Shown: piece by piece, positions 1 to 64,000 of the stretch | Layout of the letters: every line of letters starts with the position of its first letter | How positions within the stretch are numbered: position 1 is the first letter of the stretch | Virus record (IMG/VR): IMGVR_UViG_3300012931_000759 | Span: 186,001-250,000 of that record | Direction: 5' to 3' (one strand) | Length of the DNA stretch: 64,000 bases | Position numbers and translations under genes: made by a program | The notes under the pieces: generated by a model | The model's input: only the letters and a program-made list of their open reading frames with translations | What the model was told of the DNA's origin: nothing | Database searches by the model: none

Positions 1-1
1 G

Positions 2-1345
2 TTGGGTCATGTTCAATCCGGAAAAGGACATGATCCGCAGGAGATCCACCTTTTCAAGGGGCGCATAGAGCAGATGGTTCGTCAGCAGACCAGCGCCACC
101 GGCGTGAAGCCAACCCCGACGGATTTCGCCCAGGCTTTGGAACAGGCAATAGTGGAAGTAATCGGCCATGAGGCCGGGCACATCGGGCCGGAGCGGCCGA
201 TTGTGCCGGGAGCGCAGCCTTTCCTTGGGGAACCGGAGGCTGAGACGAAGGCCAAGGAGACCGTCCGGAGGATCTATCCCGGAGCCGTCGCGCACGCGGC
301 CATCGAACTGGACGACATCAGACGGAAATTCATGCCAGATGCCCCCATGGGCGAGCCGGATCTGGCCTTTGTGGCAAAGGTTGCCGCCGGAAACGGCGCT
401 GGCGCCCTGCGCGACGGGTTGAGGATCTTGCGCCACGGCAGCGTGCCTGTGGCTTTGGCTATGGGACAGGCCTGCGTGTTCAACAGCCAGGTCGCGCGTC
501 GCACGGATGTGGCCAGGAAGTTGGGCTTCCTAGTGAGCCTGTTTGGGGCGCTGCCGAACTCCAACGATTTCGCGATGGCGCTTGCCGCCTGCCAAACGGA
601 CAACGGCCTCGAGCCGACAGGGAAGCTCGACCGTCCAACCATAGCGCACCTGCGCGCCCGCATGGCGCCCTCCGAGGAGTTCCCGCGCAACTTCGGCATG
701 GTGGCCGAGGGACTGTATCGCGGAAGGCAGCCCGACAGCATCGGGCAGCTCGCGGCCCTGCGCGACAGGCTGGGCGTCCGCCGCGTTGTGACGCTGAACG
801 ACGACGGCCCACCGATCGCCGACTGGTGCCGCCAGCTGGGCCTGGGGCACCTCCACGCGATGCTGTCGTCCGGCGCTCCCCAGGAGCCCGGATGGCAGGT
901 TTTCGGCCCCGAGCTGTCGGATTTCCTGCTTGAGACCCCCACATTCGTCCATTGCCGCCATGGAGCCGACCGGACGGGCGGCGTCGTGGCGCGGTGCCGC
1001 ACCGAGATGGGTTGGCCCTGCGACCTGGCATACGCCGAAGCCAAAGCCTTCGGTTTCAAGGACCGTTTCCCCGACATGGTCGACCGGTTTACCGACGCCT
1101 GCGGACACGACCCGCACGGGCACCGGCACCCGCCCATCGACACCGCCCTGATCCGCCGCATCATGGGGGCGGAGCTTGCCGCCAACGCCCCGCGTCCTTC
1201 GGTCGAGCAGGATCTGCTCGAGCCCACCCCGTTTGACCTCCACTACACCACCGACAACAACAGCTACGAGAGTGGGATCGATACGATCCTGTCGCCATAT
1301 TCCATCATGTCTATTCCGACAGGTTTTCCGGGGGCGGGGAGATGA
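2..1345 (+). CDS. Multidomain protein (5'-truncated): HEXXH segment, peptidoglycan-binding-like domain and protein tyrosine/dual-specificity phosphatase
   Basis: GHEAGH; NGLEPTGKLDRPT (PG-binding-like); NFGMVAEGLYRGRQP and P-loop FVHCRHGADRTG (CX5R). Confidence 0.8.
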   Translation: MGHVQSGKGHDPQEIHLFKGRIEQMVRQQTSATGVKPTPTDFAQALEQAIVEVIGHEAGHIGPERPIVPGAQPFLGEPEAETKAKETVRRIYPGAVAHAAIELDDIRRKFMPDAPMGEPDLAFVAKVAAGNGAGALRDGLRILRHGSVPVALAMGQACVFNSQVARRTDVARKLGFLVSLFGALPNSNDFAMALAACQTDNGLEPTGKLDRPTIAHLRARMAPSEEFPRNFGMVAEGLYRGRQPDSIGQLAALRDRLGVRRVVTLNDDGPPIADWCRQLGLGHLHAMLSSGAPQEPGWQVFGPELSDFLLETPTFVHCRHGADRTGGVVARCRTEMGWPCDLAYAEAKAFGFKDRFPDMVDRFTDACGHDPHGHRHPPIDTALIRRIMGAELAANAPRPSVEQDLLEPTPFDLHYTTDNNSYESGIDTILSPYSIMSIPTGFPGAGR

Positions 1346-1911
1346 GTTGTGAACTGACCCTCCTTGTACACCTAGCCGACGAGTTGGACAGGCGCGGAAT
1401 GCTCTGGGAAGCTGATGAGGTCGACCACATAGTGCGCTTGGCTGTCGGCGGGCCGGATGTAAGGGACTGGTTGCGCCGCCAGTATGAGCGTCTGCGCCGA
1501 CTCTTTTCCAGGAAAAAGACTGATCCAGGTGCCGCGAAGACGTACGACGCCGCTGCGGCGAACCGTCTGGATGACATGTTGCGTCGCAAACAGAGTGGCC
1601 CGCCGGATGAGCGCGTGTTTCTCTGGTTTTGCCAGCAGTTCCCGAATTCCTGTCCAGCTTGTCGCGGCCGACACGGCCGCATGCGAACCATGCGCCAATG
1701 GCGCGGGGAAGGCCTGCCAGGCCCCATGGTCTGTGAAAAGGACGATTGCGCGTGCCACCTTGTGCCGCTGCTGCCAGGAGGTGTTGCCCAGATGGATGAG
1801 GATGGCGACATCATGGCGAACATTACCGGCCTCCAGGAGGACAGCTCTGGCCACAGCATGAATCAAGGATTTGCTCTCGAGCCCTTCTTCAGCGACACAA
1901 CAACTAGTTGA
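1342..1911 (+). CDS. Head morphogenesis (Mu gpF-like Cys-rich) protein with N-terminal LxxLAxxLD helical motif
   Basis: CPAC-RGRHG...W..EGLPG...VC...CACHLVP; ATGA overlap with upstream gene. Confidence 0.55.
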   Translation: MSCELTLLVHLADELDRRGMLWEADEVDHIVRLAVGGPDVRDWLRRQYERLRRLFSRKKTDPGAAKTYDAAAANRLDDMLRRKQSGPPDERVFLWFCQQFPNSCPACRGRHGRMRTMRQWRGEGLPGPMVCEKDDCACHLVPLLPGGVAQMDEDGDIMANITGLQEDSSGHSMNQGFALEPFFSDTTTS

Positions 1912-1920
1912 GAAAGCCTG

Positions 1921-2080
1921 AGCGGCATCTACTTGATTACCAACCGCGTGAATAGAAAACAGTACATTATCGCAGCAAAACACACGGACTAGACAAAACA
2001 GAAGATGTCGCTAGCGTACAAAGGCAAATGTCCGGATCCCAGACCAGACAGAGGATGAGCACAGCCAGAAGCAGTTTTAT
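1921..2080 (+). pseudogene. Decayed GIY-YIG/NUMOD3 homing endonuclease remnant
   Basis: Reads SGIYLITNRVNRKQYI..KHTD*TKQKMSLAYKGK, then TRQRMSTARS in another frame; resembles 23250..23969. Confidence 0.7.
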
Positions 2081-2188
2081 GTAAAGTACCGAAACGCACG
2101 GTCCAGTTAGAATTTTCTCCATTCTTTGCGGTAGGTTGTAATATTGCGTTTTCCGCATTTTTTCCTCCTGACACGAAGTCCCGAAAAT

Positions 2189-2206
2189 CTATCAATATTT
2201 TCTCAT
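2189..2206 (+). promoter_or_regulatory. Putative phage late promoter CTATCAAT-N7-CAT
   Basis: CTATCAAT ATTTTCT CAT, intergenic, just upstream of ATG 2213; motif recurs 7 times. Confidence 0.7.
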
Positions 2207-2212
2207 AAAGGC

Positions 2213-2806
2213 ATGGATCGAATCCCCCGCACAGCTTGGTCTACCCAGCGATCGGTCCCCTTCTCTGAAGAAGAGAAGCAGGCCGCGCGCACAGCCATGG
2301 CCAAACTCGGGAACTTTCTCGGGCAGTTGTGGGCCGCCCAGCAGCACAGCGAGCGGCTGATGGACGTCCTCAACAAGGCGCCCGATACGCCGCCCGAACA
2401 GTTGTTTTCGATCCGTCATCTCATCAGGAAGTTCAGGGACGAGGTCCGCCAGCACTTCACGCAGCTAATTCCGGTCTTCTCTGCCGCCATCACGACGCTG
2501 AATCCGTTCGCGAAAGACACGGATACGGCTGCTATACGTGAGAGTCTCATCGACGCTATGCAGCAGCTTTCTGAGGTCATCGAGACCTACATGGAGACTT
2601 TCGAGGATTTTAATGCGCCGGACCAAATTCAGAGGCTAAAGGCTCTGTTCCAGAAGGTCAAGCAACTCTCGCAGAGTATCGAGGCGGTGATCAAGGGCAG
2701 GCTGCGCGACCATTTTGAGAAAAATATCCTGCGCCGCCAGAGGATCAGCGATCTACATAATGGCATCAGGCGCCGCGCGCGCCTGGTCGCCATGTTGGAG
2801 GGTTGA
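2213..2806 (+). CDS. Hypothetical helical head-module protein
   Basis: ORF with ATG at 2213 (MDRIPRTAW...). Confidence 0.7.
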   Translation: MDRIPRTAWSTQRSVPFSEEEKQAARTAMAKLGNFLGQLWAAQQHSERLMDVLNKAPDTPPEQLFSIRHLIRKFRDEVRQHFTQLIPVFSAAITTLNPFAKDTDTAAIRESLIDAMQQLSEVIETYMETFEDFNAPDQIQRLKALFQKVKQLSQSIEAVIKGRLRDHFEKNILRRQRISDLHNGIRRRARLVAMLEG

Positions 2807-2808
2807 AG

Positions 2809-2979
2809 ATGGGTTTTATCAAAAATGCAGATGGCGACCAGACTAATACCATCGAGCACGTTTTCGAAGGTGTGGATGAGGTGTTGGAGGAGATTGCCAG
2901 CCATGCGGCTCCGGACGAGCCCGCCCTCGTTGTGGATATGTCGAGTTTTGAATCTCTAGATAAAAAAGAATCCAACTAA
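2809..2979 (+). CDS. Small acidic protein (56 aa), not in the ORF track
   Basis: GGAGG RBS; MGFIKNADGD...KKESN*; TAATG overlap with next gene. Confidence 0.55.
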   Translation: MGFIKNADGDQTNTIEHVFEGVDEVLEEIASHAAPDEPALVVDMSSFESLDKKESN

Positions 2980-3644
2980 TGGGTTATAAGGATAGGGTCT
3001 GTAGCCGCTACAGTAAAACATACACGCCGCGCGCATCGAATCAGCAATATTGCGCTGACCTAGAATGTAGACGTTGGAACAGGAACCGTATCAACAGACA
3101 AGCGCGTAAACATCCAGAGAAAGAGGTTTGCTGTACCGTTTGTGGCACTGTGTTCTCGACTAGTAGGTGGAAACAGCAGCAATGTTGCGGAAAGGAATGT
3201 CGCAGTTTGTTTATGCGACTTAAGAACAAGGAATATTATGAGCAAGTTTTGAGACTGCGTAATAGTCATCTAAAAAGAGGTTATTCGTATCCGCAGAAAT
3301 ACATTTTCGAAGCAGTTTTCAAGCTGTTTCCAAATCTGGTCTGGCAATACGACGACCGTTCGACATTACGCAATCCGAACACAGGATATCCACTTGAATT
3401 GGATATCTGGTGTCCCGAAAAACGTTTTGCGATAGAATATGATGGGGAACATCATTTCTCCCCGAAACAGTTCGGACAGAAGGGGTTTGACTATGTGCGT
3501 CTCTTAGACGCCACCAAGACTAAGGAATGTGTCGACAAGAATATAGTCCTGTTGCGCATCTCCTGCCGGGATGACTGGCGCAACAAGGAATGGTTAGCTC
3601 AAAAGGTCGGAGAGTGCTTGAATGGCGTTTACCAAGTTTGCTGA
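2979..3644 (+). CDS. Free-standing homing endonuclease (Zn-finger plus Vsr/PD-(D/E)XK-like)
   Basis: CxxC motifs; LELDIWCPEKRFAIEYDGEHHF; low GC; overlaps the protease start. Confidence 0.75.
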   Translation: MGYKDRVCSRYSKTYTPRASNQQYCADLECRRWNRNRINRQARKHPEKEVCCTVCGTVFSTSRWKQQQCCGKECRSLFMRLKNKEYYEQVLRLRNSHLKRGYSYPQKYIFEAVFKLFPNLVWQYDDRSTLRNPNTGYPLELDIWCPEKRFAIEYDGEHHFSPKQFGQKGFDYVRLLDATKTKECVDKNIVLLRISCRDDWRNKEWLAQKVGECLNGVYQVC

Positions 3645-6600
3645 ATCTAGATTCACAGTTGAGGAGATTCATGCTCCCGAGGCGGCGCTGTCGGATTCTG
3701 TAGTATTGGACAGGTTCACTAAATATGCCAAGACTTTAAGGGCTATTGCCCCAAAAGCCAAGGATTTTCTTTACTTCTCCTGTGTGATGCTCCACTCCGA
3801 CACAGCTGCACTGGTTAATCAAGACACAGGAGAACCAATCCTTGGTAAAGATGGAAAACCTGTTACGGCGGAATGGGATATCAATCCGAAAACAGGATCA
3901 TATAAATGGAAATGTTCAGATCATAATATAAAACCTTTCAAAAATAACAACGGAGATATTTTCGTTGAATCTGAATTAAAAAAGGCTTATCGTAAATGGG
4001 TTGAAAAGCCATTGTGCCAGGATCATCAAAGTAACACGGTCGATGGTGTGCGCGGACTGATTTTGGATACTTATTGGGATGATAAGAGAAAACGTGTAAT
4101 AGGTTTGTGCGCCCTTGACCGAAAAAACTATCCCGATCTTGCACGAAAGGTTGAGAGCGGATATGCAACAAATGTATCTATGGGCACTGCCGTGGGTAGG
4201 TCGATTTGCTACGATTGTGGCAATGTGGCTAAAACCGAGGCCGAATACTGTGCCTGCGTGCGTGCCAAGAGGACCTACGGTGAAATCAACATTGATTTAT
4301 CTCCCATTGAATTGAGTCTGGTGGTTACTGGTGCCGATCCTCGTGCTAAGTTGCGCCATATCATCGCGAGCCTTAACGGATACGCGCAGCAGAAACAGGC
4401 TAGGATCGAGGAGCTACAGCGGGCCGGATGCGTAACTCCCGGCGAGCTGGACAGTCTGCGGGCAGAGGTCGAGGGGCTGCGTCGTCAGCTCTACGAGATT
4501 TCTAGGCTCCATGCACAGGCGGCGCTAGATCCGAGCCACGGGGCAGTGCTCCGCAATCTGCTTGAGATTATCAGCAATCCTGCCACTTCCGCCGAGACCA
4601 AAGCGTTAGCCGACAAGCAGATGAAGGAACTGCTGGGCGGCGTCGCCTCTCCGGAGGATCTGGCGAAGATGGAAACGCCCGCGCCTGCACCTACGGCGGC
4701 CGCCGAGGACGGCGACGGCGTGGAGGGGGCAGGGTGCGAACGAGTAGAAGATAAGCCCGAGGGACAGATGGTTTCCGACGTGGAGCCGCCCTACGGGCTC
4801 GCTGGAAACAAGGCCATGACCGGGGGACGAGGAAGGTCGTATTCCGAGGACCCCGAATCCAGTGGACCGCCACCTTGGTCCCTTGACGGGCGGGAAACCC
4901 GTCTTGCCAGCGGAAACCTGGATGCCCAAATCCTGGCAGTCCAGGAGTGGCTAGATTCAATGCAGACGACCCTGCAGAAGATGGCTGCGGACATCCAGGC
5001 GTCAGCAAACAGGACAAACCCGAAGGAGGAGAAGAACATGTCCGATCTGAAGGAGAGGGCTCGCGCCCGTCGCGCGGCGTTCGAGAAGAACGCCTATCAC
5101 CAGGGGGGAGGCGGTGTCAACGAACCGCAGACCTACCCCAAAGAGGAAGCGGACAAGATCCGCAACACCCAGGACAAGCAGATGGTTGGCGAGGGCATGG
5201 AACCCGGCAACGACGGCTTGGCCGGAAGTGATCTAGCTCTGAAGAAGAAACTGCTCCGTGCCGATCTCGAGGAACGCCGCCTGCGTCGGCATGCACTACT
5301 CGCCAAGGGCGAGGAGATCGTCAAGGTCAAGGCGCCGGACGGAACCGACGTGTCCCTCACAAAGGGCGCCGACGGCAAGTGGACGGTCGCCCCAGCTCAG
5401 AAGGACGACGATCCTGGACTCGAGGTGAATGCGTATTTCCAGGGCGGCGGCGGTGTCAACGAACCGCAGACCTACCCCAAAGAGGAAGCGGACAAGATCC
5501 GCAACATCCAGGACAAACAAATGGTCGGTGAAGGGATGGAGCCCGGCAATGATGGCTTGGCCGGAGACGACCTAGCTTTGAAGAAGAAACTGCTCCGTGC
5601 TGAGCTGACCGCCAAGTTCATCAAGGTCTATGCTGGCCAGGACAAGGCCGAAGTCGACCGGAAGCGCAGCCGCTGGGAAGTCTACGCTGGCGGCCAGAAG
5701 CTCTTCGAGGCGACCGGCGAGCAGATCTATGACGAGGGCGATCTTGTCGACGATAACTACTGGAACCATCTGTCCTCTGCGGACTACGGTCGACGCATTA
5801 TGTCCGCCATTCGCCGCGAGGGTTTGGATAAGACCGCATACCTGCTGACCGGCAAGGTCGTGACGGCCCAGGAACCGGCTCTGCCACCTCCAGGTATGCC
5901 GCCCGCCCCGATGGCCTCCCCGGCCGAGGCTCCCAAGCCTCCCGAGGAGGAGCTTAAGAGCGAAGAGAAGCCGGGCGCCGAGTCCGCCAAGAACAGGGTT
6001 GACGAGGCCCTGGCCGATGTCGAGAAAGCCCTCGGCGACTTGAAAGATGTCCTCAAGGAGGAAGGTGAGTCGAAGGAAGGTGGTAAGGAGGAGCTTCCGC
6101 CGATCGAAATTGGCGAGGCTGCTAAGACCGCCTCTGACATCCGCGCCGCTCTCGATGATAGCGGCGACGAGCTAGCCATTCTTTCCGAGGTTCTCGGCAA
6201 GAGGATCGAGGCTGGCATGACGGCCGGAACCGAGATGGACGAGCTGTTGAAACTGGCCGGCGAATCCCTCGAGGCGAGCGCCGAGATCGTCCGCGAGGCC
6301 GCACTCGTGGTCGAGGCTAAGAAGGGCAAAATGCCCGAGGGCCTGAAGAAGGCGCTCGAGAAGAAGGAGAATGGCGGGAAAGACGAGGAGGACGAGGAAA
6401 AGGGCAAAAAGAAGGAGAAGGAGAAAGGCAAAAAGGACAAGAAGGAAGAGAAGGGTGAGAAGAAAGAGAAGGGCAAAAAGGACGAGAAAGAGGAGAAGGG
6501 CGAGGAGAAAGACGAGAAAGAGGAGAAGGAAGAGAAGAAGTCCGAGGCCGAACTCGTTCTGGAGAAGATGCTGAAAGCACGCGCCGCCAAGCGGCGTGAG

Positions 6601-7602
6601 CTTGTCCGCCTAGCTATCGAGGGAGAGAAGGAATCCCACGAGGAGGCGGAGCACGAGGTTACTGAGGAAATGGAGGAAGGCATTGAAGGTCTCGAGGGTC
6701 TGATGGAGGAACTCGAGGGGATTGAGGAGAAGGAATCTGCCGCTCAGTATGCCGACGAGCCTGCCGCACAGTACGCTGAGGAAGAGGACCCTCTAGTGGC
6801 CGAACTCTTGTCCGAGCTGGACAAGGAAGAGGTGCCGGAGGAAGAAACCGACAACATGACTACCATGGCCGGGCGCCGTGCCTGGCGCGAGAAGGTGGCC
6901 GCCGAAGTCGGTTCGAAGTACCAGCTGAAGTTGGATTCCGCGACCGACATGGACACCGACATGGTACCCAAGGCGCATCCGCAGGGTGGGCACACTCTCG
7001 AGGGACTCGACACTAAACCCTCTGACGAGGGTGCCAAATTCGAGGGCATCGATGAGGTCAAGGCCAAGATTATGAAGCAGGTTGAGAGCTTGCCGCCTGT
7101 CCGCGAGGCCGTCGCCAAGGTGGGCGATCTGCTCAAGTCCGGCAAACTCACGGTGGCCGACCTGTCTAACAACGCCAAGCTGAAAGCGTTGGCGGTCGAC
7201 CCCGAGGCCGCCAAGTACTGGAAACAGTATTTTGGCGAGGGCGACCAAGATAGCAAGCAGTTTGGCGCTGACATGTCCAAGGAGTTCGCCCAGAAGAAGG
7301 CGGCCGCTGAGGCTGAGTCCTACAAGTTGAAACTCCGCAGGGCGGTCGATCTGGCGCTCGACATGCAGGACAAGGGTCTTGTTAGCTCAGGCCGCGAGGC
7401 CATGAACAAGCAGGTCGACGACATCATGAAATTCGACGACCAGGCATTCGAGGCCTTTAAGCGCGCAATGTCCCGCACCACCAATGTCGCGAAGGCCGCC
7501 GGGAAAGCTGAACCGGCCCTCCAGGTTGGCATCAGAGAGGAGGCGGAAACTACCAACCTCTCCGACCAGCTAGGACGTCTTTGGGCACCAAAGAAGCGAT
7601 AG
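3622..7602 (+). CDS. Prohead protease fused to a long scaffold-like region
   Basis: NNNGDIF, KPLCQDH, VSMGT, ELSLVVTGADPRA (prohead protease-like); acidic, coiled-coil C-terminal region; position in head module. Confidence 0.75.
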   Translation: MAFTKFAESRFTVEEIHAPEAALSDSVVLDRFTKYAKTLRAIAPKAKDFLYFSCVMLHSDTAALVNQDTGEPILGKDGKPVTAEWDINPKTGSYKWKCSDHNIKPFKNNNGDIFVESELKKAYRKWVEKPLCQDHQSNTVDGVRGLILDTYWDDKRKRVIGLCALDRKNYPDLARKVESGYATNVSMGTAVGRSICYDCGNVAKTEAEYCACVRAKRTYGEINIDLSPIELSLVVTGADPRAKLRHIIASLNGYAQQKQARIEELQRAGCVTPGELDSLRAEVEGLRRQLYEISRLHAQAALDPSHGAVLRNLLEIISNPATSAETKALADKQMKELLGGVASPEDLAKMETPAPAPTAAAEDGDGVEGAGCERVEDKPEGQMVSDVEPPYGLAGNKAMTGGRGRSYSEDPESSGPPPWSLDGRETRLASGNLDAQILAVQEWLDSMQTTLQKMAADIQASANRTNPKEEKNMSDLKERARARRAAFEKNAYHQGGGGVNEPQTYPKEEADKIRNTQDKQMVGEGMEPGNDGLAGSDLALKKKLLRADLEERRLRRHALLAKGEEIVKVKAPDGTDVSLTKGADGKWTVAPAQKDDDPGLEVNAYFQGGGGVNEPQTYPKEEADKIRNIQDKQMVGEGMEPGNDGLAGDDLALKKKLLRAELTAKFIKVYAGQDKAEVDRKRSRWEVYAGGQKLFEATGEQIYDEGDLVDDNYWNHLSSADYGRRIMSAIRREGLDKTAYLLTGKVVTAQEPALPPPGMPPAPMASPAEAPKPPEEELKSEEKPGAESAKNRVDEALADVEKALGDLKDVLKEEGESKEGGKEELPPIEIGEAAKTASDIRAALDDSGDELAILSEVLGKRIEAGMTAGTEMDELLKLAGESLEASAEIVREAALVVEAKKGKMPEGLKKALEKKENGGKDEEDEEKGKKKEKEKGKKDKKEEKGEKKEKGKKDEKEEKGEEKDEKEEKEEKKSEAELVLEKMLKARAAKRRELVRLAIEGEKESHEEAEHEVTEEMEEGIEGLEGLMEELEGIEEKESAAQYADEPAAQYAEEEDPLVAELLSELDKEEVPEEETDNMTTMAGRRAWREKVAAEVGSKYQLKLDSATDMDTDMVPKAHPQGGHTLEGLDTKPSDEGAKFEGIDEVKAKIMKQVESLPPVREAVAKVGDLLKSGKLTVADLSNNAKLKALAVDPEAAKYWKQYFGEGDQDSKQFGADMSKEFAQKKAAAEAESYKLKLRRAVDLALDMQDKGLVSSGREAMNKQVDDIMKFDDQAFEAFKRAMSRTTNVAKAAGKAEPALQVGIREEAETTNLSDQLGRLWAPKKR
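5089..5601 (+). repeat. Two ~174-bp (58-aa) direct repeats, 5089-5262 and 5428-5601
   Basis: NAY(H/F)QGGGGVNEPQTYPKEEADKIRN.QDKQMVGEGMEPGNDGLAG.DLALKKKLLRA twice. Confidence 0.95.
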
Positions 7603-7608
7603 GACCTT

Positions 7609-7641
7609 GGCGCCTGGAGCCAACAACTCCAGGCGCCTTTT
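7609..7641 (+). terminator. Rho-independent terminator
   Basis: GGCGCCTGGAG/CTCCAGGCGCC stem followed by TTTT. Confidence 0.7.
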
Positions 7642-7659
7642 CCTTAAACAGGATCCAAC

Positions 7660-7830
7660 ATGCCGGAAAAGGGAAAGTCGCTCCGCGAGGAGCTCGAGGC
7701 GGAGTTTGCCGACCTCAGGGAGTTGGGTGTGACGGAGGAGGAGCTGGAAGCCCTGTATGAGCAGTGCGGGCTGAAGCCGCGGCGCGTCTTGGTGCTGAAC
7801 ACCGGGCGCGCCCAGGCGCACCCGAAGTAG
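7660..7830 (+). CDS. Small hypothetical protein (56 aa), not in the ORF track
   Basis: AGGA RBS; MPEKGKSLREELEAEF...AHPK*; fills the gap between genes. Confidence 0.6.
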   Translation: MPEKGKSLREELEAEFADLRELGVTEEELEALYEQCGLKPRRVLVLNTGRAQAHPK

Positions 7831-7838
7831 GAGACACC

Positions 7839-8099
7839 ATGAGCGGATTACGCATTTCCGACGAGATAGCCGCCGCGATGGCGGAGCGGTTGGGTCTCTT
7901 CAGGAAAGCGACCTCTGCGGTCGAAGGCTTCAAAGCCCAACTCGCAGCGGCCAACACCTGTGAGCAGCTGACCCAACTGCGTGCTTTCTGGCTGGATGGA
8001 AGAGGCGCCAGTCAGTTGAACGCGGAGGGTGGCGATGTCGCCTACGGACAAGCCATGCGCGCGTTCCTAGAGAAGAAGAAAGCCCAAGGATGCCCCTAG
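7839..8099 (+). CDS. Small putative internal head protein
   Basis: AGGAG RBS, ATG 7839; DEIAAAM...LFRKA shared with the next gene. Confidence 0.7.
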   Translation: MSGLRISDEIAAAMAERLGLFRKATSAVEGFKAQLAAANTCEQLTQLRAFWLDGRGASQLNAEGGDVAYGQAMRAFLEKKKAQGCP

Positions 8100-8112
8100 G
8101 AGGATACGGGAG

Positions 8113-8904
8113 ATGACAACTCTCAAGACATATCATGCCGACGAGATCGCCTCAGCCATGAGCGCGCAGCTTGGGAACGAGGAGTTTGTTGGCCTCTATA
8201 GGAAAGCTGAAGCCACCTGGTGGCAGAAGGGTCCGTCTTCGCAGACCTTTAAGGCCGAGATGGACGCAGCCAAGACACCCGCCGAGGCGGTCGCGATCCA
8301 CAACAAGTGGCTGGCGTCCGGCTCGGAGGGCGCAACTAAGCTGGGCAAGGAGCACGATGACTTCTCTCCGCTGGTTGATTATTCCGAGGAGCGGCGCATG
8401 CAGCTCGGCGGCCAGAAAGCTGAGGACGCCGCGCAGGAGGCCGACAAGGGCTGTCCTAAGCATCCCGAGGCGCAGGACGGATGTCCCGAATGCGCGGACG
8501 CTGCCGACGGAGTCGGCCTGGCAGTAGCTATCGACTTCGCCATCAGGCACATCGTGAAGGTTGCTGATGCGCTGGACAAAGTAGGGTATGTAGGCGTAGC
8601 TGGTGCACTGGACGAGACTCTCCAAAAGTTGGCGGCGTCCCGACCAATTGTATCCGAGGCAGCGCGCAGCTACAAAGAATGGGTATCCTTCCTCCGCAAG
8701 AAGAGTCCGAAGGCTGCCGAGAAGTTCAGCAAGACCTACAAGAGCGCCCTGAAGGACAAAAAGAAAGAACTCGGGGCTGAGAAGGCCGAAGAATATGCCA
8801 TGAAGACTGCCCTCGACGGCGTGCCTAAGAGCTACCTCAAGGAACCGACTCCCAAGCACGGCAAGGGCAAAAGTGGTCCGCTGACGGCAAAACGTTCAAA
8901 ATGA
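8113..8904 (+). CDS. Putative internal head protein
   Basis: DEIASAM...LYRKA; IVKVADALDKVGYVGVAGALDETL motif; basic C-terminus. Confidence 0.65.
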   Translation: MTTLKTYHADEIASAMSAQLGNEEFVGLYRKAEATWWQKGPSSQTFKAEMDAAKTPAEAVAIHNKWLASGSEGATKLGKEHDDFSPLVDYSEERRMQLGGQKAEDAAQEADKGCPKHPEAQDGCPECADAADGVGLAVAIDFAIRHIVKVADALDKVGYVGVAGALDETLQKLAASRPIVSEAARSYKEWVSFLRKKSPKAAEKFSKTYKSALKDKKKELGAEKAEEYAMKTALDGVPKSYLKEPTPKHGKGKSGPLTAKRSK

Positions 8905-8925
8905 TACATAGACTGGAGACCGGGC

Positions 8926-9618
8926 ATGTTGAGATTGGTCCAAATTGGCAACGCGCTTCCTTTATCATATCCGGTTGATTCTACTTCTGTTTTTGAACCA
9001 GGGATGATTGCGCAGTTAAAGCTTGCTGGCCAGGATATTGTGGCCGGCTTGTCCGACGGGACGGCGCCGCTGGGGATCATCGACGATGTCAGATCGACGG
9101 CGTTCACGCGCCCGTCTATCGACGAGACTGTGGTCATCAAGTGTACGGGCATCCTAGATGCGTACGGACGCTACATCAGCACGGCGGACGCAAAACAGGA
9201 GCTGCTCAACCCTAATGTGGTACCGGCAAGCTTCGTGGCCGACTATGAGAACCTGGTCCTGAATCCGGTCAACGGCATCCTGATGGCTCCGGCTGGAAGC
9301 GTGCTCAATTTCGACCTAGACGGGGACGGGAAGCCGGACAGTATCAGGACGGTCGTTAACTATGTGTACACAATTCCCGACCTGCCGGGCGAGGACACCA
9401 CGGTCGGTAGCAACAGGATGACGATCTGGTTTACTCGCGGCGTGTACATTACGGACAAGTTCGACACGACGCAGAAGTATCCGCTCAATGCGGCCTTGTT
9501 TGTGAACGAAGAGGGGCTGCTGACTACAAAACAGGCGACGCCAAACCACCCCGCCGTGGCAATGATAAGTGGCCCACCCAGTGCGATGTTAAATAATCTT
9601 GAACTGCTATGGCTTTGA
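8926..9618 (+). CDS. Putative head decoration/structural protein
   Basis: Beta-rich; weak similarity to 16366..17037 (MLRLVQ/MALRILQ; RMTIW..GVY / KVTAW..GLY). Confidence 0.55.
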   Translation: MLRLVQIGNALPLSYPVDSTSVFEPGMIAQLKLAGQDIVAGLSDGTAPLGIIDDVRSTAFTRPSIDETVVIKCTGILDAYGRYISTADAKQELLNPNVVPASFVADYENLVLNPVNGILMAPAGSVLNFDLDGDGKPDSIRTVVNYVYTIPDLPGEDTTVGSNRMTIWFTRGVYITDKFDTTQKYPLNAALFVNEEGLLTTKQATPNHPAVAMISGPPSAMLNNLELLWL

Positions 9619-9626
9619 TATTATTA

Positions 9627-9846
9627 ATGAAAAAATATAAAACAGACTATCAGGAATGGATAAAAGCTGATGTCGAACAATTGAAACAGAAATATGTTTG
9701 TGCCAAAGCGCGACCCCGGTTGTGCCAAGTATAAGACGGATAACGGCATCTGCCTATGCGTAGATTGTCATAACAGCATTAAAGGGCGCGAACACGAGAT
9801 GCGAGACAGATATCTCGCCATTGTTGCCTCCAAGGAGAGTCTATAA
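9627..9846 (+). pseudogene. Decayed HNH endonuclease remnant
   Basis: AT-rich; one frame reads KYKTDNGICLCVDCHNSIKGREHE..., the C-terminal half of an HNH motif. Confidence 0.6.
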
Positions 9847-10199
9847 TGCCTTTTGCACCCGAAGACAAGCGCGCGTGGCTTGACAGCGAGGTGATGGCCG
9901 AGCTAGAGAAGATTGCTAAGGAGACCGATCTCCTCGGTGGGCCTCCGAAGGAGGCTTTTGAGCCCATTGAGGAGAAGACTGCCGCCCAGTCCTCATGGGA
10001 GGACGAGGATGTGCCGGAGGCTCCGGCGGATCCGGACGCTGGCCGGCGCGCGGCGTTGGCGTCACACGGTGCGCGGCTCGCGAAGACACTGGAAAGGATG
10101 GCGCAGGATCTCGCCGAGGCTGGCCGTCCGAAAGCGGCCTATCGCCTGGAGCGGGCGCTTGCCGCCCTAAAGGATATCGCCGAAAAGGGAGGAGAGTGA
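9846..10199 (+). CDS. Putative internal head protein
   Basis: SEVMAELEKIA N-terminal motif; LERMAQDLAEAGRPKAAYRLE motif. Confidence 0.65.
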   Translation: MPFAPEDKRAWLDSEVMAELEKIAKETDLLGGPPKEAFEPIEEKTAAQSSWEDEDVPEAPADPDAGRRAALASHGARLAKTLERMAQDLAEAGRPKAAYRLERALAALKDIAEKGGE

Positions 10200-10200
10200 G

Positions 10201-13200
10201 ATGCGCCACATCAAACCGAGCGAGAGCACGGTGATGCAGGAGTTCGAACGTATCGCCGCTGAGAAGGGATGGATCGTACAGGTTGCCGCAAAGCCGGGCG
10301 AGTTTTTTATCGAGCAGACCAAGTCGGTAATGCCGCAGAGCAATACGCCTCCGGCCCCGGAGGACAAGCTGCTCGAAACCTGGTCCCGGCTATCCGACAA
10401 GGACAAGAATGCTCTCGTCATCGGTTGGGATGGAATGCTCCAGGCCCAGCTGCTCGACCAGTTGAAGCAGCCGGGTATACAGCGGAAGCTTCTGGAGAAG
10501 GCTAGCCAGCCTGCGGCCCCCGCTTCCGCGCCAGCCACGTCAGCCGCACCGGCCGCCGCGCAGTCTGAGAAACCCGCGAAGCGTAAATGGACGCGCGATG
10601 ACCTGGTGAAGGATGTCCAGTCCGTGCTCGCAATCCACTTCAAGGACCCTTCGAAAGTCGGCAAACGAGGGCCGGATGGATTCTGGGGACCGGCGACCGC
10701 CAAGGCCTGGAACGAGTGGATCGCCCAGACGGGCAACGACGCCGTCGCCAAGGCGGATCCGCGTGGGATGAAGCCGCCTCCCGACAAGGACATGTACTGG
10801 GTTGCGTACACCTATGGATCAACAATCAAGCCGAAAACCAAATCCCCGGCACCCGCCGGAGGTGGTCTGATCAACCCGTTCGAGGGTGACAAGGTGACGC
10901 CGGACCTCATCAATCCATGGGCGAAGGAGAGTTCGACAATGGCCAAGAACATCAGGACAGCGCAGGATCCGGTTCCGGAGCATGTTCCAACTGGACTCGT
11001 GAAAAAGCCACATGAGATGCCGATAGGTGCGGAATCGCCGACAACGATACAGGACATCGATAAAATGTTGGCTGGAACAAAGGAACCGACTCCAAACTAT
11101 GGAGAACAGCTTGTGTGGCAGATTCAGGAGGCGGTTCTGAGTTTAGTGCCGGGAGCACGCAGCCGCATGGTTGGCGCCAAGGCACCGGGCGGAGTGGATG
11201 GCATTTGGGGCCCGAAAACAGTCGGGGCCCTTAGCGAAGCTGCGCTTGTGTTCGATCTTCCAGAGACAACGCGCATCCTCAATTCCAGCAGAGACAGACG
11301 TCCTGGAACACAGGCGCTCCAGACGATTTTGTCGGAGCTTCTTCAGGCGGCAGAAAAAGGACAAGGAAAAGAAATGTCAACATTCCCAGCCAGTCCAGAA
11401 CATGTCCCCGCTGGCCTGGTCAAAGAGCCGCACATGACCAGATCTTGGCAAAATCATAGAGAACCAGAGTTTATGCGAAAATCATCTATCGATACAATCA
11501 ATGAGCTGGTGGCATTAGCTAACGATCTCGATGAGATGGGCGAGGTCAAGGTCGCCGAGGCCGTCGACGAGCAGCTTCACCTGTACAAGACCGCCTTCGA
11601 CAAGCTCTATGACATCACGGGCGAGACCGGCGAGCAACTAGTCGGCCAGGCCCATCCGGGCGGAGGTCCGACCATGGCACCCGCCAAGGACGAGGGTGGC
11701 AAAGTTGAGACCGTCGTGGAAGAGCAGCAGAAGGATCTGAAGGTGGTCAAGACCCAGCCTACCGGCAAGCAGGCCGCCTTTGTGGCACGCCAGCTCGTCG
11801 CGTTGGCCAACCGGCTGGATGCCGAGGGGAAAACGGAGGCCGCCCTGCTTGTCGACAAAACGCTCGCCGAGCTTCGGGAGGGCTCCGCCCGCCCTTTCGT
11901 CGTTAACGGTCTCCGCAAAGAGGCTCTATTTCCTGTGCTTCCTGCCCTCGTGATGGGTCTTGGTATCGGTTTGACGGCGCTTGTCCAACTGATGTCATCC
12001 CGCCAGGAAAACCTGGATGAGGATCTTGGCGATTATTTGGCGGTGTTGGATAAACTCGCACAAGACGATGCGAAATGGCAGCCCTATGCAAGCGGCCTAC
12101 GAACTACTTTGGAACCGTACCGCAAGATGTTCAAACAGCCGCCGCCCGAGGATGCAAAGGCTCGACAGGCACACAAGACCAAACTCTTGGAATTTGGCGA
12201 CACCATTCTGCCACAGATGGAACAAATGACCAATTCCATTCCCAAAAGTTGGTGGACCGTCGGTTTCGGGAAAGATTTCCGCATCAGGGACAAACTCGAC
12301 GATGTGAAGACATCCTACAACGAAATCCTTACCATCCTGAATAGGGCGGATGAATTGGCGGCTTCAAATAAGATCCCGGCCGACAAGACGCCATCCCCTG
12401 AAGCCGCCAAGGAGGAGCGGCCATACGAGAAGCAATTGCGGAAAACCCTGCGGGCATCCTATACTAAGTTTAAAGGCACGGTCGACCAATTGCTGAATGG
12501 GTTGGTCAAAGCGCTCCAGGATCCGGCCAAGGAAATCGAAGCCAACCAAATGCTTAAAGGCAAACTCAACGAGACGATAGATTGGTTGAAGACCCTGCGC
12601 CAGCAAAAGGAGCCCACAACCCTCACTGAGAGGAATACCCTCAACAACTACAACAATATCCTGTGGAATGACTATCTCGGACCTCTTCGCCGCAATCCAA
12701 AATTAGCCGACGTGTTCGCTTCGGTCAAGGATGGACATCTGGTGAGAGAAGCAGCTCCTCCAAAACCGGCTGCGCCGGGAATTCCAGGTGCGCCTGTCGG
12801 TCCATTGAACCAGCCTACGGCAAAAACCGGTCCAGCTAAGCCTAAGCCTGGCGTTCGGCGCCCGGCCAAAAAACCGCGTCTTGAATTACAACAGCTACAG
12901 CAGCTGATGCTGACGCTCAACCTGCCGCTCGGCACACGCAAGGCCGACGGTGTGTGGGGACCATACACAGCCAAGGCCTGGAATAGGCTCAACCACATGG
13001 TCGGTGGACGCCTCGGAGCCGCGCCCTCGGAGAAAACCGAGGGGCCCACGGCCGCCCAGATCGACGTCGCCACACGCGTGGCAAACGTGTTGACACGCCG
13101 CCAGGCGATTGTGGAGATCGCCCCCGGCATCTCTCTGCCGACAGGTGCTTTCGCCAATGTCCAGGTTTTCATGCGGGCCTTGGCCACGAGGCGTGCGGCG

Positions 13201-13851
13201 GGGATCGACACAAGCGGGAACCTCGATACGGCCGCCAATCGCAAGCGCGCGTTGGAACTGCTTCGCGGATTCGCCGGACGCATGGAGGACGAAGATATCC
13301 AGCTCAATCTCGCCGCCAAGCTCGGCACGCAGGAGGCCCAACGTCTGCCGCAGCAGATAAACACTCTGCTCGACGCGCTTGGCGCCGCCGAGACCGGCAT
13401 TCCGTCGTACCGCAGGCCGGAAGGCGAACGTCGCCCCGGATACGGCGAAAACCAGCCATATGGTCGCGGCGAGGGTAGCGCGAGTCCCTTCGGCACTTTG
13501 GAAGGCGGACGTCGCGGTCGCGGCGAGGGCGGCGAGATGGGCGGCTACGGAGAGGGACGTATGTCGCTGGAGAGCCGGGTCTACAACATCCCGGACGTCT
13601 CCGGTTTCGTGAATGATCCGATGCAGTTCGCGATCTGGGCCCAGCGGTACTGGCTGAGCCGGACCCGTGAGGAGGGCGAGCCCTACGCCATCGCCTACAA
13701 GGTGGTCAAGGCGCTGCGCGGCGACATCGCCAATCTCCAGAACGCGCTGATGCGGCAACCGGTGCGCAACCGCGACGAGCTCCAGACCACCCTACAGCAG
13801 CGGCACGAGGCGTTGATGGACGTGTACACCTCCCTGCCGAAGGGGCGATAG
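10201..13851 (+). CDS. Large putative internal/ejection protein with three peptidoglycan-binding-like motifs and a hydrophobic helix
   Basis: DGFWGPAT, DGIWGPKT, DGVWGPYT; two LVALANxLD motifs; hydrophobic segment after GLRKEA. Confidence 0.65.
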   Translation: MRHIKPSESTVMQEFERIAAEKGWIVQVAAKPGEFFIEQTKSVMPQSNTPPAPEDKLLETWSRLSDKDKNALVIGWDGMLQAQLLDQLKQPGIQRKLLEKASQPAAPASAPATSAAPAAAQSEKPAKRKWTRDDLVKDVQSVLAIHFKDPSKVGKRGPDGFWGPATAKAWNEWIAQTGNDAVAKADPRGMKPPPDKDMYWVAYTYGSTIKPKTKSPAPAGGGLINPFEGDKVTPDLINPWAKESSTMAKNIRTAQDPVPEHVPTGLVKKPHEMPIGAESPTTIQDIDKMLAGTKEPTPNYGEQLVWQIQEAVLSLVPGARSRMVGAKAPGGVDGIWGPKTVGALSEAALVFDLPETTRILNSSRDRRPGTQALQTILSELLQAAEKGQGKEMSTFPASPEHVPAGLVKEPHMTRSWQNHREPEFMRKSSIDTINELVALANDLDEMGEVKVAEAVDEQLHLYKTAFDKLYDITGETGEQLVGQAHPGGGPTMAPAKDEGGKVETVVEEQQKDLKVVKTQPTGKQAAFVARQLVALANRLDAEGKTEAALLVDKTLAELREGSARPFVVNGLRKEALFPVLPALVMGLGIGLTALVQLMSSRQENLDEDLGDYLAVLDKLAQDDAKWQPYASGLRTTLEPYRKMFKQPPPEDAKARQAHKTKLLEFGDTILPQMEQMTNSIPKSWWTVGFGKDFRIRDKLDDVKTSYNEILTILNRADELAASNKIPADKTPSPEAAKEERPYEKQLRKTLRASYTKFKGTVDQLLNGLVKALQDPAKEIEANQMLKGKLNETIDWLKTLRQQKEPTTLTERNTLNNYNNILWNDYLGPLRRNPKLADVFASVKDGHLVREAAPPKPAAPGIPGAPVGPLNQPTAKTGPAKPKPGVRRPAKKPRLELQQLQQLMLTLNLPLGTRKADGVWGPYTAKAWNRLNHMVGGRLGAAPSEKTEGPTAAQIDVATRVANVLTRRQAIVEIAPGISLPTGAFANVQVFMRALATRRAAGIDTSGNLDTAANRKRALELLRGFAGRMEDEDIQLNLAAKLGTQEAQRLPQQINTLLDALGAAETGIPSYRRPEGERRPGYGENQPYGRGEGSASPFGTLEGGRRGRGEGGEMGGYGEGRMSLESRVYNIPDVSGFVNDPMQFAIWAQRYWLSRTREEGEPYAIAYKVVKALRGDIANLQNALMRQPVRNRDELQTTLQQRHEALMDVYTSLPKGR

Positions 13852-13853
13852 TC

Positions 13854-14885
13854 ATGGACAAGCGGGCTTTCGATTTCAGCGAACTCGCTCAGAACGCGGC
13901 CCGCAGCGTCTGGTCGCAGATCGGCGACCTGAAGCAGATCCGTGAGAGGCCGTTTGAACTGTTGTTTAAGTACATAACGCCCGGCCTACTCATGCTACGC
14001 GGCAAGTGGATCCTCGCCGCCCTATTTGGGGTGGCTGACGATGTGCTGAACATCGGACCAGCCCGCATCGGCGCGTGGCTCGACAAGATGATCGGCAAGG
14101 GTCCTGGAAGCGGCAACACCGACGCTGTGAACGAGACGGATCTCATGAGCGCATCCAAACGGGTCATTGACGGCATCACGGGTGCCCTTTTCACCAAATC
14201 GTCAGCTTTCCGACGCGAGGTCGAAAGGCGAGGTGTTGTCGATGCTCGCGCTTTCGTGGTGGCCTGGGCGCATGGCCCCGACGGGACGATCGAGAAAAAT
14301 GCGGCCTCCCTGTCATCGAAGGTGAGGTCCTGGCTGGCGATGAGCCCCTATAAGTCGGGCGGTTTTTTCAGCGGTATGCTCTTCTCATTCTTGAAGGCTT
14401 TCCTGGTCGGGTTGGGCATCCATAGCGGGCTCAGCATGCTGTTTGGCGGCGGTGGGGGAGAGGTTGCCATGCGGCCATCGGCCACGCCAGGCGCCCCGGG
14501 CGGTTCGGGAACCGCAGCCTCCGGCATGAGGCTCTACGTAAACGCCGCTGGCAATGTCGAGCGGTCGCTGATCATGGCGCTTGACGGCCTCATCAGGGAC
14601 AAGGAAGGCAGGCCGTTCTCGGTCCTGTTCGCCGATTTGAAGGGCTATCCACTGGAGGGCTCCCCCGAAATGGACCGCGTGCTCGGCGAGGTCCGGGCGG
14701 CCCATGGGGGAGCCTCGATCTACGAGATCAGCGGCTACAAGACCTTCGCGGCGCCGCCTCCGGCGGGGATCGCCAGGATACTGCTGCCGCAGGCGACATA
14801 CACCAAACAAACCGCTCCTCCGTCGGCGGCATCCAAACCCGACGCCGAACGGGAACTCGAGGGTATTCTCGGAGGGAAACAATGA
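13854..14885 (+). CDS. Putative internal/ejection protein with hydrophobic segments
   Basis: MDKRA, IEKNA motifs; FFSGMLFSFLKAFLVGLGI segment. Confidence 0.6.
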   Translation: MDKRAFDFSELAQNAARSVWSQIGDLKQIRERPFELLFKYITPGLLMLRGKWILAALFGVADDVLNIGPARIGAWLDKMIGKGPGSGNTDAVNETDLMSASKRVIDGITGALFTKSSAFRREVERRGVVDARAFVVAWAHGPDGTIEKNAASLSSKVRSWLAMSPYKSGGFFSGMLFSFLKAFLVGLGIHSGLSMLFGGGGGEVAMRPSATPGAPGGSGTAASGMRLYVNAAGNVERSLIMALDGLIRDKEGRPFSVLFADLKGYPLEGSPEMDRVLGEVRAAHGGASIYEISGYKTFAAPPPAGIARILLPQATYTKQTAPPSAASKPDAERELEGILGGKQ

Positions 14886-16189
14886 CAAGGGAATGGAACG
14901 GCAGCCTGGTGATGGAGGAATTCGCCAAAATCGCCGCCAAGAGCGGTCTCATCACTACCGATTTCGACAAGCCGATCGTCGGGAACTCGAACAAGTCCCC
15001 CGTCGGTCCCTTCAGGAACAATCCCAGTGTAAGCGGGAAAACGGACACCTTGTCAGTCGATTCCAATTCCAAGGACTACGGCGTCACGAAAGAGACGGGC
15101 GAGGAATTGGTCGATGAGGCGCATCCGGAAGATCCCCGAATCGCAGAGTCGATGGGTAGAGGCTGGGAGGTAGAAAATATCGTCCAGCAACAAGAGCAGG
15201 ATATCGGGGTCGCCACGCGGATGCCCTCCGGCGCACTCTACGGCAAACATGCCGAGCTGGTGGGCGCACTGGTCCGGCTGGCAGACAAGCTCGACGAGGA
15301 AGGGCGCAAAGAGGCGGCCAAGAGGATTGACCGAGCCATCGGGAGGATCTCGAGGCTCCCTTTTAATGGAGGCCTCCGTAAGGAGGCCATCGGTTTCCTG
15401 GCGGGACTACTCGGACCCCTGAAAACCCTCTTGTGGGGTGGAGCTGCCCTTTGGGGCGGCGCTACCTTTGGCCCGGCTCTGTTGGCGAAACTCACCAGTT
15501 CGCGCGAGAACCTGGCCACAGACATCGGGGACGTCCTTGAAGTGGCAGGCAGCGTTCGCGAGGATGATCCATCCCTGTCGACCGTCGAGGGTCGACTGCG
15601 CACCCTGCTGTCGCCCTTTGCGGTACAGTTCCGCAAGCCGATGCCGACGCCCGGAGACGAGACAGGATTGCGTGAATACCTCGGGCTCCTCGAGGAATTT
15701 GGAACGCGCGTCCTGACGGACGCAAGGGCGCTTGTGACAGCCATGACGGCCGTGCGGGGTGGATGGTGGGAGGGAATTGGGTTCGGTCCCAAATCACGGC
15801 TGATCGAGAAAATGAAGGATATGGAAGAAACGTTCCAGGGCACTATGATGGCTGTCCGAGCGGCCGCCAAGGTGGGCGAGAAGTTGCCCGAGGCCGCCAA
15901 GGCTGAAGTTCCGTCCGGAGGCAATATCGCTGAAATCCAGGCGCTGCTCGCCGAACGCGGGCTGAAGATTTCGCAGAGCGGCAAGCTGGACGACGCTACT
16001 GTGGACGCGCTCAAGCAGCTAGAGCTGCGGATCGACGTCGACCTGCGCCGCGACCCGAGGATGGCCGAGATCCTCGAACGGCGTGGATGGAGCGTAGCGG
16101 GATCGCTGCTGCGTCCCGACGGCAAGACGGTCGACGTGGACACGGTGCGCCGCTTACTTGCGCTGGCGGACAGAGCCGCAGGCAAGTAG
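14882..16189 (+). CDS. Putative internal/ejection protein, paralogue of the central part of 10201..13851
   Basis: Shared ETGE.LV..AHP, LVxLAxxLD, GLRKEA, SSR.ENL and WW..GFG blocks; C-terminal SGKLDDAT (PG-binding-like). Confidence 0.65.
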   Translation: MTREWNGSLVMEEFAKIAAKSGLITTDFDKPIVGNSNKSPVGPFRNNPSVSGKTDTLSVDSNSKDYGVTKETGEELVDEAHPEDPRIAESMGRGWEVENIVQQQEQDIGVATRMPSGALYGKHAELVGALVRLADKLDEEGRKEAAKRIDRAIGRISRLPFNGGLRKEAIGFLAGLLGPLKTLLWGGAALWGGATFGPALLAKLTSSRENLATDIGDVLEVAGSVREDDPSLSTVEGRLRTLLSPFAVQFRKPMPTPGDETGLREYLGLLEEFGTRVLTDARALVTAMTAVRGGWWEGIGFGPKSRLIEKMKDMEETFQGTMMAVRAAAKVGEKLPEAAKAEVPSGGNIAEIQALLAERGLKISQSGKLDDATVDALKQLELRIDVDLRRDPRMAEILERRGWSVAGSLLRPDGKTVDVDTVRRLLALADRAAGK

Positions 16190-16259
16190 CCGTAACAACT
16201 GGATATTTTCCGGAAACATGTCTGAAGACCTTAAATGATTGAGATTTTTCCGGAAAAAC

Positions 16260-16277
16260 CTATCAATAATTTCGCAT
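16260..16277 (+). promoter_or_regulatory. Putative phage late promoter for the capsid operon
   Basis: CTATCAAT AATTTCG CAT, preceded by palindrome TTTTTCCGGAAAAA (16245-16258). Confidence 0.7.
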
Positions 16278-16365
16278 AGTATCGAGAAGACCCCTTAAGA
16301 GGGGTTTGCGGAACAAAGACGACATCCCACGGGCGCAAAGCGTTCGTGGTTGAGGAGATGAACCA

Positions 16366-17037
16366 ATGGCTCTCAGGATTCTTCAGCCGGGCATCCAGCC
16401 GCTCGGACAGTTCGATTTCGCAGACGGTTACCTGCTTAGCGTTAAGGGCGGCGAGGTTTGTACCCTTGTGGCTCTGTCGCGCACAAACACCGCTTCCGAA
16501 AAGGCGGCTGCGGACGCGCTCGATGGCTACACCAACTACTCTCAAAACATGCGCGCTGGCCTGACCCTTAACATCGCAGTCAACACGGCCCGCCCGCTGT
16601 GGCTGACTGATGACGGCACCGGCGCCTCTGGCATCATCCAGGGGTACGGCACGCTGTTCGGCCAGGTGATCGGCACCCCTGTCGGTCTTACGACCTCGGG
16701 AACCAACCTCGGTCCCCACACCGCCCTTGCCTCTGGCAAAGTGACCGCGTGGGACAAGCCGGGCCTCTACGCTGTGACGCTCGACGCTGTCGACACTGAC
16801 GCGACGAACGGCCTTCAGCCAAGCAACGTGGCCATGGTGCCGCAGAAGGCGATCTACCCGACGATCCTCGGTGTTCTGACCCCGACGGCCGGACGTTCGG
16901 TCGGCGCTGCTGGCCCCACGGTCGCCCGTTTCGTGGAGTTTGAATCCACCGCCCGCTCTCTCGTCCGCACGCCTGCCTCGCTCGTGGGCGCGACTCCGGT
17001 CTGGGAGCACGCCGTGATTTCGTACTTTGTCGAGTAG
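16366..17037 (+). CDS. Head decoration/cement protein
   Basis: Immediately upstream of the major capsid gene, strong RBS, biased codon use; 2 DGY. Confidence 0.65.
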   Translation: MALRILQPGIQPLGQFDFADGYLLSVKGGEVCTLVALSRTNTASEKAAADALDGYTNYSQNMRAGLTLNIAVNTARPLWLTDDGTGASGIIQGYGTLFGQVIGTPVGLTTSGTNLGPHTALASGKVTAWDKPGLYAVTLDAVDTDATNGLQPSNVAMVPQKAIYPTILGVLTPTAGRSVGAAGPTVARFVEFESTARSLVRTPASLVGATPVWEHAVISYFVE

Positions 17038-17146
17038 TTGATCGTCACGAGTCGTGAAAGAACTGGTCCGATCCGGGGGTGACTCTGGATCGGATCCCAA
17101 GTAAGAGAAAGGAGCGAAAGACCATTCCACAGGAGGACAAAGAGTT

Positions 17147-18172
17147 ATGTCTCTTTTTAACACCCATGGCGAGATGAACGCCAGCGGCGTCAAGGATGCC
17201 CTTGCCCAGATCGTGAAGTATGCCACGATCCTTGAGAACATGGAGCCCGCCAACACCGGGCTCGCCCAGCAGCCCTCGTTCAACGACGAGCAGCGCGACG
17301 AACTGATCAAGCGCGCCCTTCTGACCCAGGAAGGCAAGATTGCCCTCGGTCAGGCGATGGCCAACCCAATCCGGCGTAACCTCGACTACCAGGGAGTCGG
17401 CCGCCGGGTTCTGGTGATCGACCCGCTGCCCCAGGGCGCCCTGCCCGTGTACGACCGCGATATCGACGTCGCAGCCGTGGTCGTAGCCTCGAACGGCTCG
17501 GCTCCCGAGAGCCGCGTGTTCGGTGACCGCGTGACCGTGCCGGAGTTCGAGGTCGTCTCGAATCCGACCGTGCGCATTGCCGAAGTGCGTAGACGCCGTT
17601 TCAACGTGATTGACCGTGCCCAGCAGAAAGCCCGCCAAGAGATCCAGGCCCAGGAAGACGCGAACATTTTCGCAGCCCTGGACTACGCGGCCGACGCAAC
17701 CCTCGGCGGCGAAAACACTGCCCAGGACATCGCGGACGCTGGTCTGCTCAAGCGCGACTTGTCCGAGATCAAGGTCCAGGTGGACCGCTGGGACCTGGTC
17801 ACGACCAAGTTCCTTATGAACATCCTTGAGTTCAACGACATTCTGAACTGGGGTTCGGGCGGTGGTCAGGCTGCGGGCACTGGTGGCGAGGTGGACCCAG
17901 TGACGATGCGTGAAATCCTCCAGACCGGTCTTTACGCGCATATCTGGGGCGCCGACATCATCGTCTCCAAGATCGTGCCGCCAGGCACGGTGTTCGGGAC
18001 TGCGGATCCGGAGTTCGTTGGTGTCATGCCTATCAGGCAGGACATTGAGGTACTACCTGCTGACGAACCTAAGCAGCTAAAGCTCGGCTGGGTGGTCAAT
18101 GAAATCATCGGCATCGGCATCGTGAACCCCCGTGGTGTCGCCGTTGGTCGCAAATCAGTGGCCGTCGGCTAA
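17147..18172 (+). CDS. Major capsid protein (HK97-like fold)
   Basis: 341 aa, AGGAGG RBS, strong codon bias; ARQEIQAQEDANIF backbone helix, GADIIVS, GWVVNE.IG.GIVNP; strong terminator follows. Confidence 0.85.
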   Translation: MSLFNTHGEMNASGVKDALAQIVKYATILENMEPANTGLAQQPSFNDEQRDELIKRALLTQEGKIALGQAMANPIRRNLDYQGVGRRVLVIDPLPQGALPVYDRDIDVAAVVVASNGSAPESRVFGDRVTVPEFEVVSNPTVRIAEVRRRRFNVIDRAQQKARQEIQAQEDANIFAALDYAADATLGGENTAQDIADAGLLKRDLSEIKVQVDRWDLVTTKFLMNILEFNDILNWGSGGGQAAGTGGEVDPVTMREILQTGLYAHIWGADIIVSKIVPPGTVFGTADPEFVGVMPIRQDIEVLPADEPKQLKLGWVVNEIIGIGIVNPRGVAVGRKSVAVG

Positions 18173-18203
18173 CGCCAACCGGCAACTAACTGAATCGTGA
18201 ATG

Positions 18204-18238
18204 AAAAAATCGGGCTGCTTCGGCAGCCCGATTTTTTT
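18204..18238. terminator. Bidirectional rho-independent terminator
   Basis: AAAAAATCGGGCTGC-TTCG-GCAGCCCGATTTTTTT. Confidence 0.92.
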
Positions 18239-18255
18239 GTGCCTGTTCTTTTCTC

Positions 18256-18284
18256 TTGACAAGGCTTAGCAAGATAAATAAACT
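18256..18284 (+). promoter_or_regulatory. Sigma70-type promoter
   Basis: TTGACA-N17-TAAACT upstream of 18325. Confidence 0.65.
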
Positions 18285-18324
18285 GAAGATAGAACAACTT
18301 TTCAAGTGATAGTGTCAGGAGAAA

Positions 18325-19911
18325 ATGAGAACGAGGGAAAAAATCGATGACGCCATTCTGGCGGAGGACATCAGGAGCCTCTCGGAAAAGATCGGCAGAG
18401 TGCCGAGGCAGGAAGATTACAAGAAGGACGGAACCTTCGGCTTGAACACTCTGCTGCTCCGGAAGTCTTGGAACCAATGGCTGACGGAGATTTTTGGTCA
18501 GATCAATGAGGTTCGCAAAACCAAGCGAGAGAGGGCAACTGCTCTGGAGGTTTTGCTGGATATCAAATGCGTGTGTGACAAGTTGGGCAAACCTCCAACG
18601 CAGGCGGAGTACAAAGTGGCAGGCAAACACCCTTTGGGAACCATACTGCGGCACCGGAAATGGAACGATTGGTTGAAATTGGCCACTGGTTCCGTGAACT
18701 ACAACCGCACGGAGGACAGCAAAACCAGGAGGATAGGCGACCAGGATCTTGCCGATGATGTGCGGCGGGTGGCGACGGAACTGGGGCACGCCCCGACTCG
18801 GAGCGAATACAACGAGCATGGTCGCCATTCCTCCGACACCATTGTGGTTAGGATGCCTTGGATGGAATTCATCCAGAAGGTTTGTGGGCTTGAGCCATCA
18901 AAAATTGCGTCCGTCAACAGGTCGAAGGCGACCAACGAGGAACTGCTGGCCCAGTTGAAAAGATTGGCGACGACTTTAGATCGAACGCCCCTGAAGGAAG
19001 ATCTGGGTGGTCAAAACGGATTCTGCTACACCGCATATGTTCGTGCCTTTGGCACTTTCGGCAATGCCCTTGTTGCCGCTGGATTGATCAATCCCCTGAA
19101 CCGCTATTGTGTTCCTCGCGAGGAACTGGTTGTCGAACTGAAGCGGGTGTATGGTCTGCTCGGCCACACGCCGTCCGAAACGGAGTTCCTGGAAAACAGC
19201 CCCATACGCAGCAATGGTTCGATATATTCCGAGTTCGGCTCCTGGACAAAGGCGTTCCTTGCTGCAGGTATTCCAGTTATAAAGGCCAGAAATATCTCCG
19301 TGGACGACATCAAGATCGCCTTGCAGAAATGGCATACTGCCAACAATGGCGACGATTCCTGCCTCGAATACTGGAAAATAAGAAAAGCAAAGAAAAACAA
19401 ACAGTTTCCATATTCGCCAAACTCCGTCAGCGCGAAGTTCCATCCACTATCCTGGGAAGAGATTATGCGCGAATGCGGATTCCCAAACTATGTAACCAAG
19501 GATCGTTATGTTACAGGGCGTAAACGCGGCGACCACACCGGAGCCGACGGCAACGAGTACCTATCCTCCCTGGAGAAGGAGATTGGCGATTTCCTGTTCG
19601 AATTGAAGGGCTCGGGAAATATCCTGGACTACGAATATGAGGCCAAAATATGCCCCGACAAGAACTGGACATGCGACTTCAAGGTGACGATGCGCGATGG
19701 CAGGGCTGTCTGGCTGGAGGCCGACGGCCTCCGCAACAACCGCAACCGACCCTACTCCTCGGGCAACAACGAAAAGATCGCATTCTATGGCAACAACGGA
19801 ATGGATTGTCGCATAGTGTCGTATTCCTCTCCCAATATCCGATGGGCGGTGGCCGACAGCCTAGCCTTGCCATTGCCGGTCCCCACCAATCCGCGAAAGG
19901 AAAACTTATGA
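18325..19911 (+). CDS. Protein with ~6 homing-endonuclease-associated helical repeats and a C-terminal PD-(D/E)XK nuclease
   Basis: Repeated L..V...LG..P...EY...FG.W..AL units; SSLEKEI...YEYE...TCDF...WLEADG. Confidence 0.75.
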   Translation: MRTREKIDDAILAEDIRSLSEKIGRVPRQEDYKKDGTFGLNTLLLRKSWNQWLTEIFGQINEVRKTKRERATALEVLLDIKCVCDKLGKPPTQAEYKVAGKHPLGTILRHRKWNDWLKLATGSVNYNRTEDSKTRRIGDQDLADDVRRVATELGHAPTRSEYNEHGRHSSDTIVVRMPWMEFIQKVCGLEPSKIASVNRSKATNEELLAQLKRLATTLDRTPLKEDLGGQNGFCYTAYVRAFGTFGNALVAAGLINPLNRYCVPREELVVELKRVYGLLGHTPSETEFLENSPIRSNGSIYSEFGSWTKAFLAAGIPVIKARNISVDDIKIALQKWHTANNGDDSCLEYWKIRKAKKNKQFPYSPNSVSAKFHPLSWEEIMRECGFPNYVTKDRYVTGRKRGDHTGADGNEYLSSLEKEIGDFLFELKGSGNILDYEYEAKICPDKNWTCDFKVTMRDGRAVWLEADGLRNNRNRPYSSGNNEKIAFYGNNGMDCRIVSYSSPNIRWAVADSLALPLPVPTNPRKENL

Positions 19912-20699
19912 AACGGTTCGACCGCGAGACATTGGCGCAGAGGCTGAGATCCTTTTCGGAAAAGTTGGGTTCATCGCATATCTCGAAATCGATGGTGGAC
20001 TCGGCACTCGACATGCCGGCATCGGCCACTTTCGCCAGGTGCTTCGGGTCATGGGGCAACGCCTTGGAATTCTCCGGTCTCCAGAGGGGGACAATCACCG
20101 GTAGGCCCCAGGATCCTCCAATCGAATTGACTCCGGAAGCCATGGATATCATCGAGGGGGAACTTCTCGGCGACGGGAGCCTGGATTCCAGCCCGACCGT
20201 GAACGCCTGTTTTGCGCATTCGACCGCAAACTTCGCGTATTCCAAATTCCTGTATGAATCTCTTGGGAAATGCCATGTTCCGGTCAGGAAGCCGGAGTTG
20301 CTGAAGGCGCGCGGAGGGAAGCCACAGGCAAGGGTGCGCAGCCCGTCAAATGCGGCATTCGGCAGACTTAGGCGGCTGTGGTATCCAGACGGGACCAAGA
20401 TCCTGCCGCAGGGATTTTTTCTCAACAGGACAAGATGCCTGTTCTGGTACCTGGGCGATGGCTATGTGGAAACCGGAACAATCAAGTTCTCGACCTGCGG
20501 CTTCACAAGGTGCGAAGTGGAGCGTTTGGCGGAATTGCTGACCGGTTCCGGCTTCAAGTCCGCCAGGAACAACCGCAGCGGGGGCTACCATGTCATCCGC
20601 ATGTCCAAGATGGCTGCCCCCGGGTTCCTGGAATGGATAGGGCCATGCCCAGCGGCGGGCTACGAGCACAAATGGAACCTGAAAGGGAAAATCCATTGA
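19908..20699 (+). CDS. LAGLIDADG endonuclease with one N-terminal helical repeat
   Basis: IIEGELLGDGSL and FWYLGDG motifs; FGSWGNAL; ATGA overlap at 19908. Confidence 0.8.
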   Translation: MKRFDRETLAQRLRSFSEKLGSSHISKSMVDSALDMPASATFARCFGSWGNALEFSGLQRGTITGRPQDPPIELTPEAMDIIEGELLGDGSLDSSPTVNACFAHSTANFAYSKFLYESLGKCHVPVRKPELLKARGGKPQARVRSPSNAAFGRLRRLWYPDGTKILPQGFFLNRTRCLFWYLGDGYVETGTIKFSTCGFTRCEVERLAELLTGSGFKSARNNRSGGYHVIRMSKMAAPGFLEWIGPCPAAGYEHKWNLKGKIH

Positions 20700-21433
20700 T
20701 CACCGACTACATCAACAAACACACAGTCATGGGAATGCTTTCGGCGAACTATGTCCCGTTCGGAGATTGGAGCGGCTTCTACAGGAACAAGACCCGGACG
20801 AAAGTCACGGTTTTCGATCCCGGCTTCGATGGCGATTTCAAGGAGACGGCGTTCCACTATGTTCCCGACAGGATGGGAAAAGGATACAGCTCCACTCTAC
20901 TAGTGTCCCGCTTCGACTCCGCCTTCTTTGCCCTGGCGGGGGCAGAACACAAGGAGATCCGCGAAACCAGGAACAAATGGGACAGGCTGGTGTCCGTCCG
21001 CGAGGAGCCTTCGTCCGTGGGGGAGGTTGTTGCCCTTGTGGACAAGTGGGACATCCTGTCCGGCAGCAAGTATGGATTCAACCGGCACAGTGGATACGAC
21101 AGGAACTTTTTCCGGCGATATTGGGAAACGGAACGGAGCAACCTATACTCGTTGTTCTTCTACCACGGCGATGCGCTTGTCGGCTACAGTGTGGTGTCCA
21201 AACTGCAGGATGACAATTGCTTCAGGTATGTAATCAGGAAAATGGACATAGGTGCGGGCAGGAATATATGCCTGTACATCGACTACAAGACCTTCGAAAG
21301 CATCTGGAGGGATCGCAAGGGGTGTTTTTACGTAAACTGGGGCGCAAGTTCGGGCAAGGTTTTGAAATACAAGGAGAAATTCCCAACCTTCAAGGAGTGT
21401 AGGGTCTGGTTCCACAAAAAGGGGGGCAAATGA
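20696..21433 (+). CDS. GNAT-fold protein (DUF2156/aminoacyl-transferase-like)
   Basis: TTG start overlapping the upstream TGA; LVGYSV, YVIRK, YVNWGASSGKVLKYKEKF pattern. Confidence 0.45.
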   Translation: MITDYINKHTVMGMLSANYVPFGDWSGFYRNKTRTKVTVFDPGFDGDFKETAFHYVPDRMGKGYSSTLLVSRFDSAFFALAGAEHKEIRETRNKWDRLVSVREEPSSVGEVVALVDKWDILSGSKYGFNRHSGYDRNFFRRYWETERSNLYSLFFYHGDALVGYSVVSKLQDDNCFRYVIRKMDIGAGRNICLYIDYKTFESIWRDRKGCFYVNWGASSGKVLKYKEKFPTFKECRVWFHKKGGK

Positions 21434-22566
21434 TCAGCACGACGCCATACGACAGCTCTACACACGCCAATCCTTGGCTTATGGAGACGAACAATTCCTA
21501 TGCCATCCTTGGTCCAGAAGGTGTTCCATTGACAGCTTCCTACATCTGGTCGAAAAGCGGGCAGGACAGGGAGGATCTTGTCAATTGGGTTTTCCGGCAT
21601 TACAGGGACACAGGCTTTGTCAAAAGCGGGGAATCCGGAAATCTCATGGATGACTTTGCTAAACTGAGGATGAAGGATCCGAATGATGTCCTCAACGCCG
21701 ACGGGGAGATCAAGAACAGTTCCCCGCTTTGTAACAATGTCTGTAGACATTTCGTGTGGGAGAAGTATCATTCTGCCAAGGGCGGGAGCAAAAGCAGGTC
21801 CGTCATCGATGTGTTCAACGATGACCAGACATTCCTCAATGTTCTGAAGAACAGGATGGGCTATTGTGTGTCGATGGAGGACGGGGAGGAGCGACCATAT
21901 GTGTTCACCATCACTGATTCGATGGTCCTACAGGGCATCCGGTCCACCGGGTATGGGTACAACGTCAGCCTGTTCAAGCCGCTAGTCGGCAAGTATCTGT
22001 ACGGGAAATACGCCAAAAACAAGGTTTTCGACTACTCGGCTGGCTGGGGCGCAAGATGCCTAGCCGCGATGAGCCTTGGGATAGAGTACTATGGCGTGGA
22101 TCCATTGACCTCCAAGGAAATCAATGGGATGATAGCCTTCTTTGGTGGAAGGGGGTTTGTGGTCGATGGCTGCTCGGAAGACCGCAATGCATATGCCGGA
22201 ATACCTAAGGTAGATTGCGTGATGTCGAGTCCGCCATATTTCGACCTGGAGAGCTACAGCAATGACGCAAGACAAAGCGTGAACAAGTTCGGGAGATACG
22301 AGGATTGGGTGAGCTCGTATTGGGGCGGAACTGTTGTGAATTGCCTTGGCATATTGGAGAAAGGCGGATATTTCATCATGGTTGTCAAAGATTATGTGGA
22401 GAAGCGCCATCTTTCCGAGGACATGGGGGCTGTTTGTAGGAAGGGTGGGCTAGTGCTAGAGGAGACGATCCATTACAGGACATCGACCAGCCACCTGTCG
22501 GGCAAAAGGATGACAAGCAGGACATCCAAAAATGATGAGACAGTGTTCGTATTCTATAGAAAATGA
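21430..22566 (+). CDS. DNA amino-methyltransferase (N4-C/N6-A)
   Basis: Motif I FDYSAGWG, YYGVDP, motif IV SSPPYF. Confidence 0.85.
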   Translation: MISTTPYDSSTHANPWLMETNNSYAILGPEGVPLTASYIWSKSGQDREDLVNWVFRHYRDTGFVKSGESGNLMDDFAKLRMKDPNDVLNADGEIKNSSPLCNNVCRHFVWEKYHSAKGGSKSRSVIDVFNDDQTFLNVLKNRMGYCVSMEDGEERPYVFTITDSMVLQGIRSTGYGYNVSLFKPLVGKYLYGKYAKNKVFDYSAGWGARCLAAMSLGIEYYGVDPLTSKEINGMIAFFGGRGFVVDGCSEDRNAYAGIPKVDCVMSSPPYFDLESYSNDARQSVNKFGRYEDWVSSYWGGTVVNCLGILEKGGYFIMVVKDYVEKRHLSEDMGAVCRKGGLVLEETIHYRTSTSHLSGKRMTSRTSKNDETVFVFYRK

Positions 22567-22725
22567 TTGTGGGTCTTTTAAAAATCCTTCCAAGGGCAAC
22601 GGAAAATGGTGGCCTTGGTGCCATTATTGGATTGCGACCGTCACTTTCTCCAATGGATCAGCTCCTGCCCCGTCGATAATCGCGGGCAAGTAGAGTCCTG
22701 CCTCTGATTTTCCGCTTTATCCAAA

Positions 22726-22743
22726 CTATCAATAATCCATAAT
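22726..22743 (+). promoter_or_regulatory. Putative phage late promoter (variant)
   Basis: CTATCAAT AATCCAT AAT. Confidence 0.6.
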
Positions 22744-22747
22744 TTTT

Positions 22748-22875
22748 GTCGGACACCAGCCGATGCGCCAATATGGCCGCAAGGGCGTGGCGGTCGGCCA
22801 ATCCAGACTGACCGGCAAGATGGGAAACTGAGCTAGACACTAGGCGGACCGCTCGTGAGGGCGGTCCGCTTTTTT
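22748..22875 (+). ncRNA. Candidate ~125-nt small RNA
   Basis: Lies between a promoter motif and a terminator; GCCGA...TCGGC stem; no convincing ORF. Confidence 0.45.
22844..22875 (+). terminator. Rho-independent terminator
   Basis: GCGGACCGCTC-GTGA-GGGCGGTCCGC-TTTTTT. Confidence 0.85.
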
Positions 22876-22923
22876 GATGATCCTGTCTAGCAGCGTCGCT
22901 GATAGCGGAAAGATGTCGCGAAT

Positions 22924-22941
22924 CTATCAATTTTCCAGCAT
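22924..22941 (+). promoter_or_regulatory. Putative phage late promoter
   Basis: CTATCAAT TTTCCAG CAT, 30 nt upstream of ATG 22971. Confidence 0.7.
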
Positions 22942-22970
22942 TGAAAAGGAACCTTCCGAGGGAGGCATAC

Positions 22971-23246
22971 ATGAGTCGCTACAACTATTTCGGTACCATC
23001 CTGATCGACGGTTACGCGTTCCCGGAGATTCCGCAGGCCGTTTTCGATTTCAATTCTCAAGGGTTCAAATTCCTGAACCGCGGCGCGTATCCCATCGAGT
23101 ATAGTTTTGATGGAACTCATCTTCATGGTGATCTGAATCCAGCCGATGCCTCCAAGGAAATGTCGTTCGATGGGCGTTGTGAGTGTAAGGTGTTTTTCCG
23201 AGCCAAAGATGGTTACGGCATTTGTAGGGTGGAAGCCTGGAGATAG
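22971..23246 (+). CDS. Small beta-rich putative virion protein
   Basis: GGAGG RBS; 2 DGY. Confidence 0.7.
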   Translation: MSRYNYFGTILIDGYAFPEIPQAVFDFNSQGFKFLNRGAYPIEYSFDGTHLHGDLNPADASKEMSFDGRCECKVFFRAKDGYGICRVEAWR

Positions 23247-23249
23247 ACG

Positions 23250-23969
23250 ATGGCCAGTGGAGTCTACGCCATAACGAACACTGTGAGCCTGAAAAGGTAC
23301 ATAGGTAGTTCGGACAATATAGATCAGCGATGGCGCCAACACAGACGAAAGTTGCGGAAAAATGGGCATTCTAAACCCCATCTTCAGGCTGCCTGGAACA
23401 AATACGGCGAACGGACCTTCAGGTTTGAAGTTTTGTGCTTGACTGATCAACCTTGCCAAGTAGAGCAGGCATTTTTGACAGTCTGGAAACCCGAATACAA
23501 TATTTCGGTGGGCGCCGATGCGTGGGCGAACCTTTACTGTGGAGCATCGGGCCAAATTGGGGCATCTCGCAGGGGATGTGTCCATTCCATAGAAGCCAAA
23601 GTAAAGATGTCGGCTTCTCACAAAGGAAAAAACTTGTCTGCCGAAACGCGTGCCAAGATTTCTTCGGCAAACAAAGGAAAAGTTCGTTCAGAAGAACAGC
23701 GTGCGAACATAAGCAAATCCAAAAAAGGTAAGCCTTCACTTTTCAAGGGCCAAACCCTTTTTGACGAGACGCGTGCCAAAATTTCGGCAGACAAGATAGG
23801 CAAGCCTGGTCATCCGCACACGGAAGAACATCGCGCCTCCATGTACAGGGACAACAATTCATCCAAACGTGCCGATGTCCACGCCAAGATCAACACAGCA
23901 CAGAAGGCTGCTTGGGCTCGTCGTAAAGCGGCACAAGGGAATGCGAATACTCTGGAGACGAAAACATGA
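23250..23969 (+). CDS. GIY-YIG homing endonuclease with NUMOD3 repeats
   Basis: GVYAITN...YIGSS; PEYN; repeated ETRAKIS...KGK. Confidence 0.9.
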   Translation: MASGVYAITNTVSLKRYIGSSDNIDQRWRQHRRKLRKNGHSKPHLQAAWNKYGERTFRFEVLCLTDQPCQVEQAFLTVWKPEYNISVGADAWANLYCGASGQIGASRRGCVHSIEAKVKMSASHKGKNLSAETRAKISSANKGKVRSEEQRANISKSKKGKPSLFKGQTLFDETRAKISADKIGKPGHPHTEEHRASMYRDNNSSKRADVHAKINTAQKAAWARRKAAQGNANTLETKT

Positions 23970-24274
23970 TCCGTCGTGCCGACGGCTTGACCGTCTATTC
24001 CGGTTCGCATGTCGGCTCGCGCGGTTCGCTGGCTTCTATACGGCACACTGGCCCTGAGGACTTCTCGGAGGGCGTTCCCGAGGAGGAACGGGAGTGGGAG
24101 GGCGGTGTCCGGGCGGCCATGCTTACCAGAGAGGCCTCGTTCGGTGCGCGGTGGCACGGTGATTGGGAATCGTGGGACGAGCCCGATGGTCAGGAAATTG
24201 CCCTGACAGCCAGGCTTTGGGGGACAATATACAGGCGTCCAGAGCCGGTGGAGCCACCATTCGGAAGGAGATGA
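23966..24274 (+). CDS. Hypothetical protein
   Basis: ATGA-coupled ORF. Confidence 0.55.
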   Translation: MIRRADGLTVYSGSHVGSRGSLASIRHTGPEDFSEGVPEEEREWEGGVRAAMLTREASFGARWHGDWESWDEPDGQEIALTARLWGTIYRRPEPVEPPFGRR

Positions 24275-24277
24275 AAG

Positions 24278-24499
24278 ATGAAGATCCTGGACACCAGGAA
24301 AGTGAAAGAGCAGCGCAAGATCGAAGCCAAGTCCGAGAATGAGCTACGCGAATTCAAGGAATGGCTTAACAGTGCCACGCCCCTCGATGCCGAGGACATC
24401 AAGAACCTCGGGAACCTGTGGAATGGCCATTCTACCTACAATCTGGATGAGATCAAGGCAATGGCGGACTCCCTCCGCAAACAGACAGGCATCGCCTAG
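24278..24499 (+). CDS. Hypothetical protein
   Basis: AGGAG RBS; MKILDTRK. Confidence 0.65.
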   Translation: MKILDTRKVKEQRKIEAKSENELREFKEWLNSATPLDAEDIKNLGNLWNGHSTYNLDEIKAMADSLRKQTGIA

Positions 24500-24509
24500 G
24501 AAGAGACAG

Positions 24510-24728
24510 ATGAAGATCCTCAACACAAAACACGGGGCGGCAACCATTCGACCGCCCCTCCGGAAAGACATCCGGGAACTCGAGGCCACGACCGGCTGGA
24601 GACTCGTTCCCGACAACATGCTCATGTCCGAAATCATGTTTACCGCCATGCTCGACCTGGAGTGCGAGAATGACATGGATTTCTTTGCCTGCGTGGATGG
24701 ACTGTACACCAAGGAAGGACAGGAATGA
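24510..24728 (+). CDS. Hypothetical protein
   Basis: ATG 24510, MKILNTKH. Confidence 0.6.
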   Translation: MKILNTKHGAATIRPPLRKDIRELEATTGWRLVPDNMLMSEIMFTAMLDLECENDMDFFACVDGLYTKEGQE

Positions 24729-25051
24729 GAAAAGGAAGAGCCACCCTGGAAGATCCCCTCACCGAAGAATACGTCCGCTACCGTCTCATGGAATACGCTA
24801 AGCTCATCGGAGCCCATGAGGACCTCAAGCAGGTCTTCGCGAAATGGGACACACTCATCCCGCTGGCGCCGCCCGATGAGCGTGCGCAGATGGGGCACAT
24901 GGCAATTATGGAGGTCGAGCGCCTCCTGGATATCTATTCCGCCCAAGGCGACGGCCTCACTATCAATGGAAAGGTTGTCATACCAACCGCAAAGAAGGAA
25001 CCAGAGGCGACGCTGTACGACGTGCGCCCGGACAAGAAGGAAAACGTATGA
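24725..25051 (+). CDS. Hypothetical protein
   Basis: ATGA-coupled ORF. Confidence 0.65.
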   Translation: MRKGRATLEDPLTEEYVRYRLMEYAKLIGAHEDLKQVFAKWDTLIPLAPPDERAQMGHMAIMEVERLLDIYSAQGDGLTINGKVVIPTAKKEPEATLYDVRPDKKENV

Positions 25052-25350
25052 CTAAGTACGAGATCATCAACAACAGGTTCAACAATATCAGGTTTCTACA
25101 GCTCTTCTCCGAGCGCGAGAGCGCATGGAGACTGTATATGGCTGACCAGCGGCGTCCGGTGATCGACTGCCAACCCAACGGTAAATGGCGTTTCGGCGAT
25201 ATGATCGGGACGGTGCCCAAAGGGCACGACTGCGTCATCGAGGGCTTCGTGGTGCGTAAGGGCAGGACGGTGCGCCGCGGCAAAGTGACCCATGTGCCGA
25301 ACGGCGGCGGGGATGTGAACTACATCCTGCGCGGAAACGACGTGGGGTAA
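25048..25350 (+). CDS. Hypothetical protein
   Basis: ATGA-coupled ORF. Confidence 0.6.
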   Translation: MTKYEIINNRFNNIRFLQLFSERESAWRLYMADQRRPVIDCQPNGKWRFGDMIGTVPKGHDCVIEGFVVRKGRTVRRGKVTHVPNGGGDVNYILRGNDVG

Positions 25351-25353
25351 GGT

Positions 25354-25956
25354 ATGGAAACAGAGATTTGCGTCCAGCACGATAATGAAGAAACAATTGA
25401 AGAAACTGAGAAAACCACCGGACAATCTTGGCGCGAATATATGAGAACATATATGAGGCAGTATCGTCGAGACAATCCAGAACGGATGGCCGCAGCGCGA
25501 CGCAAACATTATCTTCGACACCAAGAGGATACAAAAGAGGCCGCTCGCACATATTACGAACAAAACAAGGACAAAATTAAGAAGCGAGTGAACGCCTATA
25601 CAGAGAAGCGGATGAAAACTGATCATGCGTTTTGTGTCAAACGCAGACTGCGCATGCGCCTTAGAACAGCACTTAAGGCTTCTTTGGAGGGACGTAAAAC
25701 TAAGAGATCCTCTGAATATGGTATAAATTACGAGAAGATTTTTCAGCATCTCGGCCCATGCCCCGGTGCTTTGTCGGACTATCACATCGATCATATCAGA
25801 CCGCTGTGTTTATTCGATTTTAATGATCCAGAGCAAATACGGGCAGCTTTTGCACCCGAAAATCATCAATGGCTTCGCAAAGAGGAAAATTTGGCGAAGC
25901 ATTGTAAAACTGCCGTTGCTGTCAATCGTGGCACAGCAGAAGGAGAAGAAGGATGA
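25354..25956 (+). CDS. HNH homing endonuclease
   Basis: YHIDHIRPL..FD......AFAPENHQWL...NL.K; basic N-terminus. Confidence 0.8.
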   Translation: METEICVQHDNEETIEETEKTTGQSWREYMRTYMRQYRRDNPERMAAARRKHYLRHQEDTKEAARTYYEQNKDKIKKRVNAYTEKRMKTDHAFCVKRRLRMRLRTALKASLEGRKTKRSSEYGINYEKIFQHLGPCPGALSDYHIDHIRPLCLFDFNDPEQIRAAFAPENHQWLRKEENLAKHCKTAVAVNRGTAEGEEG

Positions 25957-27098
25957 CTGATACAGGCAAGAGACTGACTGGCAAAGTAGTGTGGTCAAGT
26001 TAGGGCCCTTCGGCGAAGCGATTCGTCGAAAGCATCGGGTGAATTGCTGGAAACCTTAGCGCGTCATGGCGGTGGTAATCAGCAGCCAAGCCTGCGAAGC
26101 CGGTAGGAATAGCAGGAAGGTTCAGAGACCAACAAAATTCTGGAAAAAAACTCACCTTTGAGGTGTAGTGATGGATAGGATGGCAAGAGGTATTTTGGTT
26201 GGCATGGCTTTGGGCGACGGGCATATTCGTATACGACGGGATCTTCGTTATCCGAATGCGCTTCCGTCTGCCACCTTATGTGTCAAACATTGTGCTCGCC
26301 AGACAGAATATGCCGAGTACAAAGCCAATTTGCTTCATCGTATCCTTGGAGGGGCGAAGCCAAAAGTCTCGCCTTTTGACAACAGCGGGTTTCCTGGGGT
26401 TCTGTTTGCGAAAACAAACAAATATTTCAGGATATTGGGAAAGCGATTGTACCGAAATGGTCACAAGTTCATCTCTCGTCAGATTTTGGATTATCTGACG
26501 GACGAAGGGCTTGCAATTTGGTGGATGGATGATGGAAGTCTCTATATGAAAAAGAGGAATGGCATCATCCATGCGCGAGAGGGCATCTTAAGTACTTATT
26601 GTTCAAAACCGGAATACGAAACAGTTGTTGACTGGTTCAAAGATAAATATAGTATTATAGTAGCCCCCGTTGTACACAAAAGCAGTTTCAGGATTCGCAT
26701 TAATACCGCAAACCTGAAACTGCTTGTCCCGATTATCGCTCCGTATGTTGTTCCATGTTTGTCGTACAAAGTAGATATGAAGTACGACCCAGAACTTTGA
26801 CACGAGCGCCCGACATCCCTTGTGGATGAAGATATGGTCCGACACTCCGGGGAAATCCGGAGATCCGGTCTAAACAGCCGGAATAACAGATGTCAACGAC
26901 AAAAAGGGTTTTGGCTTCATCTCCCGCGATGATGGGGGGGGTGACCTCTTTGTTCACTTTAGTAATATAAATGCTGAAGGATTCAAGTCACTTACAGCCG
27001 AGCAGCTGGTGTCATTCGCCATCGGGAAGAACAACCGCGGCCCGCAGGCGATCGACGTCGAGGTGATTGGGGAGCCGGAGTCCGACTTGGACGAGTAG
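25953..27098 (+). CDS. csp: Cold-shock protein (82 aa) split by a group I intron; exons 25953-25995 and 26893-27098
   Basis: Spliced product [48 protein letters not shown]...GPQAIDV with RNP1 and RNP2. Confidence 0.92.
25996..26892 (+). ncRNA. Group I self-splicing intron (IA-like)
   Basis: 5' exon ends in U, intron ends in G; P GAATTGCTGGAAA (26041), Q AATCAGCAGCC (26077), R GGTTCAGAGACCA (~26119), S GAAGATATGGTCC (26828); P3, P7, P8, P9 pairings present. Confidence 0.92.
26168..26800 (+). CDS. Intron-encoded LAGLIDADG homing endonuclease
   Basis: [12 protein letters not shown] and [10 protein letters not shown] motifs; lies inside the intron. Confidence 0.9.
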   Translation: MMDRMARGILVGMALGDGHIRIRRDLRYPNALPSATLCVKHCARQTEYAEYKANLLHRILGGAKPKVSPFDNSGFPGVLFAKTNKYFRILGKRLYRNGHKFISRQILDYLTDEGLAIWWMDDGSLYMKKRNGIIHAREGILSTYCSKPEYETVVDWFKDKYSIIVAPVVHKSSFRIRINTANLKLLVPIIAPYVVPCLSYKVDMKYDPEL

Positions 27099-27102
27099 GC
27101 CG

Positions 27103-27636
27103 ATGGCCAGGGACAGGAAAAAGTGGCTGCGGCCCCCTAACAGGGGGCCCAGGTATCTCCTGCGTAATGTTCATCCCAAAAGGATGGACGTGATGTTGGG
27201 GGATCTGGGATATAGGATTCCGTACGGGCAGACGCGCGACATGCTGTCGCCGTCCGCGCGGTTGGATCCGTCCGCAGTCGAGCGTTCCCGTCTGAACGGG
27301 TCGATCGCCCAAAGGCTCCGCCAAGGTGTCCTGATGGAGGTGGTAGCGGTTATACCGATTCCCCCTCCGCAGGTTTCCGTGGCGGAGCCTTCCGCCATAT
27401 CCTTTCCACAGCGCACCAAATCACTTCTGGTTCCTGACGAGGGTGATCTGACGGAGAGCGTCCAGTCGGTGGTTGCCGACGAGGACACCGAACTTCTCAA
27501 GCAGATGGAGGAGGACGAGAAGGCCTTGGCTGAAGGTGAAGCTGCTGGTCTTCCTGTGACCGTTGATCCGGTTAAGGCTACGGCCGTCCTGGACAAGGTG
27601 TCCGGGGGCTGCTGCGGCGGAAAGGGAAGGAAATAG
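27103..27636 (+). CDS. Hypothetical protein
   Basis: ATG 27103; acidic C-terminal half ending GGCCGGKGRK. Confidence 0.65.
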   Translation: MARDRKKWLRPPNRGPRYLLRNVHPKRMDVMLGDLGYRIPYGQTRDMLSPSARLDPSAVERSRLNGSIAQRLRQGVLMEVVAVIPIPPPQVSVAEPSAISFPQRTKSLLVPDEGDLTESVQSVVADEDTELLKQMEEDEKALAEGEAAGLPVTVDPVKATAVLDKVSGGCCGGKGRK

Positions 27637-27678
27637 GCTGGTCTCTCTTATGATTAAGGCAGCGGCAAAGGCGGCACA

Positions 27679-27999
27679 ATGTTGAAAAAAACCGCCTGCG
27701 AGATTTGCTCTATGTCGGATCTGCGCATCATACATCGCCATCATATTATTCCACGTCCAGATCCGCGTTGCCATAATGGCTCCAACAACTTAGCTTGTTT
27801 ATGTCCCAACTGTCATTCTCTTGTCCATGCGGGTGAGATTGTGATTCTAGGTGTTTATTCTTCGACCAACGGCAGATGTCTTGTTTGGCACAACAAGAAT
27901 GAACAACCGCCACTGGCCAAAGAATGTTGGTTAGTGCGAGATAATCCGCTTGTCGTCACCCTGGGCGGTGGCGAGGATGACTTGCCGGACAAGGAATAA
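27679..27999 (+). CDS. HNH endonuclease
   Basis: CEIC...HRHHIIP...NLACLCPNCH. Confidence 0.85.
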   Translation: MLKKTACEICSMSDLRIIHRHHIIPRPDPRCHNGSNNLACLCPNCHSLVHAGEIVILGVYSSTNGRCLVWHNKNEQPPLAKECWLVRDNPLVVTLGGGEDDLPDKE

Positions 28000-28000
28000 T

Positions 28001-28717
28001 ATGGTCGACACGAAGCGCCAGATCATAATTCACAGTGATTACGCAGAAGGTGACACCGAGGGTCCGCACCGTGATGCACGGGCGGGCGATGTCCTGGTGT
28101 CGCCCGACAAGGTACGCGTATACGACGGCGTGCCGATGGACGGATACCTGGAATTGTCGCACGACGGCATCCAGGCGAAAATCGAGAGTTCGCTCGGGAC
28201 TGTGAGTGTTGACGGCGTGACGGTTGCCGCACATATCTCCAGGCACCTTGCCAGCGGCGCGGATTCGACCTATGTCGTGTCTGGAAGGGAGCCACTGCCC
28301 AGTGATGACGGATATGCCGTCGGCATGCGTTGGCTCGACACGGTTGGTGGCCAGGAGTACGTATGCTTCTCGAACGCGCCAGCGACAGCTGTTTGGCACC
28401 TTGATCTTACCGAGGAGCGACATAGGATCCTCAGGCAACTAATCCACTTTATCGACAACGGGCCAGCCAGCGGCTTCGCCTCCGGGGCGTACCGCGAGAT
28501 GACGGGCACGGTTTTTCCCACAGCTATCGTGTGGTACGACCAAGTAGGTGCCGGAAAGAAGAAAATCGTCTCGAAGGAGATCACCTGGAACGGAGCGTTC
28601 CCGGCAACGATTACATGGAAGGTGTACGACACTTCAGAGGTTCTGCTGGCTACCGTGGTTGACATTCTGACATACAGCGGACCATTTGAGATTTCGAGGA
28701 CGAGGAGTATCGCATGA
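28001..28717 (+). CDS. Putative virion fibre/structural protein
   Basis: DDGYAVGMRWLDT...AVW fibre-like motif; 2 DGY. Confidence 0.6.
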   Translation: MVDTKRQIIIHSDYAEGDTEGPHRDARAGDVLVSPDKVRVYDGVPMDGYLELSHDGIQAKIESSLGTVSVDGVTVAAHISRHLASGADSTYVVSGREPLPSDDGYAVGMRWLDTVGGQEYVCFSNAPATAVWHLDLTEERHRILRQLIHFIDNGPASGFASGAYREMTGTVFPTAIVWYDQVGAGKKKIVSKEITWNGAFPATITWKVYDTSEVLLATVVDILTYSGPFEISRTRSIA

Positions 28718-30234
28718 GCATCGACAGCCCAGCCTCCATCCTGTACGATGCCGCCGGCAACCCTGTCGCGGTCGTGCTCGACGGCTCAATCCACCGCCTG
28801 GCCGTCGACGCCAAGATAACCGGCGGGGAAGACCCATCCATGGTCGTGCTCGACGGCGACTATGGGCAGAAGGTCAAGCCGACCGGCGCAAGGGGCTTCG
28901 GAGGATGGATTCCGGAGCCGACGGCCTATCCGACGGGTCCGGACGGCTACAAAACAGGCACGCTCCAGATCGATCCCGACGGCTCCCTGCTGATCCGCGG
29001 GCCGGTTCTCACCGACGAAAGATCGTTCCGCTGTGATTTCCCCGGCACATCCTTACACACTGTCCTTACAGGAACCCTTACTTTTACGAATGGCAACTCA
29101 ACGGTGACGGGAAATGGAACGACATTCTCGTCCGAACTCAGCGCCGAGGACTACATAAGGCTTTTGGCCGATGGGTACCAGTACTATACCTTAGTGAAGA
29201 ATGTTATTTCCGACACCGAGTTGCTGCTGGTTGATCCCTATGTCGGCAGTTCCGGCAGCGGCGTCGGCCAGAAGACGTTGTTTACTATAACGGGCACCCA
29301 GTTCTTCACAGTCGTGAATTCAAAAGTGACCATCCCGTCCGGTACAACCGCGAGCCAGTTCAACGGGATCTACAGGATGGCCGATTATTCGCCCATTATG
29401 GCGCATGCTGTTATAAACATCAGCACCAGGCAGGCCAACCAGTACGGCAGTTTCGGGCTTATCGACACAATAAACACCTTGGTACCCTCGTCCGTGTCGG
29501 CTGTGGTGTTTGATGGAACGGATGCCACCAAGGTCAAATTCAATACATCGTGCGACGGGGTGACGGAGCAAACCGATGTTATACTGCCGCTCGGATACAC
29601 GACCGCCAACGAGTTGGATTACCAGATTTCTGTGTATCCGGAGGAGGCAGTCCTATCTATCGAAGGAGTTTCCGTAGCACGTCACAAAAGGCACATACCG
29701 AATCCATATGTGGTCCTGAACGTCTTTGCTGGCTGGTACAACCTGAATCCGGGGCCTGTGGTATCCAGCAATATGCTCATCGATCTCATATTCGTCTCGA
29801 ACCACAACCGCCTACAGGTCTCGCAGACATTTCTCGGCGATACTCTTCCGGTCAGGATTGTTGAGGACGTACACAGCATCGTGGCAAAGCGAACAACCAC
29901 GGCCGTCACGGAAGTCTCGCTCATTGAGTACACTGTTCCGGTAAACAAGACGCTGTGGGTTGTCGGATATTGCGTTAGTGCTGGCATCTCAACAATACGC
30001 GGCTATCCGGTTAAAATCGGTAAAGGATGGCCGCTACCGGATCCAACGAATCCCGGTGTGGTTGATGGTGGGCTTATCAGGTCGTTTCTGCTTGAGCAGA
30101 AAACGAACGTCTCTGAGAGTTTCTCTGTTCCCCTATATCTTGCGGCTGGCGGGGAGACCGTCTATATCTCGATCACGCCAGACGGCGTGACCAGCACGAT
30201 TTGGCGGGCGCAACTAGACTTCATATTGAGGTAG
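28714..30234 (+). CDS. Putative virion fibre/structural protein
   Basis: GTLTFTNGNSTVTGNGTTF fibre motif; 2 DGY. Confidence 0.65.
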   Translation: MSIDSPASILYDAAGNPVAVVLDGSIHRLAVDAKITGGEDPSMVVLDGDYGQKVKPTGARGFGGWIPEPTAYPTGPDGYKTGTLQIDPDGSLLIRGPVLTDERSFRCDFPGTSLHTVLTGTLTFTNGNSTVTGNGTTFSSELSAEDYIRLLADGYQYYTLVKNVISDTELLLVDPYVGSSGSGVGQKTLFTITGTQFFTVVNSKVTIPSGTTASQFNGIYRMADYSPIMAHAVINISTRQANQYGSFGLIDTINTLVPSSVSAVVFDGTDATKVKFNTSCDGVTEQTDVILPLGYTTANELDYQISVYPEEAVLSIEGVSVARHKRHIPNPYVVLNVFAGWYNLNPGPVVSSNMLIDLIFVSNHNRLQVSQTFLGDTLPVRIVEDVHSIVAKRTTTAVTEVSLIEYTVPVNKTLWVVGYCVSAGISTIRGYPVKIGKGWPLPDPTNPGVVDGGLIRSFLLEQKTNVSESFSVPLYLAAGGETVYISITPDGVTSTIWRAQLDFILR

Positions 30235-30237
30235 CCC

Positions 30238-31629
30238 ATGCAGGAACTACGTCTCAATTACGACGAATGGAAAGCGCTCATCGGCGCGTTGCCGATATTC
30301 TACATCGCGCTGGTTACGGGCTATCGAATCTGGGCGATCGGCAGCTCTTTCAGCATCGCGGCAGATATTTCATCCGCCGAGGATGTTGCCGATTTCGAGG
30401 CCACATACAAACCGACAGCCACTGCTGCTGGAAGCGCGGACGATGCCTTTCTCATGGGCTTGCTGGCCAACGGTGTTCCCTTTATCCACAAGGCAAGGGA
30501 AAATGTGGACGGCTACGCGCTGACTGAAATTGCGTCCCCATTGGATGAATACGGCAACCTAGCGGTGTCCATTCAACGGGCGGTCACTTTGACCGTACAA
30601 CTCGACGGCTACTCGGCGGGGCCCCTGCCTGTGATGGTAGTTTCGCCAAACCGCACCAAAACAAGCATCGACGGCTATTCTACCACCTTCGTCCCCGTGA
30701 AATTGGTTTCGCCGAATCGCGTGGGTACCAATATCGATGGGTACTCTGTTGGTCACATTCCAGTGAAACTGGTATCGCCCAACAGGATAGGAACAAGTGT
30801 GGACGGTTACTCTGTCGCGTTCACTCCAGTCAAGATCGTGTCGCCGAACAGAGTAAGCGTTAGTATCGACGGATATTCCATCTCACCATTGCCGGTCAAA
30901 CAGGGACCGAAAGCCGCCGGAATTGACGCTTGGCCTAATGTGCTATACGATGCGTCTGGAAACCCGGTCGGCGTTGTGCTTGACACAACGCTCTATCGCA
31001 TCCAGGCTGATGCCAAAGTGGCCAAGGGTGCTACATCGACATCACTTGTTCATTTGGACGCAATTGACACAGTCTCCGGACGCGGCAGACTCAAAGCGAC
31101 ACTCTATACTGAAAGCGGAGACGCTGTCTCTTTCGGCTCCGTGCCTCCGAATCCGAGTTCCATTCGCAACGATTTTGTCAGACACTCCGGTAGTGATTCG
31201 CTCCTAATAAATGGGAGTGTAACACCGGTCGTGTTCACCTACGATGCCTATGCGACTCTCGACATATCGATCCAGGAGATCAAGTTTACGCTAGTTGCTA
31301 ACTCGATCACATTTGGGTCCAACGCTTTTGGTGGCACAGTCGGTCCTCTGGCAAATGGTCTGCTGGTGGAGATAGTTGCTGGCGGCAACACGGGAACACT
31401 ATACAACCTAGTTCAGGATGAAAGTTTTGTGAACTTTGCCAGTCCAGGTGGTTTCAACTGGACCGTATCAAGCAAAGACATGATGAGTACTTCCTACTTG
31501 GTTGGTGGTGGACTCAGATTGCTGGCTGGTTCGGGCGATCAAGTGCGCGTGACCGTCAGGGACAACCTGACGGCCGCTGGCACATATTTCAAATGCTTTG
31601 TCAAGGGCAACCTGCTGCCGATTTCCTGA
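30238..31629 (+). CDS. Putative virion protein with DGY-containing 22-aa tandem repeats
   Basis: 6 DGY; beta-rich. Confidence 0.65.
   Translation: MQELRLNYDEWKALIGALPIFYIALVTGYRIWAIGSSFSIAADISSAEDVADFEATYKPTATAAGSADDAFLMGLLANGVPFIHKARENVDGYALTEIASPLDEYGNLAVSIQRAVTLTVQLDGYSAGPLPVMVVSPNRTKTSIDGYSTTFVPVKLVSPNRVGTNIDGYSVGHIPVKLVSPNRIGTSVDGYSVAFTPVKIVSPNRVSVSIDGYSISPLPVKQGPKAAGIDAWPNVLYDASGNPVGVVLDTTLYRIQADAKVAKGATSTSLVHLDAIDTVSGRGRLKATLYTESGDAVSFGSVPPNPSSIRNDFVRHSGSDSLLINGSVTPVVFTYDAYATLDISIQEIKFTLVANSITFGSNAFGGTVGPLANGLLVEIVAGGNTGTLYNLVQDESFVNFASPGGFNWTVSSKDMMSTSYLVGGGLRLLAGSGDQVRVTVRDNLTAAGTYFKCFVKGNLLPIS
30601..30900 (+). repeat. ~4.5 copies of a 66-bp/22-aa tandem repeat
   Basis: DGY codons start at 30604, 30670, 30736, 30802, 30868; unit DGYSxxxxPVKxVSPNRxxxx(I/V). 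Confidence 0.95.
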
Positions 31630-31637
31630 GGTGATCC

Positions 31638-32465
31638 ATGCCGATGCAAGTGTCCCTAAACGACCTTGATGTGGAAAACCGCCTGCGCGTCAGCCCGGAG
31701 CCCAGAGTCGAGGGTTCGCAAACCATTGTTGTGTCGCACAACTGGTGCGACCGCTGTACCTGGTATGGGCAAAGCATTCGCATCACGGGCGAGGAACTGG
31801 TCGACATGGGGGACGGATACAATTTCTCGTCCGCCCATCCCTACTGGATCGATCTCGCGCACGGTCGCCTGTACCGCGAGGATCTGATTTCCGCCACATA
31901 CCTCCCCAAGGTGTATGTAGACGGCTACCTGGCCACGGAACGCGAACCTTTCGCAATTTCCGGCGGCGATTTTGTCGTGGACTATAGGAGCGGCGTCGTG
32001 ACATTTGCGTCCGACATGTCCGGCAGGACCGTGACGGCCGACTACAGTCGCGAGAACGGCAGTATGTTCACCGTCGCCCCCAAGGCCGGCAAGAAACTTT
32101 GGGTCGAGAAAACCGAAATCCAGTTTTCGCTGGACGTCGTCCTCAAGGATACCACCCATTTCCAGGCGTGGGCCTACAATCCCTCCAGCCCGCCGAACAA
32201 GGTTCCGGTCACGGAGAAAACCACCTACAAGGTCGCCAGGGATTTCGTCGACGAGGCGCAGGGCGTCTATCCCACCGTGCCAGCGTTCGGAGGAGTTGGA
32301 CGCGGACTCCAGATCGCCCATGTGGTGCTCCCGTTCAACTATCTACAGATCAAGGAGTTGAAGAGTTCCCAAGGTGTGGAGATTCGCGTGTGGCTTGAAC
32401 ATGACACGGAGTTCGAGGGGACATTCGGTACCGCCACATTCTACTGTACCAGCTTCAGCGAATAG
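31638..32465 (+). CDS. Putative virion structural protein
   Basis: GAGG RBS; VDYRSGVVTF motif; 2 DGY. Confidence 0.6.
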   Translation: MPMQVSLNDLDVENRLRVSPEPRVEGSQTIVVSHNWCDRCTWYGQSIRITGEELVDMGDGYNFSSAHPYWIDLAHGRLYREDLISATYLPKVYVDGYLATEREPFAISGGDFVVDYRSGVVTFASDMSGRTVTADYSRENGSMFTVAPKAGKKLWVEKTEIQFSLDVVLKDTTHFQAWAYNPSSPPNKVPVTEKTTYKVARDFVDEAQGVYPTVPAFGGVGRGLQIAHVVLPFNYLQIKELKSSQGVEIRVWLEHDTEFEGTFGTATFYCTSFSE

Positions 32466-32477
32466 GGGAGGAAAAAA

Positions 32478-32966
32478 ATGGCCATCGTGATCGGATTTTC
32501 CACGTCGGACGGCTTTATCTCGAAAGCCATCCGCTGGTTCAGCAGGAGCGAAGTTAGCCACGCCTGGGTCTCTTTCGACTGCGGGGAACTTGAGCAGAGG
32601 CTCATCATGCATGCTACATCCGGCGGCTACAAACTCAACCACTGGCGGCGATGGAAAAAGGGCAACACAATTGTTGCCCAATTCGTCTGCCGTGAAGACC
32701 TGTCGGATGGTCTGAGAAAAATGGCGAAACAGCTTGACCACGACTACGACTACCTGTCCGTCATTATGATGATGCCGCGGCGATGGCTGGGCAAATTGTT
32801 CAGGAATCCCGTGCGCGACAGAAAGAAACTACACTGCTCCGAGGCCTTGGCGCGCCTGCTACAGGCGCATGGTTTTGCGAAAGATTTGGATCCCGAGTCT
32901 ACGACGCCGGGCGATCTGCTAGAGTTCTGCCGCAACAGTCCCACCTTCGTGTCGGTGGGCGTATGA
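32478..32966 (+). CDS. Permuted papain-like (YiiX/NlpC-P60) amidase
   Basis: SHAW (His) before YDY and HCSE (Cys); TPGDL. Confidence 0.75.
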   Translation: MAIVIGFSTSDGFISKAIRWFSRSEVSHAWVSFDCGELEQRLIMHATSGGYKLNHWRRWKKGNTIVAQFVCREDLSDGLRKMAKQLDHDYDYLSVIMMMPRRWLGKLFRNPVRDRKKLHCSEALARLLQAHGFAKDLDPESTTPGDLLEFCRNSPTFVSVGV

Positions 32967-33628
32967 TCGTCGTCGTTAGCGATCTACACATTGGCGACAA
33001 CCGTGTTGATGGCAACCTGTCCTCCCTTTTTGGGACGATCGAACGCCTGGCAGCTCCGGACTCACATCTTGTCCTCAACGGGGACACGTTCGACCTGGCG
33101 GTTCTTCCCTGTTTCGACAGCCGACACCGCGAGTTCATCTCGGTGGCCAGGAAACACGGCCGGATCACCTATATCAAGGGAAACCACGATTGGCTCGTGG
33201 ATGGTCTCGACGACGCACTTGCGCCGAACACCCTGTTCTGCCACGAATTCGAGGAGACCTTGGGGGGACGCCGGTTCAGGTTTCTACACGGCCACCAGTC
33301 GGACTTTATCTCTAATAGGCTGCCGCGACTGAACCGGATCATGATTCGCGCAAACCATTGGATCGCGGATACACTGGGTATCGACCTACAGATGAGGCTC
33401 CGTGCGACTGGCATTGGGCAGCGCACCTTGGAGCGGCAGGAGAACCGGATCGCCGAGAACAGTCCTGGGGCCCACGTCGTCGTGGCTGGGCACACGCACC
33501 GACCTGGTATTCGCCTGGTAGGCGGACGCATGTATGTCAATACCGGCGACTGGATGGAGCGTAGACATTGCTCCTATCTGCTGATTCGGAACGATGGGAC
33601 GTTCGAACTGACTACGCTTGAGGGATAG
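32963..33628 (+). CDS. Metallophosphoesterase (LpxH-like)
   Basis: SDLHIG, NGDTFD, GNHD, HGH, GHTH, YVNTGDW. Confidence 0.85.
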   Translation: MIVVVSDLHIGDNRVDGNLSSLFGTIERLAAPDSHLVLNGDTFDLAVLPCFDSRHREFISVARKHGRITYIKGNHDWLVDGLDDALAPNTLFCHEFEETLGGRRFRFLHGHQSDFISNRLPRLNRIMIRANHWIADTLGIDLQMRLRATGIGQRTLERQENRIAENSPGAHVVVAGHTHRPGIRLVGGRMYVNTGDWMERRHCSYLLIRNDGTFELTTLEG

Positions 33629-33631
33629 GCC

Positions 33632-34282
33632 GTGCCGAAGACACAGATACATGGCAGCGATGTCGACATAGAAACCTCGATGCGGCTAGCTCAGCTGACG
33701 TTGGATGGCTATGGTTTCGACGGAAATGAGCAGCCAGAGGCGATGGTAGGTCTCGTCATGAGGAGCGGCGACAACGGACCCGTTACGCTCATGGTTGCGG
33801 CAGCAGACGGTTACATCGAACAGGTGGCGGCGGGACACGTCACCCTGCGCGGATTTACCTCCATCCAGAACAACGCCGAGGTTCATGGCGACTTCGCCAG
33901 CAACAAGCTTGCGAACGGCCAGGAGACGGATGTCAAGACCGTGACAGCCTTGGTCTCCGTTGCGGCCGCTGCGCAGCAGGCGACCTCCATCCAGATTCCC
34001 ATAAACTCCGAAGTGTTGGGCGTGTCGATCCACGTTTCCGTGAAGCCGCCGGGTACATCCTCGATGGATGTTGGTGTGGCCGGATCTGCTTTGTCCAGGC
34101 GAAGGTATGGTGTGAATCTGTCAACTGACGCTGGGACGTCTCATCCCGGTATCGAATCGCCAGGCTTGTCATATCTTGCTGCCACGCCCATAACACTCTC
34201 CTTCAACATCGCCCCGTCCGACGGCAGCGGTCTCATCAGAATTACAATCCACTACAGGGCCATCATTCCCGCCTCGAGTTAG
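33632..34282 (+). CDS. Putative virion structural protein
   Basis: MPKTQIHG N-terminus; 2 DGY; beta-sandwich-like C-terminus. Confidence 0.6.
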   Translation: MPKTQIHGSDVDIETSMRLAQLTLDGYGFDGNEQPEAMVGLVMRSGDNGPVTLMVAAADGYIEQVAAGHVTLRGFTSIQNNAEVHGDFASNKLANGQETDVKTVTALVSVAAAAQQATSIQIPINSEVLGVSIHVSVKPPGTSSMDVGVAGSALSRRRYGVNLSTDAGTSHPGIESPGLSYLAATPITLSFNIAPSDGSGLIRITIHYRAIIPASS

Positions 34283-34289
34283 GAACAAT

Positions 34290-35834
34290 ATGGACAAACA
34301 GCAGGTCAGGACATGCCTGGACGCCACGTTCGCGGCGGGGGACAAGGCGGCCTACATGAGGCTGGCCAACGCCCGCTTCATGGCCTCCGTCGTAGAGGTA
34401 TTGTGGGACATACGCGGTGAGATGGTTGCTCTCTCCCAGGACGCGACGGCCTTCCGGCAGTTGTCGGAGCGGATTGAATCGGCTCGCAAGCAGCCGGGTG
34501 TCCGCGGACGCTGCCTTGAGGTCTTTCCCGCCGAGAGACGCGCGCTGGTCCGTTTCGGAGGCATCAGGGAGGAGGTGACGGTTTCGCCGCACCTAGAGAT
34601 GGAGAGTCTTGGACCCGGCACAGAAGTGCTGATACAGGGCAACCAGACCGGCGGAAGAACAATCGCCGACATCCGCATGGACACGGGATTCGACGGTTGT
34701 ATAACGACCATCGCCGAGATGCTCGATGGATACCGCGCAGCGATCGACGAGAATGGCGCCAAGGTCATCGCGCAGATAGCCGGAGGCTTGGATTGCGTGG
34801 CCGGAAACACCGTACGGTACGATCCGGTGGCGCACCTGGTCCTGGAGGTTCTGGAGCGCGGCGAGATCGCGGCACTCCGACTGGAGAAGCCCCCGAAACA
34901 CACTTTCGACGACATCGGCGGCTTGACCGAGCAGAAGCTTATGTTACGCGAACGGCTGATTTATCCTGTCATCTATAAGGAGGTATTCGTCAAGTACGGC
35001 TTAGAGGTAGCGAAGGGTGCGTTACTTTATGGACCACCCGGATGCGGAAAAAATCTGCTAGCAAGCGCTGTTTTCAACGAGATGCGCGTCTTGCGCGGTG
35101 GGAAAACGACGGAGGGCTTTTTTGTCATCAATGGTCCCGAGTGTCTATCCGAATGGGCAGGAAAAACCGAGCGGACGATTCGCGAGGTTTTTCAGAGGGC
35201 AAGGGAGGCTGCGGATAAAAGCGGATTGCCTTCCGTGGTATTCTGGGACGAATTGGAGAGCCTTGCCGGCACCAGGCGAGATTCGCCCACATATATGCCC
35301 GAGAAAACAGTGGTTCCCACCCTGCTGGCTGAACTTCAGGGTCTGGAGGAACATGGTGGCGTCGTTTTACTGGCGGCTACGAACCGCCCGGATCTGGTGG
35401 ATCCGGCACTTCTGCGCCCAGGCAGACTTGGCGATGTTCTGGTGGAAGTTCCGCGCCCCAACAGGGGCGCCGGAGCCGACATCCTAGTAAAACATTTCCG
35501 CAGAGAATTGCCATCGACGCTCGCGGCGATGGTTGATCATGGGTTGGTTGAGCGGCTGGTTGCGCACATTTACGATACAGAGTTGCCGCTTGCGGCGCCG
35601 CGAGGCGGCGTGCTGAGGCGTGACTTGGTAAGTGGTGCATTGTGTGCGCAAATCGCAAAAGAACTCATACTTTCTGCCTGTTTATCAGAGATTTGCGGCA
35701 CACAAGGACCTACAATGAAAGATGGATTGGCAGTGGCTGACCGGCTTATACTGGCGCAGATCCTTGCGCAGACAAGCGATAACGGCGGATCCCTACTAGT
35801 CCGACCACTTCAGACGGGAGGATATCCTGGCTGA
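34290..35834 (+). CDS. AAA+ ATPase resembling proteasomal ARC/Mpa/PAN
   Basis: N-terminal coiled coil and two OB-like blocks; TFDDIGGL, GPPGCGK, VFWDE, ATNRPDLVDPALLRPGRL. Confidence 0.85.
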   Translation: MDKQQVRTCLDATFAAGDKAAYMRLANARFMASVVEVLWDIRGEMVALSQDATAFRQLSERIESARKQPGVRGRCLEVFPAERRALVRFGGIREEVTVSPHLEMESLGPGTEVLIQGNQTGGRTIADIRMDTGFDGCITTIAEMLDGYRAAIDENGAKVIAQIAGGLDCVAGNTVRYDPVAHLVLEVLERGEIAALRLEKPPKHTFDDIGGLTEQKLMLRERLIYPVIYKEVFVKYGLEVAKGALLYGPPGCGKNLLASAVFNEMRVLRGGKTTEGFFVINGPECLSEWAGKTERTIREVFQRAREAADKSGLPSVVFWDELESLAGTRRDSPTYMPEKTVVPTLLAELQGLEEHGGVVLLAATNRPDLVDPALLRPGRLGDVLVEVPRPNRGAGADILVKHFRRELPSTLAAMVDHGLVERLVAHIYDTELPLAAPRGGVLRRDLVSGALCAQIAKELILSACLSEICGTQGPTMKDGLAVADRLILAQILAQTSDNGGSLLVRPLQTGGYPG

Positions 35835-35838
35835 AAAT

Positions 35839-35856
35839 CTATCAATAACGAAGCAT
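35839..35856 (+). promoter_or_regulatory. Putative phage late promoter
   Basis: CTATCAAT AACGAAG CAT, intergenic. Confidence 0.7.
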
Positions 35857-35962
35857 TAAATTGGAATATGAGCCGGTGCGATCACCGGTTGTGTTTTGCT
35901 TTCAATGGAAGGCAGTTGGCATTCCAGTCTTTGGTTCATGTTTAGTTAAAGGGAGTCGGCAG

Positions 35963-36385
35963 ATGCCTCGGACCCAGATCAGAGGCACCCAGACTTGCGA
36001 TGGTTCCATAACCTCTGCGAATCTTGCGGATGGTGCGGTTGTCACGACGAAATTACAGGACCTGGGTGTTACTGAGCAAAAGTTGGCCAGCGATGTGGCG
36101 ACGCGCCTATTGAGCACGGCGTCCCCTGTTGGCCGGGTCCATTTTGGATATGCCATTCCCGCTGACACAGATATAACGATTCCTGGGATAATCACGTATG
36201 CCTCCCTTGCGGATTTCCTAAATAGGCTAGTCGTGACGCTAAATGGCCAGATGATGTATAACGGAGCTGCGGCCCCGGTAACACCGGATGATCCGACCGA
36301 TGTTTATCCGGGAAGTTCGGACAGTCAAATCAGATTCTCTTTCGCGCTTGAGCGCGGCAGCAGAATCCAGGTGGTTCGCCTATGA
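35963..36385 (+). CDS. Putative virion fibre-associated protein
   Basis: GGGAG RBS; MPRTQIRG; DGSIT..LADGAV.T.KL repeat; VTLNGQ domain. Confidence 0.6.
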   Translation: MPRTQIRGTQTCDGSITSANLADGAVVTTKLQDLGVTEQKLASDVATRLLSTASPVGRVHFGYAIPADTDITIPGIITYASLADFLNRLVVTLNGQMMYNGAAAPVTPDDPTDVYPGSSDSQIRFSFALERGSRIQVVRL

Positions 36386-36633
36386 GCACCGACGCAAAAA
36401 ACAGGTACACGACTAGTGACATCGCCGTCGCGGCCTATTTAAAGCTCAAGGGTGTGCGGCTTGTGGATTGTGGGAAGGATGGGCAGAAATTTTCCTTTAT
36501 TTTCGAGGATCCCAACGATAACTGTGGTGACCTCGCGCTGGAGTTTATCAACAGCGACTGCCGTCGCTACGACGATGAGATGCGGTCGCTGAAGAAAGTT
36601 TTGTACAGCAAGGGGAAGAGGGAGATTCACTGA
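36382..36633 (+). CDS. Small phage protein (DUF5659-like)
   Basis: TSDIAVAAYL...G...F.F pattern. Confidence 0.55.
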   Translation: MSTDAKNRYTTSDIAVAAYLKLKGVRLVDCGKDGQKFSFIFEDPNDNCGDLALEFINSDCRRYDDEMRSLKKVLYSKGKREIH

Positions 36634-36673
36634 CCCTGTGTGAAAATTCATGTTCTTGGAGGGATAACCAACC

Positions 36674-38269
36674 ATGTCTCGCAGCAGGTTTCGCGCTTCG
36701 GCGCTCGACCCCAATGATAGTTTTTCTTTCGCCAACGTCACTGTCGATGGATACTCCGGCGAAGAACTAAACGAGGGGTACCAGACCGGTATTGTCCTTA
36801 AGTACGGTCCGACAGGCGCAACCAAGCTGACGCTGGCCGCAGCCGACGGCGCCATCACCCAGAGCGGCACGGGCCTCGTGTCGTTCAACGGCAACGTTCA
36901 TGCAAATAACGACATGCTGGTTCTCGGCAACTTCACGGTTATGGGTACTACGACCGAGATCGACACTGACCAGATGTTCGTGACCGATCCGATCACGACC
37001 CTGAACGCTTCGGGCAGCGAGCTGCTCAGCCAGTGGTCCGGTCTCTCAATCCGCGACGCTGACGGCTACAACCGCATCGGCTGGTCTTTCGATGGCTACT
37101 GGGCCCTCTCCACGGCAGCCGTGGCAGGTATGGACGCCAACCCCGATAGGGCAATCGCCTTCGTGGGCTCCACTTTCACCAATGGTGACCTGTCCGTGAT
37201 CTCGTCGCATGCCGGTTCTGGTGCGCATAAGGTCGGTGTCTTTCCGACCGGCAACCTGATCTCCGACAATGTCCAGAATGCCCTCGAGGAACTACAGGGC
37301 GAGATCGATGCCCTGATCCCCGGTTCTGTCACTTCGGCTGAGGGCACTACGAGCCTCAACTGGACCATCCACAAGTACGATGCTCCGTTCACGCAGGAGT
37401 CCCCTTGCCTGATCGAGCACGGCGGGAACGGCCTTGGCAGCGAGCTCGACGGCTATCTTTGTACCATCACAGATCCGACCCAGCCCTACCGGATGCAGTT
37501 CAAGATGTACAAAGACGCCGTCCTTATCGATCCCTCCGTCCATATCGGTGTCTACGGAGGCGTCGAGGATCTGAACTCTAGCCTGGTGTTCAACGCTGGC
37601 ACGGGCGCGGCCGCCAAAATCGCAAGCATCAAGCTGTGGGGTACTGAGGATAGGCTGATCTACGACGCCACCGAGCACAATTTTGCCGGTCCCGTCGAGA
37701 TGTACAACAGTCTCCTGGTCGATGGCTACCTCGACGCCTACGGTAACGTGGCTCTTGGCGACTCTTCGTCCGACACCCTGTACGTCGGCGCGACTATCGT
37801 AAGCAGCCTCCTGCCGGAGAACAACCTACACCTGCTAGGCGACCCGACGCACCGCTGGATGGACGGCTACTTCGACTTCTTCGTCCCGACCTACTACACG
37901 CCGGTCGGCAGCAACTACAGCCTCGAGGGGCACCTGAAGGGCATTGACGCGAAGCTGGGAACCATTACCAACTTCACGCACGGCGCCTACATTATCACGG
38001 CTGGCGAGGCTGCCACTGACACGCTGGACTCGTCGCGGGCGGTCAACCAAGGGATCCAGGCGGATGTGGGCTCGCTCACGGACACACAGTTCCTTAACAA
38101 CGTTTACGTCTACCTTGACGGCCAGCTGCTCCTGAACGATACGGCAAAGCGAGCCAACAACGGGGCAGTCGTGAACGACGTGGCCAGGGACAGCGCGACC
38201 CCCAGCCTGCTGCGCTTCAACCGCGACGTTAAGAAGGGTGCGATCCTACAGATTGTTATCACGATGTAG
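36674..38269 (+). CDS. Probably abundant virion fibre/structural protein
   Basis: GGAGG RBS, strong codon bias; GNFTVMGTTT...V.DP.ITLN and NVQNALEEL fibre motifs; 6 DGY. Confidence 0.7.
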   Translation: MSRSRFRASALDPNDSFSFANVTVDGYSGEELNEGYQTGIVLKYGPTGATKLTLAAADGAITQSGTGLVSFNGNVHANNDMLVLGNFTVMGTTTEIDTDQMFVTDPITTLNASGSELLSQWSGLSIRDADGYNRIGWSFDGYWALSTAAVAGMDANPDRAIAFVGSTFTNGDLSVISSHAGSGAHKVGVFPTGNLISDNVQNALEELQGEIDALIPGSVTSAEGTTSLNWTIHKYDAPFTQESPCLIEHGGNGLGSELDGYLCTITDPTQPYRMQFKMYKDAVLIDPSVHIGVYGGVEDLNSSLVFNAGTGAAAKIASIKLWGTEDRLIYDATEHNFAGPVEMYNSLLVDGYLDAYGNVALGDSSSDTLYVGATIVSSLLPENNLHLLGDPTHRWMDGYFDFFVPTYYTPVGSNYSLEGHLKGIDAKLGTITNFTHGAYIITAGEAATDTLDSSRAVNQGIQADVGSLTDTQFLNNVYVYLDGQLLLNDTAKRANNGAVVNDVARDSATPSLLRFNRDVKKGAILQIVITM

Positions 38270-38292
38270 GCATGAGATAGGCACGACAACCT

Positions 38293-38322
38293 ACGGGGCG
38301 GCGGCTTCCGCCGCCCCGTTTT
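38293..38322 (+). terminator. Rho-independent terminator
   Basis: ACGGGGCGGCGG-CTT-CCGCCGCCCCGT-TTT. Confidence 0.8.
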
Positions 38323-38341
38323 CAGTAAGTGGGGAGGAAAG

Positions 38342-38749
38342 ATGGAGCGGAAGGTATCACTAGATGACAAATCCTCGGAGACGATTGAGATGCTGGCCGA
38401 CGTGTTTGACGACCTACAGACCGCCCTTGAGCCAATCCGAGACAAAGCGCTGGACGAACGGGCGCGTCTCGTGGGGTACGCCCAGTGTGCCGAGCAGATG
38501 ATCAAGATCATCGCGGATCAGGTCGCGGGCCTGCGGGAGCTGGCCAAGAAAAAAATGGCCGCCCCGACGGCCGAGCTTGTTCCTAAGAGGCCGGACGGGA
38601 ATCCGACTACAGCTTCGGCCTCGTTCGCAATGGGGCAGGAGAAGCCGACTGCGGTACAACCCGCGTCTAAGAATGGAACGCCGAAAAACGGACGTACGCG
38701 CATGAAGACCTTGAAGGAGGTCACAAGAGGTGGTGACAATAGCGCTTAG
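38342..38749 (+). CDS. Hypothetical coiled-coil protein
   Basis: GGAGG RBS. Confidence 0.65.
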   Translation: MERKVSLDDKSSETIEMLADVFDDLQTALEPIRDKALDERARLVGYAQCAEQMIKIIADQVAGLRELAKKKMAAPTAELVPKRPDGNPTTASASFAMGQEKPTAVQPASKNGTPKNGRTRMKTLKEVTRGGDNSA

Positions 38750-39032
38750 GAGTTCCGGGGGCGCGCTTGAGCACCTCCATGTCAAAGACGACCTCAGCGG
38801 CCAGGTGGACGGCTACAGTACCGTCTTTACTACCACCTTTGAGTACAAGTTCGGCAGCCTAATAGTGTTCCTCGGCGGCCAGGCGATGTTGAACGGGGCC
38901 GACAATGATTTCGTCGAAAGTGGCCCCCAGGAGTTTACCTGGGTCAACGACCTGATAGGCCCTCCAGGATCCGGGGTGGGCAGCTGCGAAACTACGATGT
39001 TCGCGTACTACGAGCGCGTCCTGCCGACATGA
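38730..39032 (+). CDS. Small putative virion protein
   Basis: DLSGQVDGYSTVF; VFLGGQ domain. Confidence 0.65.
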   Translation: MVTIALRSSGGALEHLHVKDDLSGQVDGYSTVFTTTFEYKFGSLIVFLGGQAMLNGADNDFVESGPQEFTWVNDLIGPPGSGVGSCETTMFAYYERVLPT

Positions 39033-39040
39033 GGTGACTA

Positions 39041-39361
39041 ATGGCCATTGGGCCCTTCAAGGCGGGAGATATTGTCCGCATTCCGCTGGCCGTCACATTG
39101 GACGGGAAGGCACTCGCGGTGGCGAATCCGCGCATCCAGCGGCTGATACTGCCAGACCACACTGATGCACCAGGATACCCGGCCGCGATGTCGGAAGCCG
39201 AGCCTGGCGTGTACTACTTGGAGCGCCAGCTGTTCGTGATCGGAAACTACACCGCAATCATACGGTGCGAGCTGGACGCAAGCACGCTGGAAGGGATCGA
39301 GTCGTTCAACGTCCAACAGCCCTTCGGATTCCCGAGGATAGAGAGGGCGTGCGATTCGTAA
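39041..39361 (+). CDS. Small Ig-like virion protein
   Basis: GAGG RBS; PGVYY...GNY. Confidence 0.55.
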   Translation: MAIGPFKAGDIVRIPLAVTLDGKALAVANPRIQRLILPDHTDAPGYPAAMSEAEPGVYYLERQLFVIGNYTAIIRCELDASTLEGIESFNVQQPFGFPRIERACDS

Positions 39362-39382
39362 GTATCTGGAGGTGACCGTCGC

Positions 39383-40273
39383 ATGGCGACAAGCTGCGAA
39401 ACCAGGACAGTGATCATCGGCCATTCCATTAACCTCGAGATCAAGGTGCTGAACGCGCTTGGCCAGCCCACGGATGCCGACAGTGCGCCATGGGTCGAGA
39501 TCAAGGACTCCAACGGAAGCACAGTGCGTCCGCTGTCGCCCTCGGGCGTCATACGTCTTGACACTGGCATGTACCAATTCACCTATGCGCCTTCTGGATC
39601 CGCTAGGACCGGTATCTGGACCGACCATTGGCGCGCCGTTGTGGATGGCTTTACCACGGACGCATCCCTACAGTTTATCGTGCTCAGCACGAATGCATCC
39701 ATCGACGTGGCCGGTCTCCAGATCGGCGACGCTCCCTGTAAAGTCTACAGCCAGGCGGAAATCGCGGGTATCAACATCCTGCTGGCGCAGCTGAAATGCC
39801 GCCTAAAGAACAACGCCAAGGCGGAAACCCTGGACGAGTACGGCCAGAAAACCTTTGTCGACTGCCCGATCTTCACTGACGATGAGCTACTGTGCTTCTT
39901 GAATAGCAGTCTCTCGGAGTTCAACCAGACGCCCCATTGGACTAGCTTCAGCTATGACAGTTCCATTATCTACGAGCGCAACGCCCATGTGGTTGTGGAG
40001 GGCGCGTACATTGTTGCTCTTGCTGCACAGATGCTGGTCGAGGCAGGACGAGAGTTTACGATTAATGACAATGGTATTAGCCTTTTGCCGCCTCCGTTGT
40101 CAACCACGATGAACAACCAGTTCGGCGCCTTGTTGACGGCGCATACAGAACGTCTGAAGTATATCAAATGTAGTATGAAACCCTCACCTGTAGGCGTAGG
40201 TACGCTAAGAGTGCTTGCAGTGTCTCCCGCATTTTTGAGATTGAGACATTTGCGGCAACGTCAAATCATTTAA
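39383..40273 (+). CDS. Putative head-tail connector/neck protein
   Basis: Ig-like N-terminus plus FTDDELLCFL...EFN..P helical adaptor-like domain. Confidence 0.6.
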   Translation: MATSCETRTVIIGHSINLEIKVLNALGQPTDADSAPWVEIKDSNGSTVRPLSPSGVIRLDTGMYQFTYAPSGSARTGIWTDHWRAVVDGFTTDASLQFIVLSTNASIDVAGLQIGDAPCKVYSQAEIAGINILLAQLKCRLKNNAKAETLDEYGQKTFVDCPIFTDDELLCFLNSSLSEFNQTPHWTSFSYDSSIIYERNAHVVVEGAYIVALAAQMLVEAGREFTINDNGISLLPPPLSTTMNNQFGALLTAHTERLKYIKCSMKPSPVGVGTLRVLAVSPAFLRLRHLRQRQII

Positions 40274-40296
40274 GAAAGGTTATAAAATGGAAACCA

Positions 40297-40491
40297 GTGT
40301 TCGGGGAAACGGCATTCTGGAAAATATCCGTCAATGATCAGACAAGGGAGCGCATCCTGTTGAAGAAGGGTTGGCGGCACATCTCAGTGATTTACGACGG
40401 TGGACACAACCCTATTTTTGTGCGTCGGATCGTGGATGAGATTGTTGCTATACTGCCGACAGATTGGGTCGGCAAAAGAGAATTGCGATGA
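40297..40491 (+). pseudogene. Probable C-terminal remnant of a Vsr-like endonuclease
   Basis: Low GC; KPVFGETAFWK...D..RE..L.KKGW..I resembles the C-terminus of 2979..3644. Confidence 0.35.
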
Positions 40492-40763
40492 GTATTTGTA
40501 AGAGAGCCATAGAGTACGCTGGGGTGGCCAATCCAACCACCCCAGATGAGATGCGTATCGAGATCCTCGGACTGCGCAACGCAATCAGGCAGGCCGAGGA
40601 GTTGATAAGCCGACACGAGCAGGCGATGGAGATTGCTGCCTACATGAGGAGGCTCGCCGCAGTCGGCCCGGAAGAGACGCAGAATGCTATCGAGGGAGAA
40701 GCTGATATCCGAACTCCGGAAGGAACTCAAGCGGAGCCTAGTGGCCCTCCGCTTGTGCGATAG
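40488..40763 (+). CDS. Hypothetical protein
   Basis: ATG 40488; coiled-coil-like. Confidence 0.5.
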   Translation: MSICKRAIEYAGVANPTTPDEMRIEILGLRNAIRQAEELISRHEQAMEIAAYMRRLAAVGPEETQNAIEGEADIRTPEGTQAEPSGPPLVR

Positions 40764-40774
40764 GATGGAGGGAT

Positions 40775-41260
40775 TTGGCTATGCCGATGTCGTCAGGCAC
40801 TTTCAGGGACATGGATCGCCGGGAACTGGTAAAGCGCATTCGCCGGGAATTGAAGAACGAAAAGGCTATCCTCGAGATCCTGGACAAGTACAATCTTGAT
40901 CCATCCATAATCGACCATGTGTCCATCAAGTTCGAGCCTCTGGATGTCTCGGCGAAAACTGTGGATGGCCACGTCATTCTCAACGAGAGGCTGCTTGATG
41001 GCGACTGGCGCGATATTGTCCGCTACGCAACCCACGAGTTGACCCATGTTGCACAACAGACCACCTCCGATATAGAAAAAACACAGGATCTCGATTACTT
41101 GGATGATCCTTATGAAAAAGAAGCTTTCCGGACACAAAGGAAAGTAATGGAGGAACTCTACGATCCGGAGGAAATACAGTCATATCTTGAAGGTTTGGTT
41201 GACCATCATGGTCTAAAAGGCAAGGAACGTCTCCGCAAGATCAGGGAATTGAAGCGGTAG
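40775..41260 (+). CDS. HEXXH zinc metallopeptidase-like protein (start possibly 40811)
   Basis: THELTHVAQ...PYEKEAF. Confidence 0.7.
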   Translation: MAMPMSSGTFRDMDRRELVKRIRRELKNEKAILEILDKYNLDPSIIDHVSIKFEPLDVSAKTVDGHVILNERLLDGDWRDIVRYATHELTHVAQQTTSDIEKTQDLDYLDDPYEKEAFRTQRKVMEELYDPEEIQSYLEGLVDHHGLKGKERLRKIRELKR

Positions 41261-41273
41261 GCTTAGGAGCACC

Positions 41274-43259
41274 ATGGCCGCCTTCACGAAGTTCATGCCC
41301 GCCCCAGGGCAAACGGGGGTTCCGCGAACCGCCGTGGTAGGGTTTACTATCCTGGACGAACCGAACGGCGTCCAGATAGACACGCTTGCCGTGTCGATGG
41401 ATGGCCAGCAGGCCATCTACGGGGGCGTCTTCGTGAACGGCTTCTCGGGCCGGATCTTCGCCGGATCCGGGACGCATGTGGTGGGCATCTATCCAAGAGG
41501 GCCAACATACCTGTCGGCCGCGACCGAGATCGACGTTGGCATCAGCGTCCTTGACGCCTACGACGCGGTTGACGCATACGATTACCAGTTCTACACCGCC
41601 GGGTTTGTGCCGCCGCCTCCGCCGCCCCCACCCCCTCCGGGCGGGAGAGCCTGCCTGACGGGAAGGCCCTCCTTTATCAGCAATAATGCAGGCCTTCAGG
41701 CCGCATTGGACCAAGGTACCGGAACCGAGGCCGCACTTTTGTGGAACGAAGCAGCTCCAAGCGACGAGAGCGATTTTGTCGTCTACAACATCTACCTCGC
41801 CACCAAGCGGGTCGATGTGTTCGGAGCGCCTCCTGGTTTTCTCGTAACGGCCCAACAGGCGACCATCGGAGGTCTGCCACCAGGCGACACGCGATACTTT
41901 GGGGTGCGCGCGTCCGAAGTTATACCGGCCGTGTCGAGCCTTGAGGGGTTGCGCCATGTCGGCCCAAACATGTATGCCTATCCATCGACGACTCTTGATG
42001 GGTATCTGCTGGATACCAATATGGCTCTCCAGGTGGCGTCAGTCGATGGTTTCCCCGAATTCGGCATCGTCGAGATCGAAACGGAGCTTGTCCGGTATCT
42101 GGAGCTGCGGCAATTCCCGCCAGCCTTGGTTACGGATGCTACGGGACGCGGATACCTTGGTACAATAGCTGCGTCGTATCCCTCCGGAACCCCGATTCTG
42201 CTGTGGCGGGGAAACGAGGACGGCAACACCATAATAGCCGAGGCAACTCCGACGTTCCAGAAGCAGAACTACGCCCTGACGCACGTGCTCGGGGATGGGT
42301 ATGGTCCGGACGGATACAGGGATGGGTACGACGGATACGCCCCGGCGGACGGGTATTTTTTTCCGCGCCAGGTCAAGCGCGACGACATCACGACTGACGG
42401 GAGCAACAACGACGCGCAAGGCGACTTCAACCGCTTTGACTACTGTGGAACTTGGCGTCGGCTAGCTCCGGTTGACTTTTGGAAGGGGCAGTGTAGCGGC
42501 AGCTATTTCGGCGGGGTTCAGCTCCGGGACGGCCAGCTTGTTCGCGCGAACAACATCCAGGACCAGATGCTCCAGCGCGAAGAGTTGCTGCTAGAGACGA
42601 CCGGGGAGCCGTTCGTCCTCATGCGGCGACTGTGGACTGGGATACGCTGTAGCTGCTTCATGCTACGGCGCGAGCATCCCGATGCGCGATGCCCGGTGTG
42701 TTTCAACACCGGATTCGTGACCGGCTACGAACAGTTCCTCAATCCGCGTAGGTCGGACGGGCGCATACTGGTTAGGGTCGACCCGGCGGTCGACAATCTG
42801 CTGATCGGGGACAAGGACGGGCTTACGCCCGACTACAAGCCAGGCAGCTGGACGATGGCGTTCCCGGCAATCAAGGACAGGGATGTACTGGTGCGGTTTA
42901 ATACCGATAACACTGAGGAATTCAGGTACGAAATCCTCGACGTAACCCGTGTGCGCGGTTTTTTTGCCCAATCGGGGGTACAGAAATTCAACATGCAACG
43001 GTTCCACAAAACGGACATCGTGTATCAGTGTGTGGTAACAAGGGATTTTTCCCCATATGCTGATACTTTGGTCACCGGTGTTGCCGCAGCCCCCGGAATA
43101 CAGCCACACACCCATTTGGTACATGTGCCACATGGTTCCAGCTTGGCACGGTTTAACGGAACTACATCCATAAACGCTGGTAGCGAAAGACACAGTCATG
43201 TGGTGAGGCAGGGCAAGGTCCAGATAGTTATCGGGCATACGCACACGCTGGCAGGATAA
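41274..43259 (+). CDS. Putative neck/head-closure protein with Ig/FN3-like domains
   Basis: Poly-Pro linker; TGEPFVL.RR..TG.RC.C...CPVC..TG; DRDVLVR...RYEI; 6 DGY. Confidence 0.6.
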   Translation: MAAFTKFMPAPGQTGVPRTAVVGFTILDEPNGVQIDTLAVSMDGQQAIYGGVFVNGFSGRIFAGSGTHVVGIYPRGPTYLSAATEIDVGISVLDAYDAVDAYDYQFYTAGFVPPPPPPPPPPGGRACLTGRPSFISNNAGLQAALDQGTGTEAALLWNEAAPSDESDFVVYNIYLATKRVDVFGAPPGFLVTAQQATIGGLPPGDTRYFGVRASEVIPAVSSLEGLRHVGPNMYAYPSTTLDGYLLDTNMALQVASVDGFPEFGIVEIETELVRYLELRQFPPALVTDATGRGYLGTIAASYPSGTPILLWRGNEDGNTIIAEATPTFQKQNYALTHVLGDGYGPDGYRDGYDGYAPADGYFFPRQVKRDDITTDGSNNDAQGDFNRFDYCGTWRRLAPVDFWKGQCSGSYFGGVQLRDGQLVRANNIQDQMLQREELLLETTGEPFVLMRRLWTGIRCSCFMLRREHPDARCPVCFNTGFVTGYEQFLNPRRSDGRILVRVDPAVDNLLIGDKDGLTPDYKPGSWTMAFPAIKDRDVLVRFNTDNTEEFRYEILDVTRVRGFFAQSGVQKFNMQRFHKTDIVYQCVVTRDFSPYADTLVTGVAAAPGIQPHTHLVHVPHGSSLARFNGTTSINAGSERHSHVVRQGKVQIVIGHTHTLAG

Positions 43260-43375
43260 AGGAAAACTTATGGGGTCGGATATGTGAAAGCCCGTACTAT
43301 TTTGACAGAACAAGGCGCGGCGGTTTCCGGGTGGGGTTGCCGCAATGAACGCTTACCGATGGAGGATTGCGCAAC

Positions 43376-46300
43376 ATGACATCTCAATACCCTGGAGCCA
43401 TCGATGGCTACCAGAACATAAGGATTGTCAGGGATTCCATCGATGAGGTTTTGGCGAAGGATCACAACGATAATCGCAGCGCTGTGGTGGCGATTGAGCA
43501 GTCGCTCGGGATCAGGCCCCAAGGTACCTATGGCACCGTCGTGGCGCGGCTAGACCAGGCCGACACGGATTTCGCCACGCATATCAACGGCATTGATTTC
43601 AGGCATGTGGCCGACCACATCGACTATCCGGGCAGCAGCCCGTCCTCTTTTGCCGACGGCTACATGCTGAGCCCGGCCAAGCTTGGCCGGACCGTCAGCG
43701 AAATAGTGGCAAGGATCGGAGCCTCTACTCCGGCGGGCGCGAGCGGAGCCGACAAAATCGGCATAACTCCCTACACCGACCCGTACTTCAAGTACTCGCA
43801 TCCCAGCGCCCAGGTCAGAGGCCAGATCCTCGGAATCCAGAACGACCTGGCAGAGAACGCCACATTACTTGAGCGCACCCTTGGGGCATTTGTGGTGGAT
43901 GGGATGGGGGTCACGGATCCATATGGTACCGGCAACATAGCGCGCGTGGCTGCCGGGCACATCGTGAGCGACGGGCGACTCCTGCGGTTCAATGGCGGAG
44001 ACCTGGCCGTACCTTCGGCCGGCAGTCCCACAATCTACTACGTCTACGCAGTGATCAACAATGGCAGCGTGTCGATCGGCATCGACGATGCCACCTTGCC
44101 CTCGATGGATCCCCTGAACCCGGCCGTGCTCCTGCGTAAGATTGTGCGTGACAGCGGCATCTGGGATTCCAATCTGTCGACAGACATTCGGCGCTATGGC
44201 ATGTTGGTGAACAGCAAGAATTTCTTCTCCGTGGGTAAGACGCCCTCCGGAGGAAAGGACGGCTACGGATGCGATTTCCTGTCCTTGAAGGCCGCCGTTG
44301 ACTATGTTAGGGCACTAACCCCCTCCAGCAAATTGATAGCGTCCTTGCGGATTGAGTTGGCAACCGACATCATCATCACCAGCGATTCCGAGCTTGAGAT
44401 TCTTATCGAAACAGATGGCCTGGTGATCGATGGCTGTGGAAAACGGGTTATTGCTACCACGGGGGTCAGCCACGCCCTTTTCAGCATCCAGGCAAACAAT
44501 GTCAAGATCGAGAACCTGACGCTTGTGTCTAATTGCTCAAGCCCTTTTCTGAGGTTTGCAGACCTTGGCACCACCAGCAGCGTAGATAACCTCCACATCA
44601 ACAACTGTGGAATCGACGCATATCCTGGCCAGGCATCCGGCGATATGTTCCTCCTGTTCGGAGAGACGACCGGTGCCCTTACTGTTTTTAACGCCTTCAT
44701 CACGGACAATATGGCAAACGTGGTGAACGGCGGAATCGTTTGCGCGGCTGTCAACCCGTACACCCAAGTTCTCCAGGACGCCAAGATCACCGGCAACATC
44801 ATCCAACAGCAAACGCTGGCTGCGGTTGCCTCGCCAGGAATCCAAGCATCGGTGAACTGCGTTGTGTCCGACAACCTCGTCATCGGAGGTTTTGTTAGCG
44901 GCATTTGTCTCAATGCGCCCGTGAATACAAGGGTGTCGAATAACGTCGTCCTTGGAACGGACTATTCGACCGTTGCTATGCCCACTGGAATCGCCATTTG
45001 GGTCCCCGGACCTTCTGGAAATGGGTATGGTGCCTTGGTCACACAAAACATTATCAGGGGAGTCAACAATTTCGGCATCGACAATAATGCCGGGGCGCAG
45101 GCTGGTCAACTGACGTTGATTGCGAACAACACTATCGATAACAGCAACATTTCTACATGGTCATACGGGGCGTTCGGCATCAATGTCTATAGTTACGAAG
45201 TTCCTGTCCTGGATAATAAGATAATTTGGATGGGATACCCAATCTACCAAGCCAACTATGTGGTTGGGAATGATATCTATGGTCACGGAATTGCGGCAGG
45301 TGACGGAATCTTATGCGTGCCGAGTTCCTCCAAGATACTAATTTGTAATAACCGCATTTACAATCTCGTCATAGATTATAATCTATATCCGACAGGCTCA
45401 GCCATCAATATAAATGGTACAGATCAGGCAGTAGTGTCCGGAAACGAAATCCAGAACTGTAGCGTTAGTGGGGGCGTATATCTGAACGCTGGCATTACGA
45501 TGGGTCGCGGCACGGAAGCAACAGTCCTAGGGAATGTGATTTCATACCCAACCATTGGAACAAATAACATGTTTGGTGTTTCAGACATTGGTGACAACTC
45601 GATTGTGTACGGCAACATAGTGACCAACCAACAGTATGGGGCTTTCTTTGTCAGTTCGGCCAATCATGTATCCTTTATTGGTAATAAGGTTTACAACTGC
45701 GGCGCGACAGGCATTGAGATGACGGATACTGCCGGAAGCATGGTTGTCGACAATCTCCTAGTCATCGATGATCCCACACTGAATCCAGGATCAGGTATCA
45801 ATGGCTTCTCCAGCAACTGCGTAGTAGCATCGAACATCGTAGTGGGATACGCGGCCGGAAGTTACGGTATCGCAGGCAACTTTGGCTCTTTCCGGTCGAC
45901 AGTCGTGGCCAATAATATGGTTCTTGGTCTACATGCTGACACCCAAGGCGCGATCATTATGGCTGGCGGATGGCGCGACATCTCCGTGGTTAATAATATC
46001 ATATGTAACACAAAGGGGTTTGGCATCGACATGACTGGTTCCGCTCGCAGTATTGTCTCGGGGAACCTACTGCTGGGAACGCCAACTGGTTCAGGATCTG
46101 GAATTGACAAGGTTGGGCAATATTCCGTGGTCGCTAACAATGCAATCCTCGAATACGGCAATGGCACCACTGGGTTCGGAATCAGCCTACTGGACGCCTA
46201 TTCCAGCGTGGTTATTGGCAATACGATTGCCGCCGGTCCCGACATGACCAAGGGTATTTATCTCGATGCTAATGTTGGATCCGTCGACAATCTGATCGCC

Positions 46301-47275
46301 GATAATATACTGAACGGTCTAGTGTATGTTGGAATAGACCTGGTCAGTCCAGCGGTAGCCGGTTACGGTGGCAGTTTCCGACACACCGTCGCAAACAATA
46401 TCGTCATCGGGACAAGCCAGAATAATAATGCGCCCGGCATCGAGAACGCGGCCAGTCAGTCGGTAGTGGTTGGAAACCATATTGTTTACCCGAACGGTGA
46501 GGGTATCCATGTGGTCGGGAACGGCGCCCTTGTGGGTAACAATAGCGTGATGGAGCCACAGGGACACGGTATCTATTTTTACGGTGGAACTGGAGTCACA
46601 ATCCTAAGTGGACTAGTTGTCGGCAACATTGTGTCCCAGAGCACAGAGAATGGAAGCGGAATTATAGTCGGAAACTCATGGGCTATCAGTATAACTGGTA
46701 ACTACGCGTACGGCTTCATTACCGGAATCTCCCTATGGCAGTTCGATGGTGGCTCCAGCATTGATTGTTCGGTTTGCGGAAATTATATCCTACAGGATCC
46801 AGTTGCCCCTGTAGGATATGCTGGCATCTATGCTGACACTACGTGTACAAGTCTCAGCATTGTGGGAAACTTCATCTTCGGATCTCAAATAGGTATCGAA
46901 TTGTTTTCCGGGGCTGTGCTAATTTCCTCGAATCAGATTGTGTGGCACAGGACTGTCGGTATTGAGGCTCATGGTATGGATGAGTTGTGTATCGTGAGCA
47001 ACTTAGTGGGTCCGCCATACCCGCTCACCCTCACAGCCGACGGCATCGATTTGACGGGGTGTATCAAAACATTGGTGGTAGGAAACCTTGCCTACGCGCA
47101 GAACATCCTCGGTTTTGGGTTTGGGACAAGTTTTGTTATCGACAGTTCGCAGCCCTCTGACGGTCTGGTGATGACTGGCAATCTCGGCAGGGCGGGTGCT
47201 GCCGCCCCATCGGACGGCGCTGGCGGAAACTGGTCGAGCGACTGGGTGATCGACGACTGTCGATGGATTTTCTAG
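43376..47275 (+). CDS. Right-handed beta-helix (pectin-lyase-like) spike/fibre protein
   Basis: Many (V/I).GN.I...GI repeats; N-terminal anchor shared with 49335; 3 DGY. Confidence 0.8.
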   Translation: MTSQYPGAIDGYQNIRIVRDSIDEVLAKDHNDNRSAVVAIEQSLGIRPQGTYGTVVARLDQADTDFATHINGIDFRHVADHIDYPGSSPSSFADGYMLSPAKLGRTVSEIVARIGASTPAGASGADKIGITPYTDPYFKYSHPSAQVRGQILGIQNDLAENATLLERTLGAFVVDGMGVTDPYGTGNIARVAAGHIVSDGRLLRFNGGDLAVPSAGSPTIYYVYAVINNGSVSIGIDDATLPSMDPLNPAVLLRKIVRDSGIWDSNLSTDIRRYGMLVNSKNFFSVGKTPSGGKDGYGCDFLSLKAAVDYVRALTPSSKLIASLRIELATDIIITSDSELEILIETDGLVIDGCGKRVIATTGVSHALFSIQANNVKIENLTLVSNCSSPFLRFADLGTTSSVDNLHINNCGIDAYPGQASGDMFLLFGETTGALTVFNAFITDNMANVVNGGIVCAAVNPYTQVLQDAKITGNIIQQQTLAAVASPGIQASVNCVVSDNLVIGGFVSGICLNAPVNTRVSNNVVLGTDYSTVAMPTGIAIWVPGPSGNGYGALVTQNIIRGVNNFGIDNNAGAQAGQLTLIANNTIDNSNISTWSYGAFGINVYSYEVPVLDNKIIWMGYPIYQANYVVGNDIYGHGIAAGDGILCVPSSSKILICNNRIYNLVIDYNLYPTGSAININGTDQAVVSGNEIQNCSVSGGVYLNAGITMGRGTEATVLGNVISYPTIGTNNMFGVSDIGDNSIVYGNIVTNQQYGAFFVSSANHVSFIGNKVYNCGATGIEMTDTAGSMVVDNLLVIDDPTLNPGSGINGFSSNCVVASNIVVGYAAGSYGIAGNFGSFRSTVVANNMVLGLHADTQGAIIMAGGWRDISVVNNIICNTKGFGIDMTGSARSIVSGNLLLGTPTGSGSGIDKVGQYSVVANNAILEYGNGTTGFGISLLDAYSSVVIGNTIAAGPDMTKGIYLDANVGSVDNLIADNILNGLVYVGIDLVSPAVAGYGGSFRHTVANNIVIGTSQNNNAPGIENAASQSVVVGNHIVYPNGEGIHVVGNGALVGNNSVMEPQGHGIYFYGGTGVTILSGLVVGNIVSQSTENGSGIIVGNSWAISITGNYAYGFITGISLWQFDGGSSIDCSVCGNYILQDPVAPVGYAGIYADTTCTSLSIVGNFIFGSQIGIELFSGAVLISSNQIVWHRTVGIEAHGMDELCIVSNLVGPPYPLTLTADGIDLTGCIKTLVVGNLAYAQNILGFGFGTSFVIDSSQPSDGLVMTGNLGRAGAAAPSDGAGGNWSSDWVIDDCRWIF

Positions 47276-47278
47276 GAG

Positions 47279-47635
47279 ATGGCGATCATGGAGAATATTT
47301 TTCTCGCCAAAAGGCTTTACAAAGACGGATATCAATTTGATGGTTATGAGGTGACTGAACATATCGACGGTTACCAGGTCAGCTCGGTTGTCTTGAATTC
47401 GTGTGATGTAGCTCGCTTGGAAAGGCACATGAGTAAGATAGAGTACATTGTTCGCAAAGCTGATGAAATTCCTGTACCACAGCGTTGCCAGGACTCTATG
47501 ATGGAGAAGCTGTACCAAAGCCTTGCCGGACAGGTTATTGCCTTGGAGCCGACTCGTTTCGCGCGTTTGAGGGAACTTCTTACAAAACACGCGGCACTCT
47601 ATGCCGCCATCAGCAATGCCGACGGCTACAAATAG
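47279..47635 (+). CDS. Small protein with four DGY motifs
   Basis: KDGYQFDGYE, IDGYQ, ADGYK*. Confidence 0.7.
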   Translation: MAIMENIFLAKRLYKDGYQFDGYEVTEHIDGYQVSSVVLNSCDVARLERHMSKIEYIVRKADEIPVPQRCQDSMMEKLYQSLAGQVIALEPTRFARLRELLTKHAALYAAISNADGYK

Positions 47636-47671
47636 TAGCGTCGCCGGTTTGTCGTTCCTGAAGGGGTTAAT

Positions 47672-48079
47672 ATGGACGAACAGTTTGTTACAGAGTTGAT
47701 TGAGGATCTCGAGCATATGAGGCAGTTGCTTGACCGCTGTGTGAGAAGGCTGCGTTCGCAGGTGCCAAGTGTCGTTAGCACAGCGTCGGCACCAGTGCGG
47801 ATTACCGAGCCGCAGAATGACATTCGCGCAGAAATCGAGCGCCAACGTAGGGAAATCATGTCGCAGGTGGAGCAGGTAAAAACGCAGGCGCTACAGACGG
47901 CTGCGGCTGCCCGCACCCGCAGCAGTATGCCAGCCGCTGGTGCTAGCGGTATGGGAATGGGGCTGGCGGGAATTGCTAATCTTGGATCCCCGACCCCCGA
48001 GGTTTTAGAGAAGCTGCGTCGCCAGATTACCGAGAAGATCCAAGCAGGAGATAAGCCGGAGAAAAGTAATGAAGGATAA
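47672..48079 (+). CDS. Hypothetical coiled-coil protein
   Basis: ORF with RBS. Confidence 0.65.
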   Translation: MDEQFVTELIEDLEHMRQLLDRCVRRLRSQVPSVVSTASAPVRITEPQNDIRAEIERQRREIMSQVEQVKTQALQTAAAARTRSSMPAAGASGMGMGLAGIANLGSPTPEVLEKLRRQITEKIQAGDKPEKSNEG

Positions 48080-48416
48080 TAGCAACGGGAGTTACAACGG
48101 CGTACAGTACCCATCGCGTAAATGGAAACTCGTCCTACTGGTCGTGATCCTGGCGACCATTGGCGCTTTTCTGCCGCCGCTCATCAGTGCGTGGCTGCTG
48201 GGTGCCGAGAAGCCTATGGTGCTTTTGTCCGGCACCGAGTGGGTCAGCGTGATCACCTTGAGCGTGAGCGCATATTTTGGTGCCAACGTCTGGCAGAAAC
48301 ATGTCAAGAAGAGGCACCAGCTGGACCTTGAGGCCAGCGGCGTCGTGGGCGATGCGACCGAGCCGGCGGGCGGCGACGACGACAAGGAAGAGGACGACAG
48401 TGGAAAAGAGGCCTGA
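48069..48416 (+). CDS. Holin-like membrane protein
   Basis: SRKW followed by two hydrophobic helices and a charged C-terminus. Confidence 0.55.
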   Translation: MKDNSNGSYNGVQYPSRKWKLVLLVVILATIGAFLPPLISAWLLGAEKPMVLLSGTEWVSVITLSVSAYFGANVWQKHVKKRHQLDLEASGVVGDATEPAGGDDDKEEDDSGKEA

Positions 48417-49335
48417 GACGGGCGTATCGCCAATGGAAATTTGTTCTGTGTGCGGACGGGAGAGGCGCGTCCATACAAGAAAAGATGGATTGCCAATATG
48501 TAAGGTCTGTAGACAAAAAGAGAAGAGACGGCAAAACACAGTATCCTGTGGTCGATGTGGCAGGATGAGACGATCACACTATGGGTTTTGCGCCGAATGC
48601 CTCAAAGTAGTCAGGCGCCAACAGGAGAAGTGCGCCATATGTAATGGCGAACCGGTGTATGTGAAACATGTGTGCCGATCATGCTACGACAAACAATGGC
48701 GAGCAAACAGACCGGAAATCATATGCGCATCTTGTGGGCGGATTTGCTTAGATTCCTCGCACAGGGCGCAGGGACGACCACTTTGTGTGGCGTGCTTTGT
48801 CGCCTTGCGAGTTGGGATATGCGTCGGCTGTGGCGTTGAATCACGAATTGCGAAAAGGTTGTTTGACGGCTCCATATGGTGTTGGAAATGCTACCGTCGA
48901 CACAGGTCAAAAAAGCGCTGTGACATATGTGGGATGGATGGTTTGCTCGCAATCTCCAACCCTCCCATATGTCATCAATGCTATGCGAGGGAATACAACC
49001 GCAGACCGGAAGTGTGCGCGCGCAAAGCATCGGATCTTGCGCAACGGCGGCTGATGAATGCGGATGGCAACTTTACCGCCGAGGAGTGGTTGGCGACAAT
49101 GCGCTCATGGGATTGGAGATGCGCATACTGTAGTGAAAGGCTGACAAGGAAAAACCGCTCCACGGATCACATTGTGCCTTTGACTAGGGGAGGTTCGAAC
49201 AATGCGGACAATATTGTGCCATGTTGCCGCAGCTGTAACTCCCGCAAGAACAATCGCCTGCTGTCGGAATGGTTGGCATCAGAGGACTGCGGGCGCACAT
49301 TGATACGAATTGCCGATCATCGGAGGACGGACTAA
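48400..49335 (+). CDS. HNH endonuclease with multiple CxxC repeats (start 48400 or 48433)
   Basis: CAYC...DHIVPLTRGG.N...NIVPCCRSCNSRK. Confidence 0.85.
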   Translation: MEKRPETGVSPMEICSVCGRERRVHTRKDGLPICKVCRQKEKRRQNTVSCGRCGRMRRSHYGFCAECLKVVRRQQEKCAICNGEPVYVKHVCRSCYDKQWRANRPEIICASCGRICLDSSHRAQGRPLCVACFVALRVGICVGCGVESRIAKRLFDGSIWCWKCYRRHRSKKRCDICGMDGLLAISNPPICHQCYAREYNRRPEVCARKASDLAQRRLMNADGNFTAEEWLATMRSWDWRCAYCSERLTRKNRSTDHIVPLTRGGSNNADNIVPCCRSCNSRKNNRLLSEWLASEDCGRTLIRIADHRRTD

Positions 49336-52300
49336 TGTCCAACTCGAAATACCCCAATGGCCTCGACACCGATGCCGAGTTGCCGCGAGTAGATGATGCG
49401 ATCACAGAAATCGGAGGTTTGGCTATCGACAGCCTCCGATCCGCCGTCTTCGCGATCGAGAAGGCTCTCGGCGTGAAACCGCAGGGAACGGCCGCCGACC
49501 TTGCCGGTCGGCTTGGCATGTCCCTCGACGCCAACGGCCACATCAAAGCCTCCGCCCTCTCGGGCATAGGGCTGGTGACCCTTCCGATCACTAATACACA
49601 GGTCGGCTCGGCCGCCGGCATCGAGGAGTCCAAACTCGACCTGAATTACGGCACTACCCTGCTCAAATCGTGGATCGATAGTCTCAGGGTTCGTGTGGAC
49701 GCGTTGGAGGTGACAGTTGCGACCACCATCGCACACTTTGCTGCGCATGTTACCAGTCCGTCGGTCTGGGGGCGGCACAGGACCAGCGACATCGATGCCT
49801 ATGATGTCTTCGCGGGTATGAACGCCCAAGGTGCCCTGACCAACCTCGACACGAGATTGAAGGCTCATATTGCGGATCTTGTCGACGCCCACGACGGCAG
49901 CGCAATCTCCCTCGACGCCAGTCGCTTTTCCTCGATCACTGCAACCGATGTCCAGTCGGGCGCCGAGCAGCTCGAAGCTCTACAATTGGTGGAAATCGTC
50001 CGTCACCGCGACCGGCATCACGGAAATGGGATACTTGGAACACAGGACGCCTTCCTGGCCGGAACCAGCCACGGCGAGGTGCTCATTGCCGCCTCGGCGA
50101 CAACCGCCGCCTCGATCGGGAATGGCTTCATCAAGTTCGCAGTGGCGCCCAGCGCGCCCGCCTTCCAATCTATCTCGAAAAACGACCGAATCGATTTCGT
50201 GAGCGCCGGAGGGAAAACCTACACTTTTGTCATTAGTGGCACACAGAGTACGAACCAGGTCAATATCTTCGGCTCTATGCCTGTGTCCGGGGTTGGAACC
50301 GCAACGGTGTACAAGACTGCCGAAGAGACCTTGGAGCCCTCCGTGGCTATGGTCTGTATGCGCCAGGATACACTGTCGCCGCGGCCGTCTACTCTACAGA
50401 TTGTCCACCCGTCCTCCCCCTTCATCATGAGTTCAGGCTTTCGCGGAAGCGACCTTTCGGCATCGGCTGCGAACATCCGACTGCTGTACCCCAACCAAGA
50501 CGGAAGTGGGGATACCGGCAACCTGGATGTGTACGCCGCCATGGCTGCGTTCTCGGCCGTCAAAAGCACCTGGACTGTCGAGAACATCGCCAGGACGATC
50601 AATTCTCAGCTATTCTCACCGGGCATCGGATTACCAAGATATCCGTTGGTTGCGTTTGCCTACAAGGGTGAACTTACCTTTGCCTTTGACGCGCCCGGCG
50701 CCGACGGCTATGTCGAGATCGGTGTGCCTACCGCTAACGATGCCACGAGCACTCTCGGATTTGTGTCCGGCACGAAAGAATATGCGCGTTCTTCGCGCGA
50801 TCTCTATATCGATGGATATGAGATCACTTCGGTCTCTAAACTTTTGGACGCTTACGGCCAGATTACGGCCTCCGATACAATCACCTTTACGTCCGTTAAT
50901 CTGCTCGCACTCGGCGTTAAATCGGGGCATTTGGCAAGAATCACACCATATCACAAGGGCACATATGTCATAAGTGACGTCACATCAAGCACAATTGTCT
51001 TCGACAGCGCGAACGAGCACGACTTCACCAGTTCGCCCAGCGCGCTGAACAAGCAGATCAGAGTTATAGTATATGCGGACGCCTTCTCCGTCAGCACAAC
51101 TCCTACCCAACACACATTGTACGAGGTTTTCCTCGACGGCTATGACGACGGGTATGGACCAGTGGCTGGGCTCAAGGCCTCGCCAAGAGTTGGGTATTTC
51201 GACACACCTGCTGCCCCAGGATCAGCGCTCAAAGATATCTTGGATGTGAAAGCTGTATCTCGCACTTTTGGAACGGCTTCCAGGCGTGTGTTTTTTGACT
51301 ACTCCGCGCGAACGATGGTTCTCGGCAACCCGATCACCGGCCCTTCCATCTTAAGCCTAGGTGCCAAGGTTACAATGCCTTCCTCAAGTGGAGAGGGATT
51401 TAGGTTCACCCTATATGATACCAACGGCGTGGATTACTTGGAACTTGAAGTGGCAAGTGGCCTCCCTGGCAGCGATGGTTACATGGACGTTTCCGTGTAT
51501 TCCCGTATCAGCGAGGAGCGTTTCCTACAAGTTGCAACCGTCCTACATGACGGGACCGCGTTCCAACACCTCGACGACAATAGGCAGTTCGGGAACGTAG
51601 GACGCCAGGACGTCCGTGATGATTTTACCCGCGACTACGTGTCTTATCCGCGCTCCCTACTGCGCGGCAATGGGGTCATCTACGGTTTTGTGGTCACCGG
51701 CAATGGAACGGGGACTTTGGCCGTCACGGGCGGTCAATGCTTGGTTGATGGTCAACTCAAATCCGTCGGCAAGACTTCGTTCACTATTCCTCTCGACGGG
51801 GCCACGGTGAACTATAACTTGTTCATGGACAGGGATGGCGTTCTGCGACTCATGCGGGACGACTATTTTGCCTCAGGCGTCTTGTCCACGCCTTCCACAG
51901 CTGAGTTGCTGACTAGCAGAACCGAGACCATGCTTGCCAAGGTGGAGGTAAGTGTCGCAAACACCATTACCACCATCATCGATCTCCGAAGGTTTGTTAA
52001 CGATATTGATAGTAAACTCGACCTGTTAGTTGAGGAAAACAGCATCACCCATGGCTCTTTCGCCAGCCTGAAGGCCGCCACGGACTATCTGAATAGTCTA
52101 CCATCCTCGACCGCCTGCTCCAGACGCATCAGGGTGCGCGGAGAGGTTTTCCTGTCCGAGAGCATCAGTATACCGAGGAACACGGAACTTGTGGGCGATG
52201 GGTACGGATCGGGCGGAACCTCGAATCGCAGCGCGCGCATTACATACTTGACCACCAACGCTGCTATACAAGGTAATGACGGCCTGGTCATCAGGGATTT

Positions 52301-53906
52301 GGCCTTTTTCCGAAGCGCGAATTTGCCCAATGGTTTCATCTACATGGTGAATCCATTCTCCTACCTTACGGTTGAAGGATGTACTTTCGAGTTCGGAACT
52401 GCCGACGTCAATAATAATGTCATGGTATTCGAGGCTAGCCTATCCTATGCGACGATCCGGGAGAATGTTTTCCGCAATGTTGCAACTGCTATCCAAGGGC
52501 AGAGTTTGGTCAACTACAGCAAAATTGACAACAACATTTTCGATAACTCTGACGGCACCAATGGTGTGTTTGTCAATGGCGTGTATATGAACCAAGCCTA
52601 TGACGTCAGCATCTCTGGAAACACCATGCGTGTCGCGTCTGCCGCGATGGCAGCCGGCACCGCTTTCGTCCGTCTTGGTGCTGGCAGCGGCATTGTCCAT
52701 TTTGTATGGATCATGGACAATTTTTTATTGTACTACGGAACACAGACTCCCGTAGCCAATATGGCCATGATTGATGTGAATGGAGCCAGCGTCAACACAC
52801 TTGAACTACTGATTGAACGGAACTTTCTGGCAAACACGTTTTCCAATACCGGTTTTGCAGTGGGTATTCTGTGCGCCCCGACCAGTTCGACAGCAACTGA
52901 TGTGACTGTACAGAACAACCATCTTTTCTACTTCTCGACCGTGAGTGTCGGGAAAGGCATTGTGCTGGGAAACTGCCCCTCGGCGATTGTCTCGGGCAAT
53001 GTACTGATCAGTTGCCGCAGTTCGTTCAATATTACGGGCAATGCAGACCAATTTATCTTGGCAAATAACATCGTCCGGAACGGAATTGCGGAAGCTCTCG
53101 ATACAACTTCCTGTACTAGCACTGGTATGAGTGTGCTAGGAAACCGCTTCAGCACCGATGGAACCGGTTATAACTGTTCGTTCTATCCTACCATTGATTC
53201 CGCTACAGTGTGCGGAAACATGTTTACATTCACCGGATCTTCTGGATACTCCTTGATGTTTCATTCCGGCACCAACTTCGTCATCCAAGGTAATCAATTC
53301 CTAGGCACTGTGTTTACAGTGTTTCCACAGTTGTTCATGAATGCGAACAACAACCTGGTGATGGGTAATATTCTTCGGGGAACTCCGCCAGTCGGCAGCT
53401 CCAGGATCTACGACGGCGGCACAGGCAATATCGAGATGCTCAACAAAGGACAGACATACACCGTGTGGGTATCACCTAATCGCGCAGTGTTTGCCTCCCA
53501 GTGGGCTATGGACATCAATAGCGGCTACAGCGGCTTTATCTCGCAGATTTCCGCGACAACCACAACCACCAACAACGAGGCTGCTTTTGACTTCTCAGCG
53601 CTCGATCTTCCTGCCGGGGCGCAATTGGACAAGGTTACGGTCTGGTACGGCAACTCGGGAGCAACTGGCGACATTACGTTCCAATTGTTCACGACGGACA
53701 TTTCCACCGTTACATCCACGGCTATCAGTTTAGTTGTGGATGCGGTAGCAACCGGAGGATTCCCTGCTTCGATTGATGTCACGCCCACTTCGACACATTA
53801 CATCCCTGCTGGAGGAACACAGTGGGACTCGCTGGTTGCTGTTGGAAAGAACGGAACCTCCTTCCTGAAGATAGTCTTCGGGATAAAGATAACATACATA
53901 CTGTAG
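49335..53906 (+). CDS. Large virion fibre/spike protein with C-terminal beta-helix
   Basis: GGAGG RBS; SKYPNGLD...SAVFAIEKALG anchor; beta-helix repeats; 6 DGY. Confidence 0.75.
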   Translation: MSNSKYPNGLDTDAELPRVDDAITEIGGLAIDSLRSAVFAIEKALGVKPQGTAADLAGRLGMSLDANGHIKASALSGIGLVTLPITNTQVGSAAGIEESKLDLNYGTTLLKSWIDSLRVRVDALEVTVATTIAHFAAHVTSPSVWGRHRTSDIDAYDVFAGMNAQGALTNLDTRLKAHIADLVDAHDGSAISLDASRFSSITATDVQSGAEQLEALQLVEIVRHRDRHHGNGILGTQDAFLAGTSHGEVLIAASATTAASIGNGFIKFAVAPSAPAFQSISKNDRIDFVSAGGKTYTFVISGTQSTNQVNIFGSMPVSGVGTATVYKTAEETLEPSVAMVCMRQDTLSPRPSTLQIVHPSSPFIMSSGFRGSDLSASAANIRLLYPNQDGSGDTGNLDVYAAMAAFSAVKSTWTVENIARTINSQLFSPGIGLPRYPLVAFAYKGELTFAFDAPGADGYVEIGVPTANDATSTLGFVSGTKEYARSSRDLYIDGYEITSVSKLLDAYGQITASDTITFTSVNLLALGVKSGHLARITPYHKGTYVISDVTSSTIVFDSANEHDFTSSPSALNKQIRVIVYADAFSVSTTPTQHTLYEVFLDGYDDGYGPVAGLKASPRVGYFDTPAAPGSALKDILDVKAVSRTFGTASRRVFFDYSARTMVLGNPITGPSILSLGAKVTMPSSSGEGFRFTLYDTNGVDYLELEVASGLPGSDGYMDVSVYSRISEERFLQVATVLHDGTAFQHLDDNRQFGNVGRQDVRDDFTRDYVSYPRSLLRGNGVIYGFVVTGNGTGTLAVTGGQCLVDGQLKSVGKTSFTIPLDGATVNYNLFMDRDGVLRLMRDDYFASGVLSTPSTAELLTSRTETMLAKVEVSVANTITTIIDLRRFVNDIDSKLDLLVEENSITHGSFASLKAATDYLNSLPSSTACSRRIRVRGEVFLSESISIPRNTELVGDGYGSGGTSNRSARITYLTTNAAIQGNDGLVIRDLAFFRSANLPNGFIYMVNPFSYLTVEGCTFEFGTADVNNNVMVFEASLSYATIRENVFRNVATAIQGQSLVNYSKIDNNIFDNSDGTNGVFVNGVYMNQAYDVSISGNTMRVASAAMAAGTAFVRLGAGSGIVHFVWIMDNFLLYYGTQTPVANMAMIDVNGASVNTLELLIERNFLANTFSNTGFAVGILCAPTSSTATDVTVQNNHLFYFSTVSVGKGIVLGNCPSAIVSGNVLISCRSSFNITGNADQFILANNIVRNGIAEALDTTSCTSTGMSVLGNRFSTDGTGYNCSFYPTIDSATVCGNMFTFTGSSGYSLMFHSGTNFVIQGNQFLGTVFTVFPQLFMNANNNLVMGNILRGTPPVGSSRIYDGGTGNIEMLNKGQTYTVWVSPNRAVFASQWAMDINSGYSGFISQISATTTTTNNEAAFDFSALDLPAGAQLDKVTVWYGNSGATGDITFQLFTTDISTVTSTAISLVVDAVATGGFPASIDVTPTSTHYIPAGGTQWDSLVAVGKNGTSFLKIVFGIKITYIL

Positions 53907-53915
53907 GAAAAAGAC

Positions 53916-54413
53916 ATGGCAGATAAAACTGGAATCCAGATGATCGAGGAACTTCTCGCTGGTATGGCGGTTCTGGATCGCCGCGTCCAGGTCGTGGAGC
54001 AACTCCTAAAGCAGCTGTTGGCCACAGCGAATTCAGGCCCGCCTTGCGCGGTCCCTGGCGTGGAACTCAACGGGCACCCAGCCAAGTCGCCGGGTGCCGA
54101 TCCACCGGCCGGGCAGCCTCCTAGCATAGAGGGGATCGTCCCGGAGCCGCTGATCAAGGCGGCTCCGAACGCAAGGGTGGTTGGCAGGGTCATGGAGGAG
54201 GGGAAACCCGTCCCCGAGGTGAATGTGACAATCCATGACGATAGGAACAATGCTATCAAGAAAACACGGACCAACCGCTCAGGCGAGTGGATGGCGCAAT
54301 TGCCGCCGGGTAAGTATGCTGCAGAGTGTTTTTTGGATGGGCGGGTGAACGGCAACGTGGTTTTCAATGTCGGGCAGGGCGACAGGATCGTGCGGGTCGG
54401 ACAGCCCCAATAA
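53916..54413 (+). CDS. Protein with carboxypeptidase-regulatory-like (prealbumin-fold) domain
   Basis: V.GRV...GKPVP.V.V.I...T...GEW...LPPGKY. Confidence 0.6.
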   Translation: MADKTGIQMIEELLAGMAVLDRRVQVVEQLLKQLLATANSGPPCAVPGVELNGHPAKSPGADPPAGQPPSIEGIVPEPLIKAAPNARVVGRVMEEGKPVPEVNVTIHDDRNNAIKKTRTNRSGEWMAQLPPGKYAAECFLDGRVNGNVVFNVGQGDRIVRVGQPQ

Positions 54414-54431
54414 GCACAACGGGAAACTGAG

Positions 54432-55190
54432 ATGAGCACTTCGCACAGGACTTATAGCGACCTTTTTGAACTGGCTAATTTCGTTAAACAAACGGCGGTA
54501 GGGCAGGGCAAAAACCTGCTTATCGACTCGTTGCGTGAGCATTTCCGGCAAGACACGATCTACCGGTATAGCACGGACGCTTTCGGATTTCCCCTCACAC
54601 CCGACCTAACCGATCTGCCCCCGGAGATTAGCGAGACCAGAACTACTCGCATGTTTATCGGGGACATCTTCAGGTATGACAAGCGGTACCTTCCCTCGAT
54701 CACCGTCCGCCAGACCAGCGGTCGCTACTACGCCATCAGCTTCAATCAGGAGGGTACAACGCGCTACCGCGTAGACCTGGTGGTCGACGGATACGGCAAC
54801 CGATCATTGGTGAAGGTGCCAACCCACAAGGTGTTCGCCGGGGGATGGGATCAGACATTCGAGGTGCTGATCGCCGCAGAGAGCACACTGGATCGTGAGG
54901 AGTTGTCCGATATTGTCTCCTCGTATCTCATAGGAGTGGCCAGACAACCCCTGCTGGATGCCGGGCTTTTCATCAGGACGGTTTCGTATGGTGGGGAAAG
55001 GGAGGAAGATTGGGCGAATGACAAGATCTACATACAGCCTATCACGGTAGAGACTTTCTCAGAATGGAAGCGAGAAATTCCGCTAGATAGTGTCGTGGAG
55101 ACGATCAACTTTTGCTTCGAGTTCGGGATACTGGGCAGCGGCCGGTTCGACACTGTGGTCACCTTGGTCGATGCGCATAGCGCGTCCTAG
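54432..55190 (+). CDS. Putative tail completion/terminator protein
   Basis: Upstream of sheath; LPSITV, I.AES..DREELSD pattern; 1 DGY. Confidence 0.55.
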   Translation: MSTSHRTYSDLFELANFVKQTAVGQGKNLLIDSLREHFRQDTIYRYSTDAFGFPLTPDLTDLPPEISETRTTRMFIGDIFRYDKRYLPSITVRQTSGRYYAISFNQEGTTRYRVDLVVDGYGNRSLVKVPTHKVFAGGWDQTFEVLIAAESTLDREELSDIVSSYLIGVARQPLLDAGLFIRTVSYGGEREEDWANDKIYIQPITVETFSEWKREIPLDSVVETINFCFEFGILGSGRFDTVVTLVDAHSAS

Positions 55191-55682
55191 TCGCGCGCCC
55201 ACTCTCGTAGGGCACCACAGTTCCGGCATAGCATTTCGTGCCCCTCGAGCATCGCCCGCAGGTTGTCCCAGGACATATTCTTCACCTTACTGATTGGGAA
55301 CACCTGGTCATTCTTGTGGAATTCGAACACCGGTGCGGGGAACGGCTGGCTACAGTCAGCACATACGCCTCCCTTCAATGCTACGGCTTTCTCAATTTTC
55401 TCTTCGAATTTCAGGTTCTTAATCTCATCGCTACAGGTTTTACAGTAGCTGAGGGGTTTTAAACCGCCTTTCCGGCTATGGAACTCGCAACGATCCTTGT
55501 GCTTCTGGCAGCGCGCACAAAAAGCTTTGCCTGGCTCGACTTCCACAATATATGTACGGCGGTTGTGTTGCCCCAACGGCGAGCAGACCGGACAGAAGCA
55601 CCGGCTTGCCAAGTTCCAAATGCGCCCGTCGACCTCTACCTGTATCGGAAACTCTTCTCCGCAATTCCTACATTTTGGCATA
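55187..55682 (-). CDS. Cys-rich HNH-like endonuclease
   Basis: KGGVCADC...FEFH...MLCRNC; start MPKCRNCG. Confidence 0.6.
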
Positions 55683-56015
55683 TGTCGCTCCCTTCTTGAG
55701 ATTGTCCTTGGCCTGGAGCCATTGGTGGTTTTCGGGCGCGAAGGCCAAACTGATCTGCGACGCATCCGTCAGATCGAAACTGGACAGTCTGTGGCACATC
55801 TGGCATTCCTGCCTAGGTTTCGTTTTTGCGTGGCATGAGGAGCAGACCGGTCCGGCATCGGTACGTGTCTCAACGATTTGCTTTTGACCGCAAAAGACAC
55901 ATATCTCTTTGATTCTTCTTATGTATTCCTGATGTTTATAATATTGATCACACAGTTGTAATTTCTGCGAGAACAGGACAGCGACCTTGTGTTCACAACC
56001 GACACACATGGACAT
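55668..56015 (-). pseudogene. Internally deleted HNH endonuclease
   Basis: CxxC N-terminus joined directly to FDLTDASQISLAFAPENHQWL (compare 25354); lacks the DH catalytic motif. Confidence 0.55.
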
Positions 56016-56037
56016 TGAGCACCTCCTGCTTGCTCTG

Positions 56038-56055
56038 ATGCTGATTAATTGATAG
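56038..56055 (-). promoter_or_regulatory. Putative phage late promoter, minus strand
   Basis: Reverse complement reads CTATCAAT TAATCAG CAT, upstream of AGGAGGT RBS of 56015. Confidence 0.7.
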
Positions 56056-56098
56056 AAAACAGATTATCTTTCAAATCCACAGACTATCTCCTCGCAAT

Positions 56099-56116
56099 CT
56101 ATCAATAAACATGTAT
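56099..56116 (+). promoter_or_regulatory. Putative phage late promoter for the tail operon
   Basis: CTATCAAT AAACATG TAT. Confidence 0.65.
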
Positions 56117-56179
56117 CAGACCAAGGAAGGGCGCATCTGCGTCAGTTACGACAATTTTGCCGCCTGGAGGACTCAACCG

Positions 56180-58708
56180 ATGGTGAATATACCGGGATTG
56201 ACCGGGTACAACCAACCTGATGTGTTTTCTCGCTTCCGCACTCTGCGGCGCGCTGTCTCTATTCCTGGGGGTTTGCGCGTGCTCTCTATCATTGGTGAGG
56301 GCGAGCGTGAGGAAGTGCTTGTCGACTCCGCCAAGGGAGGTGGTCAAGACGGTTTCAACCCCTCCTTCACCGGCGTCTCGGACGGCTATGGCCGTTTCTT
56401 CAGGACGTCTGTGTATCCACTGATCCAGAACAGGACCACGTTGTACCTCAACAGCGCAAGGTTGCGCCTGCTTGAGGACACCATCGACATGTCTGGATTC
56501 CCCTCGGAGTACGATGCCAGGATCGACCCTACCACCGGCAAGATTGAACTCCAGAGCGCAGCCCTTGTCGACCAAGGCGGAACCCTCTACAAAGCCGGAT
56601 CTGGCAACACGGGCGACGGCTATCTGAGTGGCATCACTCTGCTCGACAGGAACGCTCCGGCCGAGACCTGGACCATCCGCTGTACCAGCGTTCTCAGGGA
56701 TAGTTACGGTGCGCCCCGTCGCGGACAGGCAAGTTTCAGCGCTGTCGGCAGCGTGAGCGGCCAATTGCTTGACAGTTACGGCCAGCCTTTCATCTGGAAA
56801 AGCGACGGCGTTACCCTCAGCAACAGCGTGCTCCGGTTCGCGATTTGGAATCCGACTGGCAGCGTCTTCGACGCAGGCGACCGCTTCACGGTCATAGTTT
56901 CCAGCAAGGTGCTCCAGGAGCGCGACAATCTCGAGGCCGACTACATCGCCGAACTCGACCTCAATGACCCTGAGGTTTTCACCGACCCGGCCAAACTTTA
57001 CGACAAACATGGCCAACCATCGATGACGAATATCCTGTCCCTCGGCGCCCAGATGGCTTTCGAGAACGGGGCTACCAGTGTGATGGCCGTCCAGGCCAAG
57101 CCGCCTCTTCCGAGGCGTACGTCCGAGATCGTGCTCCCGGCCAAGGATGCCACGACCGGCCTCGGCGGAGCCAGCGGTAACGCCAATCCCGACGACCTGG
57201 TCTTTTTTATCACACCGCCGGGCAAGCCTGACCGTGGGACGCAGGCCCACTTCTTCATCATTGGAACCGACGGGACCGAGACCCAGGTGTTCCCGAATAA
57301 AGTCGATTTCTACGATCCGACTATCACGGCCGCTCTTGCGATCTACGAGGACACTGGTAGCAACACCGCTCTCATGGCCGATTTCATGGATCCGGCGCAG
57401 ACCGGCATGCCATTCTCCTACACCATCGTGAGCGACGACAAGATCGAGCAGGATGGGACGGACGGCTACATCTCGATCTACGGCCTTAGCACGGGCACGT
57501 TCTACAGCCCATCGATCCAGCTGGTATCGGGCGATATCGGCAAGCTGCTCGACTTCATCAACGCCGACCCGGCCAACGAGGGGCGGTTCGAGATTACGGC
57601 GATCGTTGATCAGCACACTGCCAGGATTACCAGGATCTCCGGCAACTTCACCGCCGAGACAAATGTGCGCTGGCAGCTGCTCGCGGCTAGCGGTACCTCT
57701 CAACGCGTCCTGTTCACCACTGACCTGGCCCTCGCAGCCGGGCAGGGACTCCGAGTCACCTACATTGACGAGATGGATGTCGATTTCTACGACGCAAACT
57801 GGGCCGAGGTCCTGGACGAGCTACAAAAGCAGGATGTCCAGATCCTAGTCCCGCTGCCCACTCAGACCTTCTCGGCCATCCAGCAGGCTTTCCGCGTACA
57901 TGTAGAGCAGATGTCCAGCACCTACTACAAACGCGAACGGGTGCTGTTCACCGGCGCATTACAGGGTCTGTCGGTCGACAACGTCACGGGTGTGTCTGAG
58001 GTCGCTGTCGAGGACATAGGAATTCTCGAGGGCATCCAAGGCGACGACCCCGAGGAAATCCTCGCGGGCAACATTGAGGATCTCGCCAACTACGACGTGG
58101 CCACCAACTTCGGCGATAGTTTCCGCGTGGTGTTCTTCTATCCGGATGAGATCGTCAAGGTAATCTCCGGCAGCAACGAGACGCTGCCCGGCTACTACAT
58201 CGCAGCGGCGGCTGGTGGACGCGTGTCCGGAACTGCCAATATCGCGGAGCCGCTAACCTTCAAGACGCTGGTTGGCTTCACGATCCTGAACAGCAAGGTT
58301 TTCACCCAGGATCAGCTTAACAGATTGGGCGACCACGGCATTACGGTCCTCCAGCCTGTGACGGGCGGGGCTAAGGTTCTCCACGGCAAGACCACAACCC
58401 AGAGCGGGGCGCCGGAAGAGGAAGAGATCTCGATCGTCTTTATCCGCGACCAGGTCGCGAGGGTGATGCGCCGAAGTTTCCAAGGATTCCTCGGACATGC
58501 CGAGGATCCAACATTACTGCCGTCCCTGACGGCAAACGCTGTCGGAGTGCTCAACGCATTCATATCGCAGAATCTTCTCACCGCATACAGAAATCTGTCT
58601 GTTTCCAAGGATGATGTGGAGCCGCGTCAATACAATATACGGGTTGAAATCAGTCCGACAGCACCAGTGAATTGGATTTTCATCGATGCCAGTGTCAGCA
58701 TTTTCTAG
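56180..58708 (+). CDS. Contractile tail sheath protein
   Basis: GGAGG RBS, ATG 56180; P.V...N-terminus; HVEQMS...RER, G.TT...EISIV.IRD, PVNWIFI C-terminal sheath motifs; 3 DGY. Confidence 0.88.
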   Translation: MVNIPGLTGYNQPDVFSRFRTLRRAVSIPGGLRVLSIIGEGEREEVLVDSAKGGGQDGFNPSFTGVSDGYGRFFRTSVYPLIQNRTTLYLNSARLRLLEDTIDMSGFPSEYDARIDPTTGKIELQSAALVDQGGTLYKAGSGNTGDGYLSGITLLDRNAPAETWTIRCTSVLRDSYGAPRRGQASFSAVGSVSGQLLDSYGQPFIWKSDGVTLSNSVLRFAIWNPTGSVFDAGDRFTVIVSSKVLQERDNLEADYIAELDLNDPEVFTDPAKLYDKHGQPSMTNILSLGAQMAFENGATSVMAVQAKPPLPRRTSEIVLPAKDATTGLGGASGNANPDDLVFFITPPGKPDRGTQAHFFIIGTDGTETQVFPNKVDFYDPTITAALAIYEDTGSNTALMADFMDPAQTGMPFSYTIVSDDKIEQDGTDGYISIYGLSTGTFYSPSIQLVSGDIGKLLDFINADPANEGRFEITAIVDQHTARITRISGNFTAETNVRWQLLAASGTSQRVLFTTDLALAAGQGLRVTYIDEMDVDFYDANWAEVLDELQKQDVQILVPLPTQTFSAIQQAFRVHVEQMSSTYYKRERVLFTGALQGLSVDNVTGVSEVAVEDIGILEGIQGDDPEEILAGNIEDLANYDVATNFGDSFRVVFFYPDEIVKVISGSNETLPGYYIAAAAGGRVSGTANIAEPLTFKTLVGFTILNSKVFTQDQLNRLGDHGITVLQPVTGGAKVLHGKTTTQSGAPEEEEISIVFIRDQVARVMRRSFQGFLGHAEDPTLLPSLTANAVGVLNAFISQNLLTAYRNLSVSKDDVEPRQYNIRVEISPTAPVNWIFIDASVSIF

Positions 58709-58732
58709 CTAAAGGGGCCAGGGGGCATATAG

Positions 58733-59311
58733 ATGGCGACTGGATATCCCCAGACCGGCAGCCTGCTCTCCCCTACTCCGCATGCTGCTCTTTCCACCTT
58801 GATCACAGTGAAGGTCAAGGGGACGGCGGTCGGAGCCATCCAAGAATTGCGGATTGACCAGAACCGCGAGATGCTTGTGTGGGAAGAGATCGGCACGGAC
58901 GGAGTGGTCGAGATACATCCAAAAGGCGCTGCGAAAATCACATTTAGCGTCACTAGGTTTATTTTCGACCAACTCCGGCTCCCAGAGGCATTCTCGCGGG
59001 GTTTCCTCAACCTACAGGCCCAAAGAGTACCCTTTGATGTCGAGATCGTGGACACCTTTGCGGGCGACGTTTCGCTGGCAGTTATCCACACGCTGAAGGG
59101 CTGCTGGTTCCGCCGCTACTCTACGCCGTACCGTGCGGACAATTTTCTGATCTCGGAGACAGCCGAGTTGACGTGCGAACGGATCATATCGCTACAGGGT
59201 ACGGGCAATGTGGCAAACGGCGGCGCGCGTGGCATTTCATTCGAGTACGACACGATAGAGCGCGCGACAGACTTCCACGGCCGACCGGGTAAATTCGAGT
59301 CAGCTTTCTAG
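58733..59311 (+). CDS. Tail tube protein 1
   Basis: Follows sheath; VGAIQ.L...R, EIG.DG..E, PFD.E, GCWF. Confidence 0.8.
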   Translation: MATGYPQTGSLLSPTPHAALSTLITVKVKGTAVGAIQELRIDQNREMLVWEEIGTDGVVEIHPKGAAKITFSVTRFIFDQLRLPEAFSRGFLNLQAQRVPFDVEIVDTFAGDVSLAVIHTLKGCWFRRYSTPYRADNFLISETAELTCERIISLQGTGNVANGGARGISFEYDTIERATDFHGRPGKFESAF

Positions 59312-59392
59312 AAAAGGAAGAATAATGCCAGCAAGACTAGAGAGCCGTACGTGAAAATGTAATACCTACATTATAGTTGGAGGTACACAAAG

Positions 59393-59995
59393 GTGGTAGC
59401 ATATCCGAAAACTGGCTCGACACTCCAGAGTAACATCAGCGCCGGTCTGTCCACACAGATCGTCGTGAAGGTAGGTTCCGACACGGTCGGGGCCCTCCAG
59501 GCGCTGGAGGTCCGGCAGAACCGTCCATTGGCCCGGCTCGTGGAACTCGGCCTCGACGGCACGTTGGAAATCGTTCCACAGCAGCGGACCGAAGTCACCT
59601 TGACGGTGCGGCGTATCGTATTCGACCGTCTTCGCATCGCGGAGGCTTTCGAGCGCGGTTATGTGAACATCAAGTCCCAGCGCCTGCCGTTCGACATACT
59701 GGTGATTGACCAGACCGGCGGCGACGGCGAGCTGGCCGTGACGCACCATTATGTGAATTGTTGGTTTCAAGACATCAGCACGCCCTATAACGCCGACAAC
59801 TACATCATCACCGAGTCGGCGACAATCTGGGCCGAGGATGTCAGCAGCAGACTTGGCGCTAGCGCCAATGTAGCGCAGGGAGGCGCTCGTGACATGAAGC
59901 CGCAGATCGAGCAGATTGAGCGCGAGGCGGACATCGGCAATAGACGTGGTACATTGGATGCGCCAGGACTAATTACCGCAGCTTTCTCTTCGTAG
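59393..59995 (+). CDS. Tail tube protein 2 (paralogue)
   Basis: Colinear similarity with 58733..59311. Confidence 0.8.
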   Translation: MVAYPKTGSTLQSNISAGLSTQIVVKVGSDTVGALQALEVRQNRPLARLVELGLDGTLEIVPQQRTEVTLTVRRIVFDRLRIAEAFERGYVNIKSQRLPFDILVIDQTGGDGELAVTHHYVNCWFQDISTPYNADNYIITESATIWAEDVSSRLGASANVAQGGARDMKPQIEQIEREADIGNRRGTLDAPGLITAAFSS

Positions 59996-60133
59996 TTTCC
60001 GAAGAATCCCCTGGCGGGCCTTCACGGCCCGCTGCAACCTTTCCCCATGGCGGACAATGAAATTTTCCCTCCCCGCCACAACTCGATTCACACGTCAGTC
60101 CAAGCCTATGATTGGGCCTGAGAAGGGGTAACT

Positions 60134-60646
60134 ATGCCAGAAATTTCCCATCCCGTGTTCGGGAGCGTTGGCCGCGCCGAGCGGCCGGAGGCCCCTGCCA
60201 AACATCAAGAGGCGCCTGCGGCGCCCGTTGCGCAGCCGCAGGAGCCGCCCGAGGAGCCCACGATGGCCTCCTCCGACCTACAGTCACTTGTCGAGTGCGG
60301 CAAGGTCACGGACAGCATCGTGATCGACGGCAAAAGTTTCCGGATGTCCACCTTGGACGACGATGCCCAGGAGGCTATCATTAAGAGGTTCTCCGCCACG
60401 GAGAACTCCGGGAACTTTGTGGAGCTTCGCCGGTCCGTCGTGGCGGCGGCGATGGAAACCTTCAACGGGCGGCCCTTCGAGTCGATCTATCCCGCAGATG
60501 CCGCGCCGCAGCCGAGCGTGGCCGCCACGAAATTGGCCCTGATCCGCATGATGCAGGGCCAGGTGGTGGACAAACTCTACACCTTCTATGAGGAGCTGGT
60601 CAAGCGCAGCAAGCAGAGGGTCGATCCGGAGCAGGTAAAAAACTAG
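60134..60646 (+). CDS. Tail assembly chaperone (gpG-like)
   Basis: Between tube and tape measure; ends at slippery site A AAA AAC TAG. Confidence 0.75.
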   Translation: MPEISHPVFGSVGRAERPEAPAKHQEAPAAPVAQPQEPPEEPTMASSDLQSLVECGKVTDSIVIDGKSFRMSTLDDDAQEAIIKRFSATENSGNFVELRRSVVAAAMETFNGRPFESIYPADAAPQPSVAATKLALIRMMQGQVVDKLYTFYEELVKRSKQRVDPEQVKN

Positions 60647-61092
60647 CGGAGGGGCCGTGGGCCCGGCTGCGCTGGAAGCTCTGTAAAGCCTTCCAGGTGC
60701 CAGCTGACGACCCCCTGTTCGACCGGATGAACAATCCGCAGTGGCTGTGGTACGCCGCGCAGTTCGCTGCGGACGACAAGGAGCAGTTCGAGCTGCTCCG
60801 CGACATCGCGGAGTACAATGCCAGCTTCTGGAACCCCGAGGGGGTCGACCAGGTCCGTCGGGCGCGCGAGAAGACCTTCGTCGTGGGCGACAAGGATTTC
60901 GCACGGCAGATCGAGGAGACCTTCGGCCGCAAACTCAGGATCCCGGAGCAGAAGGAGAACCTGGCCCTGCCTTCCGTGCCCGAGCGGCGGGAGCCGGAAC
61001 GGCCGGATCGCCGCAGGATGCGGCCGGATGTGGACGCCGGCGCGTACTTGGACGCCGAGCTGGACGAAGTGAGATTCATCCCCACAAGGTGA
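60637..61092 (+). CDS. Tail assembly chaperone -1 frameshift extension (gpGT-like)
   Basis: The -1 frame is open from 60637 (KKLAEGPWARLRWKLCKAFQV...) through 61092. Confidence 0.75.
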   Translation, partial: KKLAEGPWARLRWKLCKAFQVPADDPLFDRMNNPQWLWYAAQFAADDKEQFELLRDIAEYNASFWNPEGVDQVRRAREKTFVVGDKDFARQIEETFGRKLRIPEQKENLALPSVPERREPERPDRRRMRPDVDAGAYLDAELDEVRFIPTR

Positions 61093-61098
61093 TAACCG

Positions 61099-63327
61099 AT
61101 GGCCGATGGAGACCCCACCAACATTCCTGATCTCAATGTGCTGACTCGCATCCAGGATGTGATGCAGAATCTCAAGAATATGGGCAAACTGGAAGTTGCC
61201 GAACAAGTCAGTAATATTACAAATAAAATCTCGGAGATGACCGAGGAGCTAGGTCGCCTAAAACAGGGAGAGCAAGTTTGGAAAGACAAAAAGGCAGTTC
61301 TTGACCAGGTGACGGCAGCTTTTGACCGGCTGAAGAGCAAGATGGGCGAGACCGCGACCTTCTTTCTTGGCGCACAAGGCGATATCAACACCTTGCGGAA
61401 GAATCTTGAAGGGACGGCGCTCGGCGCCGGGGATTTCACAAAATCACTATCGGATCTGACAACCAAGATGTTGGGTGCGGGTGCCGCTGGTTTGCTGCTC
61501 GGCACAAACACTGGTCGGGCGTTGCTACAGCCCTTCTCTGACAGCAATATGGTTGCCAGCGTATTTGGGCACACCCTTGGCACACTGAACGAAGTGTTCC
61601 GCAAGCATGCGCAGGCGCAGGACCTGGTGAATGTCGGCTATCTGGCTTTGGGCCGGTCGATGGCCGACATCAGGGGGCGCGGCGACCTGATGATAGATGC
61701 GGTCCAGAAGATCACGGCCCAGTTCTTCATCGCCGGCGAGGAGCAGCAGAAGTTCATCGAGTCCACGCGCATGGTGCCAGGCGGGTTGGACGCGGTCACG
61801 ACCGCCGTCAAGGGCGTCGGCGGGGGCGTGACCCAGATGGCCCAGATCATGCTCGTGGGGCGCGGAGCCAGTCTCACTTTTGCGGAGACCTCGCGGATCA
61901 TGACCGAGCAGTACCAGAAGTTCGGCCAGATCATGGACAAGGACGCCGTCGAGAGCGTGGTCAAATTCGCGGAGGCCTCCAAGGCCACCGGCGTGCCCAT
62001 CGGCATAGCGGTGAGCCAGATCCAGGCTGCGAGCCAGCCGCTGGCCATCTTTGGAACCAAAATCACCGAAGCACAGAGCATCTGGACGACATTCACGAAA
62101 TCCCTGAAGGGCATCGCGCCGGAGGAGGTTGGCAGCCTCACGCGGCAGATTACCAGCAACATCGCAACCATGAGTCTTGGCGCGCAGGGTTTTGTGGCGC
62201 AGATGAGCGGCATGGTCCATGGCGTGACCGCGCTCGGGGGTGCGCTGCGGATGGAGCTGGCGATGCGCGAGCCTGGCGGCATGGAGCGCAACCTCGAGCG
62301 CGTCATGCAAACCATCTCGCGCATGGGCGGCGGGCGCATCATAACGCTCCAGGAGGCGTCCCAGACTCCGGCGCTAGAGATGCAGTTCCAGCTCCAGCGG
62401 CAGATGGTCGGGCAGATGCTCGGGGTCCAGCAGGGTCCCCAACAGTCCCGCGTGCTGGAAGTGCTCCAGAACATGGAGAAGGGCGGGGCCTCCGGAGCAG
62501 AAGCCACCAAAAATGTCCAGGAGCTGATGGCCGACGGGCAGAAGGCCCAGTCCGCGAGCACCACTGCCATGGAGAAGACGGCTATGGGCATCACCCGGAC
62601 CAACTCTTTCCTACACGAGATTGTCGGCCTGGAGCAGACCGCCGGTCGCGAATTGGCCCAAATCGGGCGCGCGCTCGGCACCGCCGGGGTCGGCATGCGC
62701 CCGAGGGAAAGCGATGTCGCGCGCGCCACGCTGGCGGGCATGCGGGCAGGCCCGGCGGTCGCTGCGGCCGCTCCGCGCGCTTTGGAGCGCATGGGCGGCC
62801 TGGTCCGCACTGTTAGTAAAGGCGCCGAAAGAGGCTCGAAGGCCTTCGTCCTCGAGCGGCAATTCCGGGCAAAAATGACGCCGACAGGCGAGCCCATCGA
62901 CCCCAGGCATCCCGAGCAGGCCGAGGCCGAACGCGGACTGGCAACAGTGCTGCCCACGGCCACCGGCAGGCGCCCGGAACTTGCGCCTGGTCTGCCCGTG
63001 TCCACCGGCAGGCGCCTGGAACTCGCGCCTGGGCCGCGCGAGAGGCGGGACAGGTTGGCGCGGACAGTGATGCCATTCGGGTTCGACCGCCCGGAGGAGA
63101 TGGCTCCAATGGGGCCCGACGAGACGGCGCCGGGGCGACCGGGCGCAAGGCGAGGTGCGGCGGCCATGGCGGCGGAGGGTGAGAGGCCAGAGGCCCTGAC
63201 GGTCACCCCTCTCGAGCCGCCCACTGTGGAGATCAAGGTCATATGTGAGAAGTGCCTCGAGAAGATCGTGGACAAGAAGCTACACCTTGGCAACCAGGGC
63301 GCGGCAGGCGAGGACTACGCCAGATAG
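61099..63327 (+). CDS. Tape measure protein
   Basis: Ala/Gly/Met-rich helical 742 aa directly after the chaperones. Confidence 0.75.
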   Translation: MADGDPTNIPDLNVLTRIQDVMQNLKNMGKLEVAEQVSNITNKISEMTEELGRLKQGEQVWKDKKAVLDQVTAAFDRLKSKMGETATFFLGAQGDINTLRKNLEGTALGAGDFTKSLSDLTTKMLGAGAAGLLLGTNTGRALLQPFSDSNMVASVFGHTLGTLNEVFRKHAQAQDLVNVGYLALGRSMADIRGRGDLMIDAVQKITAQFFIAGEEQQKFIESTRMVPGGLDAVTTAVKGVGGGVTQMAQIMLVGRGASLTFAETSRIMTEQYQKFGQIMDKDAVESVVKFAEASKATGVPIGIAVSQIQAASQPLAIFGTKITEAQSIWTTFTKSLKGIAPEEVGSLTRQITSNIATMSLGAQGFVAQMSGMVHGVTALGGALRMELAMREPGGMERNLERVMQTISRMGGGRIITLQEASQTPALEMQFQLQRQMVGQMLGVQQGPQQSRVLEVLQNMEKGGASGAEATKNVQELMADGQKAQSASTTAMEKTAMGITRTNSFLHEIVGLEQTAGRELAQIGRALGTAGVGMRPRESDVARATLAGMRAGPAVAAAAPRALERMGGLVRTVSKGAERGSKAFVLERQFRAKMTPTGEPIDPRHPEQAEAERGLATVLPTATGRRPELAPGLPVSTGRRLELAPGPRERRDRLARTVMPFGFDRPEEMAPMGPDETAPGRPGARRGAAAMAAEGERPEALTVTPLEPPTVEIKVICEKCLEKIVDKKLHLGNQGAAGEDYAR

Positions 63328-63345
63328 CGTTTCCGGAGGACCGAC

Positions 63346-64000
63346 ATGGCCGAGCAGACGATAGGCAACCAGGTGTTTGTTGACCCGTCGCAGGATCCGG
63401 CGAACAATCCCCTGCGCGACAAGGGAACAAGCGCGGCAGAGGGCAACCCCCAGCAACCCGCTATTATCGCCAGCAACCCTCAGATGCCGACGGGCGTTCG
63501 GAGGCGCCAGCTTATGCGCTGGAAAGTGCCCGACCTCGGCTATATCGACATGTACATCAACCCGCAGCAGATGACTATCCAGGAGAAGAAGGTCATCACC
63601 AAGCGCAGGACCAAGGGAGGATACATCATCCAGTATTGGGGCGAGGAGCTTCCGACGATCAGTATCAGTGGATCGACCGGCGCCTCGGGCATTGAGGGCA
63701 TCAACATCCTGCGCGACGTGTATCGGTCCGAGCAGAAGGCTTTCGAGAAGGTAGCAAAATCACTGGTCGACAGGCTGGGTACCTTTTCCTTGGGAAGCGT
63801 CTCTGGCATCATGAACGCCGTCTCTAACCCTGGCCAGGCCATAGGGAGCGCGCTTTCCGGTCTTTTCGGCTCCGGTGCCAATCCGCCGTTGCTCCCCACG
63901 TTGGGCTCCTTGGCTCTCGGGGTTGAATTGTATTTCCAGGGGTGGGTTTTCAAAGGCTATTTTCTCGATTTCTCGGTAGAGGAGAGCGTAGCTCAGGGTG
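63346..64000 (+). CDS. Baseplate hub/tube-initiator-like protein (3'-truncated), not in the ORF track
   Basis: GGAGG RBS; MYINPQQM...RTKGGYIIQYWGEEL..ISISG.TG. Confidence 0.65.
   Translation, partial: MAEQTIGNQVFVDPSQDPANNPLRDKGTSAAEGNPQQPAIIASNPQMPTGVRRRQLMRWKVPDLGYIDMYINPQQMTIQEKKVITKRRTKGGYIIQYWGEELPTISISGSTGASGIEGINILRDVYRSEQKAFEKVAKSLVDRLGTFSLGSVSGIMNAVSNPGQAIGSALSGLFGSGANPPLLPTLGSLALGVELYFQGWVFKGYFLDFSVEESVAQG

What the first reader, a model, noticed from the sequence alone, without database searches (positions are those of the whole stretch)
25953..27098. Group I intron interrupting a phage cold-shock protein gene
Seen: removing 25996-26892 joins TGG T|TC AAC to restore the conserved W-F-N just before RNP1 (KGFGFI). 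P3 TCGGGTG (26035)/CGCCCGA (26807), P7 GACCA/TGGTC, P8 CATCC/GGATG and P9 are present. The LAGLIDADG ORF is looped out of a P7.1 stem (CAAAATTCTGG/CCAGAACTTTG). Known: phage group I introns usually sit in DNA metabolism, terminase, lysin or structural genes and mostly carry HNH or GIY-YIG ORFs; I do not know of csp as a host gene. Inference: because CSPs are RNA chaperones, the product could affect its own splicing, giving a feedback or temperature-sensitive switch.
Basis: partly seen in the sequence, partly recalled or inferred. Interest (0 to 1): 0.8.

Follow-up and report, generated by a model that had tools for sequence, protein, structure and literature searches.

The report
Self-splicing intron in phage cold-shock gene
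A giant phage's cold-shock protein gene is cut in two by an 897-base mobile group I intron that carries its own DNA-cutting enzyme; it is a normal selfish intron, but no report of one in this kind of gene turned up, and there is no evidence yet that it acts as a regulatory switch.

Summary
Exon 1 (25953-25995) and exon 2 (26893-27098) join into an 82-aa CspA-family protein. That protein is 75/82 identical to uninterrupted orthologs in related huge phages and has the same length. DNA alignments to two intronless relatives break exactly at 25995|26893. The 897-nt insert matches Rfam Intron_gpI over the whole model (44.9 bits, E 6.6e-10). P3, P7, P7.1 and P8 all show compensatory changes across about 20 related introns.

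Two more csp introns were found. One is the same intron at the same site in a second sample. The other is a homologous intron 17 nt downstream in an unrelated phage. Between the two same-site copies the intron is much less diverged than the flanking exon (dS 0.36 vs 1.06), and about a dozen orthologs lack the intron, which points to lateral spread by homing.

Related introns sit in capsid, thyX and UDG genes, and the closest cultured-phage cores in terminase and RNR genes. No paper reporting a csp intron was found. The chaperone-feedback idea is untested. Verdict: a real new member of a known kind, of moderate interest.

The parts
25953..25995 (+). csp exon 1: ATG plus 14 codons plus the first base of Phe15. 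It ends in the U that forms the P1 wobble pair. The Shine-Dalgarno AAGGAG lies at 25940-25945.
   Evidence: It aligns to the N-terminus of the intronless orthologs L109, L206 and L207.
25996..26892 (+). Group I intron, 897 nt, phase 1, G+C 46.7% against 56.2% for the window. It ends in the terminal G26892.
   Evidence: Rfam RF00028 at 44.9 bits, E 6.6e-10, full model. It is a precise insertion relative to L206/L207.
25993..26007 (+). P1 and the internal guide region: GGU|C (25993-25996) pairs with GGCC (26004-26007). GUUAG (25999-26003) can pair with exon 2 UCAAC as P10, 4 of 5 pairs.
   Evidence: Exhaustive pairing search. This is weak: only 3 exon pairs.
26009..26030 (+). P2 hairpin, 9 bp (26009-26017 with 26022-26030), loop GCGA.
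   Evidence: Minimum-energy fold of the ORF-deleted construct.
26035..26041 (+). P3 5' strand UCGGGUG, pairing with 26807-26813.
   Evidence: 7-bp pairing is kept with more than 10 different sequences in related introns.
26045..26118 (+). P4-P5-P6 domain (GAATTGCTGG ... AATCAGCAGCC ... GCAGGAAGG).
   Evidence: Rfam alignment, fold, conserved blocks in the family.
26119..26131 (+). J6/7 plus the P7 5' strand (GGTTCAGA-GACCA). P7 26127-26131 pairs with 26835-26839.
   Evidence: The window has GACCA/TGGTC where the family has GACTA/TAGTC, a change on both sides.
26133..26143 (+). P7.1 5' strand, pairing with 26789-26799. This helix closes the loop that holds the endonuclease gene.
   Evidence: 10 of 11 pairs. 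Equivalent 9-12 bp stems of unrelated sequence occur in about 20 relatives.
26171..26800 (+). Homing endonuclease gene, 209 aa from ATG 26171 (GTG 26168 is also possible), I-SceI-type two-motif LAGLIDADG. The Shine-Dalgarno GAGGTG at 26160-26165 lies inside a small hairpin at 26153-26165. The stop TGA 26798-26800 lies in the P7.1 3' strand.
   Evidence: Pfam PF03161 E 5.9e-25. phrog_11023. PDB I-SceI E 3e-21. Motif residues G16 D17 G18 and D121 D122 G123 are invariant. dN/dS is 0.19 against L188.
26789..26892 (+). Intron 3' core: P7.1 3' strand, P3 3' strand (26807-26813), P8 (26814-26828), J8/7 plus P7 3' strand (26829-26839), P9 (26845-26862), extra hairpin P9.1 (26864-26882), and the conserved tail ATAACAGATG.
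   Evidence: It is 93.5% identical to L188, with a compensatory A-U to G-C change in P8.
26893..27098 (+). csp exon 2: last two bases of Phe15, then RNP1 (KGFGFI), RNP2 (LFVHF), an acidic tail and the stop codon.
   Evidence: Pfam CSD 77.4 bits. phrog_729. dN/dS is 0.13 against L188.

Best explanation
This is a mobile group I intron. It appears to be IA-like, with an extra helix between P7 and P3'. It is inserted after the first base of codon 15 of the cold-shock protein gene of an uncultured 340-kb myovirus-type phage.

After transcription the RNA is expected to fold into the P1-P9 core. A free guanosine would attack after U25995, and the terminal G26892 would then direct exon ligation. That restores the [11 protein letters not shown] strand and gives a normal 82-aa CSP.

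The ORF in the P7.1 loop encodes an I-SceI-family LAGLIDADG endonuclease. It is expected to cut intronless csp alleles of co-infecting relatives at or near GTAGTGTGGT^TCAACGACAAAAA. Repair from the intron-bearing copy would then spread the intron (homing).

The intron sits where it does because the RNP1-coding stretch is the most conserved DNA in the gene, not because the host protein is an RNA chaperone.

Shown: the structure, the exact boundaries, intact ORFs, patchy distribution and discordant divergence. Inferred: splicing activity, endonuclease activity and the target site.
For: (1) The whole Rfam group I model matches, E 6.6e-10. It is the only hit in the window at E 3.4e-8.

(2) P3, P7, P7.1 and P8 keep pairing through different sequences in about 20 related introns. 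This includes a two-sided change in P7 in the window itself and in P8 between the window and L188.

(3) blastn against intronless relatives L206 and L207 stops at 25995 and resumes at 26893, matching subject positions 4043 and 4044.

(4) The predicted product is 75/82 identical to uninterrupted orthologs P0019 and P0020, with the same length and no gap at the junction.

(5) The endonuclease is intact. Both LAGLIDADG motifs are invariant across 10 relatives, the I-SceI match is E 3e-21, and dN/dS is 0.19.

(6) Mobility signature:
- Thirteen uninterrupted csp relatives were retrieved (P0019-P0031), including the intronless orthologs P0019-P0028; only the window and L188 carry this intron.
- The window's exon 2 is 88% identical to intronless L206 but only 77.6% identical to intron-bearing L188, while the intron is 89-93% identical between the window and L188.
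- Third-codon-position differences are 36/196 in the endonuclease against 27/67 in exon 2, Fisher p = 4.7e-4.
- The intron's G+C is 47% against 56% for the window.

(7) Exon 2 is under purifying selection (dN/dS 0.13) and is free of stops in both intron-bearing copies.

(8) A homologous intron with a 39%-identical endonuclease sits 17 nt downstream in the csp of an unrelated phage (L013). It has a 9-bp P1 and a P10 that define its splice sites.
Against: - No RNA data exist, so splicing is inferred.
- P1 is short: 3 exon pairs plus 1 intron pair. P10 has a mismatch.
- The Rfam score (44.9) is under the 50-bit gathering threshold, plausibly because of the 700-nt ORF insertion.
- The guanosine-binding site in P7 was not examined.
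- The endonuclease's activity and target are inferred from family membership only.
- L188 is a 949-bp fragment that lacks the intron's 5' half and exon 1. The 'same site' statement for it therefore rests on the 3' junction only.
- Part of the low dN/dS in exon 2 may predate intron arrival.
Confidence: 0.9

Rival explanations
1. Regulatory intron. The CSP product is an RNA chaperone. It would help or hinder folding of its own intron-containing pre-mRNA, making CSP output autoregulated or temperature-dependent.
For: CspA-family proteins are general RNA chaperones, and another chaperone (StpA) promotes td group I intron splicing (PMC3017892, PMC11587861). P1 in the window is unusually short, so splicing could be sensitive to folding conditions. 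Two separate insertion sites in csp genes (window and L013) show the gene was invaded twice.
Against: Nothing in the sequence is specific to this idea. Members of the same intron and endonuclease family sit in capsid, thyX and UDG genes that have no RNA-chaperone role. Most orthologous csp genes lack the intron, so it is dispensable for csp function. Both insertion sites lie in the most conserved coding stretch, the usual homing-endonuclease target choice. The papers read do not report CspA acting on group I splicing.
Confidence: 0.08
2. Decayed intron. The ribozyme no longer splices, and csp in this phage is a dead gene kept only as flanking DNA for a selfish or domesticated endonuclease.
For: Weak P1. 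Rfam score below the gathering threshold. No expression data.
Against: Every core helix is intact, and changes are compensatory. Both exons are free of stops and frameshifts, and exon 2 has dN/dS 0.13 between the two intron-bearing copies. The start codon and Shine-Dalgarno sequence are kept. The endonuclease is itself under purifying selection.
Confidence: 0.04
3. Not an intron. The insert is instead an assembly chimera, an insertion sequence, or an intein-like in-frame element.
For: The source is a single metagenomic contig.
Against: The same arrangement occurs in an independent sample (L188, 86.6% identical over 949 nt). The insert has stops in the csp frame, so it is not an intein. It has no transposase, and no terminal repeats were noticed (not searched for). 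It does have a full group I core.
Confidence: 0.01

Closest known systems
Phage group I introns with homing endonuclease genes (T4 td/I-TevI, nrdB, nrdD; SPO1 and Bastillevirinae DNA polymerase introns, PMC11878797)
   Same: Self-splicing group I core in a phage protein-coding gene. An endonuclease ORF is looped out of a peripheral helix. Distribution among related phages is patchy. One Nitunavirus DNA polymerase intron carries an endonuclease of the same PHROG, phrog_11023.
   Different: The host gene is a cold-shock protein, not a DNA-metabolism, terminase, lysin or structural gene. The endonuclease is LAGLIDADG rather than the commoner HNH or GIY-YIG. The ORF lies between P7 and P3' (P7.1).
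I-SceI and the omega intron of yeast mitochondrial LSU rRNA
   Same: The endonuclease family profile matches I-SceI chains at E about 3e-21 over nearly full length. It is a monomeric two-motif LAGLIDADG enzyme encoded inside a group I intron.
   Different: It is a phage, not an organelle, and the host is a protein-coding gene, not rRNA. Identity is low (the match is at profile level). The target site is unknown.
Uncultured-phage relatives of the same intron and endonuclease family (L002, L006-L012 and others)
   Same: The core blocks are shared: GAATTGCTGG, AATCAGCAGCC, GGTTCAGAGAC, AAGATATAGTC and the 3' tail ATAACAnnnTG. The endonuclease sits in the same P7.1 loop and is 35-55% identical.
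   Different: Their hosts are major capsid (L002, L010, L012), thyX (L006, and by exon sequence L007-L008) and UDG (L009) genes. Only the window, L188 and L013 are in csp.
Unannotated introns in Vibrio phage 1.187.O terminase and Shewanella phage 1/4 RNR alpha genes
   Same: These are the closest DNA-level matches to the P3-P6 core in cultured phages (73-78% over about 75-100 nt). The genes are annotated as split CDS pieces.
   Different: The host genes differ, and no related LAGLIDADG ORF was found there.
Cellular CspA/CspB cold-shock proteins
   Same: The spliced product has a full CSD with RNP1 and RNP2.
   Different: It is phage-encoded, split by an intron, and has no long 5' UTR thermosensor. 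The weak Rfam cspA hit (20.8 bits against a 78-bit threshold) lies over coding sequence.

Membership tests
Group I intron (Rfam RF00028) | Conserved catalytic core P3-P9 in canonical order | tested here: met
   Full-length model match 1-253, 44.9 bits, E 6.6e-10. This is below the 50-bit gathering score. The helices are recovered by the fold of the ORF-deleted RNA.
Group I intron (Rfam RF00028) | Helices supported by compensatory changes in relatives | tested here: met
   P3, P7, P7.1 and P8 stay paired with different sequences in about 20 relatives. P8 shows a two-sided change between the window and L188.
Group I intron (Rfam RF00028) | 5' splice site after a U that forms a U-G wobble in P1 with an internal guide | tested here: inconclusive
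   U25995 can pair with G26005, but P1 has only 3 exon pairs plus 1 intron pair. The relative L013 has a clear 9-bp P1.
Group I intron (Rfam RF00028) | Intron ends in G (omega G) | tested here: met
   G26892 lies within the family-conserved tail ATAACAnnnTG.
Group I intron (Rfam RF00028) | Removal restores the host gene exactly | tested here: met
   Alignments to intronless L206 and L207 break at 25995|26893. The product is 75/82 identical to P0019 with no gap.
Group I intron (Rfam RF00028) | Guanosine-dependent self-splicing | not testable with these tools
   Needs an in vitro transcript or RNA data.
Subgroup IA of group I introns | Extra helices P7.1/P7.2 between P7 and P3' | tested here: inconclusive
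   One helix (P7.1) is present and covaries. A second helix and other subgroup markers were not assessed. No subgroup-specific model was available.
LAGLIDADG_2 / I-SceI family homing endonuclease | Pfam PF03161 above its curated cut-off | tested here: met
   88.6 bits against a cut-off of 25, covering profile positions 1-167 of 168.
LAGLIDADG_2 / I-SceI family homing endonuclease | Two LAGLIDADG motifs, each with a catalytic acidic residue | tested here: met
   LGDG (D17) and WMDDG (D121/D122) are invariant in 10 relatives.
LAGLIDADG_2 / I-SceI family homing endonuclease | Site-specific cleavage of the intronless allele | not testable with these tools
   The candidate empty site is known from L206/L207.
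CspA-family cold-shock domain protein | CSD (PF00313) with RNP1 and RNP2 motifs | tested here: met
   Exon 2 alone scores 77.4 bits over profile positions 9-65. KGFGFI and LFVHF are present, and exon 1 supplies the missing first strand.

The most novel reading that the evidence does not exclude
The intron and its host protein form a loop. The phage CSP, as an RNA chaperone, would alter folding of the weak-P1 intron in its own pre-mRNA, so that CSP production becomes self-limiting or cold-responsive. Repeated invasion of csp genes (two insertion sites) would then reflect a benefit rather than target conservation alone.
Probability: 0.08. Interest if true: 0.7.

Novelty: new member of a known kind. 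Interest (0 to 1): 0.4.

Why it matters
It adds cold-shock protein genes to the list of phage genes colonised by group I introns. It also shows that the RNP1-coding stretch has been hit at two different positions by one intron and endonuclease family.

The locus comes with natural intron-plus and intron-minus alleles, an exact empty site, and a small I-SceI-type enzyme. That makes a ready system for studying homing among huge phages and a possible source of a new meganuclease specificity.

It is also a caution for annotation. Gene callers will report this csp as a truncated ORF or miss it entirely.

The chaperone-feedback idea is cheap to test, but nothing here supports it yet.

Tried and rejected
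- Default Rfam scan at gathering thresholds gave no hit. The intron only appears with E-value reporting, because the ORF insertion lowers the score.
- A second intron around the HNH gene at 27679-27999 was considered, because that protein aligns with the intronic HNH of L013 beyond the HNH motif. It was rejected. The DNA there has none of the core blocks and Rfam finds nothing.
- Other introns of this family elsewhere in the window: none. All four core blocks occur together only at 26041-26839.
- Alternative splice sites:
  - In the window, only TGGT|...G|TCAAC keeps the frame.
  - In L013, a 5' site at the window's position would give a CSD two residues short and lacks a good P1. The K-G|Y site has a 9-bp P1 and a P10.
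- Rfam did not detect the L013 intron, which has two large ORF insertions. Its identity rests on shared core blocks and pairings.
- Searches for further csp introns:
  - 80 viral csp loci: only the window and L013 are split.
  - 80 metagenome relatives of the endonuclease: none new.
  - 13 bacterial or archaeal genome relatives: none.
  - GenBank phages: only distant crAss-like endonuclease relatives and no DNA match to the exons.
- The 200-aa ORF upstream of csp first looked like a window-specific insertion relative to L109. It is shared with L206 and L207, so that idea was dropped.
- The promoter and terminator scan gave nothing interpretable around the gene.

Full report
**Source and setting**

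The window is part of IMGVR_UViG_3300012931_000759 (Ga0153915_10000003), a 340,392-bp contig. Nearly all long ORFs are on the + strand. They include a tail sheath, virion proteins and endolysin-like domains. No cultured phage is similar at the DNA level, and only remote protein similarity exists. It is therefore an uncultured huge myovirus-type phage.

**The observation**

- The csp start codon is at 25953, preceded by AAGGAG.
- Exon 1 ends with TGG T at 25995.
- The insert runs from 25996 to 26892 and ends in G.
- Exon 2 starts with TC AAC at 26893 and stops at 27096-27098.
- Joining the exons gives an 82-aa protein that reads through [11 protein letters not shown]. Without removal, the frame stops after 16 codons.
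- Exon 2 alone matches Pfam CSD positions 9-65 of 66 (77.4 bits). The missing first strand is exactly what exon 1 supplies.

**Is the insert a group I intron?**

The default Rfam scan reported nothing. With E-value reporting, RF00028 matches 25986-26862 over the complete model. The score is 44.9 bits, with E 6.6e-10 for the region and 3.4e-8 for the whole window, where it is the only hit. The shortfall against the 50-bit threshold goes with a roughly 700-nt insertion between the P7 5' strand and the P3 3' strand.

Folding an ORF-deleted construct recovers P2 (9 bp), P3, P4-P6, P7.1, P8, P9 and a further 3' hairpin.

P1 is the weak element. U25995 can pair with G26005, flanked by two G-C pairs in the exon and one C-G pair in the intron. 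GUUAG at 25999-26003 can pair with the first five bases of exon 2 as P10, with one mismatch.

**Comparative support for the structure**

The intron ORF's relatives were collected from IMG/VR, JGI/ENA metagenomes and GTDB genomes. In about 25 distinct loci the same core blocks flank the endonuclease gene. In about 20 of these the anchors could be placed cleanly, and they show the following.
- P3 is a 7-bp helix with more than ten different sequence versions.
- P7.1 is a 9-12 bp helix of essentially unrelated sequence in each lineage.
- P8 covaries likewise.
- P7 is GACTA/TAGTC in most, but GACCA/TGGTC in the window, a change on both strands.

**Exact boundaries from intronless relatives**

A search with exon 2 found thirteen uninterrupted csp relatives of 73-82 aa, including the orthologs P0019-P0028, from related large phage contigs. 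The predicted spliced product is 75/82 identical to P0019 and P0020, with the same length and no gap.

At the DNA level, blastn of the window against L206 (NCBI CACVFB010000001.1, 305.7 kb) and L207 stops at window 25995 and resumes at 26893. These correspond to adjacent subject bases 4043 and 4044. The empty site reads GTAGTGTGGT^TCAACGACAAAAA.

A more distant relative (L109, 442 kb) is also intronless and syntenic from 23966 to 27984.

**The endonuclease**

- The ORF (ATG 26171, or GTG 26168, to 26800) matches LAGLIDADG_2 at 88.6 bits and phrog_11023.
- As a family profile it matches I-SceI structures at E about 3e-21.
- Both motifs (LGDG with D17, WMDDG with D121/D122) are invariant in ten relatives.
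- Its Shine-Dalgarno sequence (26160-26165) lies in a small hairpin at 26153-26165.
- Its stop codon lies in the P7.1 3' strand.

**More csp introns**

L188 is a 949-bp contig from another sample (IMG 3300056895). It is colinear with window 26208-27156 at 86.6% identity. It covers the endonuclease gene, the intron 3' core, the same 3' junction and csp exon 2.

L013 comes from a different 75-kb phage contig. It has a csp split at a different place, between Gly17 and Tyr18 (K-G|Y-G-F-I), which is 17 nt downstream of the window's site. Its features are:
- a 1265-nt intron (1697-2961) with the same core blocks and the same 3' tail;
- a 39%-identical LAGLIDADG gene in P7.1;
- an additional HNH gene between the 5' splice site and the guide sequence;
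- a guide UAGCUCUUU just 5' of P3 that forms a 9-bp P1 with AAAGGGU|UA, while the preceding CAUA pairs with the start of exon 2.

Among 80 viral csp loci, only these are split.

**Evidence for mobility**

- The window's exon 2 is 88% identical to intronless L206 but only 77.6% identical to intron-bearing L188.
- The endonuclease gene and intron 3' core of the window and L188 are 88.8% and 93.5% identical.
- Synonymous divergence is 0.36 in the endonuclease against 1.06 in exon 2.
- Third-codon-position differences are 36/196 against 27/67 (Fisher p = 4.7e-4).
- The intron's G+C is 47% against 56% for the window.

Together with the patchy distribution, this is the expected signature of homing into diverged alleles. 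Both coding regions are under purifying selection (dN/dS 0.19 and 0.13).

**Host-gene novelty**

Relatives of this intron and endonuclease interrupt major capsid, thyX and UDG genes. The closest core matches in cultured phages lie in a terminase gene and an RNR alpha gene.

Five full-text literature searches found no report of an intron in a csp gene. A 2025 survey of Bastillevirinae introns does not mention cold shock. Absence from the searchable library is not proof, but csp appears to be an unreported host.

**The feedback hypothesis**

CspA-family proteins are general RNA chaperones, and StpA aids td intron splicing (PMC3017892, PMC11587861). The idea is therefore reasonable, and the short P1 leaves room for condition-dependent splicing.

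Nothing in the sequence singles it out, however.
- The same intron family lives in genes unrelated to RNA folding.
- Most orthologous csp genes lack the intron.
- Both insertion sites fall in the most conserved stretch of the gene, which is the usual target choice of homing endonucleases.

I rate it at about 8%.

**Verdict**

This is a real, apparently functional and recently mobile group I intron with an I-SceI-type endonuclease, in a host gene not previously noted. It is a new member of a known kind, of moderate interest.

Noticed in passing
window 18325-19911, 23250-23969, 27679-27999: The 10 kb around csp is rich in free-standing homing-endonuclease-type genes. One is a 528-aa protein with four HNH_repeat units (E 4.6e-50). 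One is a GIY-YIG plus NUMOD3 protein. One is a 106-aa HNH protein. The GIY-YIG gene is absent at the syntenic position in L207 (window 23083-23991 against L207 1385-1585), and synteny with L109 ends at its 3' edge.
   Followed up: partly
L013 1697-2961; L002 about 2284-3627: Some relatives are double-endonuclease introns. An HNH gene lies between the 5' splice site and the guide/P3 and reads into the P3-P7 core. A LAGLIDADG gene lies in P7.1. In L002 (a capsid gene) the two are in one stop-free frame.
   Followed up: partly
L191-L193 (Pyrinomonadaceae / Blastocatellia MAGs), also L034, L044, L048: A related LAGLIDADG-bearing group I intron (Rfam 48.3 bits in L191). Its 3' exon looks like the variable arm, T-arm (GTAAG TTCGAGT CTTAC) and acceptor strand of a class II tRNA or tmRNA. 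ARAGORN does not call a gene. It may be an intron-split tRNA-like gene in Acidobacteria.
   Followed up: partly
window 26153-26165: A small hairpin CACCT-TTG-AGGTG contains the endonuclease gene's Shine-Dalgarno sequence. It may limit translation of the endonuclease from the unspliced RNA.
   Followed up: no
window 48178-48271: ARAGORN calls a 94-nt tRNA-His with anticodon ATG. Both the length and the anticodon are unusual. It may be a false call or an odd phage tRNA.
   Followed up: no
window 25354-25956: A 200-aa ORF whose stop overlaps the csp start (ATGA). It has only a weak endonuclease VII PHROG match (E 9e-4), an HNH-like C-terminal motif by eye, and no Pfam hit. It is present upstream of csp in L206 and L207 but absent in L109.
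   Followed up: partly
L204 (Vibrio phage 1.187.O, MG592553.1 62385-64223) and L205 (Shewanella phage 1/4, KJ018209.1): The terminase gene is annotated as three separate CDS and the RNR alpha gene as two. Unannotated group I core sequence lies in the gaps. These are probably introns missed in the GenBank records.
   Followed up: partly
window 2001-4000: A low-G+C stretch (48% against 56%) holding two ORFs (2144-2806, 2979-3644) with no convincing family match.
   Followed up: no

What the first reader, a model, noticed from the sequence alone, without database searches (positions are those of the whole stretch)
34290..35834. Phage-encoded proteasomal-type ATPase with altered Walker A and tail
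Seen: coiled coil, two OB-like blocks and AAA domain like ARC/Mpa; Walker A reads GPPGCGKN (Asn where Thr/Ser is usual); C-terminus TGGYPG versus the GQYL proteasome-docking tail of Mpa; one DGY in the N-domain. No proteasome or Pup genes are in this window. Inference: a fibre-assembly chaperone, or a dominant-negative or hijacking subunit for host proteolysis; it may also hint at the host lineage.
Basis: partly seen in the sequence, partly recalled or inferred. Interest (0 to 1): 0.6.

Follow-up and report, generated by a model that had tools for sequence, protein, structure and literature searches.

The report
Jumbo-phage ARC/Mpa-type unfoldase without proteasome
A clade of giant phages carries its own copy of the ring-shaped protein-unfolding motor that bacteria use to feed tagged proteins into the proteasome, but the phages have no proteasome, tag or docking tail, so the motor probably works alone on targets still unknown.

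Summary
ORF 34290-35834 (+) encodes a 514-aa protein with a long N-terminal helix, two OB domains and one AAA module. Its best matches are the Mpa/ARC model TIGR03689 (261 bits, below the 505 cut-off) and M. tuberculosis Mpa structures (Z 26, 400 residues aligned). It lies in a 340-kb jumbo myovirus record that has no proteasome, Pup, Pup ligase or ClpP.

It belongs to a small, purely phage family (~26 sequences, ~8 clusters among 1.84 billion representatives). The family is monophyletic and nests inside the double-OB ARC clade, next to cellular ARCs encoded beside Pup-ligase genes. Gene order around it is conserved down to 42% identity, in phage contigs of 30-57% GC.

The Walker A Asn occurs in only 2 non-sister members and in 0 of 77 cellular ARC-like proteins. 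The gene is under purifying selection (dN/dS 0.10), and GKN is the native motif of TorsinA and DnaC. The C-terminal tail varies by subclade and never has a penultimate Tyr.

Best reading: a stand-alone ATP-driven unfoldase or remodeller, an old core gene of this phage clade; its target is unknown. Proteasome hijack, dominant-negative action and a host-lineage hint are not supported.

The parts
34290..35834 (+). ARC/Mpa-type AAA+ ATPase gene (514 aa, P0001)
   Evidence: ORF and translation; TIGR03689 260.9 bits; Mpa is the top structural match
34290..34487 (+). N-terminal helical region: short helices at residues 3-25 and a long helix at 28-66 (the coiled-coil equivalent); W39 is invariant in the family
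   Evidence: AF2 secondary structure; invariant columns
34500..34856 (+). Tandem OB domains (OB1 residues 71-128, OB2 residues 137-189)
   Evidence: AF2 strands; sub-threshold Pfam PF17758 and PF16450 hits; aligned to Mpa from residue 97 onward
34887..35774 (+). Single classical-clade AAA module (core residues 200-390, lid 392-495)
   Evidence: PF00004 at E 5e-30; the AAA domains of PAN, FtsH and p97 align at rmsd 2.4-3.1
35031..35054 (+). Walker A GPPGCGKN; the Asn codon AAT at 35052-35054 replaces the usual Thr. The same site hosts inteins in relatives
35151..35162 (+). Pore-1 loop EWAG (aromatic-hydrophobic-Gly); W289 and G291 are invariant in the family
35235..35252 (+). Walker B VVFWDE (D320 and E321 invariant); FWDE[IL][ED] is a family signature
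35373..35426 (+). Sensor-1 Asn365 and arginine fingers R376 and R379 (RPGR), all invariant
35775..35831 (+). Disordered C-terminal tail ending LQTGGYPG; no penultimate Tyr; differs between subclades
   Evidence: pLDDT below 50; family C-termini
32783..33628 (+). Calcineurin-like metallophosphoesterase, always upstream of the ATPase in relatives. Its true start is probably near residue 61, since relatives are ~221 aa
   Evidence: Pfam; synteny
33632..34282 (+). 216-aa protein whose N-terminal ~100 residues are paralogous to the 531-aa protein downstream; present in part of the family
   Evidence: BLASTP E 7e-11; synteny
35839..35890 (+). Conserved intergenic elements after the ATPase stop: motif CTATCAATA (35839-35847), then a hairpin with a U-tract (35871-35890) that shows compensatory changes in relatives
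35963..36385 (+). ~140-aa protein with a tail-fibre-like N-terminal repeat; a conserved downstream neighbour
   Evidence: PHROG tail-fibre families at E 7e-6; synteny
36382..36633 (+). DUF5659 small protein; a conserved downstream neighbour
   Evidence: Pfam E 2.6e-9; the atlas shows a viral family of unknown function
36674..38269 (+). 531-aa fibre-like protein; a conserved downstream neighbour
   Evidence: Synteny; shares its N-terminal domain with the 216-aa protein; the fold attempt failed

Best explanation
The gene encodes a phage version of the bacterial ARC/Mpa ring unfoldase.

By homology it should assemble into a hexamer. The N-terminal helices would project as coiled coils that capture a substrate or adaptor. 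The double-OB ring would form the entry collar. The AAA ring would pull polypeptide through the central pore with its Trp-containing pore loops, driven by ATP.

It has no proteasome-docking tail, and the phage encodes no proteasome, Pup, Pup ligase or ClpP. The most likely mode of action is therefore a stand-alone unfoldase, disassembly or remodelling machine.

It is an ancient, vertically inherited core gene of one clade of jumbo myoviruses. Its place in the late tail and fibre region is fixed: metallophosphoesterase, sometimes a 216-aa fibre-like protein, the ATPase, a ~140-aa fibre-like protein, DUF5659, then a ~531-aa fibre-like protein. Its most probable clients are phage late proteins, meaning fibre or baseplate assembly or quality control. 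That step is inference from position only.

In this phage the Walker A Thr is replaced by Asn. This is a sporadic variant that probably lowers the ATPase rate without abolishing nucleotide binding or function.

Shown: architecture, family membership, phylogeny, absence of partner genes, synteny, purifying selection. Inferred: hexamer, translocation, stand-alone action, clients.
For: Architecture and closest relatives:
- TIGR03689 is the best family model, matched over nearly the full length.
- Mpa is the top structural match: E ~1e-30, Z 26.1, 400 residues aligned at 32% identity, covering both OB domains and the AAA module.

Catalytic and translocation residues:
- Lys254, Walker B D320/E321, sensor-1 N365, R376/R379 and pore-loop W289/G291 are invariant across 19 aligned members.

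Phylogeny:
- The family is monophyletic (SH-aLRT 100) inside the double-OB ARC clade when rooted on Cdc48 D1/D2.
- It lies near cellular ARCs that are encoded beside JAB and Pup-ligase genes.

No protease partner or tag:
- PF00227, PF03136, PF05639 and PF00574 are absent from the 340-kb record.
- The related 301-kb phage also lacks PF00227.
- No family member has a penultimate Tyr.

Precedent for ARC without a proteasome:
- The control genome Corynebacterium glutamicum rings for Pup and Pup ligase but not for the proteasome family.
- The review PMC8223512 lists the study linking its pupylation machinery to ferritin.

Core-gene status:
- Gene order is conserved in 6 contigs down to 41-42% identity and from 30% to 57% GC.
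- P-loop inteins are present in 4-5 members.

Still functional:
- dN/dS is 0.098 against the nearest relative, and branch dN is 0.053 versus 0.062.

GKN tolerated elsewhere:
- It is the native TorsinA motif, and N109T did not change TorsinA chaperone activity. DnaC also has Asn at this position.

Structural-module context:
- Tail-fibre PHROG hits in neighbours.
- A paralogous N-terminal domain in the flanking 216-aa and 531-aa proteins.
- Beta-helix proteins and a tail sheath downstream.
Against: - No experiment exists, and hexamer formation and activity are inferred by homology only.
- The link to fibres is positional. A conserved 100-130 nt gap with a motif and a terminator-like hairpin directly after the ATPase gene suggests a transcription boundary between it and the downstream fibre-like genes.
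- The constant upstream partner is a metallophosphoesterase (plus a patatin-like gene in some relatives), which looks more like accessory enzymes than structural genes.
- The record is only 84% complete, so a partner gene could lie in the missing part.
- The phage encodes a Lon protease elsewhere, so a link to proteolysis is not excluded.
- Asn after the Walker A Lys is absent from 77 cellular ARC-like representatives. A paper read here cites a report that the Thr-to-Asn change lowers ClpB activity. This particular copy may therefore be a weak or switch-like ATPase.
- The AAT codon could not be checked against reads.
Confidence: 0.55

Rival explanations
1. Counter-defence or tag reader. The phage kept the ARC coiled-coil and OB receptor to recognise host Pup-type or ubiquitin-like conjugates, for example tags placed on phage tail proteins. 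It would then unfold or strip the tagged proteins, or sequester the tag.
For: The nearest cellular relatives sit in operons that combine ThiF/E1-like, JAB, ARC-like and two Pup-ligase genes. The phage gene sits among fibre-like genes. The N-terminal helix carries invariant residues such as W39.
Against: No tag, ligase or deconjugase gene is in the phage. The function of the cellular operons is not established here, and no paper was found. The N-domain is only ~20% identical to the cellular ones. The host is unknown.
Confidence: 0.1
2. This copy is a catalytically crippled, switch-like or scaffold ATPase. The Asn at the Mg-coordinating Walker A position would reduce hydrolysis so far that the protein acts by ATP-dependent binding rather than by threading.
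For: None of 77 cellular ARC-like representatives has Asn there. TorsinA and DnaC, which do, are described as very slow ATPases. A paper read here cites a report that the same change lowers ClpB activity.
Against: All other catalytic and pore residues are intact. dN/dS is 0.10 with no acceleration on this branch. The same change arose independently in P0020, which suggests it is tolerated. The TorsinA N109T reversion had no effect on chaperone activity.
Confidence: 0.12
3. Hijacker or activator of a host protease: the ring docks on the host 20S proteasome, or another host peptidase, and redirects degradation.
For: Overall Mpa-like architecture. A flexible C-terminal tail is present. P0001 and P0002 have a Tyr three residues from the end.
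Against: No penultimate aromatic residue in any member. The tail sequence differs between subclades (GGYPG, GGLSG, DVSLNA), and Tyr is replaced by Leu in the next relatives. According to the review read, docking needs the C-terminal GQYL/HbYX motif with its penultimate aromatic residue and the terminal carboxylate. The family spans phages of 30-57% GC, so many hosts are unlikely to have proteasomes.
Confidence: 0.06
4. Dominant-negative subunit that mixes into host ARC/Mpa hexamers and poisons them through the altered Walker A.
For: In small GTPases, Asn at the equivalent P-loop position gives dominant-negative proteins (own knowledge, not tested here).
Against: The Asn is absent from 24 of ~26 family members, including the closest relative. 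Identity to Mpa is ~30% and to the nearest cellular ARC 35%, which is too low for likely co-assembly. Full-length conservation of pore and catalytic residues under purifying selection is not expected of a mere poison subunit.
Confidence: 0.03
5. Substrate-delivery partner of a phage-encoded protease: the Lon protease at G000 ~14.5-16.9 kb, or the prohead-protease-like domain in the 1326-aa protein at window 3622-7602.
For: Both protease genes exist in the same genome.
Against: Lon carries its own AAA module and substrate-binding domain. The genes are about 200 kb and 27 kb away. No known docking mode exists.
Confidence: 0.04

Closest known systems
Mpa/ARC, the Pup-proteasome system ATPase of Actinobacteria (TIGR03689; PDB 5kwa, 5kzf, 7px9)
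   Same: N-terminal helix, tandem OB domains and a single classical AAA module. It is the best HMM and the best structural match. Pore loop, Walker B, sensor-1 and Arg fingers are conserved.
   Different: Scores about half the equivalog cut-off (261 vs 505 bits). About 95 residues shorter. No GQYL or penultimate Tyr. No pup, pafA, dop or prcAB in the genome. Branches outside the clade that holds the GQYL/GHYL-tailed proteins. Walker A Asn in this copy.
Non-canonical cellular ARC-like ATPases of uncultured bacteria (Ca. Glassbacteria, KSB1 and metagenomic relatives), encoded beside ThiF, JAB and two Pup-ligase genes
   Same: The closest cellular sequences: 35% identity, shared FWDE and PEKT-type motifs, and the same double-OB plus AAA layout. 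They are neighbours of the phage clade in the tree. They also lack a terminal GQYL.
   Different: They are 545-590 aa and sit in conjugation-type operons, and most carry a [HR][YF][LIV]xxxA-like tail. The phage proteins have none of these neighbours and a different tail.
PAN / Rpt1-6 proteasomal ATPases
   Same: Coiled coil, OB and AAA logic. The AAA domain superposes at rmsd 2.4-3.1. They are the second tier of Foldseek hits.
   Different: One OB domain rather than two. They carry a HbYX tail. HMM scores are lower (164-167 bits vs a 500 cut-off) and cover only residues 138-405.
ARC of Corynebacterium glutamicum (a pupylation system without a 20S proteasome)
   Same: A precedent for an ARC-type ring acting without a proteasome. 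The control genome has Pup and Pup ligase but no PF00227. The ferritin study is listed in PMC8223512.
   Different: It still depends on Pup and PafA/Dop, which the phage lacks.
TorsinA and E. coli DnaC (AAA+ proteins with a native GxxxxGKN Walker A)
   Same: The same Thr/Ser-to-Asn replacement after the Walker A lysine.
   Different: Different AAA+ clades. TorsinA also lacks its own Arg finger and has Asn after the Walker B Asp. The phage protein keeps DE and both arginines. The resemblance is one residue, not homology beyond AAA+.
Phage AAA proteins annotated 'proteasome-associated ATPase' (Brevundimonas phages Strzyga and Polewnik) and PHROG 30773/3757
   Same: AAA domain similarity: 37% identity over residues 192-460.
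   Different: No OB domain hits. They lie in an early-gene-like context of small hypothetical genes. They are not members of this family.

Membership tests
Mpa/ARC (TIGR03689 pup_AAA equivalog) | Whole-protein score at or above the curated equivalog cut-off (504.75 bits) | tested here: not met
   260.9 bits; it is the best family, aligned over residues 47-456
Mpa/ARC (TIGR03689 pup_AAA equivalog) | Tandem double OB domain between the coiled coil and the AAA module | tested here: met
   AF2 beta domains at 71-128 and 137-189; aligned to Mpa from residue 97 with Z 26.1; sub-threshold PF17758 and PF16450 hits, which pass threshold in relatives
Mpa/ARC (TIGR03689 pup_AAA equivalog) | N-terminal coiled coil that binds Pup | tested here: inconclusive
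   A long helix at 28-66 is predicted. Pairing and ligand binding were not tested. No Pup is in the genome.
Mpa/ARC (TIGR03689 pup_AAA equivalog) | C-terminal GQYL-type motif with a penultimate aromatic residue for 20S docking (PMC8223512) | tested here: not met
   The protein ends in GGYPG, and no family member has a penultimate Tyr
Mpa/ARC (TIGR03689 pup_AAA equivalog) | Encoded with pup, pafA/dop and, usually, prcAB | tested here: not met
   PF05639, PF03136 and PF00227 are absent from the 340-kb record, which is 84% complete. PF00227 is also absent from the related 301-kb phage.
Mpa/ARC (TIGR03689 pup_AAA equivalog) | Canonical Walker A GxxxxGK[ST] | tested here: not met
   GPPGCGKN. Cellular ARC-like representatives have T in 76, S in 1 and N in 0.
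Double-OB ARC-like superfamily (broad sense) | Phylogenetic placement inside the clade when rooted on Cdc48 D1/D2 | tested here: met
   The ARC-like clade has SH-aLRT 100; the phage family nests within it with support 100, and its sisters join at 99
PAN/Rpt proteasome-activating nucleotidases | Single OB domain, HbYX tail, score at or above 500 bits | tested here: not met
   167 and 164 bits, aligned only from residue 138; two OB domains; no HbYX
Cdc48/VAT/p97 | Two tandem AAA domains plus a Cdc48-type N domain | tested here: not met
   One AAA domain only. The high phmmer scores of Cdc48 come from two aligned stretches. Cdc48 forms the outgroup clade in the tree.
Generic phage AAA proteins (PHROG 30773, 3757 and others) | AAA module without OB domains | tested here: not met
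   PHROG hits cover only residues ~197-424. The Brevundimonas phage homologue lacks OB hits.

The most novel reading that the evidence does not exclude
The phage ARC-type ring is a reader of host protein tags. It would recognise Pup-like or ubiquitin-like conjugates that a host conjugation system attaches to phage tail or fibre proteins, and unfold or strip them. It would thus be a counter-defence derived from the very ATPase of such host operons (ThiF-JAB-ARC-Pup-ligase).
Probability: 0.07. Interest if true: 0.85.

Novelty: new variant of a known kind. Interest (0 to 1): 0.5.

Why it matters
ARC/Mpa-type unfoldases are known as the gatekeepers of the bacterial Pup-proteasome system. A monophyletic, purely viral branch with no tag, no ligase, no proteasome and no docking motif is a natural experiment in what this motor can do alone. 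This branch has been kept as a core late-region gene across very divergent jumbo phages, and inteins have repeatedly invaded its P-loop.

It offers a tractable entry into phage-encoded proteostasis or virion-assembly chaperones in giant phages. It also points to an uncharacterised cellular operon type (E1-like, JAB, ARC and two Pup ligases) from whose ATPase lineage the phage gene seems to derive. The sporadic GKN Walker A gives a natural pair (Asn vs Thr, 81% identical proteins) for testing how this substitution tunes an AAA+ motor.

No paper describing such a phage ATPase was found in the searchable library.

Tried and rejected
1. Pup-like tag. A 117-aa acidic protein (window 9846-10199) ends in KGGE like Pup. 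It has no Pfam Pup hit. Its 40%-identical homologue in the related jumbo phage ends LLLEVK. No other viral relatives were found. Rejected as chance.

3. Word search with the N-domain alone found only the closest relatives. It was replaced by the exhaustive profile search.

4. Fold of the 531-aa fibre-like neighbour gave pLDDT 33, which is unusable, so no fold search was run.

5. PHROG scan of the neighbours of the sister-lineage ATPase P0318 (L013) gave no hits, so recurrence next to structural genes could not be tested.

6. DUF5659 neighbour. PDB and atlas searches show only a viral family of unknown function.

7. 'Phage' database hits. The Brevundimonas phage 'proteasome-associated ATPase' has no OB domains. 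The 'UNVERIFIED Bacteriophage sp.' scaffold MT835496 carries an OB-OB-AAA-Pup-ligase frame and looks bacterial.

8. Convergent co-substitutions shared by the two GKN proteins: none of note.

9. Consensus sigma-70 promoter and terminator counts are at chance.

10. No complex-prediction job was sent. No specific partner pair was well enough motivated, and ring formation is already expected from homology.

11. Intein-bearing members were left out of the tree (rows P0005, P0006, P0013, P0025, P0241), as were fragments shorter than 480 aa.
Full report
**1. The observation**

The ORF at 34290-35834 (+) is real. It encodes 514 residues, starts 8 nt after the upstream stop, and has an AGGAA ribosome-binding site.
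- Walker A is GPPGCGKN (residues 248-255), with Asn codon AAT at 35052-35054.
- The C-terminus is ...LQTGGYPG.
- There is a single DGY at residues 146-148.

Pfam finds the AAA domain (E 5e-30). Both proteasomal-ATPase OB models hit just under their thresholds. Among NCBIfam models the best is TIGR03689, the Mpa/ARC equivalog. It aligns residues 47-456 to profile positions 23-447 of 512, but scores 260.9 bits against a cut-off of 504.75. PAN models score 164-167 bits and align only from residue 138.

An AlphaFold2 model built on 19 family members (pLDDT 77) shows these parts:

| Residues | Element |
|---|---|
| 3-25 | short helices |
| 28-66 | long helix |
| 71-128 | first beta (OB) domain |
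| 137-189 | second beta (OB) domain |
| 200-390 | AAA core |
| 392-495 | lid |
| 496-514 | disordered tail |

The 30 best Foldseek matches in the PDB are all M. tuberculosis Mpa (E ~1e-30, ~470 columns), followed by Rpt subunits. VIA-align gives Z 26.1 with 400 aligned residues, 32% identity, model 68-500 against Mpa 97-601. The description as an ARC/Mpa-like protein is confirmed.

**2. The genome**

The window is bases 186001-250000 of a 340,392-bp IMG/VR virus record, estimated 84% complete. The window also holds:
- a tail sheath gene;
- large beta-helix proteins;
- a protein with a prohead-protease-like domain;
- several proteins with tail-fibre-type motifs.

This is a jumbo myovirus. The whole record lacks the proteasome family PF00227, the Pup ligase/Dop family PF03136, Pup PF05639 and ClpP PF00574. 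The control genomes gave the expected hits in each search. About 200 kb from this locus the phage does encode a complete Lon protease and a further AAA protein.

**3. The family**

A word-indexed search of 5.8 billion proteins found about 25 full-length or intein-bearing relatives at 42-81% identity. All are metagenomic. Below them come only length-summed Cdc48 hits.

An exhaustive profile search with the N-terminal helix plus double-OB region against 1.84 billion cluster representatives gave only 10 hits at E <= 1e-30. Eight are phage-family clusters and two are seed sequences. After a gap come about 200 clusters of 545-700-aa ARC-like proteins.

The family's signature peptides (FWDE[IL][ED], PEKTVVPT) occur in one further viral contig, of 301,683 bp. 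Among 185,579 species genomes they occur only in one Ca. Glassbacteria MAG. That Glassbacteria gene (585 aa, 35% identical) lies directly between a JAB protein and two Pup-ligase-family genes, so it is a genuine cellular Pup-system ARC.

Gene order around the phage ATPase is conserved in six contigs, in this order:
- patatin-like gene (in some contigs);
- metallophosphoesterase;
- a 216-aa protein (in some contigs);
- the ATPase;
- a ~140-aa fibre-like protein;
- DUF5659;
- a ~530-720-aa fibre-like protein;
- three small ORFs;
- a ~295-aa protein;
- further on, a ~660-aa protein and a ~1300-aa beta-helix protein.

These contigs range from 30% to 57% GC. The gene is therefore an old, vertically inherited component of this phage clade and not a recent host acquisition. 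It says little about the host.

**4. Phylogeny**

The tree has 114 rows:
- 21 phage proteins;
- 5 cellular ARC-like seeds;
- 76 full-length ARC-like representatives;
- 12 Cdc48 D1/D2 modules as outgroup.

It was built with IQ-TREE (LG+C20 PMSF, quick search) and shows the following:
- All double-OB proteins form one clade (SH-aLRT 100).
- The phage family is monophyletic (100).
- Its sisters are two metagenomic proteins, P0250 and P0318 (99). P0318 lies in a viral-looking contig of same-strand ORFs with no Pfam hits.
- Next come P0297 and the Glassbacteria/KSB1 group.

P0297 and P0253 sit in operons of the form ThiF, three small ORFs, JAB, ARC-like ATPase, Pup ligase, a 64-aa ORF and a second Pup ligase. 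Proteins with GQYL, GHYL or GHYF tails, the canonical Mpa/ARC, fall in a different clade.

The protein is also not a canonical Mpa orthologue.

Caveats:
- Support values come from the quick search only.
- Intein-bearing members and fragments were left out.

**5. The two 'altered' features**

*(a) Walker A*

Among 26 family members the residue after the Walker A lysine is distributed as follows:
- Thr in 18;
- Thr as the +1 extein residue in the intein-bearing members (shown for the four aligned members; the fifth is inferred from its length and its GK|A junction);
- Ser in 1;
- Asn in 2: this protein and P0020.

The two Asn proteins are not sisters, and the closest relative (81% identical) has Thr. 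The change therefore arose twice. None of 77 full-length cellular ARC-like representatives has Asn. The codon is AAT against ACC and ACG in the nearest relatives.

The gene is under strong purifying selection: dN/dS is 0.098 at dS 1.19. Its branch is not accelerated: dN is 0.053 against 0.062. Lys254, Walker B D320/E321, sensor-1 N365, R376/R379 and the pore loop [E/K]-W-[A/V/I]-G are invariant or nearly so.

GxxxxGKN is the native Walker A of TorsinA, where reverting it (N109T) did not change chaperone activity. E. coli DnaC also has Asn there. Both are described as very slow ATPases, and the same change is reported to lower ClpB activity (PMC5628414 and bioRxiv 10.1101/2022.06.23.497301). 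The most economical reading is a tolerated, lineage-specific variant that probably slows hydrolysis. It is not a family feature and not evidence of a poison subunit.

*(b) The tail*

The last residues are:
- GGYPG in two members;
- GGLSG in four;
- a conserved D[VI]SL[NS][AG]-type ending in most others.

None has a penultimate aromatic residue. The review PMC8223512 names the GQYL/HbYX-type C-terminal motif, with its penultimate aromatic residue and the free carboxylate, as what docks on the 20S alpha ring. Docking on a proteasome is therefore unsupported. Only 9 of 77 cellular ARC-like representatives have the canonical tail.

**6. Mechanism**

By homology the protein should form a hexameric ring. 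The coiled coils would act as receptor, the double-OB ring as entry collar, and the AAA ring as an ATP-driven translocase.

The phage has no peptidase partner of a known docking type and no tag system, so a stand-alone unfoldase or remodeller is the best-supported mode. A precedent is the ARC of Corynebacterium glutamicum, which has Pup and Pup ligase but no proteasome (controls; the ferritin study is listed).

What it acts on is unknown. Evidence for a role with late tail or fibre proteins:
- The gene has a fixed position in the tail and fibre region.
- It is flanked by two proteins that share an N-terminal domain (E 7e-11).
- A protein with tail-fibre motifs follows it.

Evidence that weakens this:
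- A conserved 100-130-nt gap follows the ATPase gene in all relatives. It holds the motif CTATCAATA and a hairpin with compensatory changes and a U-tract. This suggests a transcription boundary.
- The constant upstream neighbour is a metallophosphoesterase, not a structural gene.

I put about 0.75 on 'active or weakly active ARC-type ring that does not dock on a proteasome'. I put about 0.25-0.3 on 'clients are fibre or baseplate proteins'. Overall confidence in the combined statement is 0.55.

**7. Novelty**

Cultured-phage records contain only AAA-domain look-alikes. The Brevundimonas phage 'proteasome-associated ATPase' has no OB hits. A scaffold labelled 'UNVERIFIED Bacteriophage sp.' carries an OB-OB-AAA-Pup-ligase reading frame and is probably bacterial. 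Three literature searches found no description of a phage ARC/Mpa-type ATPase.

I rate it a new variant of a known kind. It is a viral, partner-less branch of the ARC family, and its biology is open.

**8. Limits**

- The record is incomplete.
- The host is unknown.
- The fold of the main fibre-like neighbour failed.
- No complex prediction was run, because no partner pair was well motivated.

Noticed in passing
P0005, P0006, P0013, P0025 (alignment A2) and P0241; the site corresponds to window 35049-35054: Four aligned family members, and a fifth judged by length and junction, carry a ~350-400-aa intein with LAGLIDADG/Hom_end domains. It is inserted exactly inside the Walker A motif (GPPGCGK | A...HN | T). 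The intein starts with Ala, and the Walker A Thr serves as the +1 residue.
   Followed up: partly
G000:C1 ~12.4-17.5 kb, outside the window (L008:469-2784 and L009:766-2154): The same phage encodes a complete Lon protease (LON substrate-binding, AAA, lid and Lon_C domains; 772 aa). Directly upstream lies a 463-aa AAA protein.
   Followed up: partly
window 2189, 16260, 22726, 35839, 56099 (+) and 52012 (-); 16 sites in G000: The 9-mer CTATCAATA occurs 16 times in the genome against ~1.4 expected. It is mostly intergenic and is often followed 6-8 nt later by a CATTAA or CATAAA-like element, or by a hairpin. One copy lies just before the tail sheath gene and one just after the ATPase stop. It is conserved at the latter place in relatives of 42% identity. 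It is a candidate phage promoter or 3'-end element.
   Followed up: partly
L014:2683-12168, L006:1400-7216, and the contig of P0297: Cellular ARC-like ATPases nearest the phage clade lie in a recurrent operon: ThiF/E1-like, three small ORFs, JAB, ARC-like ATPase, Pup ligase, a 64-aa ORF and a second Pup ligase. Most of these ATPases end in a [HR][YF][LIV]xxxA-like tail instead of GQYL. No proteasome family hit was found in the (incomplete) Glassbacteria MAG.
   Followed up: partly
window 9846-10199 (+): A 117-aa acidic protein, helical at its C-terminal end, finishes in KGGE like Pup. Its homologue in the related phage (L012:1483-1842, minus strand) ends LLLEVK, so the ending is probably chance.
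   Followed up: yes
window 33632-34282 and 36674-38269: The 216-aa and 531-aa proteins flanking the ATPase share an N-terminal ~100-residue domain (33% identity, E 7e-11). This is what alternative fibres attaching to one adaptor would look like.
   Followed up: partly
window 48178-48271 (+): ARAGORN calls a 94-nt tRNA-His with anticodon ATG. Both the length and the anticodon are unusual, and it overlaps a minus-strand ORF. It may be a false call or an intron-bearing tRNA.
   Followed up: no
window 18325-19911 (+): A 528-aa protein with four HNH_repeat (homing-endonuclease-associated) repeats (E 5e-50).
   Followed up: no
window 3622-7602 and 10201-13851 (+): Two very large proteins (1326 and 1216 aa). 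One has a prohead-protease-like segment and the other an endolysin-like segment near the N-terminus. They may be internal or ejected virion proteins.
   Followed up: no
window 32466-32962: There is a gap of about 300-500 nt upstream of the metallophosphoesterase gene. The ORF is 281 aa here against ~221 aa in relatives, where the preceding gene abuts it. The gap has terminator-like hairpins on both strands.
   Followed up: no
L018 (MT835496.1 38120-43911): A GenBank scaffold labelled 'UNVERIFIED: Bacteriophage sp.' holds a 1021-aa frame joining OB_N, OB_C, a truncated AAA domain and a full Pup-ligase domain. It is probably bacterial DNA or a frame-fused assembly rather than a phage gene.
   Followed up: partly
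window 40775-41260 (+): A 161-aa protein with a borderline eCIS_core domain hit (22.5 bits against a cut-off of 22).
   Followed up: no

What the first reader, a model, noticed from the sequence alone, without database searches (positions are those of the whole stretch)
42294..42356. Five DGY motifs in 21 residues in a neck-protein linker
Seen: DGYGPDGYRDGYDGYAPADGY, with irregular spacing and mixed codons; the same protein has LDAYDAVDAYDY, and 49335 has LDGYDDGYG. Dense irregular clustering fits a short linear motif better than a fold requirement. This is the strongest local evidence for the DGY hypothesis.
Basis: partly seen in the sequence, partly recalled or inferred. Interest (0 to 1): 0.65.

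Follow-up and report, generated by a model that had tools for sequence, protein, structure and literature searches.

The report
DGY motif loop in phage neck protein
A loop with five Asp-Gly-Tyr triplets in the neck protein of an uncultured 340-kb phage is the densest local case of a motif that is 8-13 times over-represented in the neck, tail and fibre proteins of a whole clade of huge phages; the motif is under selection, the protein fold does not need it, and its role is unknown.

Summary
Window 42294-42356 encodes DGYGPDGYRDGYDGYAPADGY in a 661-aa ORF (41274-43259, + strand). Residues ~422-589 of that ORF fold like solved phage neck stopper proteins.

The segment is a low-confidence loop between two short strands. 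It is not a variable linker: DGYGxDGYRDGYDGY...DGY is kept down to ~47% identity, encoded with different synonymous codons.

The cluster is part of something larger.
- DGY is by far the most over-represented tripeptide in this phage: 105 seen, 13.7 expected, z 24.6.
- The same holds in 72 related loci with GC 27-57%: 1124 seen, 85 expected.
- The motif is strictly D-G-Y (E, N, F and W are not accepted) and has no flanking context.
- It sits in neck, sheath-periphery, baseplate and fibre proteins, never in head or tube proteins.

Distant relatives keep the stopper fold with one DGY or none, and they also lack the genome-wide excess. So the motif is selected for itself and is not a fold requirement.

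The mechanism is open. My leading guess (~0.3) is a Tyr-directed modification sequon. The rivals are multivalent docking, a turn or clamp structural motif, and metal binding. I found no writer or reader gene and no literature on the motif.

The parts
42294..42356 (+). DGY cluster: five Asp-Gly-Tyr triplets in 21 residues (aa 341-361). It is a loop inserted between two short beta-strands.
   Evidence: sequence; conserved core DGYGxDGYRDGYDGY...DGY; coil, pLDDT 55-68; synonymous codon variation across homologues; no tandem DNA repeat
41274..43259 (+). 661-aa neck protein. It has an N-terminal Ig-like domain, a poly-Pro stretch, an FN3 domain, the DGY loop, a stopper (head-closure) beta-barrel and a C-terminal His-rich domain. 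It carries six DGY in all.
   Evidence: more than 200 homologues on contigs up to 460 kb; FN3/Ig; neck stopper fold; PHROG 38102 virion structural protein
42537..43040 (+). Stopper / head-closure beta-barrel domain (aa ~422-589).
   Evidence: phage 812 neck 8q01_S Z 9.9, FCWL1 9.1, phiCD508 8.4, Pam3 8.4, T4 gp13/gp14 entry Z 6.7; the top 24 rows are all phage neck proteins. Foldseek E 3.6e-4 to the phage 812 neck.
41994..42011 (+). Isolated DGY (aa 242-244, LDGYLL) in a confidently folded domain, in a loop after strand 238-241. It is present in 40 of 98 homologues.
41550..41585 (+). LDAYDAVDAYDY: a D-x-Y tract at the end of the N-terminal Ig-like domain. Homologues have DAY, DSY or DGY here.
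42648..42701 (+). Invariant CxC...CxxC (C459, C461, C473, C476). It is also kept in DGY-free relatives.
43107..43250 (+). Three invariant HxH motifs (H612/614, H640/642, H655/657) in a beta-rich C-terminal domain.
39383..40273 (+). 296-aa protein conserved upstream of the stopper in 62 loci. By position it is adaptor-like. It has 0 DGY.
   Evidence: In Tunturi_5 the corresponding neighbour is annotated head-tail connector.
40775..41260 (+). 161-aa HExxH protein with an eCIS-core (DUF4157) domain, conserved next to the stopper in 67 loci. It has 0 DGY.
43367..47275 (+). 1302-aa right-handed beta-helix protein (3 DGY). Likely a neck- or tail-attached fibre or spike.
47279..47635 (+). 118-aa protein with four DGY, the densest in the genome at 3.4 per 100 aa. 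It lies between the two beta-helix genes. No family was found.
   Evidence: A similar small DGY-tract protein occurs in another genome (L104).
49269..53906 (+). 1545-aa beta-helix protein with six DGY, including LDGYDDGYG at 51132-51158.
56111..58708 (+). Tail sheath with three DGY at aa 91, 169 and 451. All lie outside the conserved sheath core (aa 561-863).
30238..31629 (+). 463-aa protein with six DGY, four to five of them in 22-aa repeats (VSPNRxxTxIDGYSxxxxPVKxV).
17147..18172 (+). Major head protein, given as contrast. It has no DGY, like the rest of the head module.

Best explanation
What is shown. The 21-residue tract is a conserved, surface-type loop in the neck stopper protein of an uncultured huge myophage. 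It is the densest local display of a clade-wide tripeptide motif, strictly Asp-Gly-Tyr. Selection maintains about 60-100 copies of this motif per genome on peripheral parts of neck, sheath, baseplate and fibre proteins, and none on head or tube proteins. The stopper fold does not need the motif.

What is inferred. DGY acts as a recognition element and not as a building block. Stoppers solved so far form six-fold rings, so the neck would display about 30 copies.

The mechanism I commit to as the single most likely. DGY is a sequon for a covalent modification of the tyrosine, most plausibly cytoplasmic O-glycosylation by one of the phage's own glycosyltransferases. The Asp at -2 would serve enzyme recognition, as in the bacterial D/E-X-N-X-S/T sequon. 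The Gly would give an accessible turn. The sequon would accumulate on exposed tail surfaces in the way glycosylation sequons accumulate on viral surface proteins.

Probabilities: selected non-fold recognition motif ~0.6; specifically a Tyr modification sequon ~0.3.
For: Enrichment: 105 seen vs 13.7 expected in the genome, next tripeptide z 6.9. 105 in-frame copies against 18 out-of-frame sense, 10 antisense and 5 intergenic. 1124 vs 85 in 72 related loci with GC 27-57%, ranking first in most loci. Whole genomes 4.1-7.6x, against 1.7x in a distant relative.
Specificity: EGY 0.7, NGY 0.7, DAY 1.5, DGF 1.2, DGW 0.7; no flanking context. So the Asp carboxylate and the Tyr hydroxyl both matter.
Not fold-bound: 5, then 1, then 0 DGY at this site in progressively more distant stoppers that keep the other conserved motifs, in step with the genome-wide trait. 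Each of 98 family members has 4-12 DGY, but partly at non-homologous columns. In the same orthologous families, DGY-rich genomes hold more copies than G005.
Location: outside the conserved cores of stopper, sheath and gp6-like wedge. Low-pLDDT coil. Dense tracts recur in unrelated tail proteins of other genomes. Short-range pairing is above chance, 15 vs 6.6 +/- 2.3.
Protein-level purifying selection: identical peptide, different synonymous codons.
Means for glycosylation: a cluster of large glycosyltransferases plus sugar-nucleotide enzymes at 278-300 kb, with similar clusters in close relatives.
The D at -2 analogy to the PglB sequon rests on established knowledge, not on a test made here.
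Against: There is no direct evidence of any modification. No Tyr sequon of this form is known to me, and none was found in the literature. The two large glycosyltransferases do not co-vary with the trait: one is missing from DGY-rich complete genomes and the other's conserved part is present in DGY-poor ones. The gene-content comparison singled out no enzyme. Glycosyltransferases in huge phages may serve DNA or polysaccharide. The near-invariant spacing of the neck tract, and hydrophobic residues at -1 and +1 of many isolated sites, also fit a structural or interface role. Capsid proteins carry none, which a general protective glycan coat would not predict.
Confidence: 0.3

Rival explanations
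1. Multivalent non-covalent docking code. DGY triplets are low-affinity 'stickers', read by an unidentified domain or by each other. They would hold fibres, neck collar, sheath surface and baseplate periphery together, for example by docking neck-attached beta-helix fibres or stowing fibres along the tail. This would work like the tandem DPF/NPF tripeptides of endocytic adaptors.
For: Tandem arrays with 0-3 residue spacers lie in low-confidence loops. The motif occurs on exactly those parts that touch each other outside the capsid. Two large beta-helix genes directly follow the stopper, here and in relatives. Small DGY-tract proteins sit between fibre genes. No writer enzyme was found. An engineered peptide built largely of DGY units forms coacervates with a Lys/Tyr-rich partner (PMC12648293); this is an analogy only.
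Against: No reader domain was identified. Many isolated DGY sit in turns of folded beta domains, where linear-motif docking is less usual. The homo-oligomer prediction gave no answer, which is not evidence either way.
Confidence: 0.25
2. Structural motif. D-G forms a tight turn (an Asx-turn or type I' hairpin) and the Tyr hydroxyl makes a 'tyrosine-corner'-like or inter-subunit hydrogen bond. The clade's peripheral beta-domains and fibres would be built from diverged modules that all use this clamp. The neck tract would be ordered only in the assembled ring.
For: The last DGY of the tract starts a predicted strand and is nearly invariant across both subfamilies. Isolated sites often have hydrophobic neighbours. 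Some sites lie in recognisable repeats: the 22-aa repeats and the KVKVRVDDxADGYLH modules. The region 325-420 is highly conserved yet poorly modelled as a monomer, as is usual for neck parts that order on assembly. Tyrosine corners show that a fold motif can demand Tyr and reject Phe (established knowledge).
Against: DGYDGY and DGYxDGY tracts cannot each be a hairpin turn. Homologous stoppers fold without the tract. Positions move while copy number is kept. About 85% of sites have unrelated contexts. Head proteins and tail proteins of related phages, which are equally beta-rich, have none. N-G, which is at least as good a turn, is at background.
Confidence: 0.25
3. Metal or cation site. Asp and Tyr at i and i+2 give hard oxygen ligands, for example for Fe(III) or Ca(II). 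This would be the oxygen-ligand counterpart of the HxH iron and zinc sites of phage fibres and spikes, repeated along oligomer axes.
For: The i/i+2 geometry matches HxH. The same protein carries three invariant HxH motifs and a Cys4 motif. The strict need for Asp and Tyr fits ligand chemistry. Restriction to tail and fibre proteins parallels HxH use in T4 gp37/gp12 and P2 gpV (established knowledge).
Against: The middle residue is strictly Gly, whereas it is free in HxH. There is no DxDxDG-type context. The tract is Gly/Pro-rich and predicted as coil, not a beta-helix. The stopper ring is six-fold. There are no metal data.
Confidence: 0.1

Closest known systems
Phage neck stopper / head-closure proteins (phage 812 stopper, SPP1 gp16-type, T4 gp14)
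   Same: Residues ~422-589 share the beta-barrel fold (Z up to 9.9; the top 24 matches are all neck proteins). The gene lies between an adaptor-like gene and the terminator-like and sheath genes.
   Different: This protein is three to six times longer. It adds an N-terminal Ig-like domain, a poly-Pro stretch, an FN3 domain, the DGY loop, a Cys4 insertion and a C-terminal 3 x HxH domain. None of the solved stoppers was matched over the DGY segment.
HxH metal-binding motifs of phage fibres and spikes (T4 gp37 and gp12, P2 gpV, phi92 gp138)
   Same: Both are very short i/i+2 motifs, repeated and restricted to tail and fibre proteins. HxH motifs occur in this same protein.
   Different: The ligand residues would be Asp and Tyr, and the middle residue is fixed as Gly. 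The motif occurs in loops and tracts, not along a beta-helix axis. Metal binding is untested.
Bacterial protein-glycosylation sequons (PglB D/E-X-N-X-S/T; Bacteroidetes D-S/T-A/I/L/V/M/T)
   Same: Both are three- to five-residue motifs with an acidic residue one or two places before the acceptor. Both are enriched on surface proteins, have no further context, and move in position during evolution.
   Different: The acceptor would be Tyr. Phage assembly is cytoplasmic. No cognate transferase was identified, and no modification has been shown.
Tandem tripeptide docking motifs (DPF/DPW and NPF in endocytic adaptors)
   Same: These are tripeptides present in many copies, often in tandem in poorly ordered segments, that act through multivalency.
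   Different: They are eukaryotic and cytosolic, and their reader domains are known. Here no reader is known, and many copies lie within folded domains.
Tyr/Gly/Asp-rich adhesive or elastic low-complexity peptides (mussel foot protein 5 derivatives, resilin repeats)
   Same: The composition is similar. The engineered peptide in PMC12648293 is built largely of DGY units.
   Different: Those are long low-complexity proteins or designed peptides, whose function depends on Dopa or dityrosine chemistry. Here the tract is a 21-residue conserved loop, plus many single sites.
Virion glycosylation in mycobacteriophages, chloroviruses and mimivirus (from established knowledge)
   Same: These viruses encode their own sugar-nucleotide and glycosyltransferase sets and decorate structural proteins. 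This genome has such a set.
   Different: The known sites are Ser/Thr or Asn, and capsids are included. Here the capsid has no motif, and no link between the transferases and DGY was found.

Membership tests
Phage neck stopper / head-closure protein | Beta-barrel fold shared with solved stoppers | tested here: met
   8q01_S Z 9.9 (142 aligned residues), 9jlf_C 9.1, 9gb5_G 8.4, 8hdr_A 8.4. The first 24 rows are all neck proteins, covering aa 422-589.
Phage neck stopper / head-closure protein | Gene position between the head-tail adaptor and the tail terminator and sheath | tested here: met
   the conserved 296-aa and 161-aa genes lie upstream, and the 252-aa gene and the sheath (PHROG 279) lie downstream. 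In Tunturi_5 the homologue lies between 'head-tail connector' and 'tail terminator'.
Phage neck stopper / head-closure protein | Assembles as a ring under the portal-adaptor | tested here: inconclusive
   the three-copy prediction returned 'no answer'. This needs cryo-EM.
Intrinsically disordered linker | Low structural confidence and low sequence conservation | tested here: not met
   pLDDT is 55-68 and the segment is coil, but the sequence is among the best conserved in the protein.
Recent tandem DNA repeat (slippage low-complexity) | Repeated DNA units of high identity | tested here: not met
   no tandem repeat; codons differ between copies and between homologues.
DNA-level motif (binding, restriction or packaging site) | Conserved nucleotides independent of reading frame | tested here: not met
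   Third codon positions are free. 105 copies are in frame against 33 elsewhere. The excess holds from 27 to 57% GC.
EF-hand / DxDxDG calcium loop | Asp at -2 and -4 of the DG | tested here: not met
   Asp at -4, -3 and -2 is only 1.3x, 1.5x and about 1x.
HxH-type metal site of phage fibres | Two ligand side chains at i and i+2, with bound metal | not testable with these tools
   The geometry is formally present (D, Y). There are no metal data. The C-terminal HxH motifs are present in the sequence.
Protein glycosylation sequon | A cognate transferase that co-occurs with the motif | tested here: inconclusive
   Glycosyltransferase clusters are present in G000-G003, but the two large transferases do not track the trait across 23 genomes. 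Other transferases were not traced.
Protein glycosylation sequon | A mass shift on the acceptor residue | not testable with these tools
   This needs mass spectrometry of virions or recombinant protein.
Beta-hairpin turn / tyrosine-corner structural motif | The same local conformation and hydrogen bond at all sites, required for folding | tested here: inconclusive
   Only two models were possible. One site starts a strand, one lies in an inter-strand loop, and four lie in a coil tract. Homologues fold without the tract.

The most novel reading that the evidence does not exclude
DGY is the recognition code of an undescribed system that marks the outside of the tail machine in a large, wholly uncultured clade of huge phages. 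It would be either a tyrosine-directed protein modification with a three-residue sequon, or a self- or reader-recognised docking code that wires neck, sheath, baseplate and fibres together. About 100 copies per genome are kept by selection, and the motif has been lost together in some lineages.
Probability: 0.5. Interest if true: 0.9.

Novelty: new variant of a known kind. Interest (0 to 1): 0.74.

Why it matters
A strict tripeptide that is enriched 8-13 fold in the tail and neck proteins of hundreds of huge-phage contigs implies a shared biochemical process in virion assembly or function. It is independent of GC content and of protein family, and it is absent from related phages. No such process has been described. 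If it is a sequon, it would reveal a new protein modification, with a ready-made sequence tag and a predictable substrate list. If it is a docking code, it would explain how very large tails attach many non-homologous fibres, and it would give a handle for engineering them. In either case it is a simple sequence marker for this clade and for its tail-surface proteins, most of which have no annotation. It also turns an 'ORFan' problem into a testable one using a 21-residue peptide.

Tried and rejected
- DNA-level or compositional origin: rejected. Frame and strand specificity, free third codon positions and the GC range of 27-57% all speak against it.
- Recent repeat expansion: rejected.
- EF-hand-like calcium loop: rejected, because there is no DxDxDG context.
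- Diversity-generating retroelement product: considered and rejected. The sites are conserved, and the Gly codons include GGA and GGG.
- Fold requirement of the stopper: rejected for the tract, because homologues lack it.
- Pfam and PHROG scans on the 661-aa protein gave nothing for the tract.
- A profile search of solved structures gave only FN3 hits and a chance match to an antibody CDR.
- Foldseek on the full model returned only Ig/FN3 hits, so the C-terminal half was folded separately.
- Glycosyltransferase co-occurrence: GT2 and DegT counts looked suggestive in five genomes. The two large transferases then failed to track the trait in 23 genomes.
- Gene-content comparison of four DGY-rich genomes against one DGY-poor genome gave 16 candidates, including an M24 peptidase, a WGR-PARP, a sigma factor and S21. 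The DGY-poor genome shares only 25 proteins with all the others, so the list is not specific.
- ESM Atlas look-up of the 118-aa DGY-rich protein gave no usable hit.
- Complex prediction with three copies of residues 332-661 returned 'no answer'. This is not evidence for or against self-association.
- Literature searches for the motif found nothing relevant apart from one engineered peptide.
- Records behind L001 and L003 are not held, so they could not be scanned whole.
- Not used: read laying and the look-up of sequencing runs (not needed); the large representative protein search (the word search already gave more than 200 homologues); any alternative genetic code (all ORFs are open under table 11).
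Full report
OBSERVATION. The window is bases 186001-250000 of a single 340,392-bp virus record with 55.7% GC. ORF 41274..43259 (+, 661 aa) contains DGYGPDGYRDGYDGYAPADGY at residues 341-361. This is exactly window 42294-42356, and the codons are mixed at all three positions. From genome composition, about 0.003 DGY are expected in 21 residues; five are seen. There is no tandem DNA repeat.

WHAT THE PROTEIN IS. Pfam finds nothing, and PHROGs gives only 'virion structural protein' for aa 439-492. A word search found more than 200 homologues, all from metagenomes. Many lie on contigs of 300-460 kb, and some carry inteins.

- An AlphaFold2 model built on 98 sequences has mean pLDDT 85.
- The N-terminal part is Ig-like plus FN3.
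- The C-terminal half, folded separately, matches phage neck stopper / head-closure proteins: phage 812 neck Z 9.9, FCWL1 9.1, phiCD508 8.4, Pam3 8.4, and the T4 gp13/gp14 entry 6.7. The top 24 rows are all neck proteins and cover aa 422-589.
- Gene order agrees. A conserved 296-aa gene and a 161-aa eCIS-core/HExxH gene lie upstream. Two beta-helix proteins, a conserved 252-aa gene, the sheath and a tube-like gene lie downstream.
- In the cultured Tunturiibacter phage Tunturi_5, the weak homologue gp322 sits between 'head-tail connector' and 'tail terminator'.

So 'neck protein' is right. The DGY tract is modelled as a coil of pLDDT 55-68 between strands 335-339 and 360-364, about 60 residues before the barrel. 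It is a loop insertion more than a linker.

CONSERVATION. In the ~660-aa subfamily the consensus VLxDGYGxDGYRDGYDGY-(3 to ~25 residues)-DGY holds down to ~47% identity. Homologues encode the same peptide with different synonymous codons at every position. The last DGY (D359, G360, Y361) is nearly invariant in both subfamilies.

The ~530-aa subfamily (35-41% identity) keeps only that one DGY at this site. It has further DGY at non-homologous columns: near its N-terminus, as DGYDGY in another loop insertion, and as ADGY before the barrel. Every one of the 98 members has 4-12 DGY.

A GENOME-WIDE AND CLADE-WIDE PHENOMENON. A crude ORF call on the genome (106,070 aa) gives 105 DGY against 13.7 expected, which is 7.7x with z 24.6. 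The next tripeptide, PPP, has z 6.9.

- Frame: of all GAYGGNTAY 9-mers, 105 are in frame, 18 are out of frame on the sense strand, 10 are antisense and 5 are intergenic.
- Distribution: the copies lie in only 33 ORFs.
- Related loci: in 83 loci fetched from IMG/VR and other sources (GC 27-57%) there are 1155 DGY against 95 expected, and DGY ranks first in most loci. Pooled over the 72 enriched loci, the count is 1124 against 85, or 13.2x.
- Whole records: these show 50-165 copies on the coding strand against about 5-40 for the reversed control pattern.
- Five fully fetched genomes give ratios of 7.6, 5.7, 5.3, 4.9 and 4.1, against 1.7 for the distant G005, where DGY ranks 99th.
- Eleven distant loci show no enrichment.
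- Tunturi_5 (GC 58%) shows no enrichment either. It has no DGY at all in ~5,300 aa of neck, tail and head proteins.

Composition and my gene caller are therefore not the cause.

PROPERTIES OF THE MOTIF.
- It is strict. Ratios in the pooled set are EGY 0.7, NGY 0.7, DAY 1.5, DSY 1.1, DGF 1.2, DGW 0.7 and DGH 0.8. In this genome alone DAY is 2.1x.
- There is no flanking preference beyond about 2x.
- About 85% of the sites in this genome have unrelated contexts. The rest lie in recognisable repeats.
- Sites pair at short range more often than chance: 15 gaps of 12 residues or fewer, against 6.6 +/- 2.3 expected.
- Dense tracts recur in unrelated tail-module proteins of other genomes. Examples are DGYTDGYSDGYDGYSDGYRDGY in a 1254-aa protein, a 3641-aa protein with 57 DGY, and a 156-aa protein resembling the window's 118-aa ORF with four DGY.

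WHERE IT IS AND IS NOT. The major head protein (17147-18172), the protein with the head-protease domain and every other ORF of the head module have no DGY and no DAY. So do the tube-like protein and a 1585-aa protein that may be the tape measure.

The motif is in the stopper and in the sheath, where it lies at aa 91, 169 and 451, outside the conserved core at 561-863. It is in a gp6-like baseplate wedge, where it lies outside the conserved N-terminal 255 aa. It is also in the beta-helix proteins and in many large unannotated tail-module proteins.

Within the same orthologous families, DGY-rich genomes carry more copies than G005: stopper 4-7 against 1, a 955-aa protein 5-10 against 3, sheath 1-3 against 1, and the 252-aa protein 1 against 0.

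THE NATURAL EXPERIMENT. Stopper homologues from non-enriched phages align through the flanking conserved motifs (FDxCG, GSYxGG, QREExLL) and the CxC..CxxC motif. At the tract they have a single DGY (L046, L049/L050) or none ('DQE' in L056/L058/L066; none in Tunturi_5 gp322). The local cluster therefore rises and falls with the genome-wide trait, and the fold does not need it.

SEARCH FOR A WRITER OR READER. Bulk Pfam scans show that the genome encodes many proteostasis and translation genes, a WGR-PARP with an ADP-ribosylglycohydrolase, and PrkA/SpoVR/DUF444. At 278-300 kb there is a cluster of large glycosyltransferases (GT4; GT1-like plus GT2; GT47-like) with sugar-nucleotide enzymes.

Close relatives have similar clusters, and G005 has a single GT2 and no DegT. 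Across 23 genomes, however, the 1149-aa transferase is confined to the nearest relatives. The conserved part of the 756-aa protein also occurs in DGY-poor genomes.

A gene-content comparison set four DGY-rich genomes against G005. It yielded 16 candidates, among them an M24 peptidase just after the DGY-richest fibre genes, the PARP, a sigma factor and S21. G005 shares only 25 proteins with all the others, so the list has no power. No writer or reader is identified.

Literature searches found no description of the motif. The only hit was an engineered mussel-protein-inspired peptide built largely of DGY units, which forms coacervates.

INTERPRETATION.
- Shown: the tract is real, old and under protein-level purifying selection. 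It lies in a neck stopper protein. It belongs to a strict tripeptide motif that is selected on peripheral parts of tail and neck proteins across a large uncultured clade. The stopper fold does not require the motif.
- Inferred: it is a recognition element.
- The mechanism I rank first (~0.3) is a Tyr-directed modification sequon. The reasons are the chemically specific need for Asp and Tyr, the lack of context, the positional turnover at constant copy number, the exposed locations, the analogy of an acidic residue at -2 in the bacterial N-glycosylation sequon (established knowledge), and the presence of phage glycosyltransferases.
- Against it: there is no co-varying enzyme, no precedent for a Tyr sequon of this form, and no motif on the capsid.
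- Multivalent docking (~0.25) explains the tandem tracts, the set of proteins involved and the small DGY-tract proteins, but it lacks a reader.
- A turn or clamp structural motif (~0.25) explains the invariant last DGY and the hydrophobic neighbours. It does not explain the tracts, the turnover or the DGY-free homologues.
- A metal site analogous to HxH (~0.1) is chemically attractive but has no support.

The complex prediction returned no answer and is not used as evidence.

COMPARISON AND NOVELTY. The protein is a new, much enlarged member of the neck stopper family. As far as these searches reach, the motif phenomenon has no described counterpart. The nearest known kinds are glycosylation sequons, tandem tripeptide docking motifs and the HxH motifs of phage fibres. 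I file it as a new variant of a known kind (a short recognition motif on virion proteins). If a dedicated writer or reader exists, it would be a new system.

LIMITS.
- The gene calls are crude (longest ORFs), and related loci share orthologues, so the pooled counts are not independent.
- Only two structure models were possible.
- All relatives are metagenomic.

Noticed in passing
window 40775-41260 (+) and 34290-35834 (+): A 161-aa HExxH protein with an eCIS-core/DUF4157 domain is conserved next to the stopper in 67 loci. An AAA+ ATPase with proteasomal-ATPase OB domains lies in the same tail module. In eCIS, DUF4157 marks cargo that an AAA+ protein loads into the tube, so this phage may load a cargo-like protein in a similar way.
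   Followed up: partly
window 42648-42701 and 43107-43250 (+): The stopper carries an invariant CxC...CxxC motif and three invariant HxH motifs on predicted beta-strands. Six His residues in one chain could form one octahedral metal site, resembling in a single chain the HxH sites of trimeric fibres.
   Followed up: no
homologues P0015, P0038, P0040, P0049, P0051, P0053 and others: About a dozen stopper homologues are ~1080 aa long and carry intein/Hint and LAGLIDADG domains inserted in the protein.
   Followed up: no
genome 35644-37122 (L085:17003-18478) and elsewhere: The phage encodes a WGR-PARP_reg-PARP catalytic protein, an ADP-ribosylglycohydrolase, NAD synthase and NAPRTase. The PARP is shared with three of the four DGY-rich genomes compared and is absent from G005.
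   Followed up: partly
genome ~278-300 kb (L098:12796-18527, L099): This cluster holds large multi-domain glycosyltransferases (756 aa GT4; 1149 aa GT1-like plus GT2; GT47-like), a DegT aminotransferase, epimerases/dehydratases and methyltransferases. A tubulin/FtsZ-like gene follows at ~300 kb.
   Followed up: partly
genome, regions covered by alignments A4-A7: The genome has the gene set typical of huge phages: IF3, RF1, EF-Ts, ribosomal protein S21, peptide deformylase, Cpn60, DnaJ, HSP20, Lon, two ThiF/E1-like proteins, a PrkA/SpoVR/DUF444 trio, two TnpB-like (Cas12f1-like TNB) genes and several homing endonucleases.
   Followed up: no
window 48277-49335 (+): A 352-aa ORF is very rich in CxxC pairs and ends in an HNH nuclease motif. 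It overlaps the start of the 1545-aa beta-helix ORF.
   Followed up: no
window 30238-31629 (+): Four to five consecutive 22-aa repeats (VSPNRxxTxIDGYSxxxxPVKxV) each carry one DGY, at a 66-nt period.
   Followed up: partly
L103:1493-12415 (-), L102:3964-7725 (-), L104:2988-3455 (-): Other genomes of the clade hold a 3641-aa protein with 57 DGY, and proteins with tracts of five to eight DGY separated by 0-3 residues.
   Followed up: partly
L197 (Tunturiibacter phage Tunturi_5, PP885688.1 246199-286573): This cultured 309-kb phage has a stopper-like gp322 in the same neck context but no DGY in its neck, tail or head proteins. It is useful as a negative control in experiments.
   Followed up: yes
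window 43367-43560 and 49269-49560 (+); 28714-30234 aa 117-184: The two beta-helix proteins and a third protein share an N-terminal ~60-aa segment (...A.E..LG..PQG...). In the third protein this segment matches the N-terminus of PHROG tail-fibre families. It is probably the virion-attachment domain.
   Followed up: no
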